From the IMG/VR virus record IMGVR_UViG_3300031910_000015, positions 1 to 44,836 of that record: a DNA stretch of 44,836 nucleotides; one strand, 5' to 3'. A model generated the notes under the pieces. It had not been told where the DNA came from, made no database searches, and saw only the letters and a program-made list of their open reading frames with translations. Each line of letters begins with the position of its first letter. Positions within the stretch are counted from its first letter, which is position 1. The position numbers were made by a program, and so were the translations under genes. Shown here in pieces: positions 1 through 44,836 of the stretch. Source of the stretch: a virus. Taxonomy: Duplodnaviria > Caudoviricetes.

Positions 1-275
1 GGTTGCTCATGACTACACTCCTGTCGTAGCCGGTCACGTCCGCTGAAGGCGCTGATCTTCGTTTCCCCCAAGTTGCGGATATGCGGGTCATAGACCTCAG
101 CATCCCAACTGGGGCGGGACGTGGGGTTTGGTGTTGGGTTGTCCGACCCTACCTCTACGGCCCAATCCCCTTCTTCGACCTTGGGTTTGGTGTACCTGTA
201 TCGAATGCGTCCCGCCCCAGATTTGAAAGATTTAGCCACGGTCACCACATCCACATTCACAGGCCCGCCCCAGGC

Positions 276-587
276 TCATGAAAACTTCCCCTGCGAAGTC
301 TGGACTGCTCCCATTGCGCTGTAGTTGATCAAATCGAGGAGTAAATCCTCAAGCTTGTTTGCGACTGGATCGCCCTTCTCTGCCGCGATGGTGGACAGGT
401 GCTCGACGCGAGAGGTGATGTCGCGGATATGCATGACCTTGTCATTGACACCGTAGCGCGTCCAAGCTGAACCGTACACCTTCTCGCGCTCTAGCATCAG
501 GTTGAATGCCTTGAGCAGCGTCTGTAGGATGTACTGCTGCGGCATTGTTAGGTTCTCACCCTCGTCAACTTGGAATGTTATCCCCAT
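276..587 (-). CDS. DUF1599-like / nucleotide-modification-associated (Nmad1-like) protein
   Basis: Pattern YGSAW...V.HI.D..SRV..L...LED.LLDLINYS resembles DUF1599; adjacent to HAD and FAD-oxidoreductase genes. Confidence 0.65.
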   Translation of the reverse strand: MGITFQVDEGENLTMPQQYILQTLLKAFNLMLEREKVYGSAWTRYGVNDKVMHIRDITSRVEHLSTIAAEKGDPVANKLEDLLLDLINYSAMGAVQTSQGKFS

Positions 588-1257
588 GCTGCATCCTCCA
601 TCGGTTCGCTCGCTGCATGATTAGTCCGGGCAGGGCGTACATGTCAGAGACTCTATGCATCATGGCGTCCTGCGCCTCTGAGTTGTAAATTGAATCGACT
701 ATCACCGGCACATCCTCGCCGAAGATGACAGCTGCCGCGTCGTACATTTCAGCTAGGTCTTCAACGATCAGGATGACACGCTGCGGATCGACTAGCTCGC
801 GGAAGCGATCATACTTCAACTCATCGTAGATCATCCCACTGTACAAATCCTCGACTCCCAGCACCTTGTCGAGCCAGAAGCGTGTGTCGGGATCGATGTT
901 GTCGAGTCGCAGGTATGGCCGCGTCGTGGTGAACCAAATCTCACAGCCCTCTCTCGCGGCAGTGTGTACAGCCTCGACTGCGCCGGGGATGATCGGCATC
1001 GAGCGCTTCTGCGCACCCTGGCGATAAGCGAGCTTGATGTCCTGCCAGGTGCGGTAGTCGATATTGTACATCGCGTCCGCCCAAACATAGAACGGCGAGT
1101 CACCTTTGTAGATGTCGTAGCCGCAGCAGTGGTTACCTTCATAGTTGATGTACCGCTCCAGAAACCTGATGAAGTGAATATGAAAGTCTCCCAGCGTGCC
1201 ATCGATGTCGAACGCTACGACCGGCGTGACCGGCGCGCTACACTTGGAGCAGAGCAT
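565..1257 (-). CDS. HAD-superfamily phosphatase (5'-nucleotidase-like)
   Basis: Motif I VAFDIDGTL, motif II FTTTRP, motif IV IVED. Confidence 0.8.
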   Translation of the reverse strand: MLCSKCSAPVTPVVAFDIDGTLGDFHIHFIRFLERYINYEGNHCCGYDIYKGDSPFYVWADAMYNIDYRTWQDIKLAYRQGAQKRSMPIIPGAVEAVHTAAREGCEIWFTTTRPYLRLDNIDPDTRFWLDKVLGVEDLYSGMIYDELKYDRFRELVDPQRVILIVEDLAEMYDAAAVIFGEDVPVIVDSIYNSEAQDAMMHRVSDMYALPGLIMQRANRWRMQHGDNIPS

Positions 1258-2002
1258 CTTTCACCTGTTGGTAGACATGGTGCACTAGCACCCCTTTCTC
1301 CCATCGGCCCCAGCGACCGGCCCAGAGTACGCGAGGCCAGCAGTCGCAGTTGTTGCTAGTCGGCTTGATGCCGGCGTAGTAGTCATCATTCGGCGGACGC
1401 TGCGGGTACTCGATGGTGACGACGTTGTTGATCGTACTCTTGCGGTACCACGGGTCTTGGTGCATGCCGCTGTAGGTCATGACATTCGGGTGGATCGTGT
1501 CCCTGCCGAGTCGGCGCTGGCGAACGTAGATCGGCACTGAGTTGAATTCGTGATCCCGATAGCAAACGGCGGGCTTCGGCAGAGTTGCGATCACGAGGTC
1601 GAAGTGACGGATGATCTCATCCATCCTCAGAGGCGTAACCTCGCATTCCCTCACGTATCGCTTGTACCGAGCCCAGAGCCGGTCGTATGCTTCATCCATG
1701 TACCAGATGTTGTGGTCACCGGTACGGAACTGTGTCCAGCTAACCGGGTGCGCTGGGTCGCCGTACACCTTTGATGCGTAACCCTCAGGCAGGCCGCGCT
1801 TCTCAATCAGCAACTTGCCGTCTGGGAGCTTCGGCGTGACGCCAGGAATCGACTCGTGGATGTACATAGCTCCGGCCATGATGCTCTTCTTGATCTTATC
1901 GCTGATGATGGTGATCTTGTGCCCGTCCTGTCGGCAGGCGTGGGCTGCCAGCAATCCCGACGGCCCGCATCCAATGACACAGACCTTCACTTGCCGTTCC
2001 AC
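1238..2002 (-). CDS. FAD/NAD(P)-dependent oxidoreductase
   Basis: N-terminal Rossmann motif VIGCGPSGLLAA; C-terminal flavin-binding-like AGRWGRW. Confidence 0.8.
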   Translation of the reverse strand: MERQVKVCVIGCGPSGLLAAHACRQDGHKITIISDKIKKSIMAGAMYIHESIPGVTPKLPDGKLLIEKRGLPEGYASKVYGDPAHPVSWTQFRTGDHNIWYMDEAYDRLWARYKRYVRECEVTPLRMDEIIRHFDLVIATLPKPAVCYRDHEFNSVPIYVRQRRLGRDTIHPNVMTYSGMHQDPWYRKSTINNVVTIEYPQRPPNDDYYAGIKPTSNNCDCWPRVLWAGRWGRWEKGVLVHHVYQQVKDALLQV

Positions 2003-2223
2003 CCCGCGTTCGCTCGCCGGTGGATAGCTTCCGCCGTGTTCGCCGCGTTGAGTTCGGCTCGCTCCTTGACCTGCTCAGGCGTCATCACGCGACGTGTATC
2101 CATCTGGATCGGGCCGGTGTTCCTGAGACGTACAGCCTTTTGTCCAATCTTATCCGGCGACAACGGCTTAGTCATCGCCGTCACCGCCAGCCAAAGCCTC
2201 ACGGGCGCGAACCTCAATCTCAT
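1987..2223 (-). CDS. hypothetical protein (start uncertain, possibly MTKPLS)
   Basis: Fills the gap in a tightly packed minus-strand operon. Confidence 0.5.
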   Translation of the reverse strand: MRLRFAPVRLWLAVTAMTKPLSPDKIGQKAVRLRNTGPIQMDTRRVMTPEQVKERAELNAANTAEAIHRRANAGWNGK

Positions 2224-2551
2224 TCAGACATGACAGACGCGTTTCTTCGTCAACATGCCGAGAACTCTGGGCCATTACGGCAATCGCTTGACAGGAGTGG
2301 AGCACCTTCTCTAGCTCGGCCACGCGGGCAGCCAACCGGAGACTGTTCGCGCACTCATCCGACAGCGCCTTCTCTAATCCCCGCACACGCTGAGCTTGAA
2401 CGCGAACGCGGGTCAGTTCGGCGGTGAGCCGGGCAACCTCGCCGCGAAGCTCCACGGCCAGAGAGCGCGGGACGAAATCGGGATTGATCGTGTGCTTTAG
2501 TTCCCAGTCGATTTCTTTGAGGCGTGCCGGCGACAACGGCTCATTCGTCAC
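2168..2551 (-). CDS. hypothetical coiled-coil protein
   Basis: Heptad-like segment LRGEVARLTAEL...VAELEKVL; overlaps neighbouring genes. Confidence 0.55.
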   Translation of the reverse strand: MTNEPLSPARLKEIDWELKHTINPDFVPRSLAVELRGEVARLTAELTRVRVQAQRVRGLEKALSDECANSLRLAARVAELEKVLHSCQAIAVMAQSSRHVDEETRLSCLNEIEVRAREALAGGDGDD

Positions 2552-2867
2552 GGCTCGCCGCCTCGAACAGTTGCTCGTCCGACGGATTCATGTCGAACTC
2601 GCGCAGAACTAGATCGCGCCCGCTGATGCCGAGCGCAGTGCCGTCGGTGAACGTCACGACGATGCTCCGCTTGTCCCAGCCGGCATGATCGACGGTACGC
2701 ACGGATGCTACGACTCGATTCAGGAACTTGTGATTCGCGAGTATTTGCTCCTCGATCTTTTGAGCGAACAGGTCGGTCATGAGGGATTCTTGATCCTCTT
2801 CATGCCAAATGCGGCCACCCGGCTTCTCAGGCAGTTGACTAGGCTTATCAGGTAGATTACTCACCAC
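2541..2867 (-). CDS. hypothetical protein
   Basis: GGAGG upstream of GTG; overlaps the end of the helicase gene. Confidence 0.55.
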   Translation of the reverse strand: MVSNLPDKPSQLPEKPGGRIWHEEDQESLMTDLFAQKIEEQILANHKFLNRVVASVRTVDHAGWDKRSIVVTFTDGTALGISGRDLVLREFDMNPSDEQLFEAASRDE

Positions 2868-5629
2868 TTCACCTCCCGTAGTAGCTTGTGTAGAGTTGGC
2901 TCGACCAGGATGTCTCCCTTCACCTTGCGTACCATGCGTGCGTCCCAGAGCTTGGTGATTACAGCATTGGCCTCCTCTCGTGTCATATCCATGACCTCCT
3001 CGATGTCCTGCCGACGGAACGATCCGTTGATCCTCATGAACTGCGCGAGGCCGCGCATGTCGAGTAGGAACGTCCGGATGGTCTGTCGGCTACGCTGCGC
3101 CTGCTCGCGGTTGCGGTCTGCCTCCTCGGAGCGCTCGCGGTAGCCGAATTGATCCATCGAGTAGATGTGATTGATGAAGCGCACGGTCGTCGATACATGC
3201 TGAGGCGTCACGATGACTTGCTGACATTCCTCGTCGGTCGAGAATAGGCGTGCAGCAAGAGCCACCGAAAGTCTTGCAATTTTCTCGCGGACATCTGCCG
3301 CCTGTATCAGTGGTGGATCCTCGATGTAGCTCCGTCCTAGTTCGCTCGCGGCGCGTAGTACGGCAGCCTCAGCCCCGTCCATCCAGACTACTTGATCCGG
3401 TCGGCGCGTCCAGCACCAGAGGAGTAGCTGATGGCTTAGCTCGCTCGTGTAGGGTAGATCGCTTGTCTCATACGTGACGTTGTACTCTTCAACCGGGACA
3501 TCATGCATCGTGACCGCCATTGCAAGATCGAAACGAGCGATGTCTTCAACATTTCCGATGAGAGGGCGCAAAGCGTCCACTCCGTACGTGTATTGTCCCA
3601 TATGCCCACCATCACGTGGGTTGGCGAGCCACAGCATGCGAGTACGAGCATGGGTGACTTCTTGCTGAATCTTGCTAAGACGTACAATCCCCGATGCCCG
3701 CAGGTCGGACATGTGTGATATATCCTCGTGTGTAAGTCCGGTGACCTCATCTACGACCACGGCCCGTCGGTCGTTGAGAGGGATGACGCCCCAGGTGACG
3801 ATCCAGTCTCGTCCATTGAGTTGCTGAAGCCCTCCAACAAGTCCTGCATAGCTCGCCGACTCTCCACCGACCATTTCGCCCGCACCAACGTGGCGAAGTA
3901 TCTGTGAAGCGGCTTCGGACTTGCCGGTTCGAGTGTCACCGTAAACGATACTCTGCACCCACCCGCGACGAATGAGCTTCTTATTGAATCGGAAGGATAG
4001 GATCGAGTGAAGCGTGAGATCAAATATCGCATGCATTTCCCATCTGCCGATGATGCGGGTAACGTGCTGCCCCATCGCTTCGGCTATCTCTTTGAGCTTG
4101 CTCGCTGGTGAGCGCCCGTTCGCTTGGAAGATCGTCAGGGCCTGCGCAGCCTCTCCACTGAGTTGGAAGCTATCGAGGGAGGTATCGACTGGGGCCAAGT
4201 TCCAGCTAAGGAATTCATTAGCTTGAGAGCGCGGGTTAGGGTGTAGGGCTCCAGTGGCAAGGACAGTATTGTTTGGCATGGTGTCGTGTCGGCCCACCGA
4301 CGTGATCCGAATAGTCTTGTACGCCCCCGCTTCCGTCCCGTCAACATGATCAAGACTTGGACGGGCATATAGCACCTCCACACTTTGATGCTCGCTTACC
4401 TCGATGTTGAGCTTGTTGCATTTCATCGCTCCGTACTCTTGCCGTATCTGGTCGAGTACGGTCGCGATAGGAGAATCAATCAGGGCCAGAATCGCCGGAC
4501 TGTCAGGTGAGATCGTCACATCGGCCACGCCGGTAGCCTTCAGAGGGCAGAAAGCGCACTTGGGCCCCGCGTCGCGAGTACAGCTAAGTTGCGCTGTCTT
4601 CGGAATCGTGTACCCAGGTTCTTTCTTGCCCTTCACGGTGACGACAAGCTTGACAGGCTTCGCGATACGTTGCGCCGCGAAGCTGTCAAGTACCGTGACA
4701 GTTTCTGGCCCTGATTCATCGGCCCGTTTGCCGAGCGGTTTCGCCTCGCGCAGCAGAGCCTCAAATTCCTCTTTGGTGTGTTCCTTCCAGAAGTCAGTTA
4801 GGTCTTGGCCGTGTTTGTCCAGAACAGGATAAGGCAAAGATACCACGAAACAACTAGCACGGCGACCCAGATGACGTCCCACCAGCCGATTGCCAGATAC
4901 GCCAGTAGCATCGCTATCGTGGCAGATGTACACGCGCTTGCCAGCAAAGAGTTCGTTCCAAGCCGGATGCCAAACCTTCGCGGCGGCGGTGCGGGTGATG
5001 GCGGGATAGCCCGCTTGGATGGTGGCGAGTGCATCTAGTTCTCCCTCACAGACGACGATGGTCTCATGCTCTAGCTGATCGATGGGATAGAGACGTGGCT
5101 CGTTGCTACCCGTCACGCCCCAAATCTTGCGCCTGCCTGGTCGAGGCGTCGGTGTGTAGAAGCGGACGTTGAGCAATTCGCCCTCTTGCCCGCGAATCGG
5201 GATCGTGTATGTCTTGCGGTCGCGGCGCCAACCTATCTCGTAGCGTTGTAGCGTATCGGCCGTCAACCCGCGTCGAGCGCTGATGTCGTCGAGCGCTGCT
5301 TTCGAGTCCAGCAAGTTCTGCGCCCAGGCGGCCACCATCGCTTCCGTGACCGTTTCCATCGCTCCGTTATGCCCCCTGGGGTGGTAACCGTTGCGGACTG
5401 CGCCGGGGTTCGGTGGCACCCACTTGGCGCGTGCTTTGATTAGGTCGGTGATCGAACCACCGCCGCAGCCCGCCTGGCAGAACCATACGCCGTCATAAAC
5501 GTTGAGGCTTGCACTGCGCGTCGAGTCGTGGTGGAGCGGACAGTACAAGTCCCATTCTCCATCTGGCTTCGGGCTGGCCCCTAGCAGATAGGGCCGCAAT
5601 TGCCTCAGCTGAGCGTTCGTGATCGGCAT
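2861..5629 (-). CDS. primase-helicase: CHC2 Zn finger + TOPRIM + MCM-like AAA+ helicase
   Basis: CPLHHD..CQAGC zinc finger; VCEGELD and CHDSD TOPRIM motifs; internal C4-like site; Walker A GDTRTGKS; GLVGG; Walker B VVVDE; LANP; ARFD. Start moved to MPITN (GAGG SD). Confidence 0.85.
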   Translation of the reverse strand: MPITNAQLRQLRPYLLGASPKPDGEWDLYCPLHHDSTRSASLNVYDGVWFCQAGCGGGSITDLIKARAKWVPPNPGAVRNGYHPRGHNGAMETVTEAMVAAWAQNLLDSKAALDDISARRGLTADTLQRYEIGWRRDRKTYTIPIRGQEGELLNVRFYTPTPRPGRRKIWGVTGSNEPRLYPIDQLEHETIVVCEGELDALATIQAGYPAITRTAAAKVWHPAWNELFAGKRVYICHDSDATGVSGNRLVGRHLGRRASCFVVSLPYPVLDKHGQDLTDFWKEHTKEEFEALLREAKPLGKRADESGPETVTVLDSFAAQRIAKPVKLVVTVKGKKEPGYTIPKTAQLSCTRDAGPKCAFCPLKATGVADVTISPDSPAILALIDSPIATVLDQIRQEYGAMKCNKLNIEVSEHQSVEVLYARPSLDHVDGTEAGAYKTIRITSVGRHDTMPNNTVLATGALHPNPRSQANEFLSWNLAPVDTSLDSFQLSGEAAQALTIFQANGRSPASKLKEIAEAMGQHVTRIIGRWEMHAIFDLTLHSILSFRFNKKLIRRGWVQSIVYGDTRTGKSEAASQILRHVGAGEMVGGESASYAGLVGGLQQLNGRDWIVTWGVIPLNDRRAVVVDEVTGLTHEDISHMSDLRASGIVRLSKIQQEVTHARTRMLWLANPRDGGHMGQYTYGVDALRPLIGNVEDIARFDLAMAVTMHDVPVEEYNVTYETSDLPYTSELSHQLLLWCWTRRPDQVVWMDGAEAAVLRAASELGRSYIEDPPLIQAADVREKIARLSVALAARLFSTDEECQQVIVTPQHVSTTVRFINHIYSMDQFGYRERSEEADRNREQAQRSRQTIRTFLLDMRGLAQFMRINGSFRRQDIEEVMDMTREEANAVITKLWDARMVRKVKGDILVEPTLHKLLREVKW

Positions 5630-5633
5630 AGCC

Positions 5634-5924
5634 TCAGCTAGATGACTTCCCAACGCCGAGCAGATCGTACATTGCTCGTCGGACACCTCTCATATGCCGC
5701 AAGAACTCGCGCGGCTCGACACGGCAGTCGTTGGCCGTGTACTCTTTGACGAGATCACGGATCGGGTCGTCATCCTCGTCTAGCCCGAGCGTCCACCACA
5801 CAACACGACGGTTCGGGCCGCGATCCCGTAGCTCCATGCTGGTCGTGTAGCCCTTCATGGAGAGCAGAGTCGCGAAGCACAGGTCGTCCGTGCGTAATGA
5901 GAAGTCATCTAGCTTGATTGGCAT
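5634..5924 (-). CDS. DUF5659-like protein
   Basis: TDDLCFATLLSMKGY resembles the DUF5659 N-terminus. Confidence 0.5.
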   Translation of the reverse strand: MPIKLDDFSLRTDDLCFATLLSMKGYTTSMELRDRGPNRRVVWWTLGLDEDDDPIRDLVKEYTANDCRVEPREFLRHMRGVRRAMYDLLGVGKSSS

Positions 5925-5927
5925 GTG

Positions 5928-6173
5928 CTACCCGAAGGTGACGGTGCCTTCGTCCAGCACCGTGCCATCTTCGGCCTCGATGACGACGTTGTCCTCGCCC
6001 TCGTAGCCGGTCGCGACAGTGACGACAAAGCTGCCGTCATTGACGCCGGTGTACTCGGACTTGTCGCCGTCTGCGTTGTTGTGGAACCGGGCGATGATGT
6101 GACCTTCTCCGTTGCCCTTGTCGTACGTGATGTCGTAGATGTCGCGGTTCGCGACCTTTGTCGCCTGTACCAT
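5928..6173 (-). CDS. hypothetical acidic beta-rich protein
   Basis: TGATG overlap with the SSB stop codon. Confidence 0.6.
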   Translation of the reverse strand: MVQATKVANRDIYDITYDKGNGEGHIIARFHNNADGDKSEYTGVNDGSFVVTVATGYEGEDNVVIEAEDGTVLDEGTVTFG

Positions 6174-6961
6174 CAGAAAGGCTCCTCTTGGTCGTTTTCG
6201 CGGAGTGCCGCGATTGCCTTGGCCTTGGTGACCGGCGATGCTACTTCGAGGCTCCGGTTACCAATCTCCTCCTTCAGTTCGGCCAGCTTCCACTGGTCGT
6301 AGTCATCCTCCTCTCCAGATGCCTCCTCCCCGGCATCTTCTTCTTCCTCCTCCTCTTCTGCCGGCTCCATGTCCGGCATGGCTTCACGAATCTTCGCGCG
6401 GAGGTCATCGTCGGTGTCGTTCTTGAGTACCTTGACGCCGGCAGACTCGCGAAGATCGTTGTCCTTGATGAACGCCTTCAGTTCGTCTCGATCCATCGCG
6501 TCGAGGTCAACTGAGCCGTCATCTTCCTCTTCTGGCTCCTCTTCTGGCTCCTCCTCAGGCTCCTCGTCCTCAGGCTCTGCCTCAGCCTTGGACGCCTTGA
6601 GCTTGAGGATGGTGCCGACCTTCGAGCGGGGCTCGCCATCGTACGTGTCCGGGTTCAGCTTGATGCGAACCTTCTTGCCCTCAAGCTTCGCCGTGTCGAG
6701 CGTGCCCTTGTCCTTGAGGCCCAAGGCGTTCGTGAACTCCTTGAGCTTCCAGGCCGCGTTCTCGCCCAGGCCGATGTACGTGTGCTTCCGTACAAAGTCG
6801 CCTCCGAGGTCGAACGTGACATGGATGTCGTTCGCAGGCGACCCATCTGCCTTCTCGGATCGCTGCTCCGCTGCGACGATTGTCGCCTCGTAGATGCCGG
6901 GCGGTGGATCCTCTCCACCAGCGCCCTCGACACCCGAGACGTCATATGCGATGCGTGTCAT
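6173..6961 (-). CDS. DUF669-like single-stranded DNA-binding protein with acidic linkers and C-terminal helical domains
   Basis: PPGIYEATIV, AAWKLKEF..ALGL, LEGKKVRI; acidic C-terminus EEPF; follows an AAA_24 ATPase. Confidence 0.75.
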   Translation of the reverse strand: MTRIAYDVSGVEGAGGEDPPPGIYEATIVAAEQRSEKADGSPANDIHVTFDLGGDFVRKHTYIGLGENAAWKLKEFTNALGLKDKGTLDTAKLEGKKVRIKLNPDTYDGEPRSKVGTILKLKASKAEAEPEDEEPEEEPEEEPEEEDDGSVDLDAMDRDELKAFIKDNDLRESAGVKVLKNDTDDDLRAKIREAMPDMEPAEEEEEEEDAGEEASGEEDDYDQWKLAELKEEIGNRSLEVASPVTKAKAIAALRENDQEEPF

Positions 6962-7755
6962 GTAGCAGTTCTCCTTGTTCTCCGTCGAACCATGGGACGC
7001 ACGTTGGCCTGTTTCGCCTTGCGCGCCGCGTCTGCTGCCATTGCTACTGAAGGCAGCGTCGGGTTGATGACGAACCCTTTGGGGAACGCACCAAGCCCAT
7101 CCTTCGCGTAGAAGTTCTCAGTGCCGTGGAACGACATCTTGCGGTATAGGCTGCCCCCTTCCTTTCGTTTGTGGACTGTCATGTAGGCCACGAGGCTCAT
7201 CATACCGCAGAGCTTCTGGGGCATTGACTTCCCCTGGATCCACGGCATGAGCTTCGTGACGTCATCCCCTTCACCTTGGTTCTCACGGAACGTCGCCCAG
7301 AACGGATGGGCAGTGAAACCGAAGTTGAAGGTATCGTTGCCGATCATGTATCGCACCCATTCCGAGATACGTCCCATGTTGATGCGATACTCGCCTCGGT
7401 CGTAGAAGGCTTTGAGCCGATGCGGATTCTGAGCTATAACGCCTTGCCAGATGTCGTCCATGCCGACATCCTGCCAGAGTGAGACGCTGTCTAGCCAGAT
7501 CCACTCGTACTCTTTGCCACCTTCATGCCGGGCGAACTCCTGCACTTCCAGCATGTCGTCCCAAGAGTGCACGACCCATTCGTCCGCTCCCGATCCGACG
7601 ATTGAATCAGTATGGTCGATGGGAGGCCGAACGATCAGTGTGCCCTTGCCGAACGATCCGGCGAACGTCGTCTTGCCGCAGCCGGGATCGCCGTACAAAC
7701 CGATGAACGTATGCTTCGACTCTTTGATGGGACGGATTTGCGCAGGTTTCGCCAT
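6958..7755 (-). CDS. Sak4-like (AAA_24) recombination ATPase
   Basis: Walker A YGDPGCGKTT, IWLDSVS, FTAH, YAKD. Confidence 0.8.
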   Translation of the reverse strand: MAKPAQIRPIKESKHTFIGLYGDPGCGKTTFAGSFGKGTLIVRPPIDHTDSIVGSGADEWVVHSWDDMLEVQEFARHEGGKEYEWIWLDSVSLWQDVGMDDIWQGVIAQNPHRLKAFYDRGEYRINMGRISEWVRYMIGNDTFNFGFTAHPFWATFRENQGEGDDVTKLMPWIQGKSMPQKLCGMMSLVAYMTVHKRKEGGSLYRKMSFHGTENFYAKDGLGAFPKGFVINPTLPSVAMAADAARKAKQANVRPMVRRRTRRTAT

Positions 7756-7761
7756 GGCTTC

Positions 7762-8151
7762 CTAGCTCGGCAGCTGCGTTGCCTCCGGCGGCGCGTCGGC
7801 GGGCGGTGTGTCCGCAGGCGGCTGGTCGGGTTGGCCGTTGGCAGCAGTGCCGGTGATCGCGTCGGCCGCTGCCTTGACCTTGTCGGTCGCGGAGACGACG
7901 GCTGCCGATTCGTCGGTCAGGTCGGGATGCGACGCAACGTGATCGTTGACGGCGGCGATCAGTTCGTCGATGGCCGCGTTGAGATCGCTGAGTTGCTGAT
8001 CGAATGTCGCTTCGTCCACCAACTGGGATACCTCCTCGGTGAGAGTGACAAGTTGCTGGTGAATCTGGCGCAACTGCGCCGTATTGATGAGAGCCCAGAT
8101 AGCTGGCCCCCTTTCTGTAGTTGGGACGGTGGGATTGATCACCTCCTTCAT
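7762..8151 (-). CDS. hypothetical coiled-coil protein with Pro-rich tail
   Basis: ATGA overlap with the 8148-8390 stop gives start MKEVIN. Confidence 0.6.
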   Translation of the reverse strand: MKEVINPTVPTTERGPAIWALINTAQLRQIHQQLVTLTEEVSQLVDEATFDQQLSDLNAAIDELIAAVNDHVASHPDLTDESAAVVSATDKVKAAADAITGTAANGQPDQPPADTPPADAPPEATQLPS

Positions 8152-8390
8152 GGGCCTGCCTTCGCTTCGAGCGCGGACACTCGCGCCTCCAGGTTGGATT
8201 CGGCTTCTGCCGCAGTCTGATCGACGCGCTGAAGCTCGATGATCTGTGCCGTCAGGGAAGCCACGTTGCCTTGGAGTCGCTTGATCTGCTTCTCCATCTT
8301 GATTGGCGGTGGCGGCGCACTGTCGGCTACCGCGAGCCAGAACGACCCGGCTATCGCCGCAGCGATCAAAAGTGGGATCCAGAATCTCAT
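8148..8390 (-). CDS. membrane-anchored coiled-coil protein
   Basis: N-terminal hydrophobic helix, then a coiled coil; AGGAGG SD. Confidence 0.65.
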   Translation of the reverse strand: MRFWIPLLIAAAIAGSFWLAVADSAPPPPIKMEKQIKRLQGNVASLTAQIIELQRVDQTAAEAESNLEARVSALEAKAGP

Positions 8391-8416
8391 CTATGCCCCT
8401 CCTGGCGAGGTAACAA

Positions 8417-9046
8417 TCAATTTTCACACCTACTGGGCAATTCTAGGATCGCTTCGCGGTAGGTGCACAGAAAATCCTCGACCATATCTGCCGGCTTGTG
8501 TCGGAGTGGCTTCGGTAGGTAGTGCATCGGAATCTTGCGCTTGCGCTGGATAAGTTCGTTCTTGACGTATCCGCGCTTGACGAGCGCTTCCAGTCCTGCC
8601 TCGACGCCCGCGTGGATGTACAGCTGACGTGGCTCGACACCGAGCGCTTCGCCCAATCGGACAGCTGTATCGTAGACGGTCATCAATCCGATGCCGGAAA
8701 TACGCCATGACCAGAGGTATTCATACAACTGGTCGAACGTCTCGACATGGAGCATGATCGTCTGGCGCTCTTTCGTCCGCAGCTGATGCCACCAGACGGG
8801 CAGAATCTTGGCCTGTTTCGATTGGTGATTGTGCATCTTGCCGTTCGGGCGGCGAGCTAGAACAGCGCGGCTGATCGCCTGGTCAAATGATGTAGCCTCA
8901 TAGCAGTAGCGCGGGATGTCATCTTTGTACTTTGCGACCATCGAGTCAGGATTGTCGCGGCGCTCCTCGAAATCGCGCCAGAGCCCAAGTAGCGTGCTGG
9001 TGTCTTCGACCGGCGGGATGTTGGCCCATTCCCGGCTGATCTTCAT
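8417..9046 (-). CDS. helix-hairpin-helix DNA glycosylase-fold-like protein
   Basis: ISGIGLMTVYD (HhH-like), LYIHAG, VEDFLC. Confidence 0.5.
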   Translation of the reverse strand: MKISREWANIPPVEDTSTLLGLWRDFEERRDNPDSMVAKYKDDIPRYCYEATSFDQAISRAVLARRPNGKMHNHQSKQAKILPVWWHQLRTKERQTIMLHVETFDQLYEYLWSWRISGIGLMTVYDTAVRLGEALGVEPRQLYIHAGVEAGLEALVKRGYVKNELIQRKRKIPMHYLPKPLRHKPADMVEDFLCTYREAILELPSRCEN

Positions 9047-9447
9047 CCCTTTGCTCCCGGTGGCGCCCAGCGGCAGTTGCTAGGCTCGTAGTCGCCGTCA
9101 TGGTCAATCCGATGAAGATGCGTATTCTCCGGTCGATACCCCATGTCAGCGAGAAAGTTGGCATAGGTACGCCATCGGTCACAGACGCGGATTCCGCGAG
9201 CGCCGTATTGGGCATATCCGCGAGCGTTCGGATTGGTACAGCGTGTCAGCATGTTATCCCAACTGCGATGTGTCCGGAGCCACGCTGGATGACTCTTGTC
9301 TAGGTACTGGCCTGGTGGTGACGACTTATTGTGGCCATTGAGGAAGCGGTTGTAGTGTCCCGGTCTACTGCGGTTGATGCCAACCGGACGACCGCATCCA
9401 CATTCGCAGGTTGGTCTAGCGGCCTTCGTAGATTTCGTGCTCTGCAT
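9043..9447 (-). CDS. HNH homing-endonuclease-like protein with N-terminal CECGCG motif
   Basis: RCTNPN..Y..YGARGIRVCDRW..F.ADMG..P....RID..GDYEPSNCRWA; start uncertain. Confidence 0.8.
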   Translation of the reverse strand: MQSTKSTKAARPTCECGCGRPVGINRSRPGHYNRFLNGHNKSSPPGQYLDKSHPAWLRTHRSWDNMLTRCTNPNARGYAQYGARGIRVCDRWRTYANFLADMGYRPENTHLHRIDHDGDYEPSNCRWAPPGAKG

Positions 9448-10405
9448 AGGGGTTCCAGTTCTTTGTGGTAGATTCCATGAACTCGCGCCAGTCGGCCCCA
9501 ATCTCGTGTAGCTCGCAGATGTCGATGGCCCAGCAACCGGCGCAGGTGAACGGGCCTGCGTTCTTGACTACAACTTCAAGACCGCCCTCGCGGACGGCCT
9601 CGATAGTAGAGTGCTCGATTTGGACTCGATTGTACTGTTGATTCCGCTCGTTCGTTCCGCGACGTACAGGATGGCGGTCGAAGTAGGGCGCAGGTTGCTT
9701 CTGACTAACCGAGCCATCCTTGTTCAGGTATTGGCCGGCTGCGTTCACCGGGCGCTCGTCCGGCTTCGCCTTCCGCATGATGTTGAAGAGCACGCCGTCG
9801 ATCTCATCCTTACGCGAGAGCATTCCTTGGCGATGAAGAAACTCGACACCGAATGTGTAGTACGCGCTCGCCTGCGTATCAAGTAGCAGGTAGCGCGTCT
9901 GGATCGCGGCGGCAGTCTTGTGGTCGGGAATCCAGAGCTTGCCGGTGTCGGTGTGACGCCAGACTCCATCGAGCACGCCGACGTAAGTGAACGGCCTCGC
10001 ATGTTTGACGGGAATCTGGAACGGCATCTCAGTGACGACTACTTCCCATTGCCCGTCGTCTCCGTAATGGTCGATGTAGTGTTCCAGCATCGCCACCCCT
10101 AGATCGCCCGCGTTGACCCATCCTTCATCCTCCTCGACGCGGATGCCGAACTCGGACGCCTCGATGACGTCGCGCCGGTACAACTCAGCGAACGTCTCGG
10201 CAGGGTGCGGGCCGCGCGTCAAGCCTCGACGGTAGTAGCGGGCGAGCGCGGCATGTATCAATGATCCGAAGCGCAGGGGTGGTACATCGGTGACAGGTTT
10301 CCGTAGCTCCGCGAACTCCACGTGCCATTTGAACTGGCACCTCATGAACGTCGAGCGCTCCGACGTTCTGAGTAGATTTGGACGCTGCGGCTCGGCTCGG
10401 CTCAA
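9416..10405 (-). CDS. PD-(D/E)xK exonuclease (Cas4/RecB-like)
   Basis: TSERSTFMRC, FGSLIH, TE..GVLD..DHKT, QASAY, C-terminal CxxC..C; GGAGG SD. Confidence 0.85.
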   Translation of the reverse strand: MSRAEPQRPNLLRTSERSTFMRCQFKWHVEFAELRKPVTDVPPLRFGSLIHAALARYYRRGLTRGPHPAETFAELYRRDVIEASEFGIRVEEDEGWVNAGDLGVAMLEHYIDHYGDDGQWEVVVTEMPFQIPVKHARPFTYVGVLDGVWRHTDTGKLWIPDHKTAAAIQTRYLLLDTQASAYYTFGVEFLHRQGMLSRKDEIDGVLFNIMRKAKPDERPVNAAGQYLNKDGSVSQKQPAPYFDRHPVRRGTNERNQQYNRVQIEHSTIEAVREGGLEVVVKNAGPFTCAGCWAIDICELHEIGADWREFMESTTKNWNPYAEHEIYEGR

Positions 10406-10458
10406 TTCGTCCTCCTATTTGTTGGTACCGGCGGCGATTCGGCGGAATCGCTACGGAA

Positions 10459-10487
10459 AGCCTACTAGATAACAACCCCGGCGTCTA
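10459..10487 (-). promoter_or_regulatory. putative sigma70-type promoter for the exonuclease/replication operon
   Basis: Minus strand TAGACG-17 nt-TAGGCT. Confidence 0.45.
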
Positions 10488-10880
10488 GTCTTTTCTTTTT
10501 CCCTGGAAAAACCAGGGGTGCGCTTTCTCCCATACATTTCGATCCGGATTATCGAAATGCCAATGGCATTTCTTACACAATTCTATGTAGTCATTTAGAT
10601 CCCTTCTGTACTCACCCGAAACATTCGCCCATTCAGTGTGAAAGGGTGAACCAAGATAACCAGTGTTACAACCTGGCCTTGAACAGATGCCGGTTTTTAC
10701 TTTGTTCCTGTTCACCCACTTATGAATTGCCTGATATTCCATCGATTTACTATGTGTGGGCAATGGTGCCCTCCATTCGTACCCAAAATTCAGAGGTCGA
10801 GCAACCCTCGCGTATATACGGACGGACGCGCGGGCGGGCCCATCATTCAGCGGCGGCGAGGCAGTGTATCGGATAGCCAT
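10485..10880 (-). CDS. HNH endonuclease-like protein (true start probably MEYQAIH near 10742)
   Basis: Y.AIHKWV...C....C...EWANVSGEYRRDL.DY..LCKKCH; visibly more AT-rich than the flanks. Confidence 0.7.
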   Translation of the reverse strand: MAIRYTASPPLNDGPARASVRIYARVARPLNFGYEWRAPLPTHSKSMEYQAIHKWVNRNKVKTGICSRPGCNTGYLGSPFHTEWANVSGEYRRDLNDYIELCKKCHWHFDNPDRNVWEKAHPWFFQGKRKD

Positions 10881-10943
10881 CGTGCTCCGATCCAGTTTTT
10901 CGCCTAGACCGAACTGCTGGGCCCGCGAGCGCTTCCGTCCGTA

Positions 10944-12857
10944 CTACGCGCGGGCGCGAGGCTTGTTTCTGTGGGCGATTTGCCGGTGAACATCGAGAAC
11001 GATGTCGTTCAGGTTGCTCTTGAGGGCAGTTACACCCGCAATGTACTCCTCGACTGTGTTCAGCGACCTGTAGTAGAAGCAGCTGACCTGATGGAGCTTG
11101 TAAGCTCCGAGGATTCGATCGGTCAACTGCTCTTGATCGTCCGGGTTCCACGTCTCATCCATCACGTGGCAGGTATCCGCACGACCGAGGTCGATTGCCA
11201 CACCGCCGGCAGTCGTAGTCATGACGATCACTCTCGGGCCGTCACCAGATTGGAACGTGCGCTGGATCTCAGCCCGCTCGCCACGCTTGTTCGTGTCGCC
11301 GGTGAGCTTTAGACAGTCGATGCCTTGTTTAGGTAGCCAGTCCGCGATCATGTCCACCGTTCCCTTGAACTGGGACGCGATCACAGCTTGGCTATCACCG
11401 TCAGGATCGTCGGGATCAATCCCGGCTTCCTTTAGACGGTCGAGAAGGAACGGCAACTTGCCGCTGTCTTCGGTCGGACTCAGGTTGAGCACCATCTGTT
11501 TCCCGGTACCAGAGCAGTACCAGCACTCGTTGATGTCGTCGCGTTCCTTGTCCTTGCACCATTTGCAGGTCACTTCTTTCTCGATGACCAGCGAGTACGC
11601 ATTGGCGAATTGCTTCAACCGCAGATACTCGGTCAGGATGCAGTTGGACAGGAGGTGACGCTGCCCCTTGTCCGCCTCGACGTGGCCGATGACGAGTTCG
11701 GCAGCTTCCTCGAACTTGCGGTACTGTGCAGCCTGCGTCGGTGTCATTGGACACCACACGTCGATAGGTAGCTTCTTGGGCAGCTGCGGCAAGACTTCTT
11801 CACGGAGCCGACGCACCATGTACGGTGCATGGGCCGTGTAGAACTCTGCCTCACTACCCGGTTTCAGGCCATGAATCTCGCGGATAGTCTGTTGCCGTCC
11901 GCCTTTGACCCGAATCTGCTTCGTCTCGACGCGGAGCCACTGCTCAGCCCATCGCCACTTTGAGGTAAACGACTTCGGGTACATCAGCTGTAGTGGAGCG
12001 AACAGCTTGATCGGCTTACCGCCAATCGGAGTGCCGCTCAGGAACCACTTGCGTTTCGCCTCTAGCTGCTTCACTGCTGCGAAGAACTGAGACTTCGTAT
12101 TGGACAAACCAGTCCGGTGGAACTCATCCACCGTAACGCTATTCCAGGCTTCCAACGTGAACACGTCCGTGTTCTGTCGCACCATATGAGGCGTCGTCAC
12201 GAGCCAGTATCCCCGCATGACCGCCATAGCTTCGGCAATCGAATCGGGCATATCGGCTCGGACGTTTTGAGGCGTTTCGCCCGAGTAAGTGAACACGGGC
12301 ATGCGCTGCCATCGCTCTAGCTCGTAGCGCCAGACTGTTTCCAGGCTGGTCTGCGGAGCGATTACGAGATGCGGGCCTTCATGAATCCCCGCCTCGTAGA
12401 CGGCACCAATGACCTCTAGCGTTTTCCCCAGACGCGGCTGATTGCCGTTGATCGCGGAAGTCGCTGCCATGAACTTGATGTCCGCTCGCTGATAGGGCCG
12501 ATCTGGCCATCCTGTAGTCTCACCACGGATGAACGCATCGAGCCCCGGCAGCAGACCGGGCATGTTCACTAGCACAGCATCGTCCGAAAGAACCATGCTC
12601 GCTAGCGATTGCTCCTGGCTAACGGCATCGCGACCCCAGGTGACTAGGTCACGACCGAGCAGGAGTTGATCACCGAACAGTTGCCGGAGCCGTCGAGCCG
12701 TCGCCAGGTCGAGTGGTACGAGCCATGCTGGCCCGCCTCGTTCTGGCGGCAGGAATCGACGCCCAGGAACTGTCTTGATGTCCCTCACTGTACCGGCATC
12801 GAACGAGAAAGTCAACCGTATCGCTTCGCCGACCTTCTCTGCCATAATCTGAGACAT
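10944..12857 (-). CDS. SNF2-family helicase
   Basis: PRLGKT, VDEFH, LSGTP, MVRRL, SGKL, GVAIDL, WNP..EQ..DR; start at MSQIM after AAGGAGGGTAC. Confidence 0.9.
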   Translation of the reverse strand: MSQIMAEKVGEAIRLTFSFDAGTVRDIKTVPGRRFLPPERGGPAWLVPLDLATARRLRQLFGDQLLLGRDLVTWGRDAVSQEQSLASMVLSDDAVLVNMPGLLPGLDAFIRGETTGWPDRPYQRADIKFMAATSAINGNQPRLGKTLEVIGAVYEAGIHEGPHLVIAPQTSLETVWRYELERWQRMPVFTYSGETPQNVRADMPDSIAEAMAVMRGYWLVTTPHMVRQNTDVFTLEAWNSVTVDEFHRTGLSNTKSQFFAAVKQLEAKRKWFLSGTPIGGKPIKLFAPLQLMYPKSFTSKWRWAEQWLRVETKQIRVKGGRQQTIREIHGLKPGSEAEFYTAHAPYMVRRLREEVLPQLPKKLPIDVWCPMTPTQAAQYRKFEEAAELVIGHVEADKGQRHLLSNCILTEYLRLKQFANAYSLVIEKEVTCKWCKDKERDDINECWYCSGTGKQMVLNLSPTEDSGKLPFLLDRLKEAGIDPDDPDGDSQAVIASQFKGTVDMIADWLPKQGIDCLKLTGDTNKRGERAEIQRTFQSGDGPRVIVMTTTAGGVAIDLGRADTCHVMDETWNPDDQEQLTDRILGAYKLHQVSCFYYRSLNTVEEYIAGVTALKSNLNDIVLDVHRQIAHRNKPRARA

Positions 12858-12915
12858 GTACCCTCCTTTTCGTATACAGCTAGGGCTTTGTGTACTGGCC
12901 CCTAGCCAGTTGGAA

Positions 12916-13017
12916 CGGTGTCCCGCTCCTCCGAGAGCCACCGCGCGGAGGGTACAACAGACGCGATGACTCTCGGAGCAGCGGGGCGCGATAGGAGGAG
13001 CCTACCGCGCCACACCG
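12916..13017 (-). ncRNA. candidate three-way-junction antisense RNA or leader element with anti-SD loops
   Basis: Stems 12916-21/13012-17, 12922-27/12980-85, 12929-46/12961-78, 12986-95/13001-10; wobble pairs work on the minus strand; loops CUGUUGUACCCUCC and CUCCU. Confidence 0.55.
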
Positions 13018-13022
13018 CTCGC

Positions 13023-13349
13023 TCACTTGCCCCTCAGGGCAAGTCGCTGGGCTCTCGTCCGCGCCTTGATGACCGGCTTCTTGCTCCGAATCGCATCAAT
13101 TTGCTTCTGAGAGACACCCTTGATGGCTAGAACGCTCATTGTCGATACGGTACGCATGAACCCAAACCGACTATATCCGCCGCGAGGGTCAATAAACCGC
13201 TCGCTCCAGAATTGAATCAGCGGGTCTTTGCGCGTCCCGTGCTTCGTTTCGCCAGCCGGCAAGAACTGGTGGAACTTCTCGCACTTGTACTCGTCCACCG
13301 AATCGATGGACAGTTGGCCATCGTTGCTGAGTATCGAGGTTAGTACCAC
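13023..13349 (-). CDS. hypothetical protein (N-terminus may extend upstream)
   Basis: The frame continues upstream as TDEEIRQLIEGKTL with no ATG/GTG/TTG. Confidence 0.6.
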   Translation of the reverse strand: MVLTSILSNDGQLSIDSVDEYKCEKFHQFLPAGETKHGTRKDPLIQFWSERFIDPRGGYSRFGFMRTVSTMSVLAIKGVSQKQIDAIRSKKPVIKARTRAQRLALRGK

Positions 13350-13420
13350 CAGTGTCTTGCCTTCGATCAGCTGACGAATCTCCTCATCTGTACCAGGATG
13401 CGCTACTGTACCGACAAAGG

Positions 13421-13885
13421 CTAAGGGCGGCGCGACACCAGTTGGGCTCGCGTGCGATTCTTGGCCGGTGTCTTCTTGGCCGGTGTCTTCTTCGCAGCGG
13501 GCTTCTTGGCGGACGACTTCTTGGGCTCTGCCGGTGCATTCGGCGGACGCTTGCCGCGTCCGATGTAGCTCTCGTCCAGGTCGCCACCGGCCTCCTCATA
13601 CATCTGCCGGGCCGAGTTGATCGAGATGTCGGCACGAGCCGCGATCCGCTCCCAGCGCAGGTTCTGCTGGTCGCGAGCCTTCTTGACGTTGGCACCCGTC
13701 GCCTTGAACTTCAGGGACGGATCGGCCACCGGCTCCGCGTAGTACATCAGCTGGATCGCAGTGTTGCGACCCACCTTCATACCGGACTCGATGGCCTTGT
13801 ACACGTCGGCGTCTTTGTCGTCGCCGTCGAACTTGGCGACAATCTTCGCCGCCTTCTGGATCAAGCTCTCGTCGAGCTTGGCCAT
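13421..13885 (-). CDS. HTH DNA-binding protein with histone-H1-like PAKK tail
   Basis: LRWERIAARADISINSARQMY helix-turn-helix; tail KKPAAKKTPAKKTPAK. Confidence 0.7.
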   Translation of the reverse strand: MAKLDESLIQKAAKIVAKFDGDDKDADVYKAIESGMKVGRNTAIQLMYYAEPVADPSLKFKATGANVKKARDQQNLRWERIAARADISINSARQMYEEAGGDLDESYIGRGKRPPNAPAEPKKSSAKKPAAKKTPAKKTPAKNRTRAQLVSRRP

Positions 13886-14005
13886 GATACCCTCCTTCCG
13901 TGGATTTGTAACGACAGCCGAGGTAGAGTATACCTCATCAGCTGCCGGATGGCTAGGGGTAGCTCATCCAGGCCTCACCCGCGTTTACAGGTGAGACCTG
14001 CATTG

Positions 14006-14284
14006 CTACGCCACGAGCTTTAGCGCTGGAAATCGCCCCTTTATGCGCCGGTTGATGAACTGCCCGACGCTCGGAGCATACGCTGCGGCGACCGCTCGCT
14101 GTCTACTCACTCCAAAGTAGACGTAGGTGTTTCCGGTCAGGTACGTGACGTACATGTTGCCGAAAACATCCCAGCCGACTCGTCGGACGTTCGAGCTTTC
14201 AACGATGCGGAAGTTGACGAAAACATCCTGCGGTGGTCTACCCGGCAGGCGCACGGGGATGCTGTCATTCTTCGTCACCATCAT
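14006..14284 (-). CDS. KTSC domain protein
   Basis: VESSNVRRVGWD...YVYFGV......APSVGQFINRRIKGRF matches the KTSC pattern. Confidence 0.85.
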   Translation of the reverse strand: MMVTKNDSIPVRLPGRPPQDVFVNFRIVESSNVRRVGWDVFGNMYVTYLTGNTYVYFGVSRQRAVAAAYAPSVGQFINRRIKGRFPALKLVA

Positions 14285-14528
14285 CTTCACTTGGCTCTGC
14301 GATCCTTCGACCATAAACGACACGCTCCAGAAAGTCGGTCATATGCTGGAGACAGAATGCGAACACCAGTGGTTCATCCTCATCTTCTACTTCTAGGACA
14401 ATTCCCACAGTTCGGATGTGCTCGTCACAGTCGTCTTCACTCGGACGATTTTTGGCCATACATGCGTGGCCCCAAGTGTCGATCAGTACACCAACCTGCG
14501 CGAACTGATCTGGATCGACATGCGCCAA
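14265..14528 (-). CDS. hypothetical Cys/His-containing protein
   Basis: TTG start right after the start-associated motif. Confidence 0.6.
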   Translation of the reverse strand: MAHVDPDQFAQVGVLIDTWGHACMAKNRPSEDDCDEHIRTVGIVLEVEDEDEPLVFAFCLQHMTDFLERVVYGRRIAEPSEDDGDEE

Positions 14529-14595
14529 AGTGTACCCTCCTTTCTTCGTTGTTGACCTTCCGAGCCCGTCTCCGTGACGAGACGGACTCGCGAGG

Positions 14596-14799
14596 TCAAG
14601 TGATGACCTTGTTCGCCTTCAGTAGCTGAATGATCGTGCTCCGGTCGGCGTTGATCCCGCCGGTACGAGCTAGCCACATTGTGTAGTCGATGATCTCGCC
14701 GCGATTCTTGAACTCGGCAGAGAAAATCTCCTTGTTGGTCGCCGTCTTGACGGTGATGACGTTGCCAGACCTCGTTACTTGTAAGTCGAGCTTTGCCAT
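14596..14799 (-). CDS. hypothetical protein
   Basis: Starts immediately after the DUF6011 stop codon. Confidence 0.65.
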   Translation of the reverse strand: MAKLDLQVTRSGNVITVKTATNKEIFSAEFKNRGEIIDYTMWLARTGGINADRSTIIQLLKANKVIT

Positions 14800-15342
14800 C
14801 TACCACCCGGCACCTTGTGCGCAGATCGGGCCGATGCCACGAGCGCGAGAATCAGCATCGGTCAGAGTGCGGCCACAGATGCCGCACTTGCCAAGCTCGC
14901 GCCCGAAGCGCATGCTGGCTTCCTTTGGATTCTCGGCGATCTTGTCGAGGATGAACTTCTTCGACTCCTTGTTGCGAATCGGATGAAGCTCATCGCTCGC
15001 GCGAACGCTGAGGAATGTCCAGCCTGACCATTTGCCCGAACTCGGGCGATCCACGTGGTAGAACTGGAGCACACCTTGCTCGTTCTCGACTGCGTAGCGT
15101 CCCGCCGGCACCATGGGCCACTGATCAGCCCGGATCACCTGACGCTTCGGTAGCAGCTTCATGGCGTCGATGACGCGCGAGGCTTGCTCCCGATTGATCT
15201 GCGTGTTCTCCTCGGTGTCACCGAGCTTCTCATCGAGCCACTGCTGCTGCTCTTCCGAGATGACACGCTGAGCCATCAGGTCTTTGATCCAGATGATCTG
15301 CGGCGTCGTGGCGGGCTTGTCTTTGTGCACGACTTCCGTCAT
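14800..15342 (-). CDS. DUF6011 domain protein
   Basis: C-terminal CGICGRTLTDADSRARGIGPICA. Confidence 0.8.
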   Translation of the reverse strand: MTEVVHKDKPATTPQIIWIKDLMAQRVISEEQQQWLDEKLGDTEENTQINREQASRVIDAMKLLPKRQVIRADQWPMVPAGRYAVENEQGVLQFYHVDRPSSGKWSGWTFLSVRASDELHPIRNKESKKFILDKIAENPKEASMRFGRELGKCGICGRTLTDADSRARGIGPICAQGAGW

Positions 15343-15417
15343 ACTGTACCCTCCTTCCTGGTCAGGAGCATATGCTCCCGCACCTACCCCGACCGCAGTG
15401 GGGTAGGAACGGCAGCA

Positions 15418-15771
15418 TTACTTCTTCTTGCTGCTGCGCTTGAACGTACTCGGTCGCTTCTTGGACTCTTCAACCGGAGTGCTAGACCACTTCTGGAGTT
15501 TCTTCGTAGGCCCAACCTCAACCTGGATCGAAGCCATCGGTAATCTGCCGAGTACGGGCTTGACGAGCAAGAACTCGTTGCCGCGCTTGTGCTCGATGGT
15601 GAACTCGCGTTCCTTGATCACCACCTTGCGCTCACCTTTCTTGAACGCGCGACGGATGATATTCTGACTCGCGACGGTGAGCAGATCGCCGCTGCTGAGC
15701 GTTGTATGCGTTGGTTTGCGCGATCTAGTCACGGCCGAAGCCTTGGGGCAGTTCAGCACCTTCGGCTTCAT
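15418..15771 (-). CDS. hypothetical basic protein (start uncertain)
   Basis: Fills the operon gap; Lys-rich C-terminus. Confidence 0.55.
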   Translation of the reverse strand: MKPKVLNCPKASAVTRSRKPTHTTLSSGDLLTVASQNIIRRAFKKGERKVVIKEREFTIEHKRGNEFLLVKPVLGRLPMASIQVEVGPTKKLQKWSSTPVEESKKRPSTFKRSSKKK

Positions 15772-16048
15772 CGAGTACCGATTCGACCCCTTCCCAATTA
15801 CTCATGGGATCGTTAGCCATCGATTCGATGTCGATGTCCGCCACAGCGTTGAGCTTCTCACCCAACGCACTGCCCTGAAGATTCTCGGGCAGATTGTCGC
15901 GCCAGTCGATGTACTCTTGCTGGACTTCGGCTAGGTTCTGGAACGCGCTCGCGAGGTCGTCCTGATGCTCCTTGACGCCTTCGTACGCACTCCGAGCCTC
16001 TTGGATCGCGTCATTCCAACGCGCAGTCCGGCTCTTCTGCTTCGCCAT
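15725..16048 (-). CDS. hypothetical helical protein
   Basis: Start-associated motif; W.DNLPENLQGS..GE.L pattern. Confidence 0.7.
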   Translation of the reverse strand: MAKQKSRTARWNDAIQEARSAYEGVKEHQDDLASAFQNLAEVQQEYIDWRDNLPENLQGSALGEKLNAVADIDIESMANDPMSNWEGVESVLDEAEGAELPQGFGRD

Positions 16049-16107
16049 TGTACCCTCCTTTCGTAGTGCGGGATTGCACCGGAAGGCTCGCTTGCGCGAG
16101 CCAACCG

Positions 16108-16413
16108 CTACATCACGTCACTGTCGTCCATCGCCGGCATGTACTCGATCCGGCGGATCGGCGTCGGCTGCCAGACGGTGCCGACTTCCTTGTTCTCGGG
16201 CATCTTCCAGACGGTGCCCGTTCCTTGGCTCACGTAGAACTCCTGTCCAGCGCCATCGAAGCATGTCCAGCCTGCGTCCCAGCAATACATGCTAGGTTCG
16301 TACGGTTGGAACTCCTCGACCGTGAGCTTGGCGGTCACCCACTGGACTCGAACCGGAATCTGTCCGTTGTCGGACTCTTCCAATTCCAGGCCCCAGAGAT
16401 CAGTCTCGATCAC
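16108..16413 (-). CDS. hypothetical acidic protein
   Basis: Overlaps the end of the upstream gene. Confidence 0.55.
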   Translation of the reverse strand: MIETDLWGLELEESDNGQIPVRVQWVTAKLTVEEFQPYEPSMYCWDAGWTCFDGAGQEFYVSQGTGTVWKMPENKEVGTVWQPTPIRRIEYMPAMDDSDVM

Positions 16414-16795
16414 GTCGGTTCACTTCCATCAGTACCTTGCGGTACTTGGCGGTCGTCTGCATCCTGCCGTTGAGCCATCCGCGTCGCTTGTACTCAGCGA
16501 GTAGGATGGACGCGACCTTGGTATCGGAAGCGTGTCCGACATATAGGTCGATCAGATCGGTATTCTGCAAGCCCTCGGGGTTGAGAACGCCTCGGAGTAG
16601 CAGGTAGATTTGATACGCCGCCAACACATCCGTTTTCTTGCGGCCACACTGCAGGCCATAGTGCTCACGGACGAACTTGGCGATGCTACGACCGCTGGAG
16701 TGCTTCATACCGATGCACTCCAACCTGAGCGCTCCCAGCTGCGAGAGCATGAACCAAGCGCGGATTTGATCCGGCTGGTCTAGCATGATTTCCAT
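16400..16795 (-). CDS. hypothetical protein
   Basis: Start MEIML follows the start-associated motif. Confidence 0.7.
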   Translation of the reverse strand: MEIMLDQPDQIRAWFMLSQLGALRLECIGMKHSSGRSIAKFVREHYGLQCGRKKTDVLAAYQIYLLLRGVLNPEGLQNTDLIDLYVGHASDTKVASILLAEYKRRGWLNGRMQTTAKYRKVLMEVNRRDRD

Positions 16796-16859
16796 GTACC
16801 CTCCTTTCAATTGTACTCGAATGAGCACAAGCCGAGACGGTCATTGTCCCGGCTTCTAC

Positions 16860-17024
16860 TCACTTGACGATGATCTGAACGGTCTTGCCAGCGAGTAGCT
16901 CGTCGATGGCGACGGCGATCTCATTCATCGAGATGCCTTCTTCAGACTTGAAGCCGTAGTCGTTTGACATCAGCTTCAGAGTCATCGACATCGCGCGCAG
17001 CTTATCACCGTCTTTCTTGGTCAC
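16860..17024 (-). CDS. 54-aa hypothetical protein (not in the ORF track)
   Basis: GTGA overlap with the DUF2786 stop; MTKKDGDKLRAM...QIIVK. Confidence 0.6.
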   Translation of the reverse strand: MTKKDGDKLRAMSMTLKLMSNDYGFKSEEGISMNEIAVAIDELLAGKTVQIIVK

Positions 17025-17995
17025 TTCTCGATCCCCTTTCTGCTACCGGGCATCGTGGAGCCGCGAGTCTCGATGCGAGCTTCGGCGCCAGCCTGACCAC
17101 CCTTGGCCATCGACGCCCAGTTGACCGCTCGGGTGTCCGCGCGACCGCGTACCGGCTTGCGCTTGTCCTTGCAAGCTCGGCATTGACAGCCTTGTTCGTG
17201 CGGACGAAGATCGCCGAACATGTCGTACATCGCTTCGCGGGCGATGTCACGCGCGTCCCTGAGCGCCGGCAGAAGGCTTCCAGTTGCTGCCTCCTGCTCG
17301 CCGCGCATAGCGCGCAGCCGCTCTTGGATCTTGTAGGTGTATCCCCAGGCGAAGTTCCGTTGGTGCGTCTCGGGGTTGGTCTGCTTCACTGGTTCGATGC
17401 CCTGACGCTCACACTCGCGCCGGTACATCTTCACCCAGCTTCCCTTGACGGTGGACGGGCCGGTGATGGCATCCAGCTGTCCAGACCAGTTCGCGATCTG
17501 AACCCAAGACATTCCGGCCTCCTTGCCGCGCGTGATGTTCTGCGCTAGCGTGAGGTCGGGGTTGAACTTCGGCTGGGTCTTGTCCACCATCTGCAGGTAG
17601 AGACTCGTGAACAGCATGTTCGCGTAGTTGAGGTCGCTGCTCAGGCCGAACACCGGCATCTTGTACCGGCTATCGCCTTCACCTTGACCCGACGCGAGCT
17701 TGCTGGTCGCGATCACGCAGGAGCAGTGAGACATGATCGAAGCGAACAACGACCACAGCTGCTCATGGATCGGTGAACGGAAGTACCAGCCGAAGTCCAT
17801 TTCGTGCATCTCGGGCTTCAGAGCGCTCGTGTCGCCGCGTTGCCTCGCCTCCCATTCCTCGATGGCGTACTTCGCCATCATGTCGTCGGCGCGACGGAGA
17901 CATTGCTCACGTTCATGCTCGAACTCGGTTGACTCAGCACGGGCGATCAAAGCCTGGACTTTCCTCAGGATGTCATCCCGATCAAACTTACTCAT
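17021..17995 (-). CDS. DUF2786 domain protein
   Basis: ILRKVQALIARAEST..EHE......A..MMAKYAI N-terminus; start-associated motif. Confidence 0.8.
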   Translation of the reverse strand: MSKFDRDDILRKVQALIARAESTEFEHEREQCLRRADDMMAKYAIEEWEARQRGDTSALKPEMHEMDFGWYFRSPIHEQLWSLFASIMSHCSCVIATSKLASGQGEGDSRYKMPVFGLSSDLNYANMLFTSLYLQMVDKTQPKFNPDLTLAQNITRGKEAGMSWVQIANWSGQLDAITGPSTVKGSWVKMYRRECERQGIEPVKQTNPETHQRNFAWGYTYKIQERLRAMRGEQEAATGSLLPALRDARDIAREAMYDMFGDLRPHEQGCQCRACKDKRKPVRGRADTRAVNWASMAKGGQAGAEARIETRGSTMPGSRKGIEK

Positions 17996-18071
17996 GTACC
18001 CTCCTTTCGTGGTGTCCGGATGAACACCGTGCCCCGCGCGGGGAGAGTATGGCGCGGGACACGCTGGCCAA

Positions 18072-18332
18072 TTACGGACTTGGCCGACCTTTGTACGGAT
18101 GAGCGAGGTCTTCACTGAAGTCTGGCGGCAGATACGTGCCTTTGACGGGCTCGATGTGCCAGATCCATTTCTTCGCTTGGTCGAACACCGATGATGCTTC
18201 AAACGCATCGATGAACTCCATTGCATCGACGCTGTCATCGAGCACCTTGACTATTTCGATGCCGGCGAATGGATCCGTGGCATGTGACGATTCAGGATTG
18301 ATTTCCGGCCTGAACAACATGATGACCTGCAT
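18072..18332 (-). CDS. hypothetical protein
   Basis: Start-associated motif. Confidence 0.65.
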   Translation of the reverse strand: MQVIMLFRPEINPESSHATDPFAGIEIVKVLDDSVDAMEFIDAFEASSVFDQAKKWIWHIEPVKGTYLPPDFSEDLAHPYKGRPSP

Positions 18333-18409
18333 CTATTTGTACCCTCCTTTCTAGTGACCTCATGGCCACTGACCTACGCTCCCAACCGAGAGGGAGCGCA
18401 AGCCACTGG

Positions 18410-18667
18410 TCACTCGACCAATTCCGCCTCGAAGCTCATGAGGCAAGTTGTGATCAGATCGTCGCCTACGTCATGTACGATGGCGAACCAGTCTGAGGTC
18501 TTGCCCAGACGTTCCAGTTCGTCTCTGAGTTCCCATGCCGTGGGCCCATCGTCGCCCCAGTCTTCATCCAGCGACTTGAAAACTGCGACCACCTCGACGA
18601 TTGGATCTGTGCCCATGGCCTCAGGGTCGATCACCCGTAGCTGATCGCCAGGGCGCGGTGTCTTCAT
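18410..18667 (-). CDS. hypothetical acidic protein
   Basis: GAAGG upstream; operon packing. Confidence 0.6.
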   Translation of the reverse strand: MKTPRPGDQLRVIDPEAMGTDPIVEVVAVFKSLDEDWGDDGPTAWELRDELERLGKTSDWFAIVHDVGDDLITTCLMSFEAELVE

Positions 18668-18959
18668 CCTTCACCACCTCGACGTCATCGAACTGCCAGA
18701 TGAACTGAGGCTCAGGGTCGTACCATTCCGGAGCCGGAGTGTTGTTATGCGAGGCAAAATGATCCGTCTCGCCGTCCTTGAACCTGACGGTCAAGTTCGG
18801 CGGAATCATGTAGCCTTGGCCGGTGTCGTCATCGACGTCACCATCGCAGTCGGTGATGCTCTCGGCGATTCCTACTTGCTCGGGATCGTCACCGACCTTG
18901 ATGGTGTCGCCTACTTTGAATGGCGTCTCGCGCCAGTCCCAGTAGATGTCGTCACTCAC
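18621..18959 (-). CDS. hypothetical acidic protein
   Basis: GTG start (MSDDIYW) after GAGGAG. Confidence 0.6.
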   Translation of the reverse strand: MSDDIYWDWRETPFKVGDTIKVGDDPEQVGIAESITDCDGDVDDDTGQGYMIPPNLTVRFKDGETDHFASHNNTPAPEWYDPEPQFIWQFDDVEVVKDEDTAPWRSATGDRP

Positions 18960-19131
18960 TTTTGCGCTCCTCGCGCTCGACGATGAAGCTCGTTGCTCCG
19001 AGTTCCAGTGCCGCCTTCTGGAGCTTGGCGACCTGCGCATCGGTATGCTCGACACGCTTGATCATCACCTTCTCCGTGTCCGGTGGGACGATGGTCGGCC
19101 CTTGATTGAAGACGATAGTGATGTAGAACAT
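18952..19131 (-). CDS. 59-aa hypothetical protein (not in the ORF track)
   Basis: MFYITIVFNQGP...; start-associated motif. Confidence 0.65.
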   Translation of the reverse strand: MFYITIVFNQGPTIVPPDTEKVMIKRVEHTDAQVAKLQKAALELGATSFIVEREERKSE

Positions 19132-19323
19132 GTACCCTCCTTACGGTTTTGGTGACCAGATGATCACCGGGCCATCTCGCTGCCAGACTCGAACTGGCAT
19201 GGATCCTTACGAGATGACCCGCTGCTCACCTCTGTATGTTCACGAAGCAACCGGGCCTACATGGTTCACCCGGTCTTGCTCCACAGATCGAGCAAGGCAG
19301 CCTGATGTAGCCCTTGGGCTTGT

Positions 19324-19443
19324 TCACTGCCGTCGGTTGGTCTTTTTGATCTCTTTCTTCACTCTGTGCCAATGCTTCTCCTTGAATGAGAGGAAAAATC
19401 CGATGGAGATGACGGTGCCGACGATGTCGAGCACGTAGCTCAT
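19324..19443 (-). CDS. 39-aa single-TM peptide with basic tail (not in the ORF track)
   Basis: MSYVLDIVGTVISIGFFLSFKEKHWHRVKKEIKKTNRRQ; ATGA coupling. Confidence 0.55.
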   Translation of the reverse strand: MSYVLDIVGTVISIGFFLSFKEKHWHRVKKEIKKTNRRQ

Positions 19444-19682
19444 GTCTTCACCACCTTGTCAACCTGGATCCGAAAGCGGTTGCCTTCGGCGTCATCCACG
19501 ATGGCGATCATGCCGCTGCCTCGACTGCAGGCAGATACAGGCGTCAACGCCAATCCATGGCTGACGTAACCGGGGCTTGTCAGCAAGATCATCATTTGAG
19601 CTTCGGCATCTGTCTTGGGGACAAACGTCGGAAGATCAGACATGATCCGTGTAGCAAGCTCCTTGGCTTCCTGCTCTTCCAT
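19440..19682 (-). CDS. hypothetical protein
   Basis: MEEQEAK after the start-associated motif. Confidence 0.65.
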   Translation of the reverse strand: MEEQEAKELATRIMSDLPTFVPKTDAEAQMMILLTSPGYVSHGLALTPVSACSRGSGMIAIVDDAEGNRFRIQVDKVVKT

Positions 19683-19750
19683 GTACCCTCCTTTCATGGT
19701 GCTCTCATGAGCACCGGAACGCCCATCTCGGTTGATGGGCGAACCGCTAC

Positions 19751-20098
19751 TCATTGCATTGACAGAATGAAGATCTGCCATTCGGGCGGTTGTATGACGA
19801 TGATCGTGCCGCCCGGCTCGTAGTGCCACATCATGGCAAGCTCGGTGATGATGCGAGCCTCGGCTTCATCTTGCGCCCAGACATCGATTTCCTCGATGCT
19901 ACGGAACTCGATGCGCGGCCCATTCTCAGGGTCGCCTGGGTCATACGGGTCGTAGCCGATGTATGCTGTCCACGGCTTGCACCGATCCATGTAGGCGACG
20001 GACGCCTTGTCGATGAACTCGTAGCCGTTTTTGCCGGTCTGGATGATCTCGCAGATCGGCCTGCCGTCGATCTTCGGCTCTTGAGTCGGCTTGCTCAC
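19751..20098 (-). CDS. hypothetical protein
   Basis: GTGA coupling with the upstream gene. Confidence 0.6.
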   Translation of the reverse strand: MSKPTQEPKIDGRPICEIIQTGKNGYEFIDKASVAYMDRCKPWTAYIGYDPYDPGDPENGPRIEFRSIEEIDVWAQDEAEARIITELAMMWHYEPGGTIIVIQPPEWQIFILSMQ

Positions 20099-20385
20099 AG
20101 CGTTCGCCCCAGATGGTAAATGGCGCTGAACATCTGTTTGTCGTTCGCCAGACCCTTGTTCGGCAGATGCGAGCCCTCGATGACGTACCGAGGATCGAGC
20201 AGCTGATTGGGAATCGACCAGCGCCTGATGGTAGCGCCCATGGACTTTGCAATCCGAGCAACCGCGTCTCGATTGGCGCGATTGGCGTAGGACTGCTCCA
20301 TCGGCCCCCAGCCCGCTTGGCAGATGCGCTCCGCCAGCTTGAAAATGGTCTCGTCGTCCAAGACCACCTTGGCAAGGTTTTCCAT
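20095..20385 (-). CDS. hypothetical protein
   Basis: MENLAK after the start-associated motif. Confidence 0.65.
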   Translation of the reverse strand: MENLAKVVLDDETIFKLAERICQAGWGPMEQSYANRANRDAVARIAKSMGATIRRWSIPNQLLDPRYVIEGSHLPNKGLANDKQMFSAIYHLGRTL

Positions 20386-20455
20386 GTACCCTCCTTTTTG
20401 GTGTTGGCAGCGAATGCTACCCGAAGCCCGGACTCGGTTATCCGGGCAACGGCTA

Positions 20456-20722
20456 TCATCGGCTCCAGTAATTCGGCAAACTGCCGGCAACTGCCTGACA
20501 AGACTGGCGGTCATATTCATACATGCTCAGATCGCCTTGGTTCGTTGCTCGGTTGAGGATGTCCTCACAGTGTTGCTCGAATGCCGGGATGTTGAACTTC
20601 CCGGTTACATACCGAACCGTTGGGGTTGGTGTTGTCGCTTGCGTCGGCGTTGTCGCTTGGGCTACGTTGACGCCGATAGCTATGGCGAGTGCTGCCAATA
20701 TGATCGCAAACAGAACTTTCAT
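20456..20722 (-). CDS. small secreted protein with signal peptide, Thr/Pro linker and Cys pair
   Basis: MKVLFAIILAALAIAIGVNVAQA signal-peptide pattern; TTPTQATTPTPT linker. Confidence 0.7.
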   Translation of the reverse strand: MKVLFAIILAALAIAIGVNVAQATTPTQATTPTPTVRYVTGKFNIPAFEQHCEDILNRATNQGDLSMYEYDRQSCQAVAGSLPNYWSR

Positions 20723-20802
20723 GTACCCTCCTTCTGGGTGTTGTCTTCCGACCGGCTATGCGCTTTGCTGCGCACACCCGGCCGGGCAACTTTTGATTGC
20801 CC

Positions 20803-21224
20803 GACCCCCGAAAGGAGAGGGTACGTTGTCTCGTGTCACCCATTGTCGTTGTATTCCTGGCAACCTACGGTTGCTCTCATGGGCTCAAGACGGTTGGCCT
20901 TGACCGGAGGGCCATTATGCTCGGGCTCTTATTGACGTATGGGCCGTAGGCGTCATACGCGCGCACAACGAGCATGTGTTGACGTCTCTCGGTTGTACCG
21001 CCTAGTTCAGATTGGTACTACGCCAGGTTGACTTCGTTTGGAGATTTCTTCCCGTCAACCTACGCTCGTGTTGACGCGTGGGTCAGGTTTCCCAATCTTC
21101 CCGTTGGCCTCGCGATTGCCCAGCCGCCGGTCGGTACGCCAAAGGACGTTGCCTAACGACTGGATCCGATTGGTAGCTCTTTGGTTTTCTCTCCAACTAC
21201 CCGGCTGACCCTCTTTCGGGGGTC
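20803..21224 (-). ncRNA. candidate large structured RNA (~420 nt)
   Basis: No convincing ORF; ends 20803-14 and 21213-24 are a perfect 12-bp inverted repeat; many internal stems. Confidence 0.5.
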
Positions 21225-21477
21225 AACCGGCTAGATGGCCGTAGCAGCGTCTTTTGCCCTGCTGTACCCAAACGGCGGCTTCCGCGCGGCAAAGCTCCTT
21301 GGTGTCCTTGTCGCGGTAGTTGCACACGCCCTTTTCGTAGATGACGTAGGTCGCGGAGGATTGCTCCAGGGATGCCGGTCGAGATTGGCCTCCGTCCCGC
21401 AGCCTTTTGACGTTCACCGGCCGCTTTTTTGGGCTCTTAGTTGTACCCTCCGGACGTACCATGTCCTGTTTTTCCAT
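21223..21477 (-). CDS. hypothetical basic protein with C-terminal Cys/His cluster
   Basis: AAAGGAGGTGA SD; C..C..C..H. Confidence 0.65.
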   Translation of the reverse strand: MEKQDMVRPEGTTKSPKKRPVNVKRLRDGGQSRPASLEQSSATYVIYEKGVCNYRDKDTKELCRAEAAVWVQQGKRRCYGHLAG

Positions 21478-21540
21478 TTTGCCTCACCTCCTTTCTACCT
21501 TCCTTATTCTAGCGGATCGCTGTTGTTGACGGGAGTTGGG

Positions 21541-21580
21541 GTAATAGGGAGGGGCGGCTTTCGCCGCCCTACCCTATTGC
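21541..21580 (-). terminator. long GC hairpin with GAAA loop after the HTH gene (terminator or processing site)
   Basis: About 18-bp interrupted stem, gtaatagggaggggcggc/gccgccctaccctattgc. Confidence 0.5.
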
Positions 21581-21581
21581 C

Positions 21582-21860
21582 CTAGCTCCGGGCGAGGAGC
21601 GCGCCCGTCCCGAGCGCGGTAGTCCCCTTGCCGGTGTAGATGACGTCGCCCTTTTCGAGTTCGAGCTTCTTGACGCGCCCGACCGAGATGCCGTAGGCGA
21701 CCGCGATCCGCTCGTACCGGACGCCCTTGGCGCGGTGCTTCCGGACGCGCGAGGCAGTTGGGTTCTCGCCCGCGGGTACGCGGAGCGCCTTCGGTGAGCC
21801 CGACTCCAACTCGTCCTGGTAGAACGAGATGGGCAGTCGGATGACTTTCTTCTTGGCCAT
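21582..21860 (-). CDS. HTH DNA-binding protein, paralogue of 13421-13885
   Basis: VRYERIAVAYGISVGRVKKL..IYTGKG; AAGGAGG SD; TACAAT upstream at about 21939-44. Confidence 0.7.
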   Translation of the reverse strand: MAKKKVIRLPISFYQDELESGSPKALRVPAGENPTASRVRKHRAKGVRYERIAVAYGISVGRVKKLELEKGDVIYTGKGTTALGTGALLARS

Positions 21861-22156
21861 TTTGGCCTCCTTCCGGGCACGCGCGCGTCGCGCGGGCCCA
21901 TTCTCCGGCTCGGGGCTCATCCCCGGCCGCGTAAGTCAATTGTAGCGCGCGGCCGTGGGGCGTGGGTGCGAAGGGTGGAGTCGAGATCGGTGGGGTGGGG
22001 GCGGTGCGTCGCCTGAGGAGAGAACGCACGTGGGTGAGACCACACCGCGAACGCAGGCGGAGAGCCGAATCGCGACCGCGCGAGCCCATCCGCGACCTCG
22101 AAAAAGAAACTCTCGCGGGACTCCGGATGAACTAGTGGTCATCTCAATGGTATGCA

Positions 22157-22296
22157 CAATTTCATGCCTAAGCACACCCAATTCCTACAAAAAAAACACC
22201 AGATTTCCAGGAAAAACTCAATTTTCAGAAAATTTCACACAATTTTCCATTCGTTCGCCACAATTCGGCCCAATTCGGCCCAAAAATCCCCAATTC
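22157..22296. other. phased A/T tracts (predicted bent DNA) at the strand switch
   Basis: AATT or A-tracts about every 10 bp, including the tandem CAATTCGGCC x2 at 22261-22280. Confidence 0.75.
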
Positions 22297-22505
22297 CCTC
22301 GCGCGCGCGTACGGAGGGAAACGCCCGCCTCCCCATCCACCTCTCTAAGCATGAAAACGCACGTTTGTATCGCTCTACCTACGCGCGAAGCATAATTGAA
22401 TACGGTATACTCGCGTAGAGCCGAAGCACCGTGCACTTCGGCCCACCCGGCGCCACCACCGCCCGTGCGCCAGCCTCTCCCTACGCGCGAGACAAGGACA
22501 AAACA

Positions 22506-22817
22506 ATGAATGCTAAGGAGCGCAGCACCAAGAACATCGTCCAGAACGTGGTAAATGACGGCAACAAGCGCCTCGACGCAGCAGCCGCCAAGCTAGGTCT
22601 GCCCATGGATGGCAGCGGCCCAGCCCCAGATAGCAAGATTGCGCCCTGGCGCGATGAAGAGGAGCGCGAGACTATGTGTGCTGAGTATGAAGCCATGGTC
22701 GCCAGGTACATCTTCTTCGGATGGGAGCTACGGCGGCTGAGCAAGTTCCACCCGACGCCAGCCCAGCGTGCAGTTCGGCAGCTGATGCAGGAGCAGCAAG
22801 CGCAGCCGTCCGACTGA
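22506..22817 (+). CDS. hypothetical protein, first gene of the right arm
   Basis: AAGGA SD before MNAKERS. Confidence 0.65.
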   Translation: MNAKERSTKNIVQNVVNDGNKRLDAAAAKLGLPMDGSGPAPDSKIAPWRDEEERETMCAEYEAMVARYIFFGWELRRLSKFHPTPAQRAVRQLMQEQQAQPSD

Positions 22818-22850
22818 CGCGCTAGACTCGCGCTCGAAAGGAGGTGTGCT

Positions 22851-22994
22851 ATGCCAGCAAGAAGCCAAGCGCAGCGCCGCTGGGCCTACGGCGTCAAGGG
22901 CGCCAAGTGGGCCCGCAGACACCACTTCAATAACAAGGGCAAGCTGCCGGCGCGCGTAAAGAAGCGCAAAACAACTAGAAGGAGACGCAAGTAA
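22851..22994 (+). CDS. 47-aa highly basic protein (not in the ORF track)
   Basis: AAAGGAGGTG SD; MPARSQAQRRWAYG...LPARVKKRKTTRRRRK; TAATG coupling. Confidence 0.7.
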   Translation: MPARSQAQRRWAYGVKGAKWARRHHFNNKGKLPARVKKRKTTRRRRK

Positions 22995-23809
22995 TGCCAT
23001 ACAACCGCTTCCGAGCGCTGGGCGCGTTCGTGTACACGGCCGAAAACCTGACCGATGCCCAGCTGAACAGCTTCCGGGCCATTGGCGGCAGCTGGATCTG
23101 TCCTGTGATCTACGGCGACGACGCGGCAGGCCCCTGGAATGTCAAGAACCTGACCAGGCTACAGAATCGAGCCCAAACCATCGGGCTCGAAGTCGCCGGT
23201 TGGTTCAACGTCACGAACGACAAGCCAGTCGGCACGGACGTGACCAACATCGCCAAGATCGTCAAGAACTACCATCTTCCACTAGCTATCGTGGATGCGG
23301 AACTCGCGTACCAGTACCCAGCGCCAGGCTGCATGGTGCTGCCGGAGTTGATGCAAAAGCTCCGCGCCCAGCTGCCAACGACAGACCTGATGCTCTCCTC
23401 TCTCGGCCCGAATGACGCCTACATCTACAACGGCAAGACGCTGACGCCCCAAAGGAGTATGTACGACCTCGGCTGGCGCCACGCGCCGCAGTGGTACAGC
23501 GGCTACTACAACCGAGACGGCAACACCACTCCGCAGGCGCGCATGAAGTGGCTAAAGGAGAATGCCTCCAAGAACGAGAACATCCGCGACGCAACAGCAC
23601 CGAACGGCAGAGGCCTGCCGCTCAGCTACATCCACCCGACGACCGAGGCCACCGGGATGGAGAACAGTAACCTCCAGCAAGAATTGGAGGACATCAAACA
23701 GAGCCAGCTTTACGGCATGACGGCCGGGATCAGCTACTACACGCTGGAGAAGGCACCGCCGTCCGACATGCAGCTTCTACGCAAGTACAAGGGGGTGCTG
23801 TACATTTGA
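22994..23809 (+). CDS. putative glycoside-hydrolase-like TIM-barrel protein (possible endolysin)
   Basis: GLEVAGW, IVDAE, APQWY, GISYY motifs resemble GH25/GH18-like barrels. Confidence 0.5.
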   Translation: MPYNRFRALGAFVYTAENLTDAQLNSFRAIGGSWICPVIYGDDAAGPWNVKNLTRLQNRAQTIGLEVAGWFNVTNDKPVGTDVTNIAKIVKNYHLPLAIVDAELAYQYPAPGCMVLPELMQKLRAQLPTTDLMLSSLGPNDAYIYNGKTLTPQRSMYDLGWRHAPQWYSGYYNRDGNTTPQARMKWLKENASKNENIRDATAPNGRGLPLSYIHPTTEATGMENSNLQQELEDIKQSQLYGMTAGISYYTLEKAPPSDMQLLRKYKGVLYI

Positions 23810-23997
23810 GCTGGCAAGTTGTCATCCTGATCCTGGGCATCTTTTGGATCGTGCCATTCATGTACGTGACGCGCTGGATCTTCATGGCACGTATGTACCG
23901 GCGTGCGAGCCTCAACCGCGAGCAGGACACAGTACTGGCCGATTTGGAGCCCTATTCGCATGAAGAGCCGACCAAGCGCTTTCCTGCAGAGGGCTAG
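23806..23997 (+). CDS. single-TM membrane protein (possible holin/lysis accessory)
   Basis: Hydrophobic N-terminus; TTGA overlap. Confidence 0.55.
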   Translation: MSWQVVILILGIFWIVPFMYVTRWIFMARMYRRASLNREQDTVLADLEPYSHEEPTKRFPAEG

Positions 23998-24022
23998 ACG
24001 CGGCCCAGTGATCGGGTATACT
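23995..24022 (+). promoter_or_regulatory. putative promoter
   Basis: TAGACG-16 nt-TATACT; same -35 hexamer as the 10487 candidate. Confidence 0.45.
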
Positions 24023-24109
24023 TCGACCCGCTCGGCTCAACGGGCAAGTGGTACCCTCCGGGGTGGGAGTCGTGAAGATGGGTTCCGGCTCCCACCCCAC
24101 CGGCAACGA

Positions 24110-24418
24110 ATGAACACGACCCATAAGTATCGAGCCTCCGTTGCCGGTGAAGACACCGAAGACTTGCATGCGCCCGATTGGTGCGCTATCTGCCGGCAGC
24201 ATTCGGCAATCTCTCACTACAACAATCGAAATGAACACAAGACAGGTACGCAGTTCGGATGGGTGGGAAGGCTGCTGGCGCTGGACATGGTAGTCGAGCG
24301 CGTCGCAGACTGGTACATGAACAACCCAGGAGCACCGATCCCGGTGCTGGAGCACCTGATGGAGGTCTATCACGATGGAGAACGTCCTGGCAATCATGGG
24401 CATCGACCCCGGCGGTAA
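24110..24418 (+). CDS. hypothetical protein with CxxC
   Basis: MNTTHKY...WCAICRQH; start uncertain. Confidence 0.5.
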   Translation: MNTTHKYRASVAGEDTEDLHAPDWCAICRQHSAISHYNNRNEHKTGTQFGWVGRLLALDMVVERVADWYMNNPGAPIPVLEHLMEVYHDGERPGNHGHRPRR

Positions 24419-24971
24419 GACCGGAGTCGCACAAGCTCTGTTCCACACCGACGAGCCGACAGTGGAACAGGCATTCAAGTCTGCTATGTACAAACAGTCC
24501 CATACGGTCGAGGGCCGTATCAGGGAGCAGATCATCGAACTGAATAACCGCTGGCGCCGCTTCTACCGTGAGATGGTCGGCATCGGCGTAGCTCCCAATA
24601 AGGTTTTGATGTGCGTGGAGGATTACATATCCACACCGGGTATCAAGGCAGACGATCCGCTGTCCCCGGTCAAGATCGGCTGGGGCCTGTACGGCATGCG
24701 GATCGGAGGATTGCACGAGTTCGAGCGCAACGCCTGGGGCCCAGCTGGCCCGGTCTTTGTTCACTGGCAACTTGCCGGCAATGTAATGGGCTTTGCAAAG
24801 AACGACCGATTGAAGCTCTGGGGCGTCTATCGCTCCGGCAAAGCCCATGAGTGCGATGCCTGGCGCCATGTTGCCTTCAGATTGGCCGAGCACTTCCGTC
24901 ACGCCCAGTCGCGGCCCGCGCCAGCGACCAGAACGCGCGTTCGCCACCGCAGAAACCTGCATCGCTCCTAG
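24375..24971 (+). CDS. RuvC-like Holliday junction resolvase
   Basis: IMGIDPGGKTGVA, CVED, HECDAWRH. Confidence 0.75.
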   Translation: MENVLAIMGIDPGGKTGVAQALFHTDEPTVEQAFKSAMYKQSHTVEGRIREQIIELNNRWRRFYREMVGIGVAPNKVLMCVEDYISTPGIKADDPLSPVKIGWGLYGMRIGGLHEFERNAWGPAGPVFVHWQLAGNVMGFAKNDRLKLWGVYRSGKAHECDAWRHVAFRLAEHFRHAQSRPAPATRTRVRHRRNLHRS

Positions 24972-25012
24972 CTTTCCACCAAACCTCCGGCTAGGGCGCT
25001 AAGCTCTCTGCC

Positions 25013-25222
25013 ATGCCGTACACTGGCCCCTACGTCCTGACGCCGATCCCGCCCGAGGTGCAGCCGTTCGCGGCGCAGACTTGGGAAGTGTGCGAACTTG
25101 GGCCGGGCCAAATCCCGCCGCCATTCGACGTGATGATCCCGAGGGAGTACGACGCTCGACGCGACGAGCTACCGATCCAAGGCCCATCCTTTACGGCCCG
25201 ACCACCCGAGCGACCCTGGTAA
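25013..25222 (+). CDS. hypothetical Pro-rich protein
   Basis: TAATG coupling to the next gene. Confidence 0.5.
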   Translation: MPYTGPYVLTPIPPEVQPFAAQTWEVCELGPGQIPPPFDVMIPREYDARRDELPIQGPSFTARPPERPW

Positions 25223-25908
25223 TGGCCAAGACCAAGCTCTACACGCCGTCTACTGATCGCAAGCTCATGGCAAAGAAGGCCAAGCGCGAGGAGCAACTGG
25301 CGAAGGACATGATCACTATTGCCGAAGGCGGTAAGTGTGAAGCCAAGACGACTCGTGGCACTTGCAGCCTTGTGGCGGGCTGGGGCACCAATCACCTGGG
25401 TCGTGGTCGCTGCAAGTGGCATGGTGGGATGCTCCCCAATCAGCGGAAGCACCTTCTGGCGGCAGAAGCACGTCTCATGGGATGCCCCATCGAGATGAAT
25501 CCGGTCGAGGCGATGATCTGGTGTATTCGGATTACTGCCGGCGAGATCAAATGGCTCTCAGATCAGATCGCCGACATCGACCAAGAAGAAGATTGGGTAG
25601 AGAACACGGTTATCGGGAAGCAGATGAACGTGTTCGTTCGCGAGCGCACCGCAGCGCAGCACCGCCTGTTCAAGTTCTCCTCCGAGGCTGTGAAGCTCGG
25701 ACTGGCGGAGCGCGCCATCAAACTCGCGGAAATGTATGGTGAGACCATCGCCGCCTTCATGCATGGAGTTCTGGACGACATCGACCTAACGCCCGCGCAG
25801 CAGCAGCAAGCGAAGGTCGCTGTGCGCCGGCACCTCATCCTTTTGGAGGGCGGACGCCCGATTCAAAAGGAGGACATCGAGGCGGTGGCGTTATCTCCAG
25901 CGTCATAG
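25222..25908 (+). CDS. terminase small subunit (HGGxSTG-like Zn motif)
   Basis: CEAKT..GTC...GRCKWHGG; directly upstream of TerL. Confidence 0.7.
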   Translation: MAKTKLYTPSTDRKLMAKKAKREEQLAKDMITIAEGGKCEAKTTRGTCSLVAGWGTNHLGRGRCKWHGGMLPNQRKHLLAAEARLMGCPIEMNPVEAMIWCIRITAGEIKWLSDQIADIDQEEDWVENTVIGKQMNVFVRERTAAQHRLFKFSSEAVKLGLAERAIKLAEMYGETIAAFMHGVLDDIDLTPAQQQQAKVAVRRHLILLEGGRPIQKEDIEAVALSPAS

Positions 25909-25919
25909 ACATCGAGAAC

Positions 25920-27374
25920 ATGCGGTCTGCTCTGCCGCCTGGAACTGCTCAGGCGGCTTTGCGCTATTTCGATCCGCAGCCGAGCCCGTACCTGCAAGAC
26001 CCGGTGGTGTACATCGGTGAGCGGCTCAACGAGTTCATCTGGAGTAAGCAAATCGAGATTTGCGAGTCCGTGCGCGATAACAAGTACACGGCTGTCGAGG
26101 CCTGCCACGGCCCCGGCAAGTCATTTATCGCGTCAAGGATCGCCGCTTGGTGGCTCGATCCGGAAGTGCATCCGCTGGGTTCAGCGTTTGTGCTCACGAC
26201 AGCCCCGTCTTGGCACCAGGTACAGGCGATCCTTTGGCGCGAGATTCGCCGCGCTCATCGCAAGGCAAAACTTCCTGGCCGCATCACCCTGGAGTGCATG
26301 TGGTACATGGGAGAGGGGAAGTCGTCCGAGGAACTCATAGCCATTGGTCGCAAGCCGCAGGACTATGACGAGGACAGCTTCCAGGGGATTCATGCTCGTT
26401 ACGTTCTAGCCCTCCTGGACGAAGCGTGCGGAATCCCCATACCTCTTTGGAACGCGGTTATGAGCATCGTTACGAACGATGACTCCCGCGTTCTCGCTAT
26501 CGGCAACCCGGACGATCCCGCCAGCGAGTTCCACAACAAGTGCCTCCCTGGCAGTCTCTACAACGTTGTGAACATCAGTGCCTGGGATACGCCCAACTTC
26601 ACCGGCGAGTATGTCCCAGAGGATGTAGCAGCAAGTCTCACTTCACAAGGGTGGGTCGAGGAGCGCGCCATCGAGTGGGGTGAGGAATCCAACCTGTTCC
26701 TCAGCAAAGTCCACGCGAAGTGGCCCGACACAAGTGACGAGTCTGTCATTTCTCCGGCCATGATAGCTGAGGCACACGCGACCGACCTGCCCGGCCTCGT
26801 TCATGGACGATACGGCATCGATGTCTCGCGTATGGGCGAAGACAAGACCGTTATCTACCACAATCGTGGCGGCCAGATACGTCGAGTGGACTCGTGGGCG
26901 AAGATGGACACGATGAAGAGCGCAGATCGTCTGTACGACCACATAACGCGCTTCTACCCAATTCGCATCCCCGCTATGGTGGACTCTATCGGGCTGGGTG
27001 CGGGAGTCTACGACCGCTTGAGACAGCGGGGATGCGAAGTGGGTGCCTTCCAAGGCTCCGAGCGAGCGCTGCTGCCGATGAAGTTCAACAACAAACGATC
27101 CGAGGCCTGGTGGACGATGCGAAAATTGATGGAGCAAGGTCTCATCGACCTGGATCCAGAAGATGACCAACTCGCTTCTGAGTTGCAACAGCCGAAATGG
27201 TCTACCGATCCGAGCGGCCGAATCGTGGTCGAGAGCAAAGACGACATGAAGAAACGTGGACTCAAGTCTCCGAACTGCGCTGACGCCGCGATCTATTCAA
27301 CTATCGTCGCTCAGCCGATCCTGCGCAGCGGCGATACGGACGTGTCAGGCGACATCCTGACGAAAGCGATGTAG
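25920..27374 (+). CDS. terL: terminase large subunit
   Basis: ACHGPGKS Walker A, LLDEA Walker B, IGNP, GIDVS..GED, DSIGLG, SPNCADA. Confidence 0.95.
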   Translation: MRSALPPGTAQAALRYFDPQPSPYLQDPVVYIGERLNEFIWSKQIEICESVRDNKYTAVEACHGPGKSFIASRIAAWWLDPEVHPLGSAFVLTTAPSWHQVQAILWREIRRAHRKAKLPGRITLECMWYMGEGKSSEELIAIGRKPQDYDEDSFQGIHARYVLALLDEACGIPIPLWNAVMSIVTNDDSRVLAIGNPDDPASEFHNKCLPGSLYNVVNISAWDTPNFTGEYVPEDVAASLTSQGWVEERAIEWGEESNLFLSKVHAKWPDTSDESVISPAMIAEAHATDLPGLVHGRYGIDVSRMGEDKTVIYHNRGGQIRRVDSWAKMDTMKSADRLYDHITRFYPIRIPAMVDSIGLGAGVYDRLRQRGCEVGAFQGSERALLPMKFNNKRSEAWWTMRKLMEQGLIDLDPEDDQLASELQQPKWSTDPSGRIVVESKDDMKKRGLKSPNCADAAIYSTIVAQPILRSGDTDVSGDILTKAM

Positions 27375-27382
27375 GAGGGGAC

Positions 27383-27472
27383 ATGACCAACGCACAGGGA
27401 TGGATCTTCGTGGTCGAGATTGGCGTGATCGCGGCGGTGTACCTCTTCAGCTGGGCGGGGAAGAAGCCGTAA
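27383..27472 (+). CDS. 29-aa single-TM peptide (not in the ORF track)
   Basis: AGGAGG SD; MTNAQGWIFVVEIGVIAAVYLFSWAGKKP; TAATG coupling. Confidence 0.6.
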   Translation: MTNAQGWIFVVEIGVIAAVYLFSWAGKKP

Positions 27473-27948
27473 TGGCGACGACTCGCAAGCTCTGCTACCC
27501 GCATCCGCTCGGTTCCAAGAGCACGGTCAACAAGAAATACCTGCACCAGACGGGCGGCATCGCTCACAACTATGCTCTCGACTACATGGCACCAGGCGGT
27601 GTACCCGTTCTGGCCGTCGAGGATGGGACGATTTACCGGCTGTCCGGCTGGGATCCAAACACCGGTGTTCATCAAGGTTCGGTCTACGGGTGGAACATCT
27701 ACCTGCAGACGAAGGATGGCCTGATGTACTTCTACACCCATATGGATCGACGGTATGTCAACGTCGGCCAGAAGGTGAAGAAGGGCAATATCATCGGCCG
27801 CGTCGGGCAGTGGCCCGGCGATCCCGGCCGCTCACATACCCATCTTGGGGTCACTCACCCGATGGGAGACAAGGCGAGCAGGCGAGCATGTCTCAACGTT
27901 GCCGACGCTCCGAGGGTGAAGGGCACCCAAATCCCTCCGGCCGTGTGA
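27472..27948 (+). CDS. M23 family peptidase (endolysin-like)
   Basis: HNYALD (HxxxD), PVLAVEDG, YTHM, VGQKVKKG..IG, HTH (HxH). Confidence 0.85.
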   Translation: MATTRKLCYPHPLGSKSTVNKKYLHQTGGIAHNYALDYMAPGGVPVLAVEDGTIYRLSGWDPNTGVHQGSVYGWNIYLQTKDGLMYFYTHMDRRYVNVGQKVKKGNIIGRVGQWPGDPGRSHTHLGVTHPMGDKASRRACLNVADAPRVKGTQIPPAV

Positions 27949-28130
27949 TGCCTTGGAGAGCGATGGCATCGGTAGCATTCCTGGCCTCCTTCATACTGGC
28001 GCAGGTCGCCGCTGGTCTCGGTGACGGAACTCTCGCTGATGAAGCGCTCTCATTCCTCGGTGCTGGCCTAGCAATTTTGACCATACCCAAGAACGGAAAG
28101 GAACTCAATGGGACGCAGGGGAGCAAGTAA
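27948..28130 (+). CDS. two-TM small membrane protein (holin candidate)
   Basis: MPWRAMASVAFLASFILAQ...LSFLGAGLAILTI; TGATG coupling. Confidence 0.55.
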   Translation: MPWRAMASVAFLASFILAQVAAGLGDGTLADEALSFLGAGLAILTIPKNGKELNGTQGSK

Positions 28131-28263
28131 GTCCAAGGGCGGCACCGGCGTGCCGAGCGTCGGCGCCAAGGTGAGCAAGTCTGGCGTATCCGGCACGAGC
28201 CAGACGCCAAAGATGCCGGGTGGCAACTACCCGGCCAAGACGGTGCGAGGGCCGCGAGGCTAG
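28108..28263 (+). CDS. 51-aa basic Gly/Ser/Lys-rich protein (not in the ORF track)
   Basis: AAAGGA SD; MGRRGASKSKGG...RGPRG; ends just before the portal start. Confidence 0.5.
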   Translation: MGRRGASKSKGGTGVPSVGAKVSKSGVSGTSQTPKMPGGNYPAKTVRGPRG

Positions 28264-28264
28264 C

Positions 28265-29680
28265 ATGAGCACCGTCCACACAGAGGTTCCGGCAGCTACC
28301 AGCAACGGTAGCAAACCGCCGGTCGATGAGATCGGCGTAGTCCTACAAGGCACGCTGGGCCCGCAGGGGATGATGTCCTGGGGCATCATGATGGACGACC
28401 AGGAATACGTGCCGGAACTGAAGTGGCCGCAGTCGATCAAGGTGTTCGATCAGATGCGGACAGACGCGCAGATGTCGGCACTCTTCAAAGGCACAACTCT
28501 CCCGATCCGGCGCTTCGATTGGTACATCATCCCGAACGGAGCGCCGGACGCGATGGTGCAGGCATGCTCGCAAGACCTCAACCTTCCGATCCAAGGCGAG
28601 AAGAAGGTCAAGCCTCGTCGCCGCTCCAAGGGCCGCTTCGATTTCAAGAACCATCTGCGCCTGGCGATGCGCGGCCTGATCTTTGGACACGCTTACTTCG
28701 AGCAGGTCGGCTTCATCGGTGACGACGGCAAATGGCACCTGAAGAAGCTAGCCGAGCGGCCACAGAAGTACATCGCAAATATCGGAGTCTCGGACGACGG
28801 TGGGCTCGTCTACGTCCAACAGAACATCAACTCAGGCAACGCTTACATGATGATGAACCCGGTGATCCCCGTAGACAACCTCGTCGCTTACATCTGGGAG
28901 CAGGAGGATGGATCGTGGATCGGACGCAGCGCTATGAGAGATTGCTACAAGAACTGGCTCTGCAAGGACAAGCTCGTCCGGATCGATGTCATCAATCACG
29001 GACGTGCCGGTGGCGTACCGTACGTGGTCGGTCAACCTGGCGCTACACCTGCCGAGCTAGACGAGCTACACATGATGGCTCGCGACTTCAAGATCGGTGA
29101 GCAGGCCGGTGGCGCGATTCCGTACGGCGCGCAGATGCAGATTGCGAGAGCGGGGAACACCAACGTAGTCGAGTCGATGCGCTACCACGACGAGGCGATG
29201 GCGCGTCAGTGGCTCCTGATGATGCTCCAGCTGGGGATGACCACCTCCGGCAGTCGAGCGCTCGGGCGAACCTTTCACGAGTTCTTTGCTCAAGGACAAG
29301 CGGCGGTGGCCGATTGGTTCACCGACGTGTTCAACATGCATGTGATCGAGGATTACGTCGATTGGAACTGGGGTGCCGGCGAGGAGCTAGTGCCGCTGCT
29401 CGGCTACGACCAGGACATCGACTTGGCCCTGACAGAGATCACTGGACTGATCAATGCTGGCGCCATCGTTCTCGACCGCGATTTGGAGGTCGCTCTTCGC
29501 AAGGAGACGGGCCTGCCTCCGAAGATGGACGGAGCGCCCGATCCTGTTCCATTGAAGCCGCCCCCTTCTCCGTCGGGGTTTGGGACTAGTGGGGCAGGAT
29601 CGGCCTCCGGCAATGAGCCTGGACAGCACCAGCCGAAGCCCGCTGGTACCACGAAGCAGGGCACCGGGAGTCAGGGCTAG
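28265..29680 (+). CDS. portal protein (DUF935 / Mu gp29-like)
   Basis: QMRTDAQ, FGHAYFE, GRSAMR..Y..W..K, GSRALG; position after TerL. Confidence 0.9.
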   Translation: MSTVHTEVPAATSNGSKPPVDEIGVVLQGTLGPQGMMSWGIMMDDQEYVPELKWPQSIKVFDQMRTDAQMSALFKGTTLPIRRFDWYIIPNGAPDAMVQACSQDLNLPIQGEKKVKPRRRSKGRFDFKNHLRLAMRGLIFGHAYFEQVGFIGDDGKWHLKKLAERPQKYIANIGVSDDGGLVYVQQNINSGNAYMMMNPVIPVDNLVAYIWEQEDGSWIGRSAMRDCYKNWLCKDKLVRIDVINHGRAGGVPYVVGQPGATPAELDELHMMARDFKIGEQAGGAIPYGAQMQIARAGNTNVVESMRYHDEAMARQWLLMMLQLGMTTSGSRALGRTFHEFFAQGQAAVADWFTDVFNMHVIEDYVDWNWGAGEELVPLLGYDQDIDLALTEITGLINAGAIVLDRDLEVALRKETGLPPKMDGAPDPVPLKPPPSPSGFGTSGAGSASGNEPGQHQPKPAGTTKQGTGSQG

Positions 29681-29788
29681 CTGTGCGGGCGTGGCTACCG
29701 GCGAAGCGCACGGTCGGGAGTTGCTCCCTCCCGGTCGGTAGCCATCGTCCGCCGTTCGTAGTAGACTCTGTCCGACCAAGGAGGAATC

Positions 29789-29977
29789 ATGGCCGGTAAG
29801 ATCGACGCCCATCGCCGGGGCGAGCAGGACGGCGGCGACAAGAACATCCCCACCGCAAAGTGGGAAGTCCAGAACCAGCCCAGGCCCGAGTCGGCAGGAG
29901 CCATGACAGCTGGTGCCCAGCTGCACGCGGCGCTGGCCAAGTCTCGCGGCAACATGGGGCTCACAGGCTGGAAGTAG
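29789..29977 (+). CDS. hypothetical protein
   Basis: AAGGAGG SD. Confidence 0.6.
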   Translation: MAGKIDAHRRGEQDGGDKNIPTAKWEVQNQPRPESAGAMTAGAQLHAALAKSRGNMGLTGWK

Positions 29978-30187
29978 ATGGCCAGGCGTAGCCGCTCACC
30001 CATCAAGATCAAGAAGAAGAATCGGGGCAAGCTCCGGGCGCATGCTGGCGCCAAGAAGGGCAAGAACATCCCGGTGAGCAAGCTACGTCAACTCAAGAAG
30101 AGCAAATCTCCGGCCGTCCGCAAGCGGGCGACCTTCGCTCTGAACGCGCGTAAGTGGCGCAAGACAGGCGGAAAGAGACGCAAATGA
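29978..30187 (+). CDS. small very basic protein
   Basis: IKIKKKNRGKL...KIPVSKL...RKRATFALNARKW. Confidence 0.7.
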   Translation: MARRSRSPIKIKKKNRGKLRAHAGAKKGKNIPVSKLRQLKKSKSPAVRKRATFALNARKWRKTGGKRRK

Positions 30188-31695
30188 GCATGGTCATCGA
30201 GAAGATTCCGGGCACGCCACTCTCGGCAATTCGCAGCGTTCCCCTCATATCGACGGGCATCGAGTACCTTCTGGCTACCGGCCCCAAAACCTTCACTGAG
30301 GAGGAACTGGCGGATGCCGTGCTGGCGACCGAGGATCCAGCAATCGTAGACCCGAGGCTGAAGATCGGGCACAAGGATCCAAGGTTCAATACTCCGGAGC
30401 ATGACGGCGAGCCCGCGCTAGGGCGAGTCGAGAACATGGCCATCGGTAACAATGGCCAAACGATCTACGGTGACGTTGTGACGTTCGACTGGCTCGCGAA
30501 CCTGATCCCGATTGCCTACCCAGGCAGATCCATCGAGGCAGGGCTGGGAGTCAATGTCGATCTAGTCGAACATCACAAGACCGTCACTGGCCGCAAGTAC
30601 CGGATGGTGCTCACGGCCGTATCTCTGCTGGGAGTGACCTGGCCGGGATGCTCGACCCTGGATGACCTGCCGCTGCTCCTCGACGCGGAAGGGCCGCCAG
30701 GCGTCCAAGTAGGAGGTGTGAATGCCGCGATGAACATCGAGGATGTCCGCACCAGGTACTACGAACACCTGGACGGTCAGGGTGACGCGACCAAGTTCTG
30801 GTGGATTCGTGGCATGCGCCTCAATCCCGACGAACTGATCGTGGATGACGATGATGGCCATCTGTTCCGCGTCGGATTCGACATCGACGGTGACGATGTG
30901 GCCTTCAACGATCCGACCCAGGTCGTCTTGAACTACACAGATGTACCGGCTCAGATGGCGGCCGGTATTGCCGCTTCGGCCCTCGTGGGCGAGGGTGAGG
31001 ATGCCATCATCTACGCAACGAGGGCCGAATCGCGCCCCGACACCACAAATCCAGGAGGCACTATGACTCGCGCGGAGCTTTGCGCGAGCTTGGGCCTGCC
31101 GGCGGATGCGTCCGACGAGCAGATCCAAGCCGCCACGCGGAGCGTCATGGCCTCCTCGACGGCAACCGAGGAGGAAACTGTTGTTGCCGAAGCCGCTGAG
31201 GACGAGGACACCGAGGGTGACGAGTCCGACGATGGCGACGACGACGATGGCGACTCCGACGAGGATGTCCAGGCCGGGAGCAGGCCAAGGGCCGTCACCG
31301 TGGATGCCGCCGCTTTCGAGCGACTGCAGCACGATGCTGCGCTAGCTCGACGGCACGAGGAGGAGCGGGTCATCGCGTCCAACGAGCAGATCGTGGACGC
31401 GGCGATCCGCGATGGTCGGTTCCCGCCATCAGCAAGGGCCAGCTACCTCTCGCAGCTGAACAACCCTGGCGGTCGGCAGGCGACCATCGAGTTCATCAAC
31501 TCGCTGGAGGCCGGGGTCATCCCCGTCCGCGAGCGGGGCAGCACCGGGGCGCAAGAGGAAGTCGCGGCCGGCAACGGGGCATCTCTGCCGGACGACTGGT
31601 TCCCCGAGGTCAGGAAACTGCGTGAGAAGCGCACGGTCAAGGCCGGGCGGGTCACGCAGGATCAACACTACGGTGAGCCGGGGGTGACGGGCTAA
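30184..31695 (+). CDS. capsid maturation protease / scaffold fusion
   Basis: LKIGH, EPALG, YPGRSIE, LTAVSLLG..PG; acidic linker; VDAAIRDGRFPP scaffold-like C-terminus. Confidence 0.8.
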   Translation: MSMVIEKIPGTPLSAIRSVPLISTGIEYLLATGPKTFTEEELADAVLATEDPAIVDPRLKIGHKDPRFNTPEHDGEPALGRVENMAIGNNGQTIYGDVVTFDWLANLIPIAYPGRSIEAGLGVNVDLVEHHKTVTGRKYRMVLTAVSLLGVTWPGCSTLDDLPLLLDAEGPPGVQVGGVNAAMNIEDVRTRYYEHLDGQGDATKFWWIRGMRLNPDELIVDDDDGHLFRVGFDIDGDDVAFNDPTQVVLNYTDVPAQMAAGIAASALVGEGEDAIIYATRAESRPDTTNPGGTMTRAELCASLGLPADASDEQIQAATRSVMASSTATEEETVVAEAAEDEDTEGDESDDGDDDDGDSDEDVQAGSRPRAVTVDAAAFERLQHDAALARRHEEERVIASNEQIVDAAIRDGRFPPSARASYLSQLNNPGGRQATIEFINSLEAGVIPVRERGSTGAQEEVAAGNGASLPDDWFPEVRKLREKRTVKAGRVTQDQHYGEPGVTG

Positions 31696-32144
31696 TGGCC
31701 AACGACTGCATCCCCTTCAAGGAAGAAGCCGACCGCATCACCGGCAAGGTCACGCCGGCAGGCGGGGTCACCGGCAAGCGATGCGTTGTCATCACCGGCG
31801 GTCGCACTTCCACCAAGTCGGCCACCGGCGTCGATGCTGGACTGGTCGCGGATTCGTCCACCGACAAGTCCAACGTCTACTCGGTTGGCCAGGCCACGGT
31901 CGCTGGCGCCCGAGTGCTCGGCGTTGCGGCCTTCGACGTGCCGCAGAACGGCATGGTTCCGATCATCCGCGAGGGCATCGTGCCGATCACGGCCGGAGCG
32001 GCAATCACGGCGGGACAAGACCTGGACGTGGATACGTCAGGTCGCGTTGTCCCGCACACGACGGGCATCGTCGTCGGCACGGCGATGGATGCACAAGCGA
32101 CGGTCGGAGCAGACGCAGAAGTGCTCCTGATCCTGTCCACGTAA
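31695..32144 (+). CDS. head decoration / cement protein (DUF2190-like)
   Basis: GVAAFD, GIVPITAGAAITAG..L..D.SGR; upstream of the MCP. Confidence 0.75.
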   Translation: MANDCIPFKEEADRITGKVTPAGGVTGKRCVVITGGRTSTKSATGVDAGLVADSSTDKSNVYSVGQATVAGARVLGVAAFDVPQNGMVPIIREGIVPITAGAAITAGQDLDVDTSGRVVPHTTGIVVGTAMDAQATVGADAEVLLILST

Positions 32145-32158
32145 GGAAGGGAGGTGAC

Positions 32159-33166
32159 ATGAGGCGAACACTACTTCCGGAACTGGAGCCCGATCTGGAG
32201 GCGATGTTGGATTCCGGCCTGAATGCGCGGGACATCATCATCACCTGCGAGAAGAAGATCGAGGCATCGTTCTATCCCAACCCGGTGCCGCATCCGCTTG
32301 GCCCTCCAACGGTCAGCGGTACGACGTACACCGTGGACTGGGCGCTCCAGCAGCCGACGCGGGTCACGCGGACGCTGATGGATCTCACGCTCCAGCGGTT
32401 CTTTGCTGACCGCGTCTTCACGAGCGCCGGTGGAGTCACTGGTGGAGCCGTGATCTACGACGTGATCCAGGTCAACGAGTTGTACCTCACTCGTGACTTC
32501 GAGCAGATCGCGCCAGGGACGGAGTTCCCAATCCTCACCTCCCAGCGCCGCGCACCGCAGGTCGCGACGGTCGAGAAGTGGGGCGGCAAGTTCTTCATGA
32601 CGGTGGAAGCTCGGGATCGCAACGACATCTCGGTCTACACCCGTCAGATTCGGCAGCTGGCGAACACCATCGTCCGCAAGATCAATCAGCGGGCGGTGGA
32701 TGTTCTCAATGCCGCAATCACGGCGAACAGCCGGACGACGACCGGCAACAACTGGACGACGGTCGTCACCACCGGCTCCTCCGCGAGCAACGCCACTCTG
32801 TGGCCTGGTCGTGACTTTGCTCGGGTCACCCAGATCGCCGAGCAGGAGGAGCTTGGCTACGTGTACGACCTGTGGATCATGAACCCGCAGGAATACTTCA
32901 ACCTCGCGACGATCTACGGCAACTTCCTCAACGATCTGCTCGCGAGCACCGGCTACGACATCTTCGTCACGAACAGGGTCACCCCTGGGACGGCGATTGT
33001 CGTTGCGACCGGCCAGGTCGGTCAGATGCGAGTCGAGCAGCCGCTGATGACCGAGTCCTGGTACGAGCAGGAGACGCAGCGGTATTGGACGCAGAGCAGC
33101 GTCCGTCCGCTGTTCTTCGTCGATCAGCCTCATGCCGTCATGCAGGTCACGGGACTGGCGGGCTAA
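32159..33166 (+). CDS. major capsid protein
   Basis: GGAGGTGA SD; IAPGTEFP, EKWGGKF; size and position. Confidence 0.85.
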   Translation: MRRTLLPELEPDLEAMLDSGLNARDIIITCEKKIEASFYPNPVPHPLGPPTVSGTTYTVDWALQQPTRVTRTLMDLTLQRFFADRVFTSAGGVTGGAVIYDVIQVNELYLTRDFEQIAPGTEFPILTSQRRAPQVATVEKWGGKFFMTVEARDRNDISVYTRQIRQLANTIVRKINQRAVDVLNAAITANSRTTTGNNWTTVVTTGSSASNATLWPGRDFARVTQIAEQEELGYVYDLWIMNPQEYFNLATIYGNFLNDLLASTGYDIFVTNRVTPGTAIVVATGQVGQMRVEQPLMTESWYEQETQRYWTQSSVRPLFFVDQPHAVMQVTGLAG

Positions 33167-33167
33167 C

Positions 33168-33701
33168 ATGGCCGACAATCCCTCAGTGTTCGGCAAGTCT
33201 CTCAAGTCCGAGAGTTTGGCCGACTACCAATCGCCCGAGGAGTACAGCGGGGACACTCGGACGATCAAACACCTCATGTTTCCGTGGCTCGTGGAGACGG
33301 AATCGCCAATGTTCCCCGGCGAGTCCATCCTCACCGAGCGGGTCGCTAATCGCGGTGAGGAAGTCACCGTCGAGGAGCTTGGCCCGCTCGCGCTGGAGAA
33401 GGGCGAGCGGCTTGGCGCCTTCTTCACCGATGAGGAGTTGGAGGCCATGAAGGAGGAGGCCGAGGCAGCAGAGGCTCCTGCCGAGGTCGAGGCCACCAAC
33501 CCCGGCTCGATGTCCGTGGACGAACTCGCGGACTACATCGAGGAGCACAAGCCCAACGTCGATCAGACGGTCGCGTTGGCGGACAACGATCCGGAACAGG
33601 CCCAGAAGGTGCTGGACGCCGAGACGCAGGCAACTGGCGGTGTACCGCGTGCCGGCGTCGAGAAGGGTCTGGAAGCGATCATCGCGAGGTCAACCCAGTA
33701 G
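33168..33701 (+). CDS. acidic head-associated protein
   Basis: Follows the MCP; C-terminal helical V..AE....PR.GV motif. Confidence 0.6.
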   Translation: MADNPSVFGKSLKSESLADYQSPEEYSGDTRTIKHLMFPWLVETESPMFPGESILTERVANRGEEVTVEELGPLALEKGERLGAFFTDEELEAMKEEAEAAEAPAEVEATNPGSMSVDELADYIEEHKPNVDQTVALADNDPEQAQKVLDAETQATGGVPRAGVEKGLEAIIARSTQ

Positions 33702-33708
33702 CGTGAGC

Positions 33709-33728
33709 GGGCGGGCTTCGGCCCGCCC
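33709..33728 (+). terminator. GC hairpin with cUUCGg loop after the capsid operon
   Basis: GGGCGGGC-TTCG-GCCCGCCC; no U-tract. Confidence 0.55.
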
Positions 33729-33748
33729 AATCTCGCCCAGGAGGCAGT

Positions 33749-34198
33749 ATGGCCGCGACTTCAAAGTGGTTTGGCCTGGCCGGTAAGGGGCAATGGTCAT
33801 CGACCGCTGCCTCTAGGATAGACTGGGTGAATGACACGATCCAAGTGTCCCTCCACACGTCTGCCTATGTACCGAACCAGGACACACACCAATACTACAC
33901 AGACCTAACGAACGAGCTAGCGACTGGCAACGGATACAACGCCGGTGGCTACACGCTTGTCAACAAAACGCTGACGTACGATGCGACGTCAAACGAAACA
34001 CGACTCGACGCCGACGATGCCCAGTGGACGGCAGCGACGTTCACCTTCCGCATCTCGGTCGTCCGCAAGAACACAGGTACAGGTTCGACATCACCGCTGC
34101 TGGGGTACACCGATATGGGTGCAGACCAGTCGATCAGCGGCGGAACGTACACGCTCGTCTGGGATCCAACAGGCGTGCTCAAAGCCGTTGCTGCGTAA
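33749..34198 (+). CDS. virion structural protein, paralogue A
   Basis: DTIQVSLHTSAYVPNQDT..NE..G.GY..GG.TL. Confidence 0.7.
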   Translation: MAATSKWFGLAGKGQWSSTAASRIDWVNDTIQVSLHTSAYVPNQDTHQYYTDLTNELATGNGYNAGGYTLVNKTLTYDATSNETRLDADDAQWTAATFTFRISVVRKNTGTGSTSPLLGYTDMGADQSISGGTYTLVWDPTGVLKAVAA

Positions 34199-34207
34199 GG
34201 AGGATCC

Positions 34208-34645
34208 ATGGCAGTAACCGCGAAGTGGTACGGATTGAACGTCAAGGATCAGTGGGGAGCTACGCCTGTCAACTGGTCGTCGGACACGATCAAGGTGTCG
34301 CTCCATACCAGCACCTACGTGCCGAACCAGGACACGGACGAGTTCTGGAACGTCGCCACAAACGAGATTGCTGGCACCGGCTACACGACCGGTGGCGTCA
34401 CTCTCGGTACCAAGACGCTCACCTACGATGCTCCCACCAACGAGGCAAGGCTGGGTGCAGCGAACGCATCCTGGGCGTCGGCGACGTTCACTTGCCGCAT
34501 CGGGTGCATCTACAAATCGACCGGCACCAGCACTACCTCGCCGGTCATGGGCTACGTGGACATGGGAGCAGATCAGTCTGTCTCGTCCGGCACGTTCACG
34601 ATCCAGTGGGATGCGACCGGTGTCCTGAAGGGCACGGCAGCCTGA
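34208..34645 (+). CDS. virion structural protein, paralogue B
   Basis: DTIKVSLHTSTYVPNQDT..NE..GTGYTTGG.TL; colinear with paralogue A. Confidence 0.7.
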   Translation: MAVTAKWYGLNVKDQWGATPVNWSSDTIKVSLHTSTYVPNQDTDEFWNVATNEIAGTGYTTGGVTLGTKTLTYDAPTNEARLGAANASWASATFTCRIGCIYKSTGTSTTSPVMGYVDMGADQSVSSGTFTIQWDATGVLKGTAA

Positions 34646-35028
34646 TGGCTCGTCCGGGCGACATCGAACGGCATGGGCCAAACATCACGGTGTTCGCTCC
34701 GGCCGCAATCAAATCACTACCGTCCATCAAAGACGCGATGGACATCACCCCGGCAGACGTCATCGCAATGCAGGAAGTCGAGCTACGTGTCCTGCGCGAG
34801 GAGTTGGAGAAGCAGAAGATCGCCGCTTCCACGATCACTCGCTTTGCCGTCTGTTGCATGTATGTCATCCTCCAGCACACCGGTGAGGATGTTGTAGCGA
34901 TTGACCGAGAACTCTACGACAAGCTGTCAGGGGCACAGATCCAACTAGCTCACTGGCACAACAGTGAGATCGGCCCGGTGTTCGGTCGCTATCTTGAGCG
35001 AGCACCAGACGACAATATCGGAGGTTAG
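34645..35028 (+). CDS. hypothetical protein
   Basis: TGATG coupling; MARPGD. Confidence 0.6.
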   Translation: MARPGDIERHGPNITVFAPAAIKSLPSIKDAMDITPADVIAMQEVELRVLREELEKQKIAASTITRFAVCCMYVILQHTGEDVVAIDRELYDKLSGAQIQLAHWHNSEIGPVFGRYLERAPDDNIGG

Positions 35029-35030
35029 CT

Positions 35031-35324
35031 GTGACGTTGTACAACGTGATCATGGTTCCGCCCGAGGGCGCGCCCCAGACGTTTGACGATCTGGACGCCA
35101 ACGGCGAGACGATCCAGCGGCCGATGATCCGGCATATCACGATGGACGTGAGCAGCGAGGATGCGGCGAAGCGCGTTGCGGAACAGCAAGCCTTCGACAT
35201 CGCGACTCAGGAAGTTGCTACGTCCGGCGAGTTTGCCGATAACCCCGACGGTGCGATGGACGCAACTCTGGAGCGCCAGTGGGTCATCGACAAGATCGAG
35301 GAAGTGCCGGCAGCGGATCGGTAG
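35031..35324 (+). CDS. hypothetical acidic protein
   Basis: GGAGG SD, GTG start. Confidence 0.6.
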   Translation: MTLYNVIMVPPEGAPQTFDDLDANGETIQRPMIRHITMDVSSEDAAKRVAEQQAFDIATQEVATSGEFADNPDGAMDATLERQWVIDKIEEVPAADR

Positions 35325-35331
35325 AGGGCAA

Positions 35332-35373
35332 TGGGATGACTCTCGGATCAGGGACAACTCGGGAGTCATCCCA
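35332..35373 (+). promoter_or_regulatory. long hairpin immediately before fibre gene 1
   Basis: TGGGATGACTCTCGG / TCGGGAGTCATCCCA. Confidence 0.45.
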
Positions 35374-35380
35374 CTAGCCC

Positions 35381-38374
35381 ATGGCCGCCCCGGTCACCAC
35401 CAGCAAGGCGGTCATCGATAACTTCAACCGCGCGGACGGCGCACTCGGCACGAACTGGGGCTCGCCGATGGTGTCGGGCGATCCGGCTCCCGTCGTCCAC
35501 TCGAACGTAATGACGCAACGCTCTGGCGATGCGCTCAACGTCATCGTTGATTCTGCATACTGGAAGACAGCGTTCACTGGAGGCCGATACGAAGCCTTCG
35601 GCATCGACGCGCAGGGTTCCGGCTGGATCGAGTTGTGGTTCATGACGTCGCAAGGGAATGGGTACGCGCTCGTCTCCAGCCCGTACGACAGCCCGCCGAC
35701 GTTCGGCATCTACAAGATCGTCGGCGGCACCTACACGTTGCTCAAGAACTACGCGACCGCTGTTCTGTCCGGCAGCGGCGAGGTGCCATACTTTTTCATG
35801 GAGAACGAGGGCGGTGGCGTCCATCTGTACGCCGGCACTGCCGCAGATGGTGTAGGACAGACGATCACGTACCTGCTCAATATCGCTGATTCAAGCTTCG
35901 GCAACATCAACACCGTCTACACCGGTGTTCGGCTCGGCTCAGCGACCTGGTCAAGCTCGGCAACTTGGGGCGAAGGATGCGACAACTTCCACGCTGGTGC
36001 GGTCGCTTCCGTTACCACTGTCATTGCGCCGCCTGCGACCTTCACCGCGTCTGCGGTAGCGCCGACACTGACCGGCGCGACCTCGCCAACGATACCAACG
36101 TTTGTGAACTACATGAGTGCTGGAGCGATTGGTGGCACGACGATTACATGCCCTCCTACAAATGTTGGGGAAGTGGCAGCGGTCGGCGATCTGTTGATCT
36201 TGTCGTTCTACCAGCCGAACGCTTCCAATAACGTATCGAGTGTCACTGATACTCAGGGCAATACATGGACGTTCGTCAACCGCAATACAGTTAGTCCTGG
36301 GAACCTTGCTTCCGACATCGAGCAATGGTACTGCGTCGTCCAGCATGCGCTCACGAACGCCGACCTCGTGACGGTGACGGTACCAGCATCACAGGCCAAT
36401 AAGTCCGTAATCATCTCTCACTTCACGGGGTGTAGCTCGACGCCGTTTGATAAGTCGTCAGCTACATCTGTGAGCAATAACGCGACTATCGGGACGATCA
36501 ACTCGGCAGCTACACCAGCGACGACGCAAGCTGTCGAGTTAGTTATCGGGATGTTCGCGATGTACATGGGATCAGCTATCCAAGTGCCGCCACTTACACC
36601 GGGTAGCGGCTACACTTCCATAGGCTGGGTGAACTACGGCCCGACGAACTCGATTGCGCTGTTCGCTGAGTACAAGACTGTCACTTCGACCGGGACACAG
36701 CAGGCCGGGTTTAGCTACTCGGGCAGTAACGCCATCTTGCAGATCCAGAGTCTCGTTGGTACCTACAAGGCACAGACTGCTGTCAGCGCAACGGTAGTGG
36801 CGCCACCGGCTACGTTCTCGGGCAGCGCGGTGGCACCTGTTCTTGTAGAGTCACCGACCATCATCACTCCGCCAGCACAGTTCACCGCTCAGTCCGTTGC
36901 GCCGCCGGTCACTGTCTCGGTCACCATCGTTGGCCAGGGCCCAGGCGTCGTCTCGATGAATGCGATTGCGCCAGTAGTCACTGGCACTGCGCTCGTGGTC
37001 TCGCCGGTCGCTTTGTTCTTGCCGAGCGTAGTCGCGCCTCTGATCATCATTTCTCCGATCATCGCAACGCCGCCGGCAACTTTCACGGCGAGCAGTGTAG
37101 CGCCGCTGCCAATCCGTTCGCTCCAGCTGGTATCGACGCCTGGAGTCTTCACTGCTGGCGCGGTTGCTCCGTTGCCTACGGTGAGCTTGACTATTTTCCC
37201 CAATGCGATCGGACTGACCGCGAATCAGATGGGCTCGATCCCGGTCGTGTCCGTTCTCCCCAACGCATCGGTGTTCACTGCGAGCGCCGTGGCTCCGTTC
37301 CCATTCCTTGGCATCTATTGTTTTGCCGTACCGGCTCGATGGACTGCAGCGAGCGTGGCACCCGCTCTGGTGGAAACGCTCTCCGCACCTGCGGCGATCC
37401 TCACGGGCAGTAGTGTCGCTCCCATCATCACCAAGACGCTACTGCCCAATGCCGCAGTCGCCACCTACTCGTCGGTGCAGCCGTTGTTGTCTATTGTCCT
37501 GCCGACTGCAGTTTCGGTCGCCACATACAGTTCGGTGGCGCCGTCATTTATCGCCGGCACTGGGCTTGCGCTCTCTGTGCCAGCCGCAACGTTCGCAGCT
37601 AGCTCGGTCAGTCCAGGGACATCGCTACTGACCGGCGTGCCGCCTGCTCAATTCACTGCATCGAGCGCGACTCCGGCATTGATCGAAACTCTACTTGCTG
37701 TCCCGGCGCTCTGGACAGCATCGAGCGTAGCTCCGCTGCCTACTCGTAGTCCACTGGTGATCACGCCATCTTCGACCGCTACGATGTCGAGTGTCGCTCC
37801 GTTGATTGCCCTCGCTGTGACCCCTGGTTCGCCGCAGTTCACTGCCGGGGCGCAGTCGCCGATCCTGTCCAATGTTCTTGGGGTCACGTTCGGGGTCTTC
37901 ACGGCGAGCGCTCCGGTGGTGAAGCCGGGGTTCACACAATTGCCGCCAGCTGCTCAGGCGACGTTCACATCCGTTGGCGGACAGCTGTTCCTGCAGATCC
38001 AGATACCGGCTGGGGGTTGGATCGCGAGTACCAGCATGCCATCACTCACGATCCTCGTGCCTACCCCAGCCGGCAATACTACGTTCAGTGGGCTCGTCTC
38101 GCTCAACATCGAGAAGAAGCAATCTGTGACGACGGATCGAGCGACGTTCAGCGCCGTAGCTCCTGGCTTGCAGATCAGGATCCAATCGCCAGCCGCGCTG
38201 TTCATTGCTGGCATTGGGATTGATTCCATCGGTGGCGGCGTCACTGCGGTGCCAGCCGATGTTCAGTTCTCGATATCAGATCCATCGCCACAGGTCACTA
38301 GCCAGCCCGCCATCTACTACTACCGGCCAGGGCCGATCATAGAGTCGGACGCCTGGTCAATGCACCAGCACTGA
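35381..38374 (+). CDS. large repeat-rich fibre-like protein 1
   Basis: Two N-terminal beta-rich domains, then many ~21-22-aa PPA.FTA.SVAP repeats. Confidence 0.7.
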   Translation: MAAPVTTSKAVIDNFNRADGALGTNWGSPMVSGDPAPVVHSNVMTQRSGDALNVIVDSAYWKTAFTGGRYEAFGIDAQGSGWIELWFMTSQGNGYALVSSPYDSPPTFGIYKIVGGTYTLLKNYATAVLSGSGEVPYFFMENEGGGVHLYAGTAADGVGQTITYLLNIADSSFGNINTVYTGVRLGSATWSSSATWGEGCDNFHAGAVASVTTVIAPPATFTASAVAPTLTGATSPTIPTFVNYMSAGAIGGTTITCPPTNVGEVAAVGDLLILSFYQPNASNNVSSVTDTQGNTWTFVNRNTVSPGNLASDIEQWYCVVQHALTNADLVTVTVPASQANKSVIISHFTGCSSTPFDKSSATSVSNNATIGTINSAATPATTQAVELVIGMFAMYMGSAIQVPPLTPGSGYTSIGWVNYGPTNSIALFAEYKTVTSTGTQQAGFSYSGSNAILQIQSLVGTYKAQTAVSATVVAPPATFSGSAVAPVLVESPTIITPPAQFTAQSVAPPVTVSVTIVGQGPGVVSMNAIAPVVTGTALVVSPVALFLPSVVAPLIIISPIIATPPATFTASSVAPLPIRSLQLVSTPGVFTAGAVAPLPTVSLTIFPNAIGLTANQMGSIPVVSVLPNASVFTASAVAPFPFLGIYCFAVPARWTAASVAPALVETLSAPAAILTGSSVAPIITKTLLPNAAVATYSSVQPLLSIVLPTAVSVATYSSVAPSFIAGTGLALSVPAATFAASSVSPGTSLLTGVPPAQFTASSATPALIETLLAVPALWTASSVAPLPTRSPLVITPSSTATMSSVAPLIALAVTPGSPQFTAGAQSPILSNVLGVTFGVFTASAPVVKPGFTQLPPAAQATFTSVGGQLFLQIQIPAGGWIASTSMPSLTILVPTPAGNTTFSGLVSLNIEKKQSVTTDRATFSAVAPGLQIRIQSPAALFIAGIGIDSIGGGVTAVPADVQFSISDPSPQVTSQPAIYYYRPGPIIESDAWSMHQH

Positions 38375-41300
38375 TGGCCGTCGCGTTCGTAGCTGAGCGA
38401 GCGAAGGGTGGATGGGCAGCTTCTACCTCGATACCCATCGTTGTTAGCGGCATCACGGTGGGGAACTACATATTCGTCTGTGTCGCTTGGGGCCCACCTA
38501 GCACTGGCTCGTCAGGCATTTCTACCGTTACGGATAATGTTGGGAATACGTACTCGGTTGACTACTCCAAGACGGCCTCGGCAATTGGCACTACGAGAGG
38601 CTCTGCCATCATCTCAGCGTACATTGCATCGGCTCCGACCCAAATCACCATCACACTGTCCGCGTCGGCGGCAGGAGCTTACAAGATTGAAGAGTTCTCC
38701 GGTGCAGGTAGCTCTCCATCCACTGATGGTGGCAACGCTATTTCGGCCTCGGCCAATGCCTCCATGAATATCACTTACAGCCCTGCCAATGCCGGAGACT
38801 TCGCGATTGCTATGTGGTCGCCCGGTGCTGCTAATACCATCATCACATCCATGACCAGCGGCTGGACGCAGGCGGGCACACCACGCAATGCGACGACAGA
38901 AATCATTTGTGGCTACAATTTATCTGACACCTCAGGTAGTCACCAGGTCAACTGTACGGTGCCGGCGGCGGGTGCCGGACAGTGGTCGGGCGCAGTTGCG
39001 GCGTATGTCGTAGCGATCAACGCGACAGTCGTAGCTCCGCCAGCAACGTTCAATGGTAGCTCCGTCGCTCCAGCACTTCAGATCAGTCCAACCGAGATCA
39101 CGACACCGGCCACGGCGTCGTATTCGTCGGTTGGGCCGTCGCTTCTGATCAGCCCGACGTTCTTGCCACCAGCGGCGGTTGTTACTGCGTCGATTGTCGC
39201 TCCTCTTCTCATCATCAGTCCTAACATCATTACACCACCAGCGGTGCTCACTGGCAGTTCGGTTGCGCCAGGACTCGGCGGAACATTCTTTCCCAACGCT
39301 GCCCTTATCACGGCGCTGTCGGTTGCTCCGGCTCTTACCATCAACATCACCATCGTATCTCCGCCAGCAACATTCACTGGCTCCTCGGTTGCTCCCGTCA
39401 TATCAATCAGTCCGACGGTCGTAGCGCCACCGGCCACCTTCACCGCTAGCTCGGTCGCGCCTGCACCGCGAGTCGATGAACTCAACGTCGCTCCTCCCGC
39501 GACGTTCACGGCTCAATCGGTCGCTCCAGTTGTTGTCGTCACTGCTACAGTCGTTGCCCCACCGGCAACCTGGACTGCTAGCTCGGTTGCACCCGCCGTC
39601 TCGGGCACTGCTCTGGTCGTCTCACCGCCTGCGACGTTCACTGGTAGTAGCGTTGCTCCTGGTCTCGGTCGTACGTTCCTACCCAATGCGGCAGTGTTCA
39701 CGGGACAGTCCGTCTCACCGATCCTCGGTCTGACGTTGACTCCCAATGCAGCGGTCTTCACAGGTCAATCGGTTGCGCCGCTCGTCTCGGGTACAGGGCT
39801 CGTCATCGCTCCAGTCGCAATCTGGACGGGGAGTGCGGTCGCTCCGACGCTCGTCAATCAACCTGCGCCGGATGTCACGCCTCCGGCTGTCTTCACCGCA
39901 TCGAGTGTAGCGCCGACGCTATCAATCGGCGGATCGGTAGCTCCTCCACCCGCGACATTCACAGCGAATGCTGTTGCGCCTGGTATCGGTGGTACGTCTC
40001 TCATAGTTGTTCCGCCTGCTGTTCTGACGGCAGCGTCGGTTGCCCCGGTCATCCAGCTATCGCAGGTGATGCTGCCGAACGTCTCGGTGGTGACCTACTC
40101 ATCGATTGCGCCGTTGCTCCGGATCGACAGCAACGCTATCGCTCCACCGGCTACGTTCACTGCTCAATCGGTAGCACCGGTGCCAGTTGCTTCATCGGTG
40201 GTAACTGCGCCTGCCGGAGTTTGGACGGGTTCATCGGTCTCACCTGCCCTGTACTTGAGCATCGCTCCTCCGGCAGGCGTTTGGACGGCATCGAGCGTTG
40301 TCCCCATCTTTGCCCAGGGCATTGTCGCTGCGCCGCTCGCTGCCAATACGTCCTACTCGGCTGTCAGTCCGACCATCACCGTCACGGCACTGCTCTTCCT
40401 GTCGCCGGCAATCGTCAACTTCCCGGTACTTTCGCCAACGCTTTCGCTTGGAGGTTCGGTCACGGCTCCACCGGCTCTGGCAAGCTATTCTGCGATGGTA
40501 CCGTCGTTGTCTCTCGGAGGATCAGTCTCGCCGCCAGCCGCGAACTTCACGGCCAACGCCATGGGGCAGACGATCATGATCTCGATTCCGACTCCATGGG
40601 CTAATGTTGACCTCTCGGTAGTCGGGCCGTTGCTGACGGTAGCGATCCCGCTCAATACTCCGCCAGGCGTCTTCACCGCTAGCGCAGCGTCGCCAAGCCT
40701 CTTGACCGGCGCAGGTTTTGCACTCTCGGTACCAGCGGCCAGCTTCTCTGCGGGTGTTGTAGCTCCGCTCGTGAGCGCGGGAGCTTCCGTTACGTCTCCA
40801 GCGGCTAGTTGGACGGCAAGTATTGTTTCCCCAACCTTCATCGCCGGTCAGGGCCGTACAGTTATTGTGCCTGTCGCGGTGCTGACCGCCTCGACAACCT
40901 CGCCGGGGATCAGTTGGACGGCAAATGTTGTCAGCCTAGCTGCGCAAACAACCTTCTCATCGACCGCTCCTAGCTTTGTAGTTGGCGTTGGATTGATGCT
41001 CAGCGCTCCGGCAGCGAGCGCGAGCTACGCAGCTGTGTCACCGAGTCTGTTCATGTCGGTATCGAGTACAGCTGCGGTACTCACGATGGTTTCGTCGGCT
41101 CCGATCTCAACTGTGAGCCGCGTTCTGATTGTGCCATACGGTACAGCGACCTACTCGTCAAATGGCCCTCAGGTCTTGACGGGTACAATTGTCGGGGCGC
41201 CAGCCGCAACTCTGTTCATGAGCACAAGCTCTCCCTTTGCGGAGGTGCGGTTGGTAGCCCCGGCAGGACGAGTATCGTATTCCGCTGTACCGTCTCAGAT

Positions 41301-41544
41301 CGGTGAGTTCTATTTCGTGATTACCGATGTAGGCAGAGTCAATTACACAGTGCCACGTATCTTCGTTCTTACAGAGGGGTCTGGGATGGTTTATACTTAC
41401 ACGCCAGGGAAAGTCTGGCAGGCCTCGGAAGGTGAGGTGACGGCGCCAAAGAACGGTAGGATCCAACAGACTAAGTCAAGTGTGACGGGAGATGTACCGC
41501 AAGGCTCGACGGGACGGATTGTGCAATCCTACGAAAGGCTCTGA
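38374..41544 (+). CDS. large repeat-rich fibre-like protein 2
   Basis: One N-terminal domain (VTDNVGNTYS), then PPA.FTA.SVAP repeats. Confidence 0.7.
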   Translation: MAVAFVAERAKGGWAASTSIPIVVSGITVGNYIFVCVAWGPPSTGSSGISTVTDNVGNTYSVDYSKTASAIGTTRGSAIISAYIASAPTQITITLSASAAGAYKIEEFSGAGSSPSTDGGNAISASANASMNITYSPANAGDFAIAMWSPGAANTIITSMTSGWTQAGTPRNATTEIICGYNLSDTSGSHQVNCTVPAAGAGQWSGAVAAYVVAINATVVAPPATFNGSSVAPALQISPTEITTPATASYSSVGPSLLISPTFLPPAAVVTASIVAPLLIISPNIITPPAVLTGSSVAPGLGGTFFPNAALITALSVAPALTINITIVSPPATFTGSSVAPVISISPTVVAPPATFTASSVAPAPRVDELNVAPPATFTAQSVAPVVVVTATVVAPPATWTASSVAPAVSGTALVVSPPATFTGSSVAPGLGRTFLPNAAVFTGQSVSPILGLTLTPNAAVFTGQSVAPLVSGTGLVIAPVAIWTGSAVAPTLVNQPAPDVTPPAVFTASSVAPTLSIGGSVAPPPATFTANAVAPGIGGTSLIVVPPAVLTAASVAPVIQLSQVMLPNVSVVTYSSIAPLLRIDSNAIAPPATFTAQSVAPVPVASSVVTAPAGVWTGSSVSPALYLSIAPPAGVWTASSVVPIFAQGIVAAPLAANTSYSAVSPTITVTALLFLSPAIVNFPVLSPTLSLGGSVTAPPALASYSAMVPSLSLGGSVSPPAANFTANAMGQTIMISIPTPWANVDLSVVGPLLTVAIPLNTPPGVFTASAASPSLLTGAGFALSVPAASFSAGVVAPLVSAGASVTSPAASWTASIVSPTFIAGQGRTVIVPVAVLTASTTSPGISWTANVVSLAAQTTFSSTAPSFVVGVGLMLSAPAASASYAAVSPSLFMSVSSTAAVLTMVSSAPISTVSRVLIVPYGTATYSSNGPQVLTGTIVGAPAATLFMSTSSPFAEVRLVAPAGRVSYSAVPSQIGEFYFVITDVGRVNYTVPRIFVLTEGSGMVYTYTPGKVWQASEGEVTAPKNGRIQQTKSSVTGDVPQGSTGRIVQSYERL

Positions 41545-42275
41545 TGTACGTCATCACTTTTGAAGACTACACCCCGCCGCCAAAGTATGACGGGATCGCA
41601 TGGTCTGAGATCCATATTCAGGAGTCAGCATCTGAATCTGGGCCTTGGACGGAGATTGATGTCCAGAGCCTAAGCCCAGTAGACGCCGATCCGACCGAGC
41701 CAATGGCTCGGTCTTTCACGACTGACCAGGCGACACTGCCCAACGGCTGGTACCAGATCATCTTCCGCGACCCGGCTGCGTCTACCGCGCTACCGACGAC
41801 GCCGGTTCAGAATGTCCCCGACGAGACAATGCCGTATCTGCCGACTCTGGCGGACATCGGCGCGATCATGCGGGCGCGTACCAAGACCGTCAATGGTGAC
41901 GAAATCGGTACGTTCAACGATGAGACGCGGCCGACCGGCGAAGAAGTCAATCGGATCATCATGCAGGCAGCGAGCGACGTCACGAGCGGGGTAGACACCG
42001 ACATCCCCGAGTCTGCCTACCGATGGGCTCGGCAGGCGATCACTTACCGCGCGGCCAAGTTGATTGAGATCAGCTACTTTCCCGAACAGATCGCAACTGG
42101 CCGCTCACCGTATCCAGAGTACAACGCTCTCTTTGACGAGGCACTCGGCTGGCTCAAGGAGGCCATCGGTCGCGAGCTAGCCGAGGAGACTCTGGGAGAG
42201 GACATTCTGCCCGGTCAACCCTTCTGGACGTTCCCTCCACCAGATGTGCTGGTGGGGTGGACGACGAAGATGTAG
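41544..42275 (+). CDS. head-tail adaptor with extra N-terminal beta domain
   Basis: GTFNDETRPT..EV..II..A..DV, AA.LIE.SYFPEQ; position. Confidence 0.65.
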   Translation: MYVITFEDYTPPPKYDGIAWSEIHIQESASESGPWTEIDVQSLSPVDADPTEPMARSFTTDQATLPNGWYQIIFRDPAASTALPTTPVQNVPDETMPYLPTLADIGAIMRARTKTVNGDEIGTFNDETRPTGEEVNRIIMQAASDVTSGVDTDIPESAYRWARQAITYRAAKLIEISYFPEQIATGRSPYPEYNALFDEALGWLKEAIGRELAEETLGEDILPGQPFWTFPPPDVLVGWTTKM

Positions 42276-42823
42276 TGGCGGCGCTAGGCGTAGCCATAGC
42301 AGTCGTACCGCCTGGGCGCATTCAGGAAATGCGCCTGCGGTACGCGAAGCTCGGCGGGGCGATGGTCAACCTACGGCCTGCAATGGAGATCATCGGTGTC
42401 GAGCTAACCGACATAGCCAGAGAGACGTTCCTGAGTCAGGGTCGGCGCGGCGGCGGCTCCTGGAAACAGTTGAGCTACAAGCGCCAACATGAGAAGGCTC
42501 GCGAAGGGATCGACCCACGTATCCTCTTTGGCGAGACACACCGGCTCTATACGTCCGCCACCGAGCCGGGCAGTCCCGAGAATATCATCCAGGTCAAGGG
42601 CAACGGTAACGATTGGCAAGTCATTCTTGCCACCAAGGTGCCGTATGCAAAGGCCCACTGGGCCGGTGTCCCGAAGCGCAATCTGCCACAGCGCAAGTTC
42701 TTCAAGCGTATTGCGTCCGACCAGGAACGCTTCGACCGTATTCTGAGGCAATATTTCTGGGACGCCTGGGCGTCAATGGACGGAGAAACGACAAAGGCAC
42801 CTCGTGGCCACTTCAACGGTTAG
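42275..42823 (+). CDS. virion morphogenesis / neck protein (Mu gpG-like)
   Basis: F.SQG...W..L....K, PYA.AH..G....LPQRKF; alternative start 42329. Confidence 0.7.
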   Translation: MAALGVAIAVVPPGRIQEMRLRYAKLGGAMVNLRPAMEIIGVELTDIARETFLSQGRRGGGSWKQLSYKRQHEKAREGIDPRILFGETHRLYTSATEPGSPENIIQVKGNGNDWQVILATKVPYAKAHWAGVPKRNLPQRKFFKRIASDQERFDRILRQYFWDAWASMDGETTKAPRGHFNG

Positions 42824-43460
42824 CGACATCTTCCAGAGGATCGTCTCGGCTAATCAGGTCGAGGAGGCGATGCGCGACACACTCAAGCTCTGGATGCCTG
42901 TCTACTTGCAAGAAATGGAGTTGCAGCTGGGGCGTACGCGAGCGAAGGTACCAGTGCCCCGCTCCTTCATGGTCGCTGGTCAGTTGGAGCAACTACGCGA
43001 GAATCAGCTACCGGGCATCCTCGTTCAATCTCCGGGGCTCACTGGCGTACCGTACCACGATGGTGACGGAATGTACACGGCGACCTGGCGCCTGATCGCC
43101 ACTTCATTGATCTCAGCGCTCGACCAGGAATCGACGCGGGCAGTCGCCAAGCTCTACGGAGCAGCGATCCGAGGCATCTGTGTACAGAAGCCGACGCTGG
43201 GGGATTTTGCGATCAATACGAAATGGATCAGTGAGAGCTACAGTGACCTGCCGACGCCGGACGGTGAGCGCAATCTGGTGCTCGTCTCGGTCTGGTGTGA
43301 CACTACGGTCGAAGATGTCGTCAACAAGATGGGAGGGCCGCGAACGTATCCAACTCCAGATCCACCAGACCCGTCGGGTCAGCCGGGTAGCCAATGGCCA
43401 ATCGTTCAGGACGTAGACATCGATGTTGAGCTGGAGGCACTAGATGACCAAATTCCGTAA
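42804..43460 (+). CDS. putative tail terminator / neck protein
   Basis: Position between the neck and sheath genes; P.I.V, LYGAAIR. Confidence 0.55.
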   Translation: MATSTVSDIFQRIVSANQVEEAMRDTLKLWMPVYLQEMELQLGRTRAKVPVPRSFMVAGQLEQLRENQLPGILVQSPGLTGVPYHDGDGMYTATWRLIATSLISALDQESTRAVAKLYGAAIRGICVQKPTLGDFAINTKWISESYSDLPTPDGERNLVLVSVWCDTTVEDVVNKMGGPRTYPTPDPPDPSGQPGSQWPIVQDVDIDVELEALDDQIP

Positions 43461-43644
43461 TGTCGGCGGTCTCACCGATCTGGCCGACGGCTCCATCGCG
43501 GAGCCATGGGCTGAGGTGACCCTGACGAAAGAGGCCCAAGCCGACCCTCACAACGCCGCTCTGATCGAGTCGGGGCAGCTTGCGCCACAAACCGCAGCGA
43601 AGGCAACGAAGGAGGAGGTGACCGATGCCGAGGCCGGGAGTTGA
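43444..43644 (+). CDS. small hypothetical protein preceding the sheath gene
   Basis: GGAGG SD; L.DG....P.......LIE.G.L. Confidence 0.6.
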   Translation: MTKFRNVGGLTDLADGSIAEPWAEVTLTKEAQADPHNAALIESGQLAPQTAAKATKEEVTDAEAGS

Positions 43645-44836
43645 CATCTCCCTAGTCGAGGTCGCGCCGGCAAGAACACCACCGACTGACACCGGGGTGT
43701 TCTTTGCTGTCGGGCCTGCATCTCAGGGCGATCCGACTCAGGCTGTGCTCTGCCGGAGCATGGCCGAGTTCGAGGCAAAGTTCGGCGCTCGTGTGACCTA
43801 CAGCTATCTGTGGGACGCGATGGACTGCTTCTACAAAGAGGGCGGTAGCAACGTCTACATCGCCCGCGTCGTCGGCCCTGCGCCGGTCACGGCGACTGTC
43901 ACACTCAAGGATGGATCCAATGCCAACACGCTCCAGGTTCTCGCGAACTCGCCTGGTGCCTGGGGCAACAATCTGCGGATCGCAGTGTCGCAGGGTTCCG
44001 TCGGCGGTACGTTCGTTCTCACGGTCAGCGACAACCTCGGCAACATCCTGGAAGTGTCGCGTGACCTCGTGGACGAGGCGGACGCGATCAACTGGTCGTA
44101 CGCGAGCGACTACATCGACCTGGTGGATGTCGGCACGGCTCTGTCCGATCCGGCAGTCGTCGCCGCCACTGCTCTGATCGGAGGGACGGACGACAACACC
44201 AACATCACAGAGGCGAACTGGACGACGGCGCTCGCGCTGTTCACCAACGACCTCGGGCCTGGGCAGGTCGCGATGCCCGGTCGTACGACGGCAGCGGCGC
44301 AGGCGAACCTGCTCGCTCATGCATCGAGCTTCAATCGAGTCGCGCTGATCGACGGTACCGACTCGGGATCGAAGGCAACACTCAAGGCGGTCGCCCAGGG
44401 TTTGCGCGGTGTACCGAACGCGCGGCACGCGGCATTCTTCGCTCCGTGGGCTGTCGTTCCTGGGCTCGTTGCCGGCACGACGCGGACGGTGCCATGGTCG
44501 GCAATCGAGGCCGGGATCATCGCTCGCAACGACGCATCCGGCCTCAGCCCGAACGTCGCGGCTGCCGGCATCCAGTACGGCCAGGCGCTCTACCCGATTG
44601 CGCTCTCGCAGAAGAAGTGGAGCGACGCGGATCGAGCAGAGATGAACGCCACCGGCGTCAACATCAATGTCCAGTCGTTCGGCGGCATCATGGCGTACGG
44701 ATACCGGACGCTGACCGATCCGAACCAGGATCCAAACTGGATCCAGTTCAGCAACGCTCGTCTCTACATGGCCATCGTGGCCGACGCCGATGCTGTCGGA
44801 GAGAACTATGTGTTCTCGCAGATCGATGGCAAGGGT
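43625..44836 (+). CDS. contractile tail sheath protein (partial, runs off the window end)
   Basis: Read by hand from ATG 43625 (GGAGGTGA SD): MPRPGVDI..FAVGPA..F..KFG..FYKEGG..VYIARV..GAWGN..GGTD..AFFAPW..GVNI..AYGYRTL. Confidence 0.9.
   Translation, partial: MPRPGVDISLVEVAPARTPPTDTGVFFAVGPASQGDPTQAVLCRSMAEFEAKFGARVTYSYLWDAMDCFYKEGGSNVYIARVVGPAPVTATVTLKDGSNANTLQVLANSPGAWGNNLRIAVSQGSVGGTFVLTVSDNLGNILEVSRDLVDEADAINWSYASDYIDLVDVGTALSDPAVVAATALIGGTDDNTNITEANWTTALALFTNDLGPGQVAMPGRTTAAAQANLLAHASSFNRVALIDGTDSGSKATLKAVAQGLRGVPNARHAAFFAPWAVVPGLVAGTTRTVPWSAIEAGIIARNDASGLSPNVAAAGIQYGQALYPIALSQKKWSDADRAEMNATGVNINVQSFGGIMAYGYRTLTDPNQDPNWIQFSNARLYMAIVADADAVGENYVFSQIDGKG

Follow-up and report, generated by a model that had tools for sequence, protein, structure and literature searches.

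A candidate antisense RNA loop complementary to a tag at the ribosome-binding sites of a dozen phage genes

The genome of an uncultured phage, present in soil metagenomes, carries a predicted RNA hairpin with an open loop exactly complementary to a sequence tag found at the ribosome-binding sites (RBSs) of a dozen of its own genes. The whole stretch of DNA analysed, hereafter the window, is a 44.8-kb virus record that is 75% complete. Pairing between the loop and the tags is, as such, very likely. Across related phages the tag and the loop have changed in concert, and therefore one RNA likely switches off translation of the gene set. In its full form, which we hold to be probable on comparative sequence grounds, the proposal is that an antisense RNA would pair in trans with the tags, block ribosome loading and damp early translation.

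The replication module of the window consists of minus-strand genes (276-12857) that include a primase, a Sak4-like protein, an exonuclease and an SNF2-related helicase. Small minus-strand genes of mostly unassigned function occupy 13023-21860, while terminase, portal and capsid are found among plus-strand genes from about 22850. Judging by gene position, the block at 13-22 kb would comprise the early genes. The best matches of the capsid (47%) and the helicase (about 30% identity) are actinobacteriophages, which makes an actinobacterium the likely host. A megablast search of positions 10000-22000 against cultured phages gave no match, and a genome-collection search returned three loci, the best at 34%, in an Actinomycetes MAG. 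The 24 sequencing-run rows listed for the window sequence include no RNA run; among contigs of four DNA runs, one spans 12740-14217 and differs from the window at one position.

The tag core GGAGGGTACA occurs 13 times in the window against 0.05 expected. The minus strand has 12 of these copies, and the sole plus-strand copy is the loop. Eleven of the 12 minus-strand copies precede start codons; the remaining one (21442-51) lies inside ORF 21223-21477, a gene with a canonical Shine-Dalgarno sequence (SD). A twelfth start, at 13885, bears the variant GGAGGGUAU and pairs with the loop through G.U. Tags are confined to an array spanning 12857-21451, outside of which there is a single 9-of-10 match. 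These counts bear out the sequence-only reading that preceded this analysis, which had described the loop as the exact complement of a 10-mer at 11 start-associated sites; its further statements, that pairing extends to 14/14 (two G.U) with the 16048 start and to 13 nt with the 15342 start and that the helicase RBS lies 90 nt downstream of the element, also held. Coordinates are collected in Table 1.

Table 1. Features of the window, and the reversed SAS hairpins of Adephagia and Anaya (numbers prefixed L are compared loci)
Feature	Position	Strand	Remarks
Predicted three-way-junction RNA element	12913..13020	minus	folding and stem covariation in 6 homologs
Long arm bearing the anti-motif loop	12922..12985	minus	24 pairs with one mismatch
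Open 14-nt loop CUGUUGUACCCUCC	12947..12960	minus	predicted fold
Short arm with loop CUCCU (12996-13000)	12986..13010	minus	stem conserved, loop sequence varies
Promoter-like site TAGCCA-17-TATACT	13927..13955	minus	consensus match only, upstream of ORF 13421-13885
SNF2-related helicase gene	10944-12857	minus	
108-aa ORF directly upstream of the hairpin element	13023-13349	minus	no Pfam, PHROG or Atlas assignment
Tag at start of SNF2-related helicase gene	12857..12866	minus	
Variant tag GGAGGGUAU at start of ORF 13421-13885	13886..13895	minus	G.U-compatible
Tag before start 14528	14531..14540	minus	
Tag before start 15342, DUF6011 protein	15345..15354	minus	13-nt pairing
Tag before start 16048, best target	16049..16058	minus	14/14 pairing, duplex -22.8
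Tag at start 16795	16795..16804	minus	
Tag at start 17995, DUF2786 protein	17995..18004	minus	
Tag before start 18332	18338..18347	minus	
Tag at start 19131	19131..19140	minus	
Tag at start 19682	19682..19691	minus	
Tag at start 20385	20385..20394	minus	
Tag at start 20722 (the array's first tagged gene)	20722..20731	minus	
Tag copy within coding region of ORF 21223-21477	21442..21451	minus	duplex -22.7
Second complementary stretch	20810..20824	minus	in ~400-nt non-coding leader; conserved in L088
Reversed SAS hairpin, Adephagia	58,660-58,720 (L181:38660-38720)		
Reversed SAS hairpin, Anaya	L184:39850-39910		

Duplexes between the loop and the 12 tagged starts are predicted at -17.1 to -22.8 kcal/mol, the next best SD-bearing start reaching -16.9, and the pairing spans GGAGG through the spacer. 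For 10 of the 12 start tags the predicted opening cost is only 1.0-6.3 kcal/mol; being nearly open, these tags leave little for an activator to relieve. The two costly ones, at 20722 and 12857, each have a complementary stretch upstream in cis. Structured intergenic stretches (z -3.4 to -5.9; 14540-20800, minus strand) precede 11 of the 12 start tags, and at six or more tagged starts the SD is preceded, at a distance of about 5-14 nt, by a hairpin of 5-7 pairs with an AUNN-type loop. Such stretches are possible signals for processing, stability or protein binding.

The element begins just past the stop codon of ORF 13023-13349, and its closing helix pairs 13012-20 with 12913-21. Refolding of the minus strand of 12916-13017 recovered the three-way junction of the earlier reading, with an 18-pair arm and a 14-nt loop, at a minimum free energy of -72.8 kcal/mol (z -8.89, 0/200 shuffles equally stable); the plus-strand fold is weaker (-57.8 kcal/mol, z -5.20), and G.U pairs in the stem become A.C there. 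The 18 contiguous pairs (12929-46/12961-78) lie in the long arm, and the ten core bases of its loop have predicted unpaired probabilities of 0.79-1.0. The 3′ ten bases of the loop are the exact complement of GGAGGGUACA, and GUACCCUCC within it is invariant in 6/6 homologs. Across six close homologs, 13 of 40 stem pairs have changed on both sides, against 7.2 for shuffled controls (0/500) and 3-10 for slid controls, in a test that takes its structure from the window and uses sequences that are related, both of which favour a positive outcome. The second loop, CUCCU, is present in the fold as had been proposed; its sequence varies in relatives, and a role for it is not supported. Between the element and the helicase RBS, the minus strand at 12880-12905 could form an H-type pseudoknot, the sequence of which is partly kept in L085 and absent in L002.

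Upstream of the element, the promoter-like site at 13927-13955 would yield a transcript that traverses the element and continues into the helicase gene. Similar sequence is found at the same place in six other loci (L088:8904, L093:5371, L016:8845, L040:7771, L045:8425 and L050:8395), and the promoter scan of the window as a whole is at chance level, with 5 sites found and 4.6 expected. The terminator scan of the window is likewise at chance level, with no terminator-like site at the element. The anti-tag element lies downstream of the promoter-like motif in the window's clade and just upstream of it in the CAGGGAGG class. Among the neighbouring proteins, ORF 13421-13885 (154 aa) has a low helix-turn-helix lead from Atlas (0.82), ORF 13023-13349 has nothing, and a KTSC-domain protein (14006-14323), with related proteins in 26 compared loci, is encoded two genes upstream. 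Other lineages have something else than ORF 13023-13349 next to the element: the ORFs that end 32-104 nt upstream of it come from different gene families, with no conserved protein neighbour. A dedicated partner protein was rejected on this ground, the upstream gene family differing by lineage.

Helicase searches provide 156 loci including the window, 155 of which were placed. A start-associated 8-mer present at least five times defines 49 motif loci, after removal of L020 and L060 (coding repeats) and L160 (plain SD), and these reduce to 33 non-redundant phages at 95% helicase identity; many motif-less loci are short fragments. Five tag classes are found among the 33: GGAGGGUACC in 18, counting L093, which was assigned by its loop, CAGGGAGG in 9, GGAGGGUCA in 3, GGAGGGUACA in 2 and UAGGAGGUAG in one. 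On the helicase tree these classes need four changes, the minimum. The loops vary along with the tags: GGAGGGUACA occurs with UGUACCCUCC, GGAGGGUACC with GGUACCCUCC, CAGGGAGG with CUCCCUG and, in L016, GGAGGGUCA with UGACCCUCC, while L087 has a UGACCCUUC loop. On this tree, tag and loop have changed jointly on three or more separate branches, and two of these changes fall in the part of the tag that 16S pairing does not explain. Loops pair best with their own class in 30/30 cases, a result that is partly circular, since complementarity guided the choice of loops and L093 owes its class to its loop.

A hairpin test was applied to the same 33 phages, of which 26 carry, upstream of the helicase, an exact 8-nt complement of their own consensus motif that stays unpaired within an arm of at least 11 pairs (hairpin energy of -15 kcal/mol or lower, opening penalty no higher than 8). 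Shuffled motifs pass in 42 of 825 trials and motifs of other groups in 12 of 360, 11 of these in L040. This relaxed rule was set after a crude and a strict version had been seen and was run with matched controls; under the earlier strict rule 15/33 pass, one of them probably spurious, compared with 5.8% of random positions. Seven of the 33 fail the relaxed rule. Four of them (L140, L137, L094 and L120) show the complement in or beside a hairpin on inspection, and L029 has a candidate only downstream, 5 kb away. The last two, L013 and L015, which both lie in G006, keep 11-14 tags and have no convincing loop complement in the G006 pieces scanned. Tandem complements occur at L094:6246-6290 and L098:4885-4925, full-length outside a strong stem and shorter in a hairpin loop.

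A covariance model of the element finds a syntenic copy in L087, L013 and L016, and weakly in L015. In L015 and L016, the syntenic element has a structured insert of ~70 nt in place of its loop, the anti-tag loop of L016 being elsewhere in the array. The insert (L015:9880-9960, L016:9850-9930) is conserved and ribozyme- or riboswitch-like; Rfam gives it no match, with only weak hits below the cut-off. Judged by these comparisons, the element is conserved and its loop co-evolves with the tag. The core of the sequence-only reading, a single RNA acting on many genes through loop-RBS pairing, thus gains support from the 26 passing relatives and from joint change between lineages. Relatives that keep the motif and lack the loop, which that reading had named as a result that would speak against it, form a minority, L013 and L015.

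A similar design is found in cluster K mycobacteriophages. These phages carry 11-19 copies of a start-associated sequence (SAS) at non-structural gene starts, and in four of the K1 phages one reversed copy lies elsewhere than at a gene start; the portions of the source available leave open whether RNA or protein binds SAS (PMC3203893). A second SAS system is described in cluster EF Microbacterium phages (PMC7302621), and the available text of a 2024 study calls SAS function ill-defined (PMC11373665). Folding predicts that this reversed copy occupies a 10-nt open loop of a long hairpin in Anaya and, near 58,682, in Adephagia. The Adephagia loop lies in the 92-93 interval, the same in which late transcription is reported to start in the accessible part of that study (PMC11373665), and 193 mycobacteriophage records match this region. 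Among 12 K phages compared, the reversed-SAS loop is exact in four, degenerate in two and absent there in six, SAS being kept in all. AnnaSerena, Pixie and TM4 have SAS and no reversed copy of at least 9 nt in the parts examined. From these sequences, the loop/tag design is seen to recur in an unrelated phage group, where it is not obligatory.

SAS and extended SAS (ESAS), as the consulted sections describe them for clusters K (PMC3203893) and EF (PMC7302621), resemble the tags of the window in being over-conserved, one-orientation RBS motifs of 10-19 non-structural genes that are longer than 16S pairing. The tag of the window also has the properties by which SAS was defined (PMC3203893, in part): it is repeated, asymmetric, set in one orientation and located at the RBSs of non-structural genes. 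However, the genomes are unrelated, the 13-bp cluster K consensus and the over-represented motif of the window are different sequences, and the SAS literature, in the parts available, proposes no RNA partner. ESAS are promoter-like inverted repeats according to the available text (PMC11373665), whereas the window tags follow predicted RNA hairpins. Cluster K phages are temperate. Streptomyces phage Yara and Gordonia phage Turuncu have no GGAG-type tag in the parts examined. Yara (L080, 52,100-57,700) has a repeated CUGAGGAG...GAAAC pattern in several early intergenic regions, just before RBSs, that resembles hammerhead ribozyme cores.

A mechanism can be outlined for the antisense reading. Read-through, or the promoter-like site at 13927-13955, would supply the RNA, which is perhaps released by processing. 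Its loop would nucleate on an open, G-rich tag, and the resulting duplex would cover the SD and spacer, blocking 30S loading. As the RNA accumulates it would damp the early genes, a set that may include many with a cost to the host, with repression possibly timed at the early-to-replication hand-over. The tag on the helicase start itself is awkward for a clean switch that turns early genes off and replication on.

Loop and tags may also pair to a different end, such as cleavage or decay of early mRNAs, tuned or assisted translation, or action against superinfection in the manner of the phage antisense RNA C4. We regard this as unlikely, though all the comparative evidence indicates pairing and not its sign. 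The structures upstream of 11 tags could serve processing or stability, and the tag classes are clades, like immunity groups, with loops that pair best with their own class in the partly circular comparison above. Against these outcomes, the SD core lies within the paired stretch, most tags are open to begin with, and the element lacks a conserved protein neighbour. In five of five near-complete relatives there is no match to the tyrosine integrase (PF00589) or serine recombinase (PF07508) domain, and this absence tends to weigh against lysogenic immunity, there being no sign of a lysogenic state that would need it.

Another view confines the loop to cis: it would form a pseudoknot with the nearest RBS downstream, here that of the helicase, or act on it as a switch. 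Unconstrained folding does pair the loop with the 12857 RBS, and an exact tag core follows 49-106 nt downstream of the element in 15 of 31 phages and 213-338 nt downstream in three. Yet the next exact core is more than 1 kb away in eight phages and absent before the helicase in five, although L098 has a one-mismatch tag copy nearby. With no exact motif within 1 kb downstream in 13/31, a cis-only pseudoknot is improbable, and this alternative, which the earlier reading had offered for the SNF2 RBS, is weakened. Moreover, L019 and L030 have a plain RBS downstream of the element, the adjacent RBS is an imperfect tag copy in five GGAGGGUACC phages, and a cis switch leaves 10-12 further tag copies unexplained. 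A conserved anti-SD in cis does exist at 20810-20824, which is predicted to pair with the 20722 RBS. The leader that contains it (20735-21220, minus strand; L088:696-800) has a conserved end structure in which the anti-SD pairs locally or with the first RBS, and it looks like a translational switch in the predicted folds; the anti-SD of the L088 leader matches a different RBS. Cis pairing on the adjacent RBS is possible as an additional action of the loop.

Equally doubtful is that the tag is bound by a protein, as a DNA operator or an RNA site, with the reversed copy acting as an extra site or as a plus-strand decoy like CsrB/RsmZ. A protein site would covary between lineages too, and tags persist without the loop in L013, L015 and half of the K phages. 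The strand on which the hairpin is stable gives a mixed picture: the sense strand folds more stably than its complement in 15/31 phages, including 9/9 CAGGGAGG phages and the window's clade, and in 0/16 of a GGAGGGUACC subclade. Conversely, a DNA site needs no hairpin loop, yet 26/33 complements lie in one, and the G.U pairs of the window stem turn into A.C on the plus strand. A single decoy copy would also be a poor sponge for 12 sites.

Further indications of action as RNA come from the tags and from the flanks of the hairpin. Among single substitutions at positions 6-10 of GGAGGGUACC-class tags, 19 are wobble-compatible, none is a pair-breaking transition and six are transversions (160 sites, orthologous ones not being independent). 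The same count includes a G1A change that breaks a pair, seen seven times, and the CAGGGAGG class has no wobble bias (1/28 changes). On the sense strand, 3′ of the hairpin, a covarying tRNA-like acceptor/T-arm is found by pattern in 9/31 phages, within the GGAGGGUACC subclade just mentioned, with compensatory changes in both stems, and is absent in the window; its T-loop on that strand argues against the protein alternative. The module may be an RNase P cut signal that frees the RNA. Modules of this kind without an anticodon arm are seen at L004:9620-9660 and in L026, L027, L031, L034, L101, L103, L112, L135 and L140. ARAGORN and Rfam missed the module of L004, and a tRNA/tmRNA scan found none in the window or in three loci.

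Finally, duplication could have spread a tag that is simply a strong RBS, with the loop's complementarity being chance or a relic, given that AAAGGAGG is a normal strong SD and that chance 7-mer complements arise about once per 20-kb locus, a view made very remote by the contrast of 26/33 with 5% for shuffles, which largely refutes chance, and by paired changes in the non-SD half of the tag on separate branches.

Temporal control in phages is usually explained by sigma factors, activators and repressors. If the antisense reading is true, one RNA addressing a dozen standardised RBSs would be a compact post-transcriptional switch, and its lineage-specific tag/loop codes resemble natural orthogonal translation regulators. 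Evenly poised, in our judgement, is the broader proposal of an RNA-only operator, in which a private RBS address on a gene class and one cognate antisense loop that turns the class off would form lineage-specific codes and supply the missing partner of SAS, known since 2011. It offers a falsifiable answer to what start-associated sequences do, and cultured Adephagia, with its published RNA-seq (PMC11373665) and a host that is non-pathogenic, allows a test.

Several known RNAs share parts of this design. C4 of phages P1 and P7 is, like the element of the window, a phage-encoded structured RNA with a loop complementary to its own mRNA that occludes an RBS; as far as the source consulted in part describes it, C4 is processed from a longer transcript, and its target specificity differs between phages, as the tag classes do here (PMC5320573). 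In the same portions of that source, C4 folds into three stem-loops, uses two loops, is cut by RNase P at its own 5′ stem and has roles in immunity and lysogeny. The element of the window instead has one loop for about 12 standardised tags and no Rfam match, and the five near-complete relatives examined yielded no integrase. Complementarity of its loop to RBSs of the phage's own genes is seen in the sequence and predicted fold, but in place of the two specificity loops of C4 (a′, b′) there is one conserved loop and a second that varies. No Rfam covariance model, C4 included, reaches its gathering score in the window or seven related loci, and the C4 model gives nothing over the element at E<=10. 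Hits to RF00166 elsewhere in the window fall far below the gathering score.

In S. aureus, C-rich loops of RNAIII and RsaE pair with multiple mRNAs. The 6C sRNA of high-GC Gram-positive bacteria, which include the likely host phylum, does the same through its own C-rich loops and, in the available part of the source, needs no RNA chaperone (PMC6486639). The window element is similar, with a C-rich loop, predicted to be unpaired, that is complementary to the G-rich SDs of several mRNAs. Neither 6C, RsaE nor RNAIII matches it in sequence or Rfam family, and these are host RNAs that act on varied natural targets, whereas the window has one private, co-evolving address of 8-12 nt. CsrB/RsmZ decoys differ in presenting many GGA-bearing loops on the expressed strand, as opposed to one loop and a weaker plus-strand fold. 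A literature search, with most subscription papers outside it, found no phage RNA that addresses a standardised tag on a gene class. By analogy, the element would work like C4 or 6C but belongs to no Rfam family.

Follow-up and report, generated by a model that had tools for sequence, protein, structure and literature searches.

Repeated intergenic hairpins in the early region of a soil phage belong to a two-state RNA element that probably serves as an RNase III processing signal

The locus raises the question of what function is served by the small hairpins that recur in front of short genes in the genome of an uncultured soil phage. The window, meaning the whole analysed stretch of 44,836 nucleotides, had been described in an initial annotation as carrying eight minus-strand short hairpins with an AUNN loop, each next to a longer upstream hairpin. 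Folding was performed to confirm this description. All eight short hairpins folded at the positions and with the pairing drawn, with energies of −5.4 to −11.4 kcal/mol. The specificity of the G.U pairs for the mRNA strand was also confirmed. Seven of the eight contained G.U pairs and folded more poorly on the plus strand, by 0.4-4.7 kcal/mol, and the hairpin at 19698-715 was the sole exception. The C-AUNN-G loop was found in seven of the eight window hairpins, and the four adjoining upstream hairpins (3 bp, a UU/UU or UU/UG internal loop, and 7-8 bp) were present as claimed. The shared ribosome-binding site (RBS) AAGGAGGGTACA occurred 11 times where 0.05 were expected, and AGGAGGGTA occurred 12 times, every one on the minus strand.

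The eight hairpins make up just the downstream part of an RNA signal with two alternative folds, located between early genes. Strand b, the 5' arm of the short hairpin, could also pair with a second strand, a, located at the stop codon of the upstream gene. This a:b pairing lengthened the long hairpin to approximately 20 bp through a fixed G.G mismatch, and each copy could be folded as a single long stem consisting of strand a, the G.G and an upper stem (P1). The upstream strand a, the fixed mismatch and two more copies, one with its G3 at 14560 and no short hairpin and one at 12928 with an anti-RBS loop, had been overlooked in the first reading. The window carries ten copies in total within 12912-20460, all on one strand and between a stop codon and a strong Shine-Dalgarno sequence (SD). 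The features are as follows, with P2 denoting the short hairpin.

12857..20733, minus strand: RBS AGGAGGGUA in twelve near-identical versions, each in front of a short gene of the putative early operon
20406..20460, minus strand: element 1; a 20460-20454, holding the UGA of ORF 20456-20722; G.G 20453/20420; P1 20452-20421 with UU/UU at +4/+5; P2 20421-20406; predicted 3'-strand cut between 20422 and 20421
19698..19754, minus strand: element 2; a 19754-19748, with the UGA of ORF 19751-20098; G.G 19747/19714; P1 19746-19715; P2 19715-19698; predicted cut between 19716 and 19715
19151..19229, minus strand: element 3; a 19229-19223, with the UGA of ORF 19226-19372; G.G 19222/19167; P1 19221-19168, top branched; P2 19168-19151
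18353..18413, minus strand: element 4; a 18413-18407, with the UGA of ORF 18410-18667; G.G 18406/18369; P1 18405-18370; P2 18370-18353, first pair A-U instead of G-C
18011..18071, minus strand: element 5; a 18071-18065, directly 3' of the UAA of ORF 18072-18332; G.G 18064/18027; P1 18063-18028; P2 18028-18011
16811..16863, minus strand: element 6; a 16863-16857, with the UGA of ORF 16860-17024; G.G 16856/16828; P1 16855-16829; P2 from 16829, one additional outer pair
16065..16115, minus strand: element 7; a 16115-16109; G.G 16108/16079; UAG of ORF 16108-16413 terminating on the mismatch G; P1 16107-16080; P2 16080-16065, weak, with a 6-nt loop
15364..15420, minus strand: element 8; a 15420-15414, with the UAA of ORF 15418-15771; G.G 15413/15377; P1 15412-15378; P2 from 15378
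14553..14598, minus strand: element 9; a-G-P1-G-b with G.G 14591/14560, without short hairpin; CM 26 bits
12912..12986, minus strand: element 10, in the helicase leader; G.G 12979/12928; long P1 fully paired; P2 12929-12912; 14-nt loop 12961-12948 complementary to the shared RBS
14006..14323, minus strand: KTSC-domain gene within the operon, a candidate partner only

Specificity was examined with an SD-anchored descriptor. The long stem with G.G was found in 8 of the 12 shared-RBS leaders, compared with 9 of 480 dinucleotide-shuffled leaders and none of the 20 other AGGAGG+start sites in the window. The combination with the short hairpin was absent from all 480 shuffled leaders; the script flagged that hairpin in seven of the eight real ones, and the eighth was shown by separate folding. 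The recurrence of the elements before the shared RBS is not chance. A looser descriptor without the SD anchor was unspecific, with approximately 12 matches per shuffled strand. When the mismatch was left free, the best element before SD+start had G.G in 63 of 105 loci, which were seeded by the G..G pattern, so that a few copies per contig were forced.

Covariation was examined in 70 copies. Four of 74 script hits (window 12895, L089 6647, L089 6856 and L165 11278) were removed as false, and the window copy at 12928 lies outside the 70-copy set because false hits were removed before counting. The a:b pairing held in 405 of 490 cells, compared with 271 (maximum 305) when a and b were swapped between copies. 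The window copies alone gave 47 of 56 against 35.1 (p=0.0015). A MAFFT alignment was made of the 45 copies with an upper stem of 26-34 nt and a short hairpin. Both folds covaried in it. The long fold was 87% paired, with 18 of 19 pairs changed two-sidedly and slid controls at 36-43%, and the short hairpin was 86% paired, with 6 of 7 pairs changed two-sidedly and slid controls at 34-49%.

The larger set altered the first description in two respects. The short hairpin was missing in 15 of the 70 copies with the long fold present, and the tandem-hairpin drawing did not hold as the motif. Outside the window, AUNN was found in only 11 of 47 short-hairpin loops. The loop A and U paired with (R)UG of strand a in the alternative fold, and loop base 1 paired with strand a in 44 of 55 copies and base 2 in 38 of 55, which argues against AUNN as a recognised loop motif.

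All copies came from one soil-phage clade, and the 70 are not independent for this reason. The element-bearing phages had helicases 49-86% and terminases 56-93% identical. The RBS pattern matched 77 loci over viral contigs, and only the matches in two close relatives were taken further. DUF2786 as bait for relatives gave no loci. A pattern scan of 185,579 genomes gave 43 matches, none with an intergenic full fold by eye, and no host emerged. Searches with model R1 gave no match in BRock or SPO1, and in the outgroup phages G004, G005 and G165 no match exceeded 14 bits; a script search of BRock 1-20000 gave no convincing copy. A promoter scan was at chance level.

Gene content between the elements varied among relatives. 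L002 had one extra gene with a full element, and one contig of DNA run X8 skipped gene 16860-17024; contigs from four DNA runs showed strain variants only. A look-up of sequencing runs containing the stretch listed no RNA run. Such variation would be expected if the elements were DNA-level cassette boundaries, that is, ssDNA hairpins for gene shuffling. However, the G.U/U.G pairs and the G.G match favoured RNA of the coding strand, the sequences were too divergent for a recombinase site, and homologous swaps were explicable by the shared RBS. We consider this explanation extremely unlikely. Intrinsic terminators or attenuators between genes are barely credible. The hairpins are G+C-rich and lie immediately past stop codons, but UUUU was present in 0 of 70 spacers, no terminator-like site was found on the minus strand of 12700-22600, and termination needs neither the G.G nor an alternative fold. 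The elements matched no known Rfam family: the search gave no match in the window and only six weak ones, far below threshold, in 12700-22600.

The geometry of the element pointed to a cut. The short hairpin began one base 5' of the G of the G.G mismatch. Position +1 lay inside it in 53 of 55 copies, and +2, +3 and +4 did so in 19, 15 and 17. This sharp start, which was recognised prior to any rRNA comparison, would correspond to a defined 5' end. The upper stem was 10-14 bp in 59 of 70 copies and the lower helix faded at −8, which gave approximately 2 × 10 bp around a centre between +2 and +3. The lower helix comprised 7 bp, plus the G.G and +1/+2, so that approximately two helical turns of dsRNA surround the predicted cut. 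Position +5, the mirror of the G.G, was U.G or U.U in 50 of 70 copies. Pairing was missing at +4 in 7 of the 70 copies and at +5 in 14, and internal loops, where present, were symmetric UU/UU. RNase III substrates are approximately 22 bp (PMC3867540). The +2/+3 pairs were mostly G-C across copies. This was counted in favour of RNase III because E. coli RNase III favours G-C between its cuts (Taggart). At two places, the pair beside the scissile bond and position 2 of the proximal box, the E. coli rules disfavour G-C (PMC1540722). The upper half-site of the elements has G-C at these spots, which counts against the model.

These features suggested that the elements are probably host RNase III processing signals in the phage early operon, with each cut leaving both pieces capped by a hairpin. 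The processing or stabiliser role proposed in the initial annotation, by analogy with T7 and SPO1, is supported as a reading. As the RNA is transcribed, the long stem would be the first fold to form. It would be bound by an RNase III dimer with its centre two pairs above the G.G, and the dimer would nick the 3' strand at ^N-G, as in pre-rRNA stalks, and sometimes also the 5' strand at G-NNN^. After the cut, strand c would displace a from b. The downstream mRNA would then start with a flush hairpin of 5-9 bp before a strong SD, and this hairpin would block RNase J and 5'-end-dependent decay. The stop codon would stay with the upstream mRNA, which would also keep the upper stem as a 3' hairpin if only one strand were nicked. 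No RNase III domain was found in 5 phage records. RNase III and RNase J genes were found in 5 of 5 actinobacterial genomes, with the RNase III hits under the curated cut-off. The downstream products of elements 7 and 8 were predicted to refold onto the SD instead of forming the short hairpin, with the 5' base paired at 0.10 and 0.40; this and the 15 copies without a short hairpin count against the RNase III model.

The upstream stop lay inside strand a or at its edge in 9 of 9 window copies, and the long and short folds differed by 0.8-8.4 kcal/mol, with the long fold lower in 7 of 8. Both results would also fit a translation-coupled switch, in which RNase III cuts the long stem at its foot (CAU-NNN^, as in T7 R1.1) and the short hairpin is the resistant state. 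A ribosome terminating on strand a would melt a:b and let the short hairpin form. Strand b, as G-W-G-N-N-C-W, fits a segment of the consensus WNAGWGNNCWUNNN^NAWGNNCWCUNW for E. coli (PMC5141509), with G-C at −5 in 37 of 70 copies and U-A at −6 in 42 of 70. However, these pairs may simply be the complement of the UGA stop, and they are absent from the copies in helicase leaders. Cutting the 5' strand in that register would strip the upstream stop codon. The switch also leaves unexplained why the short hairpin starts so sharply at +1, why the helix extends 10 bp to either side, and the match to rRNA cuts at the G.G. We therefore regard it as unlikely, though it deserves weighing.

Cutting by RNase P or Mini-III is very unlikely. 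The short hairpin ended in CCA in 27 of 55 copies, as a tRNA-like RNase P substrate might, but the other 28 ends lacked the 3' (R)CCA, the CC is accounted for by its pairing with G-G at +1/0, and copies without the short hairpin still kept the long stem. The two pairs at the centre are G-C, a feature of Mini-III sites too (PMC5141509), but the flanking W pairs of a WSS^W-type site were mostly C-G/G-C in the elements.

The elements might instead be bound rather than cleaved, for example by the phage KTSC protein, and so govern stability or translation of each cistron. A KTSC gene was encoded in the window and in all 7 other main element-bearing records, in none of the three element-lacking outgroup phages and in only one of the 37 records that had no folded element. 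KTSC has been described as RNA-binding (PMC7824862). The co-occurrence counts as one event because the element-bearing phages are one clade, and among six further clade-like records, which are fragments, KTSC was present in three. The conserved core mimics a host substrate and is common to SPO1, which argues against a phage protein as the reader. Binding in place of cleavage is quite unlikely, and KTSC could still modulate cleavage.

The helicase-leader copy showed a further feature. The loop of element 10, which has a counterpart in a relative at L002:3423, could pair with each of the 12 RBSs in the window, with energies of −15 to −21 kcal/mol. The loop changed with the RBS between phages, being GGAGGGUAC in G000/G002/G003 and GGAGGGUCA in G161. 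It is tentatively conceivable, with a low probability, that the elements form a processing code with an off-switch. Most copies would be nicked once and cap both of their products, and the one fully paired copy would be cut twice, releasing a hairpin of approximately 45 nt whose loop is antisense to the uniform RBS of the phage. If true, silencing of all early cistrons in trans by this hairpin would account for RBS identity beyond the SD core. Among nine genomes examined, the anti-RBS loop was present in four and was not found in two G162 genomes, their uniform RBS notwithstanding. A cis role of the loop on the next gene fits equally well. In folding without pseudoknots, the helicase SD was not freed by the cut (paired 0.67 before and 0.70 after).

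The RNase III model was compared with pre-rRNA stalks. Of 40 rRNA loci, 24 16S and 9 23S stems were scored, the remainder being without anchors or flanks. The G.G was at the same spot in 15 of the 24 16S and 4 of the 9 23S processing stems of the sampled Actinomycetota, and also in the stalks of B. subtilis and S. aureus. The published RNase III cuts, +67 in B. subtilis (PMC4838370, PMC6144821) and U+64 in S. aureus (PMC3386247), mapped to ^N-G within ±1 nt, since the register rests on the 16S 3' end (UCU or UCUA in B. subtilis, PMC5427494; assumed in S. aureus). The elements resemble the 16S/23S stalks (B. subtilis III-2, S. aureus U+64) in the G.G, W-W at −1, Y-R at −2 and Y-G at +5. However, the Gram-positive stalks are long-range stems with both strands cut and no refolding strand c, and they are A-U at +1 to +4, where the phage stems are mostly G-C. 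The rRNA-stem pair profile without the G.G column did not single out the register (−18.0 at shift 0; −17.6 and −17.5 at shifts −4 and −5). Two register guides were discarded: the S. coelicolor +52 site (PMC4681348) is located in another stem, and the 'eighth residue A or T' (PMC4838370) was A in all four B. subtilis-type operon copies.

Among other known systems, the AGNN-tetraloop substrates of yeast Rnt1p are alike only in that their tetraloop begins with A. The Rnt1p cut lies 14-16 bp away from that loop, whereas the short stems of the elements are 5-9 bp and their loop is not conserved. The T7 sites (R1.1 etc.) are more similar in that a polycistronic early mRNA is cut into protected pieces (PMC8708148) and single-strand cuts leave 3' hairpins (PMC3867540). 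They differ in their E. coli box preferences and A-U-rich proximal box. We know of no G.G core or refolding 5' hairpin in the T7 early sites. The 5' UTR of S. aureus cspA is a precedent: once RNase III has cut it, the mRNA begins with a shorter hairpin, which makes it more stable and better translated (PMC3386247). It differs as a lone chromosomal leader with a double cut and no repeated intercistronic module.

The SPO1/SP82 sites are likewise repeated long hairpins in an early operon ahead of strong SDs. RNase III sites in SP82 early mRNA were reportedly described by Panganiban and Whiteley in 1983 and by Mitra and Bechhofer in 1994. The SP82 cut reportedly lies 5' of an A in the internal loop. 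It would then sit 1-2 nt off ^N-G, which counts against the model. PMC1935012 describes a single cut per SP82 site, on the downstream side. In SPO1 (NC_011421), five early leaders, those of genes 44 and 56-59, had the same G.G core (a-G-C ... G-G-AGC), U-A- or G-C-flanked, with C-G at +1. Strands a and b formed 6-7 of their 7 pairs, and the alternative b:c hairpin was weak. These five leaders, which carry no such annotation in the record, we take to be RNase III sites. The elements share with them the G.G core with C-G at +1 and the a:b lower helix, features defined here from the SPO1 sequence. In SPO1 the C-G at +1 is directly followed by an asymmetric loop of 2-3 nt, whereas in the elements this loop is absent and the stem above +1 is paired or carries UU/UU at +4/+5. 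The b:c hairpin of SPO1 is weak and bulged (−4 to −6 kcal/mol), and that of the elements is perfect and flush.

T7 and SP82 already provide known cases of early phage mRNA punctuated by RNase III. If the model is true, its base-level predictions would mean that a soil-phage clade turns a host rRNA-processing signal into punctuation that stabilises both cut products. The module of approximately 60 nt, with stop codon, cut site, 5' hairpin and SD, could then serve in Gram-positive hosts as a compact tool for turning operons into stable monocistronic mRNAs. We found no earlier description of the G.G proximal-box feature in the open-licence literature. The form, which had first been called unrecognised, is not isolated: these phages have a G.G at the proximal box in common with the rRNA stalks of Gram-positive bacteria and the early leaders of SPO1, unlike the E. 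coli consensus.

The elements lie in a 44.8-kb linear viral record from soil metagenomes, whose helicase and terminase were nearest to actinobacteriophage proteins (~30% and ~40% identity, respectively). They fell between upstream stop codons and shared RBSs of one operon.

12857-20733, minus strand: short-gene operon, genes mostly without known families, 12 near-identical RBSs heading genes

Its position and make-up indicated a likely early operon. Ahead of the first shared RBS, ~490 bp (20730-21220, minus strand) were hairpin-rich without a clear gene, and a 27-bp hairpin was located farther upstream (21532-21589, minus strand). These were likely the promoter/leader region, and a promoter scan ahead of the first shared RBS found no sigma-70 consensus. 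Elsewhere, an FAD/NAD oxidoreductase, a HAD-type hydrolase and neighbours (276-2002 and 8417-9046, minus strand) were possibly, as a guess, a nucleotide-modification cluster. Two neighbouring ~1000-aa proteins with long Ala/Pro/Val/Ser/Thr-rich repeats were encoded at 35381-41544 (plus strand). In addition, 15-nt repeats at 13458-13532 encoded the Lys/Ala/Pro-rich tail of a 154-aa protein (13421-13885) with 13 homologues, none of them named.

The initial annotation had described eight tandem hairpins with an AUNN loop. Refolding reproduced the eight short hairpins as drawn, G.U pairs included, and the AUNN loops in seven and the UU/UU upper stems in four window copies were borne out. Strand b, the 5' arm of each short hairpin, could in all copies pair either with the 3' arm (strand c) or with strand a, which overlaps the upstream stop codon or directly follows it. 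The a:b pairing lengthened the long hairpin downward across a one-by-one G.G mismatch, numbered 0; pairs on its loop side carry + numbers and those on the opposite side - numbers. Seven of the eight copies had a long fold at least as stable as the tandem-hairpin fold. Two additional copies were absent from the initial annotation.

14560, minus strand: additional copy without a short hairpin
12928, minus strand: additional copy in the helicase leader

A fold anchored on the Shine-Dalgarno (SD) sequence was found in 8/12 shared-RBS leaders vs 9/480 shuffled leaders, and at 0/20 other SD sites. These elements were real. Rfam gave no match for them. In one contig of sequencing run X8 (depth 2.7), element 6 (16811..16863) carried an additional loop base at 16819, and gene 16860-17024 was missing (16859-17021); this may reflect strain variation or an error.

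Relatives were collected by helicase and pattern searches, which gave viral contigs with many copies apiece; 74 hits minus 4 doubtful ones left 70 copies for counts. When no mismatch type was imposed, G.G came out best in 63/105 SD-linked elements, with seeding forcing a few per contig. Strands a and b were paired in 405/490 cells vs 271 in swaps. Each column from -7 to +10 had mutual information above at least 998/1000 shuffles, and column -8 had no such excess. The long fold and the short hairpin both covaried, beating slid controls (45 of the 70 copies aligned). A covariance model found 5-22 copies in each of five records, six copies in the window, and none in three more distant phages; it confirmed no copy in phage BRock. 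All carriers belonged to one clade, and the IMG/VR record G162 (129,757 bp) contained a pair of related genomes (~65 kb each) arranged end to end, with two helicases, terminases and KTSC genes; the copy counts are therefore not independent events. Only 11/47 short-hairpin loops outside the window were AUNN, so that this loop did not hold as the motif, and the short hairpin was missing from 15/70 copies. For these reasons, the long stem counts as primary. The apparent C-A-U loop motif simply complements the (R)UG of strand a. The related phage G003 also had another repeated leader motif (locus L085, minus strand, RBS sites 7188 and 6314), with two copies that had a common long hairpin, differing flanks and no G.G.

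The short hairpin took in pair +1 in 53/55 copies, and +2, +3 and +4 in 19, 15 and 17. It therefore looked fitted to an RNA whose first base is N, the base immediately 5' of the 3' G (cut ^N-G). An RNase III-family cut before N with a 2-nt overhang would place the middle of the enzyme between pairs +2 and +3. From there the helix reached ~10 bp in either direction, with an upper stem of 10-14 bp in 59/70 copies, and +5, the mirror position of G.G, was U.G or U.U in 50/70.

This register was set from the phage copies ahead of comparison with pre-rRNA stems, of which 24 16S and 9 23S stems of Actinomycetota were scored. A G.G stood at the matching place in 15/24 and 4/9, respectively, with U-A at -1, U.G/U-A at -2 and C-G at +5. 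It sits at a boxA-like G adjoining the RNase III cut in many Actinomycetota, B. subtilis and S. aureus. The G.G lay at +69 after the 16S end in B. subtilis and +66 in S. aureus, and the reported cuts are 67 nt downstream (PMC4838370, PMC6144821) and at U+64 (PMC3386247). Both coincide with the predicted ^N-G, to within +/-1 nt because the B. subtilis 16S rRNA is reported to finish in UCU or UCUA (PMC5427494) and UCU was assumed for S. aureus. However, pairs +1 to +4 were A-U in rRNA stems and mostly G-C in phage stems, which counts against the match. The rRNA-stem profile minus the G.G column did not choose this register in phage stems. E. coli RNase III rules disfavour G-C beside the cut (PMC1540722) and count against the register.

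Two covarying folds, a fixed G.G, a sharp short-hairpin start and an rRNA-stalk match were observed. In the proposed mechanism, a:b pairing would form first and host RNase III would nick at ^N-G. RNase III was not found in five phage records; RNase III and RNase J were present in five actinobacterial genomes. Strand c would then displace a, perhaps with the help of a ribosome that has halted on a. The downstream mRNA would begin with a flush hairpin ahead of an open SD, a product that folding predicted for 6/8 window copies; those of elements 7 and 8 (16065..16115 and 15364..15420) were predicted to refold otherwise. On the upstream mRNA, the stop codon would be preserved and a hairpin would be left at the 3' end. 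Precedents are reported for S. aureus cspA, where RNase III leaves a 5' hairpin that stabilises the mRNA (PMC3386247), and for single nicks leaving 3' hairpins (PMC3867540). Further literature was drawn on (Taggart et al. bioRxiv 2023.03.12.532304, PMC5141509, PMC4681348, PMC8708148, PMC7509114, PMC11805744, PMC7824862).

Two further features accompanied the elements.

14006-14323: KTSC gene inside the element-punctuated operon, also in related records G002, G003, G161-G164 and G166
12948-12961, minus strand: anti-RBS loop, also at L002:~3395, in the leader at 2880 of L085 (G003) and at L302:~5788 (G161)

KTSC was present in 8/8 main element carriers and rare elsewhere. It is a core gene of this clade, and ancestry explains its co-occurrence with the elements as well as function does. 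In 4/9 genomes, one hairpin loop was antisense to the phage's own uniform RBS, and its sequence changed along with the RBS variant between phages. It was absent from the G162 regions read. This loop may repress the next gene in cis or may silence all early genes in trans.

Five SPO1 early leaders (genes 44, 56, 57, 58 and 59; locus L300) had the same G.G core as the window elements. Their lower helix comprised 6-7 pairs, and their alternative b:c hairpin was weak and bulged. We take these leaders to be the SPO1 RNase III sites. At SP82 sites the cut reportedly falls on the 5' side of a loop A; this would be 1-2 nt from ^N-G. SP82 targets are described as cut once, on the downstream side (PMC1935012). 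We infer that the elements would act as RNase III punctuation marks in phage early mRNA, of the SPO1/SP82 type, a reading that yields precise predictions for the cut. Such punctuation is known already, and this variant is new and not yet catalogued.

Follow-up and report, generated by a model that had tools for sequence, protein, structure and literature searches.

Does the gap between two genes of a soil phage hold a functional RNA, a mobile insertion or neither? In the window, by which we mean the whole 44,836-nt stretch of virus record IMGVR_UViG_3300031910_000015, a non-coding gap on the minus strand (21222-20723) separates the TGA of an 84-aa gene (21225-21223) from the next ATG (20722). 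A preliminary description had proposed a large ncRNA of the phage or a riboswitch-like leader in control of the early operon, with a MITE-like insertion as the alternative. On balance we lean, if lightly, towards the following answer: the gap specifies a conserved base-paired ncRNA and no mobile insert, and its last ~105 bases are predicted to fold an anti-Shine-Dalgarno stretch onto the ribosome site of the next gene, which would block translation until opened. Table 1 lists the features of the locus.

Table 1. Positions of the RNA, its parts and its neighbours in the window.
Feature	Position	Strand	Remarks
Long GAAA-loop hairpin	21532..21589	minus	directly 3' of small HTH gene; terminator-like, without U tract
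Conserved GATnnGnTAnAAT box	21506..21518	minus	candidate -10 promoter element for the RNA-carrying transcript
84-aa gene	21223..21477	minus	unknown family; type-A clade only
Hairpin P0	21202..21229	minus	GAAA loop; contains 84-aa gene stop codon; 3/10 pairs changed on both sides
Type-A RNA body	20827..21201	minus	P1 21201-21172; P2 21168-21111; multi-branch domain 21109-20896; P4 20891-20828
Shared 3' module	20723..20826	minus	anti-Shine-Dalgarno stretch, hairpins Pa and Pb, Shine-Dalgarno/start tag
3' arm of 12-nt inverted repeat	20803..20814	minus	inside invariant anti-Shine-Dalgarno block
88-aa protein gene	20456..20722	minus	first start-tagged gene; N-terminus signal-peptide-like (by eye)
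Second lock, before SNF2 gene	12858..12955	minus	GUACCCUCC (12955-12947) predicted to pair with GGAGGGUAC tag (12866-12858)

Five relatives were compared, and the distinct sequences number three for type A (the window, L085 and L086) and two for type B; the window also has a 99.9%-identical twin. All type-A and type-B sequences come from soil metagenomes and are related to each other. Domain families DUF2786, DUF6011 and KTSC occur in the genome. The host may be actinobacterial, a guess made only from these families, their usual distribution and the U-less hairpins.

To characterize the gap, we compared its pattern of conservation with that of the adjoining gene. Invariant sites by phase were 0.77/0.72/0.77, without codon periodicity, and the gap carries 2- and 4-base indels, whereas the 84-aa gene shows a coding signature (0.74/0.75/0.42 by codon phase, gap-free). 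Three-way invariant positions amount to 374 of 500 (74.8%) in the gap, with 21 gap columns, and to a lower 160 of 252 (63.5%) in the gene. No reading frame in the gap is open across all three sequences, so the translation as small ORFs that the preliminary description had allowed for finds no backing: none is conserved. Homologues of the 84-aa protein (85-86 aa) are present in L085 and L086; it had no match in Pfam or PHROGs, and its Atlas scores were at chance level (0.81 or below).

The gap also folds better than shuffled sequence, as the preliminary description had anticipated for a structured element: the interval described there gave a z of -2.8 when folded as the minus strand and of -3.3 as the plus strand, and for the whole gap it was -3.9 in the window and -4.2 and -5.0 in the relatives. 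Covariation was counted on MAFFT alignments. In type A, 18 of 145 predicted pairs have changes on both sides among the three distinct sequences, a conservative count since these alignments are not structure-aware; none of 500 shuffles reached it on all five measures, and slid controls gave 0-1. Such counts do not represent independent events, because only three type-A and two type-B distinct sequences, mutually related, contribute to them. Nine pairs with double changes fall in helices 2-20. Single-sequence tests do not separate the strands, the plus strand folding no worse than the minus. The sense strand scored -175.3 with 19 compensatory pairs and the antisense strand -163.2 with 13, and in the window row G-U accounts for 16 of the 145 pairs, which would be A-C on the opposite strand. 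Being non-coding, conserved beyond the neighbouring gene and marked by compensatory changes, the gap supports the reading as a large ncRNA or structured leader.

Within the type-A body, near-invariant blocks (27-28 of 30 columns) are interspersed with variable ones, and the variable parts, folded independently, adopt the same architecture in the three sequences. The global fold depends on the program used and only local helices are stable. Covariation lends no support to the closing helix, to the small alternative hairpin or to most of the long-range helices, all of them invariant and thus predicted only. Among five internal stems named earlier, AGGUUGAC/GUCAACCU and CGUAUG/CAUACG show double changes in the relatives (folds read by eye), while GGUAG/CUACC and GCAACC/GGUUGC are present but invariant and hence uninformative; ACGAGC/GCUCGU is not kept, GCUCG being paired with the downstream CGAGC in a pairing that co-varies.

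The 3' module is the invariant core of the element and is found in all five distinct sequences of both clades. It consists of the anti-Shine-Dalgarno/anti-tag stretch GUACCCUCUCCUUUC (20824-20810), hairpins Pa (20802-20784) and Pb (20783-20750) and the Shine-Dalgarno/start tag AAGGAGGGUAC (20733-20723), and is predicted to form a three-way junction in which GUACCCUCUCCUUUC and AAGGAGGGUAC make an 11-12 bp closing helix around Pa and Pb, both of which co-vary (compensatory double changes in 8 of the 32 module pairs). Its energy is -56 to -68 kcal/mol, with z between -5.6 and -7.7, and each of the five module sequences has its Shine-Dalgarno site base-paired in the minimum-energy fold. In full-length type-A RNAs this lock is likewise the minimum-energy state (3/3), and a single-stranded Shine-Dalgarno site costs 8.9-9.7 kcal/mol. 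When the site is removed, the anti-Shine-Dalgarno core moves into a hairpin loop, predicted at 7 nt, in the minimum-energy fold of three of four sequences and in the centroid of the fourth. The module thus has the make-up of a ribosome-site-sequestering cis-regulatory leader, with an invariant closing helix and a predicted effect on translation.

Both reverse motifs noted in the preliminary description are present: GUACCCUC at 20824-20817 lies 93 nt before GGAGGGUAC at 20731-20723, and the SNF2 gene has the same arrangement (12955 and 12866, 89 nt apart). The SNF2 lock has a 10-bp closing helix in its minimum-energy fold and also occurs, with a different spacer, before the 86.6%-identical SNF2 gene of record G001.

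In the type-B clade the 3' module is retained while the ~380-nt body is replaced, at the same genomic position, by an unrelated ~680-nt RNA in which 24 of 190 pairs are compensatory between the two sequences. Outside the module the two bodies share only the 8-mers GAGAAAAC and GAGAGCAA, by our estimate about a chance number, and a linking motif was therefore rejected. Because unrelated bodies precede the same module, one conserved ligand pocket is disfavoured. As for a riboswitch, the platform-like Shine-Dalgarno lock is there as a prediction, and known aptamer models gave no match.

Upstream of the gap, the stem of the hairpin behind the HTH gene carries paired substitutions across five aligned sequences (alignment read by eye), and the columns of the GATnnGnTAnAAT box are invariant in 5/5 aligned sequences of both clades. 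As a sigma-70 scan called no promoter at this box, its role as a -10 element is putative. The RNA lies 3' of it and heads the tagged early genes, which is consistent with the early-operon leader proposed at the outset. We suggest that the RNA would be the long leader of the main early transcript, starting at this -10-like box 3' of the HTH-gene hairpin. During transcription the small hairpin would at first hold the anti-Shine-Dalgarno stretch in its loop, leaving ribosomes a short window; when the Shine-Dalgarno site emerges the lock, ~9-15 kcal/mol more stable, would form. Since the gene in the position of the 88-aa gene is not the same across relatives, the lock would gate entry to the whole block of tagged early genes, polarity being one possible route. 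What counts against the lock model is the difficulty of opening a structure of about -60 kcal/mol. Opening would need an active step; we would guess at RNase III-type cleavage within the stacked helices, or at a body-bound factor. The role of the body (380-680 nt) is the weakest step of the proposal, a simple lock giving no reason for it.

A precedent exists in the leader of the lambda N gene, which is structured and sequesters the ribosome site in an RNase III-sensitive manner, processing relieving the block. There too a long structured leader heads a phage early operon and hides the Shine-Dalgarno site of the first gene; the differences are that no nut or boxB-like elements were identified here, that the leader is 500-800 nt instead of about 200, and that RNase III cutting is in our case a supposition. 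Among large phage RNAs, some members of the GOLLD, ROOL and OLE families are carried by phages. The present RNA resembles these families in being a large (about 500-800 nt), intricately folded non-coding RNA (PMC12286853), but it does not match their Rfam models and is fused to a predicted ribosome-site lock within an operon.

Known families gave no further candidates. Rfam 15, which includes riboswitches, ribozymes, introns, C4, ROSE, GOLLD/ROOL/OLE, 6S, tmRNA and others, returned no match at gathering score in the whole window and none at E up to 10 in 20600-21500; in four relatives there was only a 24-bit chance match over the HTH gene, against a gathering score of 145. A model of the 3' module (R1) matched only the five distinct sequences of both clades in 748,117 bases searched. 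The element had no match in a phage collection, the 84-aa, 88-aa and 405-aa proteins had none in viral contigs, and the module pattern and the HTH protein profile both had none in species genomes; against viral contigs the HTH profile returned only the already known record, and a 20-nt body pattern matched a single unrelated contig over 34 nt only. Sequencing runs listed as containing the stretch number 24, all of them DNA soil metagenomes, and four that were examined yielded short identical contigs and no natural variants.

The locked sequence is also found elsewhere in the window. The start tag AAGGAGGGTAC occurs in 11 exact copies, all on the minus strand between 12.8 and 20.7 kb and none on the plus strand, each followed within 0-6 nt by a start codon, with ORF lengths from 59 to 400 or more aa; the locked 88-aa gene is the first of these 11 tagged early starts. 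The 9-mer GGAGGGTAC has 14 matches against 0.2 expected, and at 6 of 13 such sites a hairpin of the type GGTGnTC-loop-GAnCACC lies ~5 nt upstream (by eye). Start tags were not seen in 11 loci of more distant phages.

In copy number, position and single orientation the AAGGAGGGTAC tags correspond to the start-associated sequences (SAS) and extended SAS described for Cluster K mycobacteriophages and Cluster EF Microbacterium phages (PMC3203893, PMC7302621). In the excerpts available from these reports, SAS are asymmetric ~13-bp motifs with a Shine-Dalgarno core, present in about 10-19 copies a few bases before the starts of non-structural genes and in one orientation. The likeness, as far as those excerpts go, extends to an over-conserved asymmetric Shine-Dalgarno motif placed directly before the starts (mostly ATG) of about ten or more non-structural genes, to an inverted repeat just upstream at about half of the sites (here 6 of 13, as in extended SAS) and to rare reverse copies, as well as to a function that is unexplained, with the partner left open as RNA or protein (PMC3203893, PMC7302621). 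The term is rare in the full-text literature, and the published passages name no partner. The motif itself differs, being AAGGAGGGTAC here and GGGATAGGAGCCC and GGGAAAGGACCCC in the published excerpts, so that membership of one sequence family was rejected and the two are analogous only. Three further differences concern structure. Both reverse copies here lie 89-93 nt upstream of a tag with which they are predicted to pair as RNA; one of them sits in a large conserved structured RNA, of which the excerpts of PMC3203893 and PMC7302621 have no counterpart; and the arms pair here, unlike in the Cluster K report as excerpted.

These tags raise the possibility that the module also acts in trans. 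If processing or termination freed it before the Shine-Dalgarno site, it would show GUACCCUC[UCCUUUC] and might pair with the GAAAGGAGGGUAC tags of the 11 early genes, lowering the set together, with the cis lock as its self-masked form. We regard this as unlikely, and give the same low standing to the wider view that the RNA would be the partner of the phage's start tags, two body types being built on one anti-tag module that would first be a cis lock and then, after processing, mask all tagged early ribosome sites. The uniform strand and placement of the 11 tags and the excess of GGAGGGTAC speak for it, and GUAC is invariant in the tags; to our knowledge, GUAC is not part of usual ribosome sites. 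GUACCC is moreover invariant in the type-B module even though it finds no pairing partner in the Shine-Dalgarno site next to it (GGAGAGCAA), and for this reason a purely cis model falls short; the downstream genes of type B carry the full tag. The predicted 7-nt loop would present the anti-Shine-Dalgarno core when the Shine-Dalgarno site is missing, and tagged starts are among its best duplex partners (-23 to -28 kcal/mol, where the mean is -8.9 with an sd of 3.2), but untagged GC-rich sites score equally well in the same scan. In the minimum-energy fold of the full transcript, moreover, the anti-tag is cis-locked in all sequences, and the second reverse copy, at the SNF2 gene, is plainly a cis lock. 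Tag and anti-tag are identical across both clades, hence they offer no co-evolution signal to test. The literature allows for a partner of this kind, as it gives 'RNA or protein' as the options for such tags (PMC3203893).

An antisense precedent is the c4 RNA of phages P1 and P7, a processed small RNA that pairs with the ribosome site of a message. It too is an antisense element upstream of a target ribosome site in the same operon; the present RNA has no Rfam C4 match, and its pairing is predicted within one folded domain.

Processive antitermination is an improbable alternative, in which RNA polymerase would be bound by Pa and Pb, alone or together with the body, in the manner of HK022 put, allowing read-through of hairpin terminators in an early operon of more than 20 kb. 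RNAs of the put type bind the zinc-binding domain of polymerase beta-prime and suppress terminators. According to PMC9378689, put RNAs are ~70 nt long, consist of two stem-loops downstream of early promoters and act without protein. The module likewise shows two adjacent stem-loops with invariant bases and variable tips in what may be an RNA-only element; it lies just 3' of the promoter-like box conserved in both clades, where a long early operon on a single strand begins, and it is conserved whichever gene follows. The likeness is nevertheless one of two-hairpin layout and position, by description, and whereas put in the same excerpts acts on RNA polymerase, the hairpins here are enclosed by a Shine-Dalgarno-sequestering helix and follow a 380-680-nt body (PMC9378689). 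Pairing with the Shine-Dalgarno site and Pa fully accounts for the invariant block, and antitermination too leaves the body unexplained.

Several repeated motifs could point to a function of the DNA itself, be it as replication origin, as recombination joint or as a set of protein-binding sites, which we consider very unlikely. GTCAAC, with 7 copies in 860 bp, exceeds expectation ~8-fold, the type-B region is enriched in RRGCCMA (10/21 of its minus-strand copies), the conserved flanks could serve cassette exchange between body types, and the equal folding of the plus strand would suit a DNA element. Several GTCAAC copies, however, belong to the paired strands of a stem that co-varies; G+C stays level at 0.56-0.58, AT-rich repeats lying elsewhere (~22140-22330). 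The enrichment coming partly from stem strands and no AT-rich unwinding region being present, we set the iteron or origin reading aside. Compensatory changes and conserved G-U pairs fit a sense-strand RNA.

The lock reading also has to be set against the switch proposed in the preliminary description, in which the 5' end GACCCCCGAAAG-AGGGU would either fold locally into a hairpin or form a long-range helix with the anti-Shine-Dalgarno strand at the 3' end, hiding or freeing the ribosome site in a riboswitch-like manner. Its two structural elements are real: the 12-nt perfect inverted repeat is present (20803-20814 / 21213-21224), with 2 matches against 0.29 expected in a search allowing at most one mismatch (2 of 100 shuffles reached 2), and so is the local GAAA hairpin (21229-21202). 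In the window the long-range duplex of 12 perfect plus 5 bp reaches -30.9 kcal/mol, dominates the fold when the 5' hairpin is truncated and, with the Shine-Dalgarno site forced open, provides the most favourable of the remaining folds. It is absent from the minimum-energy fold once the whole 5' hairpin is included, though, and that alternative is less stable than the lock by 8.9 kcal/mol. Conservation of the 5' arm is lacking: the pairing is confined to the window and its twin, the duplex in L085 and L086 falls to about -18 kcal/mol, the level of background partners, and the type-B clade has no such arm. The 5' arm is instead the 5' strand of P0, which co-varies as a local hairpin. Such a switch therefore seems to us scarcely likely. 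The alternative state predicted in its place is one in which the anti-Shine-Dalgarno stretch is held in a local hairpin loop before the Shine-Dalgarno site is made.

A MITE-like insertion is barely credible despite the perfect 12-nt inverted repeat at both ends, since the element is single-copy in the record and was found in none of the 81 loci searched besides the window and its relatives, nor in the phage collection, while the 5' arm differs in relatives, the interior is conserved more than the neighbouring gene, and no empty site was found, the other clade having a different conserved RNA in this position.

Hiding a ribosome site, as the lock is predicted to do, is ordinary for a leader; what is unusual here is size, modularity and the link to start tags. 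The putative leader, of 500-800 nt, is conserved more than the neighbouring gene and has no Rfam 15 match. One invariant ~105-nt lock is combined, at one genomic position, with two large structured bodies that are unrelated to each other, and structural studies thereby gain two candidate families of large RNAs of soil phage origin. The predicted locked sequence is a private tag common to 11 early genes, and its only other reverse copy is the SNF2 lock, conserved in a second phage. Together, size, modularity and tag link lead to a testable RNA-pairing explanation of start-associated sequences. If the RNA were indeed the partner of the start tags, it would explain why these sequences are over-conserved, for which there has been no explanation since 2011.

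We compared the element with its relatives. A terminase search led to a 59,935-base record, L004 (= G001; terminase identity 93%), and the small upstream HTH protein led to four metagenome contigs, L083, L085, L086 and L088. L083 is 99.87% identical to the window over 1,550 bases; L085 (75.0%, 1,630 bases) and L086 (77.3%, 1,491 bases) are collinear with it across the 84-aa gene and the whole gap between this and the 88-aa gene. Near the element, L088 shares with the window only the HTH gene and 53 bases (20827-20775), and it also shares several downstream early-gene stretches. Since no other relative search added members, the comparison is limited to three distinct type-A sequences (the window with L083, L085, L086) and two sequences with a second body type, type B (L004, L088), all from soil metagenomes. 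In the three-way type-A alignment the 84-aa gene behaves as coding sequence, with invariant sites by codon phase of 0.74/0.75/0.42, 160 of 252 invariant in total and zero gaps. The gap lacks this pattern (0.77/0.72/0.77; 21 gap columns, including 2- and 4-base indels), and with 374 of 500 columns invariant its conservation exceeds that of the gene; blocks in which 27-28 of every 30 columns are invariant are interspersed with variable ones. Small translated ORFs, which the preliminary description had considered, are not a shared feature: no frame is open throughout all three sequences. These alignments indicate that the gap is non-coding and under selection. An Rfam 15 search of the element gave zero matches even at E up to 10, and a tRNA search found none.

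Folded as a single sequence, the interval first described (20803..21230) beats its shuffles by a moderate margin, with z -2.8 for the minus and -3.3 for the plus strand; for the whole gap z is -3.9. RNAalifold predicts 145 pairs for the three type-A sequences (16 of them G-U in the window), and 18 of the 145 change on both sides; the sequences behind this covariation are few and related, the majority of the long-range helices do not vary, and the global fold differs from run to run. On the RNAalifold structure 97.7% of cells pair, and the observed values were reached by 0 of 500 shuffles on any of five measures. As a control, sliding the partners by 1-3 columns reduced the compensatory pairs to 0-1. 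Alignment folding favored the sense strand (-175.3, 19 compensatory pairs) over the antisense strand (-163.2, 13 compensatory pairs). When the variable blocks were folded independently in each sequence, the same architecture appeared in different letters; for example, the distal hairpin UCGGA/UCCGA of L085 is GUCCU/AGGAC in L086. At least ten extra double changes missed by the MAFFT alignment were seen by eye in these folds, two of which back the previously proposed internal stem AGGUUGAC/GUCAACCU. GTCAAC is locally frequent, with 7 copies in 860 bases against ~0.9 per kb window-wide; in some of these copies the motif is one strand of a stem that co-varies.

All the sequence features listed in the preliminary description were found: the 12-nt perfect inverted repeat (2 matches against 0.29 expected, a number reached by 2 of 100 shuffles), the GAAA hairpin at the stop codon, and GUACCCUC 93 nt upstream of GGAGGGUAC, a pair that recurs before SNF2 89 nt apart. 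The comparison does not support the long-range switch proposed between the 5' and 3' ends, as the repeat's 5' arm differs in the relatives. Paired with the 3' strand, this arm forms a duplex of -30.9 kcal/mol in the window and about -18 in L085 and L086, no better than with other partners, and the arm forms part of the local hairpin P0, whose pairing is retained through three double changes. When P0 is complete, all three type-A RNAs reach minimum energy with a ribosome-site lock, in which an anti-Shine-Dalgarno stretch pairs with the Shine-Dalgarno/start tag of the next gene, and not with the long-range helix; the latter appears in the window only, with the Shine-Dalgarno site forced open, 8.9 kcal/mol higher. 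It was dominant in one whole-gap fold because that interval cut P0. The alternative of a MITE-like insert is excluded: the element is single-copy in the record, its ends are not conserved, and no empty-site allele was found in the relatives.

With a profile built from the whole element, L004 and L088 match only across its last ~100-125 positions, the 3' module, and GUACCCUCUCCUUUCGGGGGUCGGGC is invariant across the five distinct aligned sequences of both types. The module consensus fold is a three-way junction, its closing helix formed by the anti-Shine-Dalgarno stretch and the Shine-Dalgarno region and enclosing hairpins Pa and Pb; of its 32 pairs, 8 show compensatory changes, and most of these lie in Pb. 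Each module alone adopts this fold (-56 to -68 kcal/mol, z -5.6 to -7.7), and in the type-B modules the start codon is predicted to be paired too. Covariance model R1, run over 748,117 bases from related phage loci, found the module in these five sequences only. If the Shine-Dalgarno site is omitted, three of four minimum-energy folds place the anti-Shine-Dalgarno core UCCUUUC in the loop of a 6-bp hairpin, as does the centroid of the fourth sequence, so a real alternative pairing is predicted, but it is local. Which gene lies 3' of the module depends on the relative (for an 88-aa secreted-type protein, 35-aa membrane-type peptide or 74-aa Cys-rich protein), so the module goes with no single gene. 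Upstream of it, L004 and L088 lack the 84-aa gene and carry, after the HTH-gene hairpin, a stretch with nothing in common with the type-A body. This type-B region is 88% identical between the two, with single-base indels, has 24 of 190 predicted pairs compensatory (in two sequences only) and a fold z of -3.7, and an Rfam search of it returned no match. A conserved hairpin precedes both body types, as does GATnnGnTAnAAT, an invariant box and putative -10 promoter element.

The tag itself recurs. GGAGGGTAC occurs 14 times against 0.2 expected, and AAGGAGGGTAC has 11 copies, all on the minus strand at 12.8-20.7 kb (window 12858-20733), each 0-6 nt before a start codon. Six tag sites carry a small hairpin ~5 nt upstream, of the GGTGnTC-loop-GAnCACC type, and some tag-implied gene starts differ from the longest ORFs (e.g. 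SNF2 at 12857, the DUF2786 gene at 17995). Tags and hairpins fit the description given for start-associated sequences (SAS) and extended SAS (ESAS) of Cluster K mycobacteriophages and Cluster EF Microbacterium phages in PMC3203893 and PMC7302621, which leave the role of SAS and its partner ('RNA or protein') open. AAGGAGGGTAC is a private start tag analogous to these. On the minus strand GTACCCTC has two copies only, one in the module and one 89 nt before the SNF2 tag, where a 10-bp helix between the tag and its reverse copy, the anti-tag, is predicted over the ribosome site. The G001 SNF2 gene (86.6% identical) has the same predicted lock with a shorter spacer. Cis locks on tagged starts thus appear to be a recurring design in this phage group.

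The window record is ~75% complete (CheckV). The HTH gene probably starts at an internal ATG (21860) rather than at 21920, the former being common to all relatives aligned and preceded by a GGAAGGAGG ribosome site. Farther upstream, an AT-rich stretch is probably a divergent control region or origin; the sign of the AT skew flips near 21.9-22.0 kb rather than at 23.0 kb, and the minus-strand ORFs listed for 21936-23000 are possibly not genes.

Positions of the features discussed (window coordinates unless a record is named)
Feature	Position	Strand	Remark
Element (gap)	21222-20723	minus	
84-aa gene	21477-21223	minus	flanks element
88-aa gene	20722-20456	minus	flanks element; N-terminus looks like a signal peptide
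P0	21202-21229		
3' module	20723-20826		Pa 20802-20784, Pb 20783-20750
Type-B RNA candidate	L088 1240-1955; L004 470-1270	minus	same locus, ~680 nt, non-coding
AAGGAGGGTAC sites	20733, 20396, 19693, 19142, 18349, 18006, 16806, 16060, 15356, 14542, 12868	minus	
SNF2 lock	12858-12955; L094 3396-3459	minus (window)	kept in second phage, different spacer
Minus-strand genes	~1 to 21.9 kb	minus	MCM/Toprim helicase-primase, AAA_24 protein, PD-(D/E)XK nuclease, SNF2 helicase, DUF2786-, DUF6011-, KTSC-domain proteins
Structural genes	from ~23 kb	plus	M23 peptidase, Mu-type portal, capsid protein
AT-rich stretch	~22140-22330		GAAAATTG-like repeats; two short tandem arrays (22219-22247, 22261-22283)
GTCAAC copies	20666-21525		
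Strong hairpin GGGGTGGGAG...CTCCCACCCC	24051-24100; L085 ~730-780; G001 56076	minus (window)	then directly GGAGGGTAC, kept in these three phages; no gene start after

We favor a cis-acting lock as the mechanism. What the analysis shows is that the region is conserved and non-coding, that many of its helices co-vary, and that sequestration is predicted in each of the sequences. The RNA would be transcribed, from a putative start, as the main early transcript's long leader, and its 3' module would conceal the first tagged gene's ribosome site and reduce translation of that gene, through which it would likely gate the whole tagged block. The local UCCUUUC-loop hairpin would form first, during transcription, with a possible kinetic window, and the lock would have to be opened actively, through processing of the stack of closing helix and Pa or through a factor bound to the body, which may thereby have a role. 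Two observations have no explanation in the cis model: GUACCC is invariant in the type-B phages though the adjacent Shine-Dalgarno site is not paired with it, and the body is large. For these reasons we keep alive the reading in which the anti-tag acts in trans. Altogether, the element is a genuine non-coding RNA region, conserved and structured, without an Rfam 15 match; the terminal pairing first proposed and the MITE alternative find no support. According to the cis-lock model its functional core is a ribosome-site lock, common to two unrelated large leader RNAs and directed at a private start tag.
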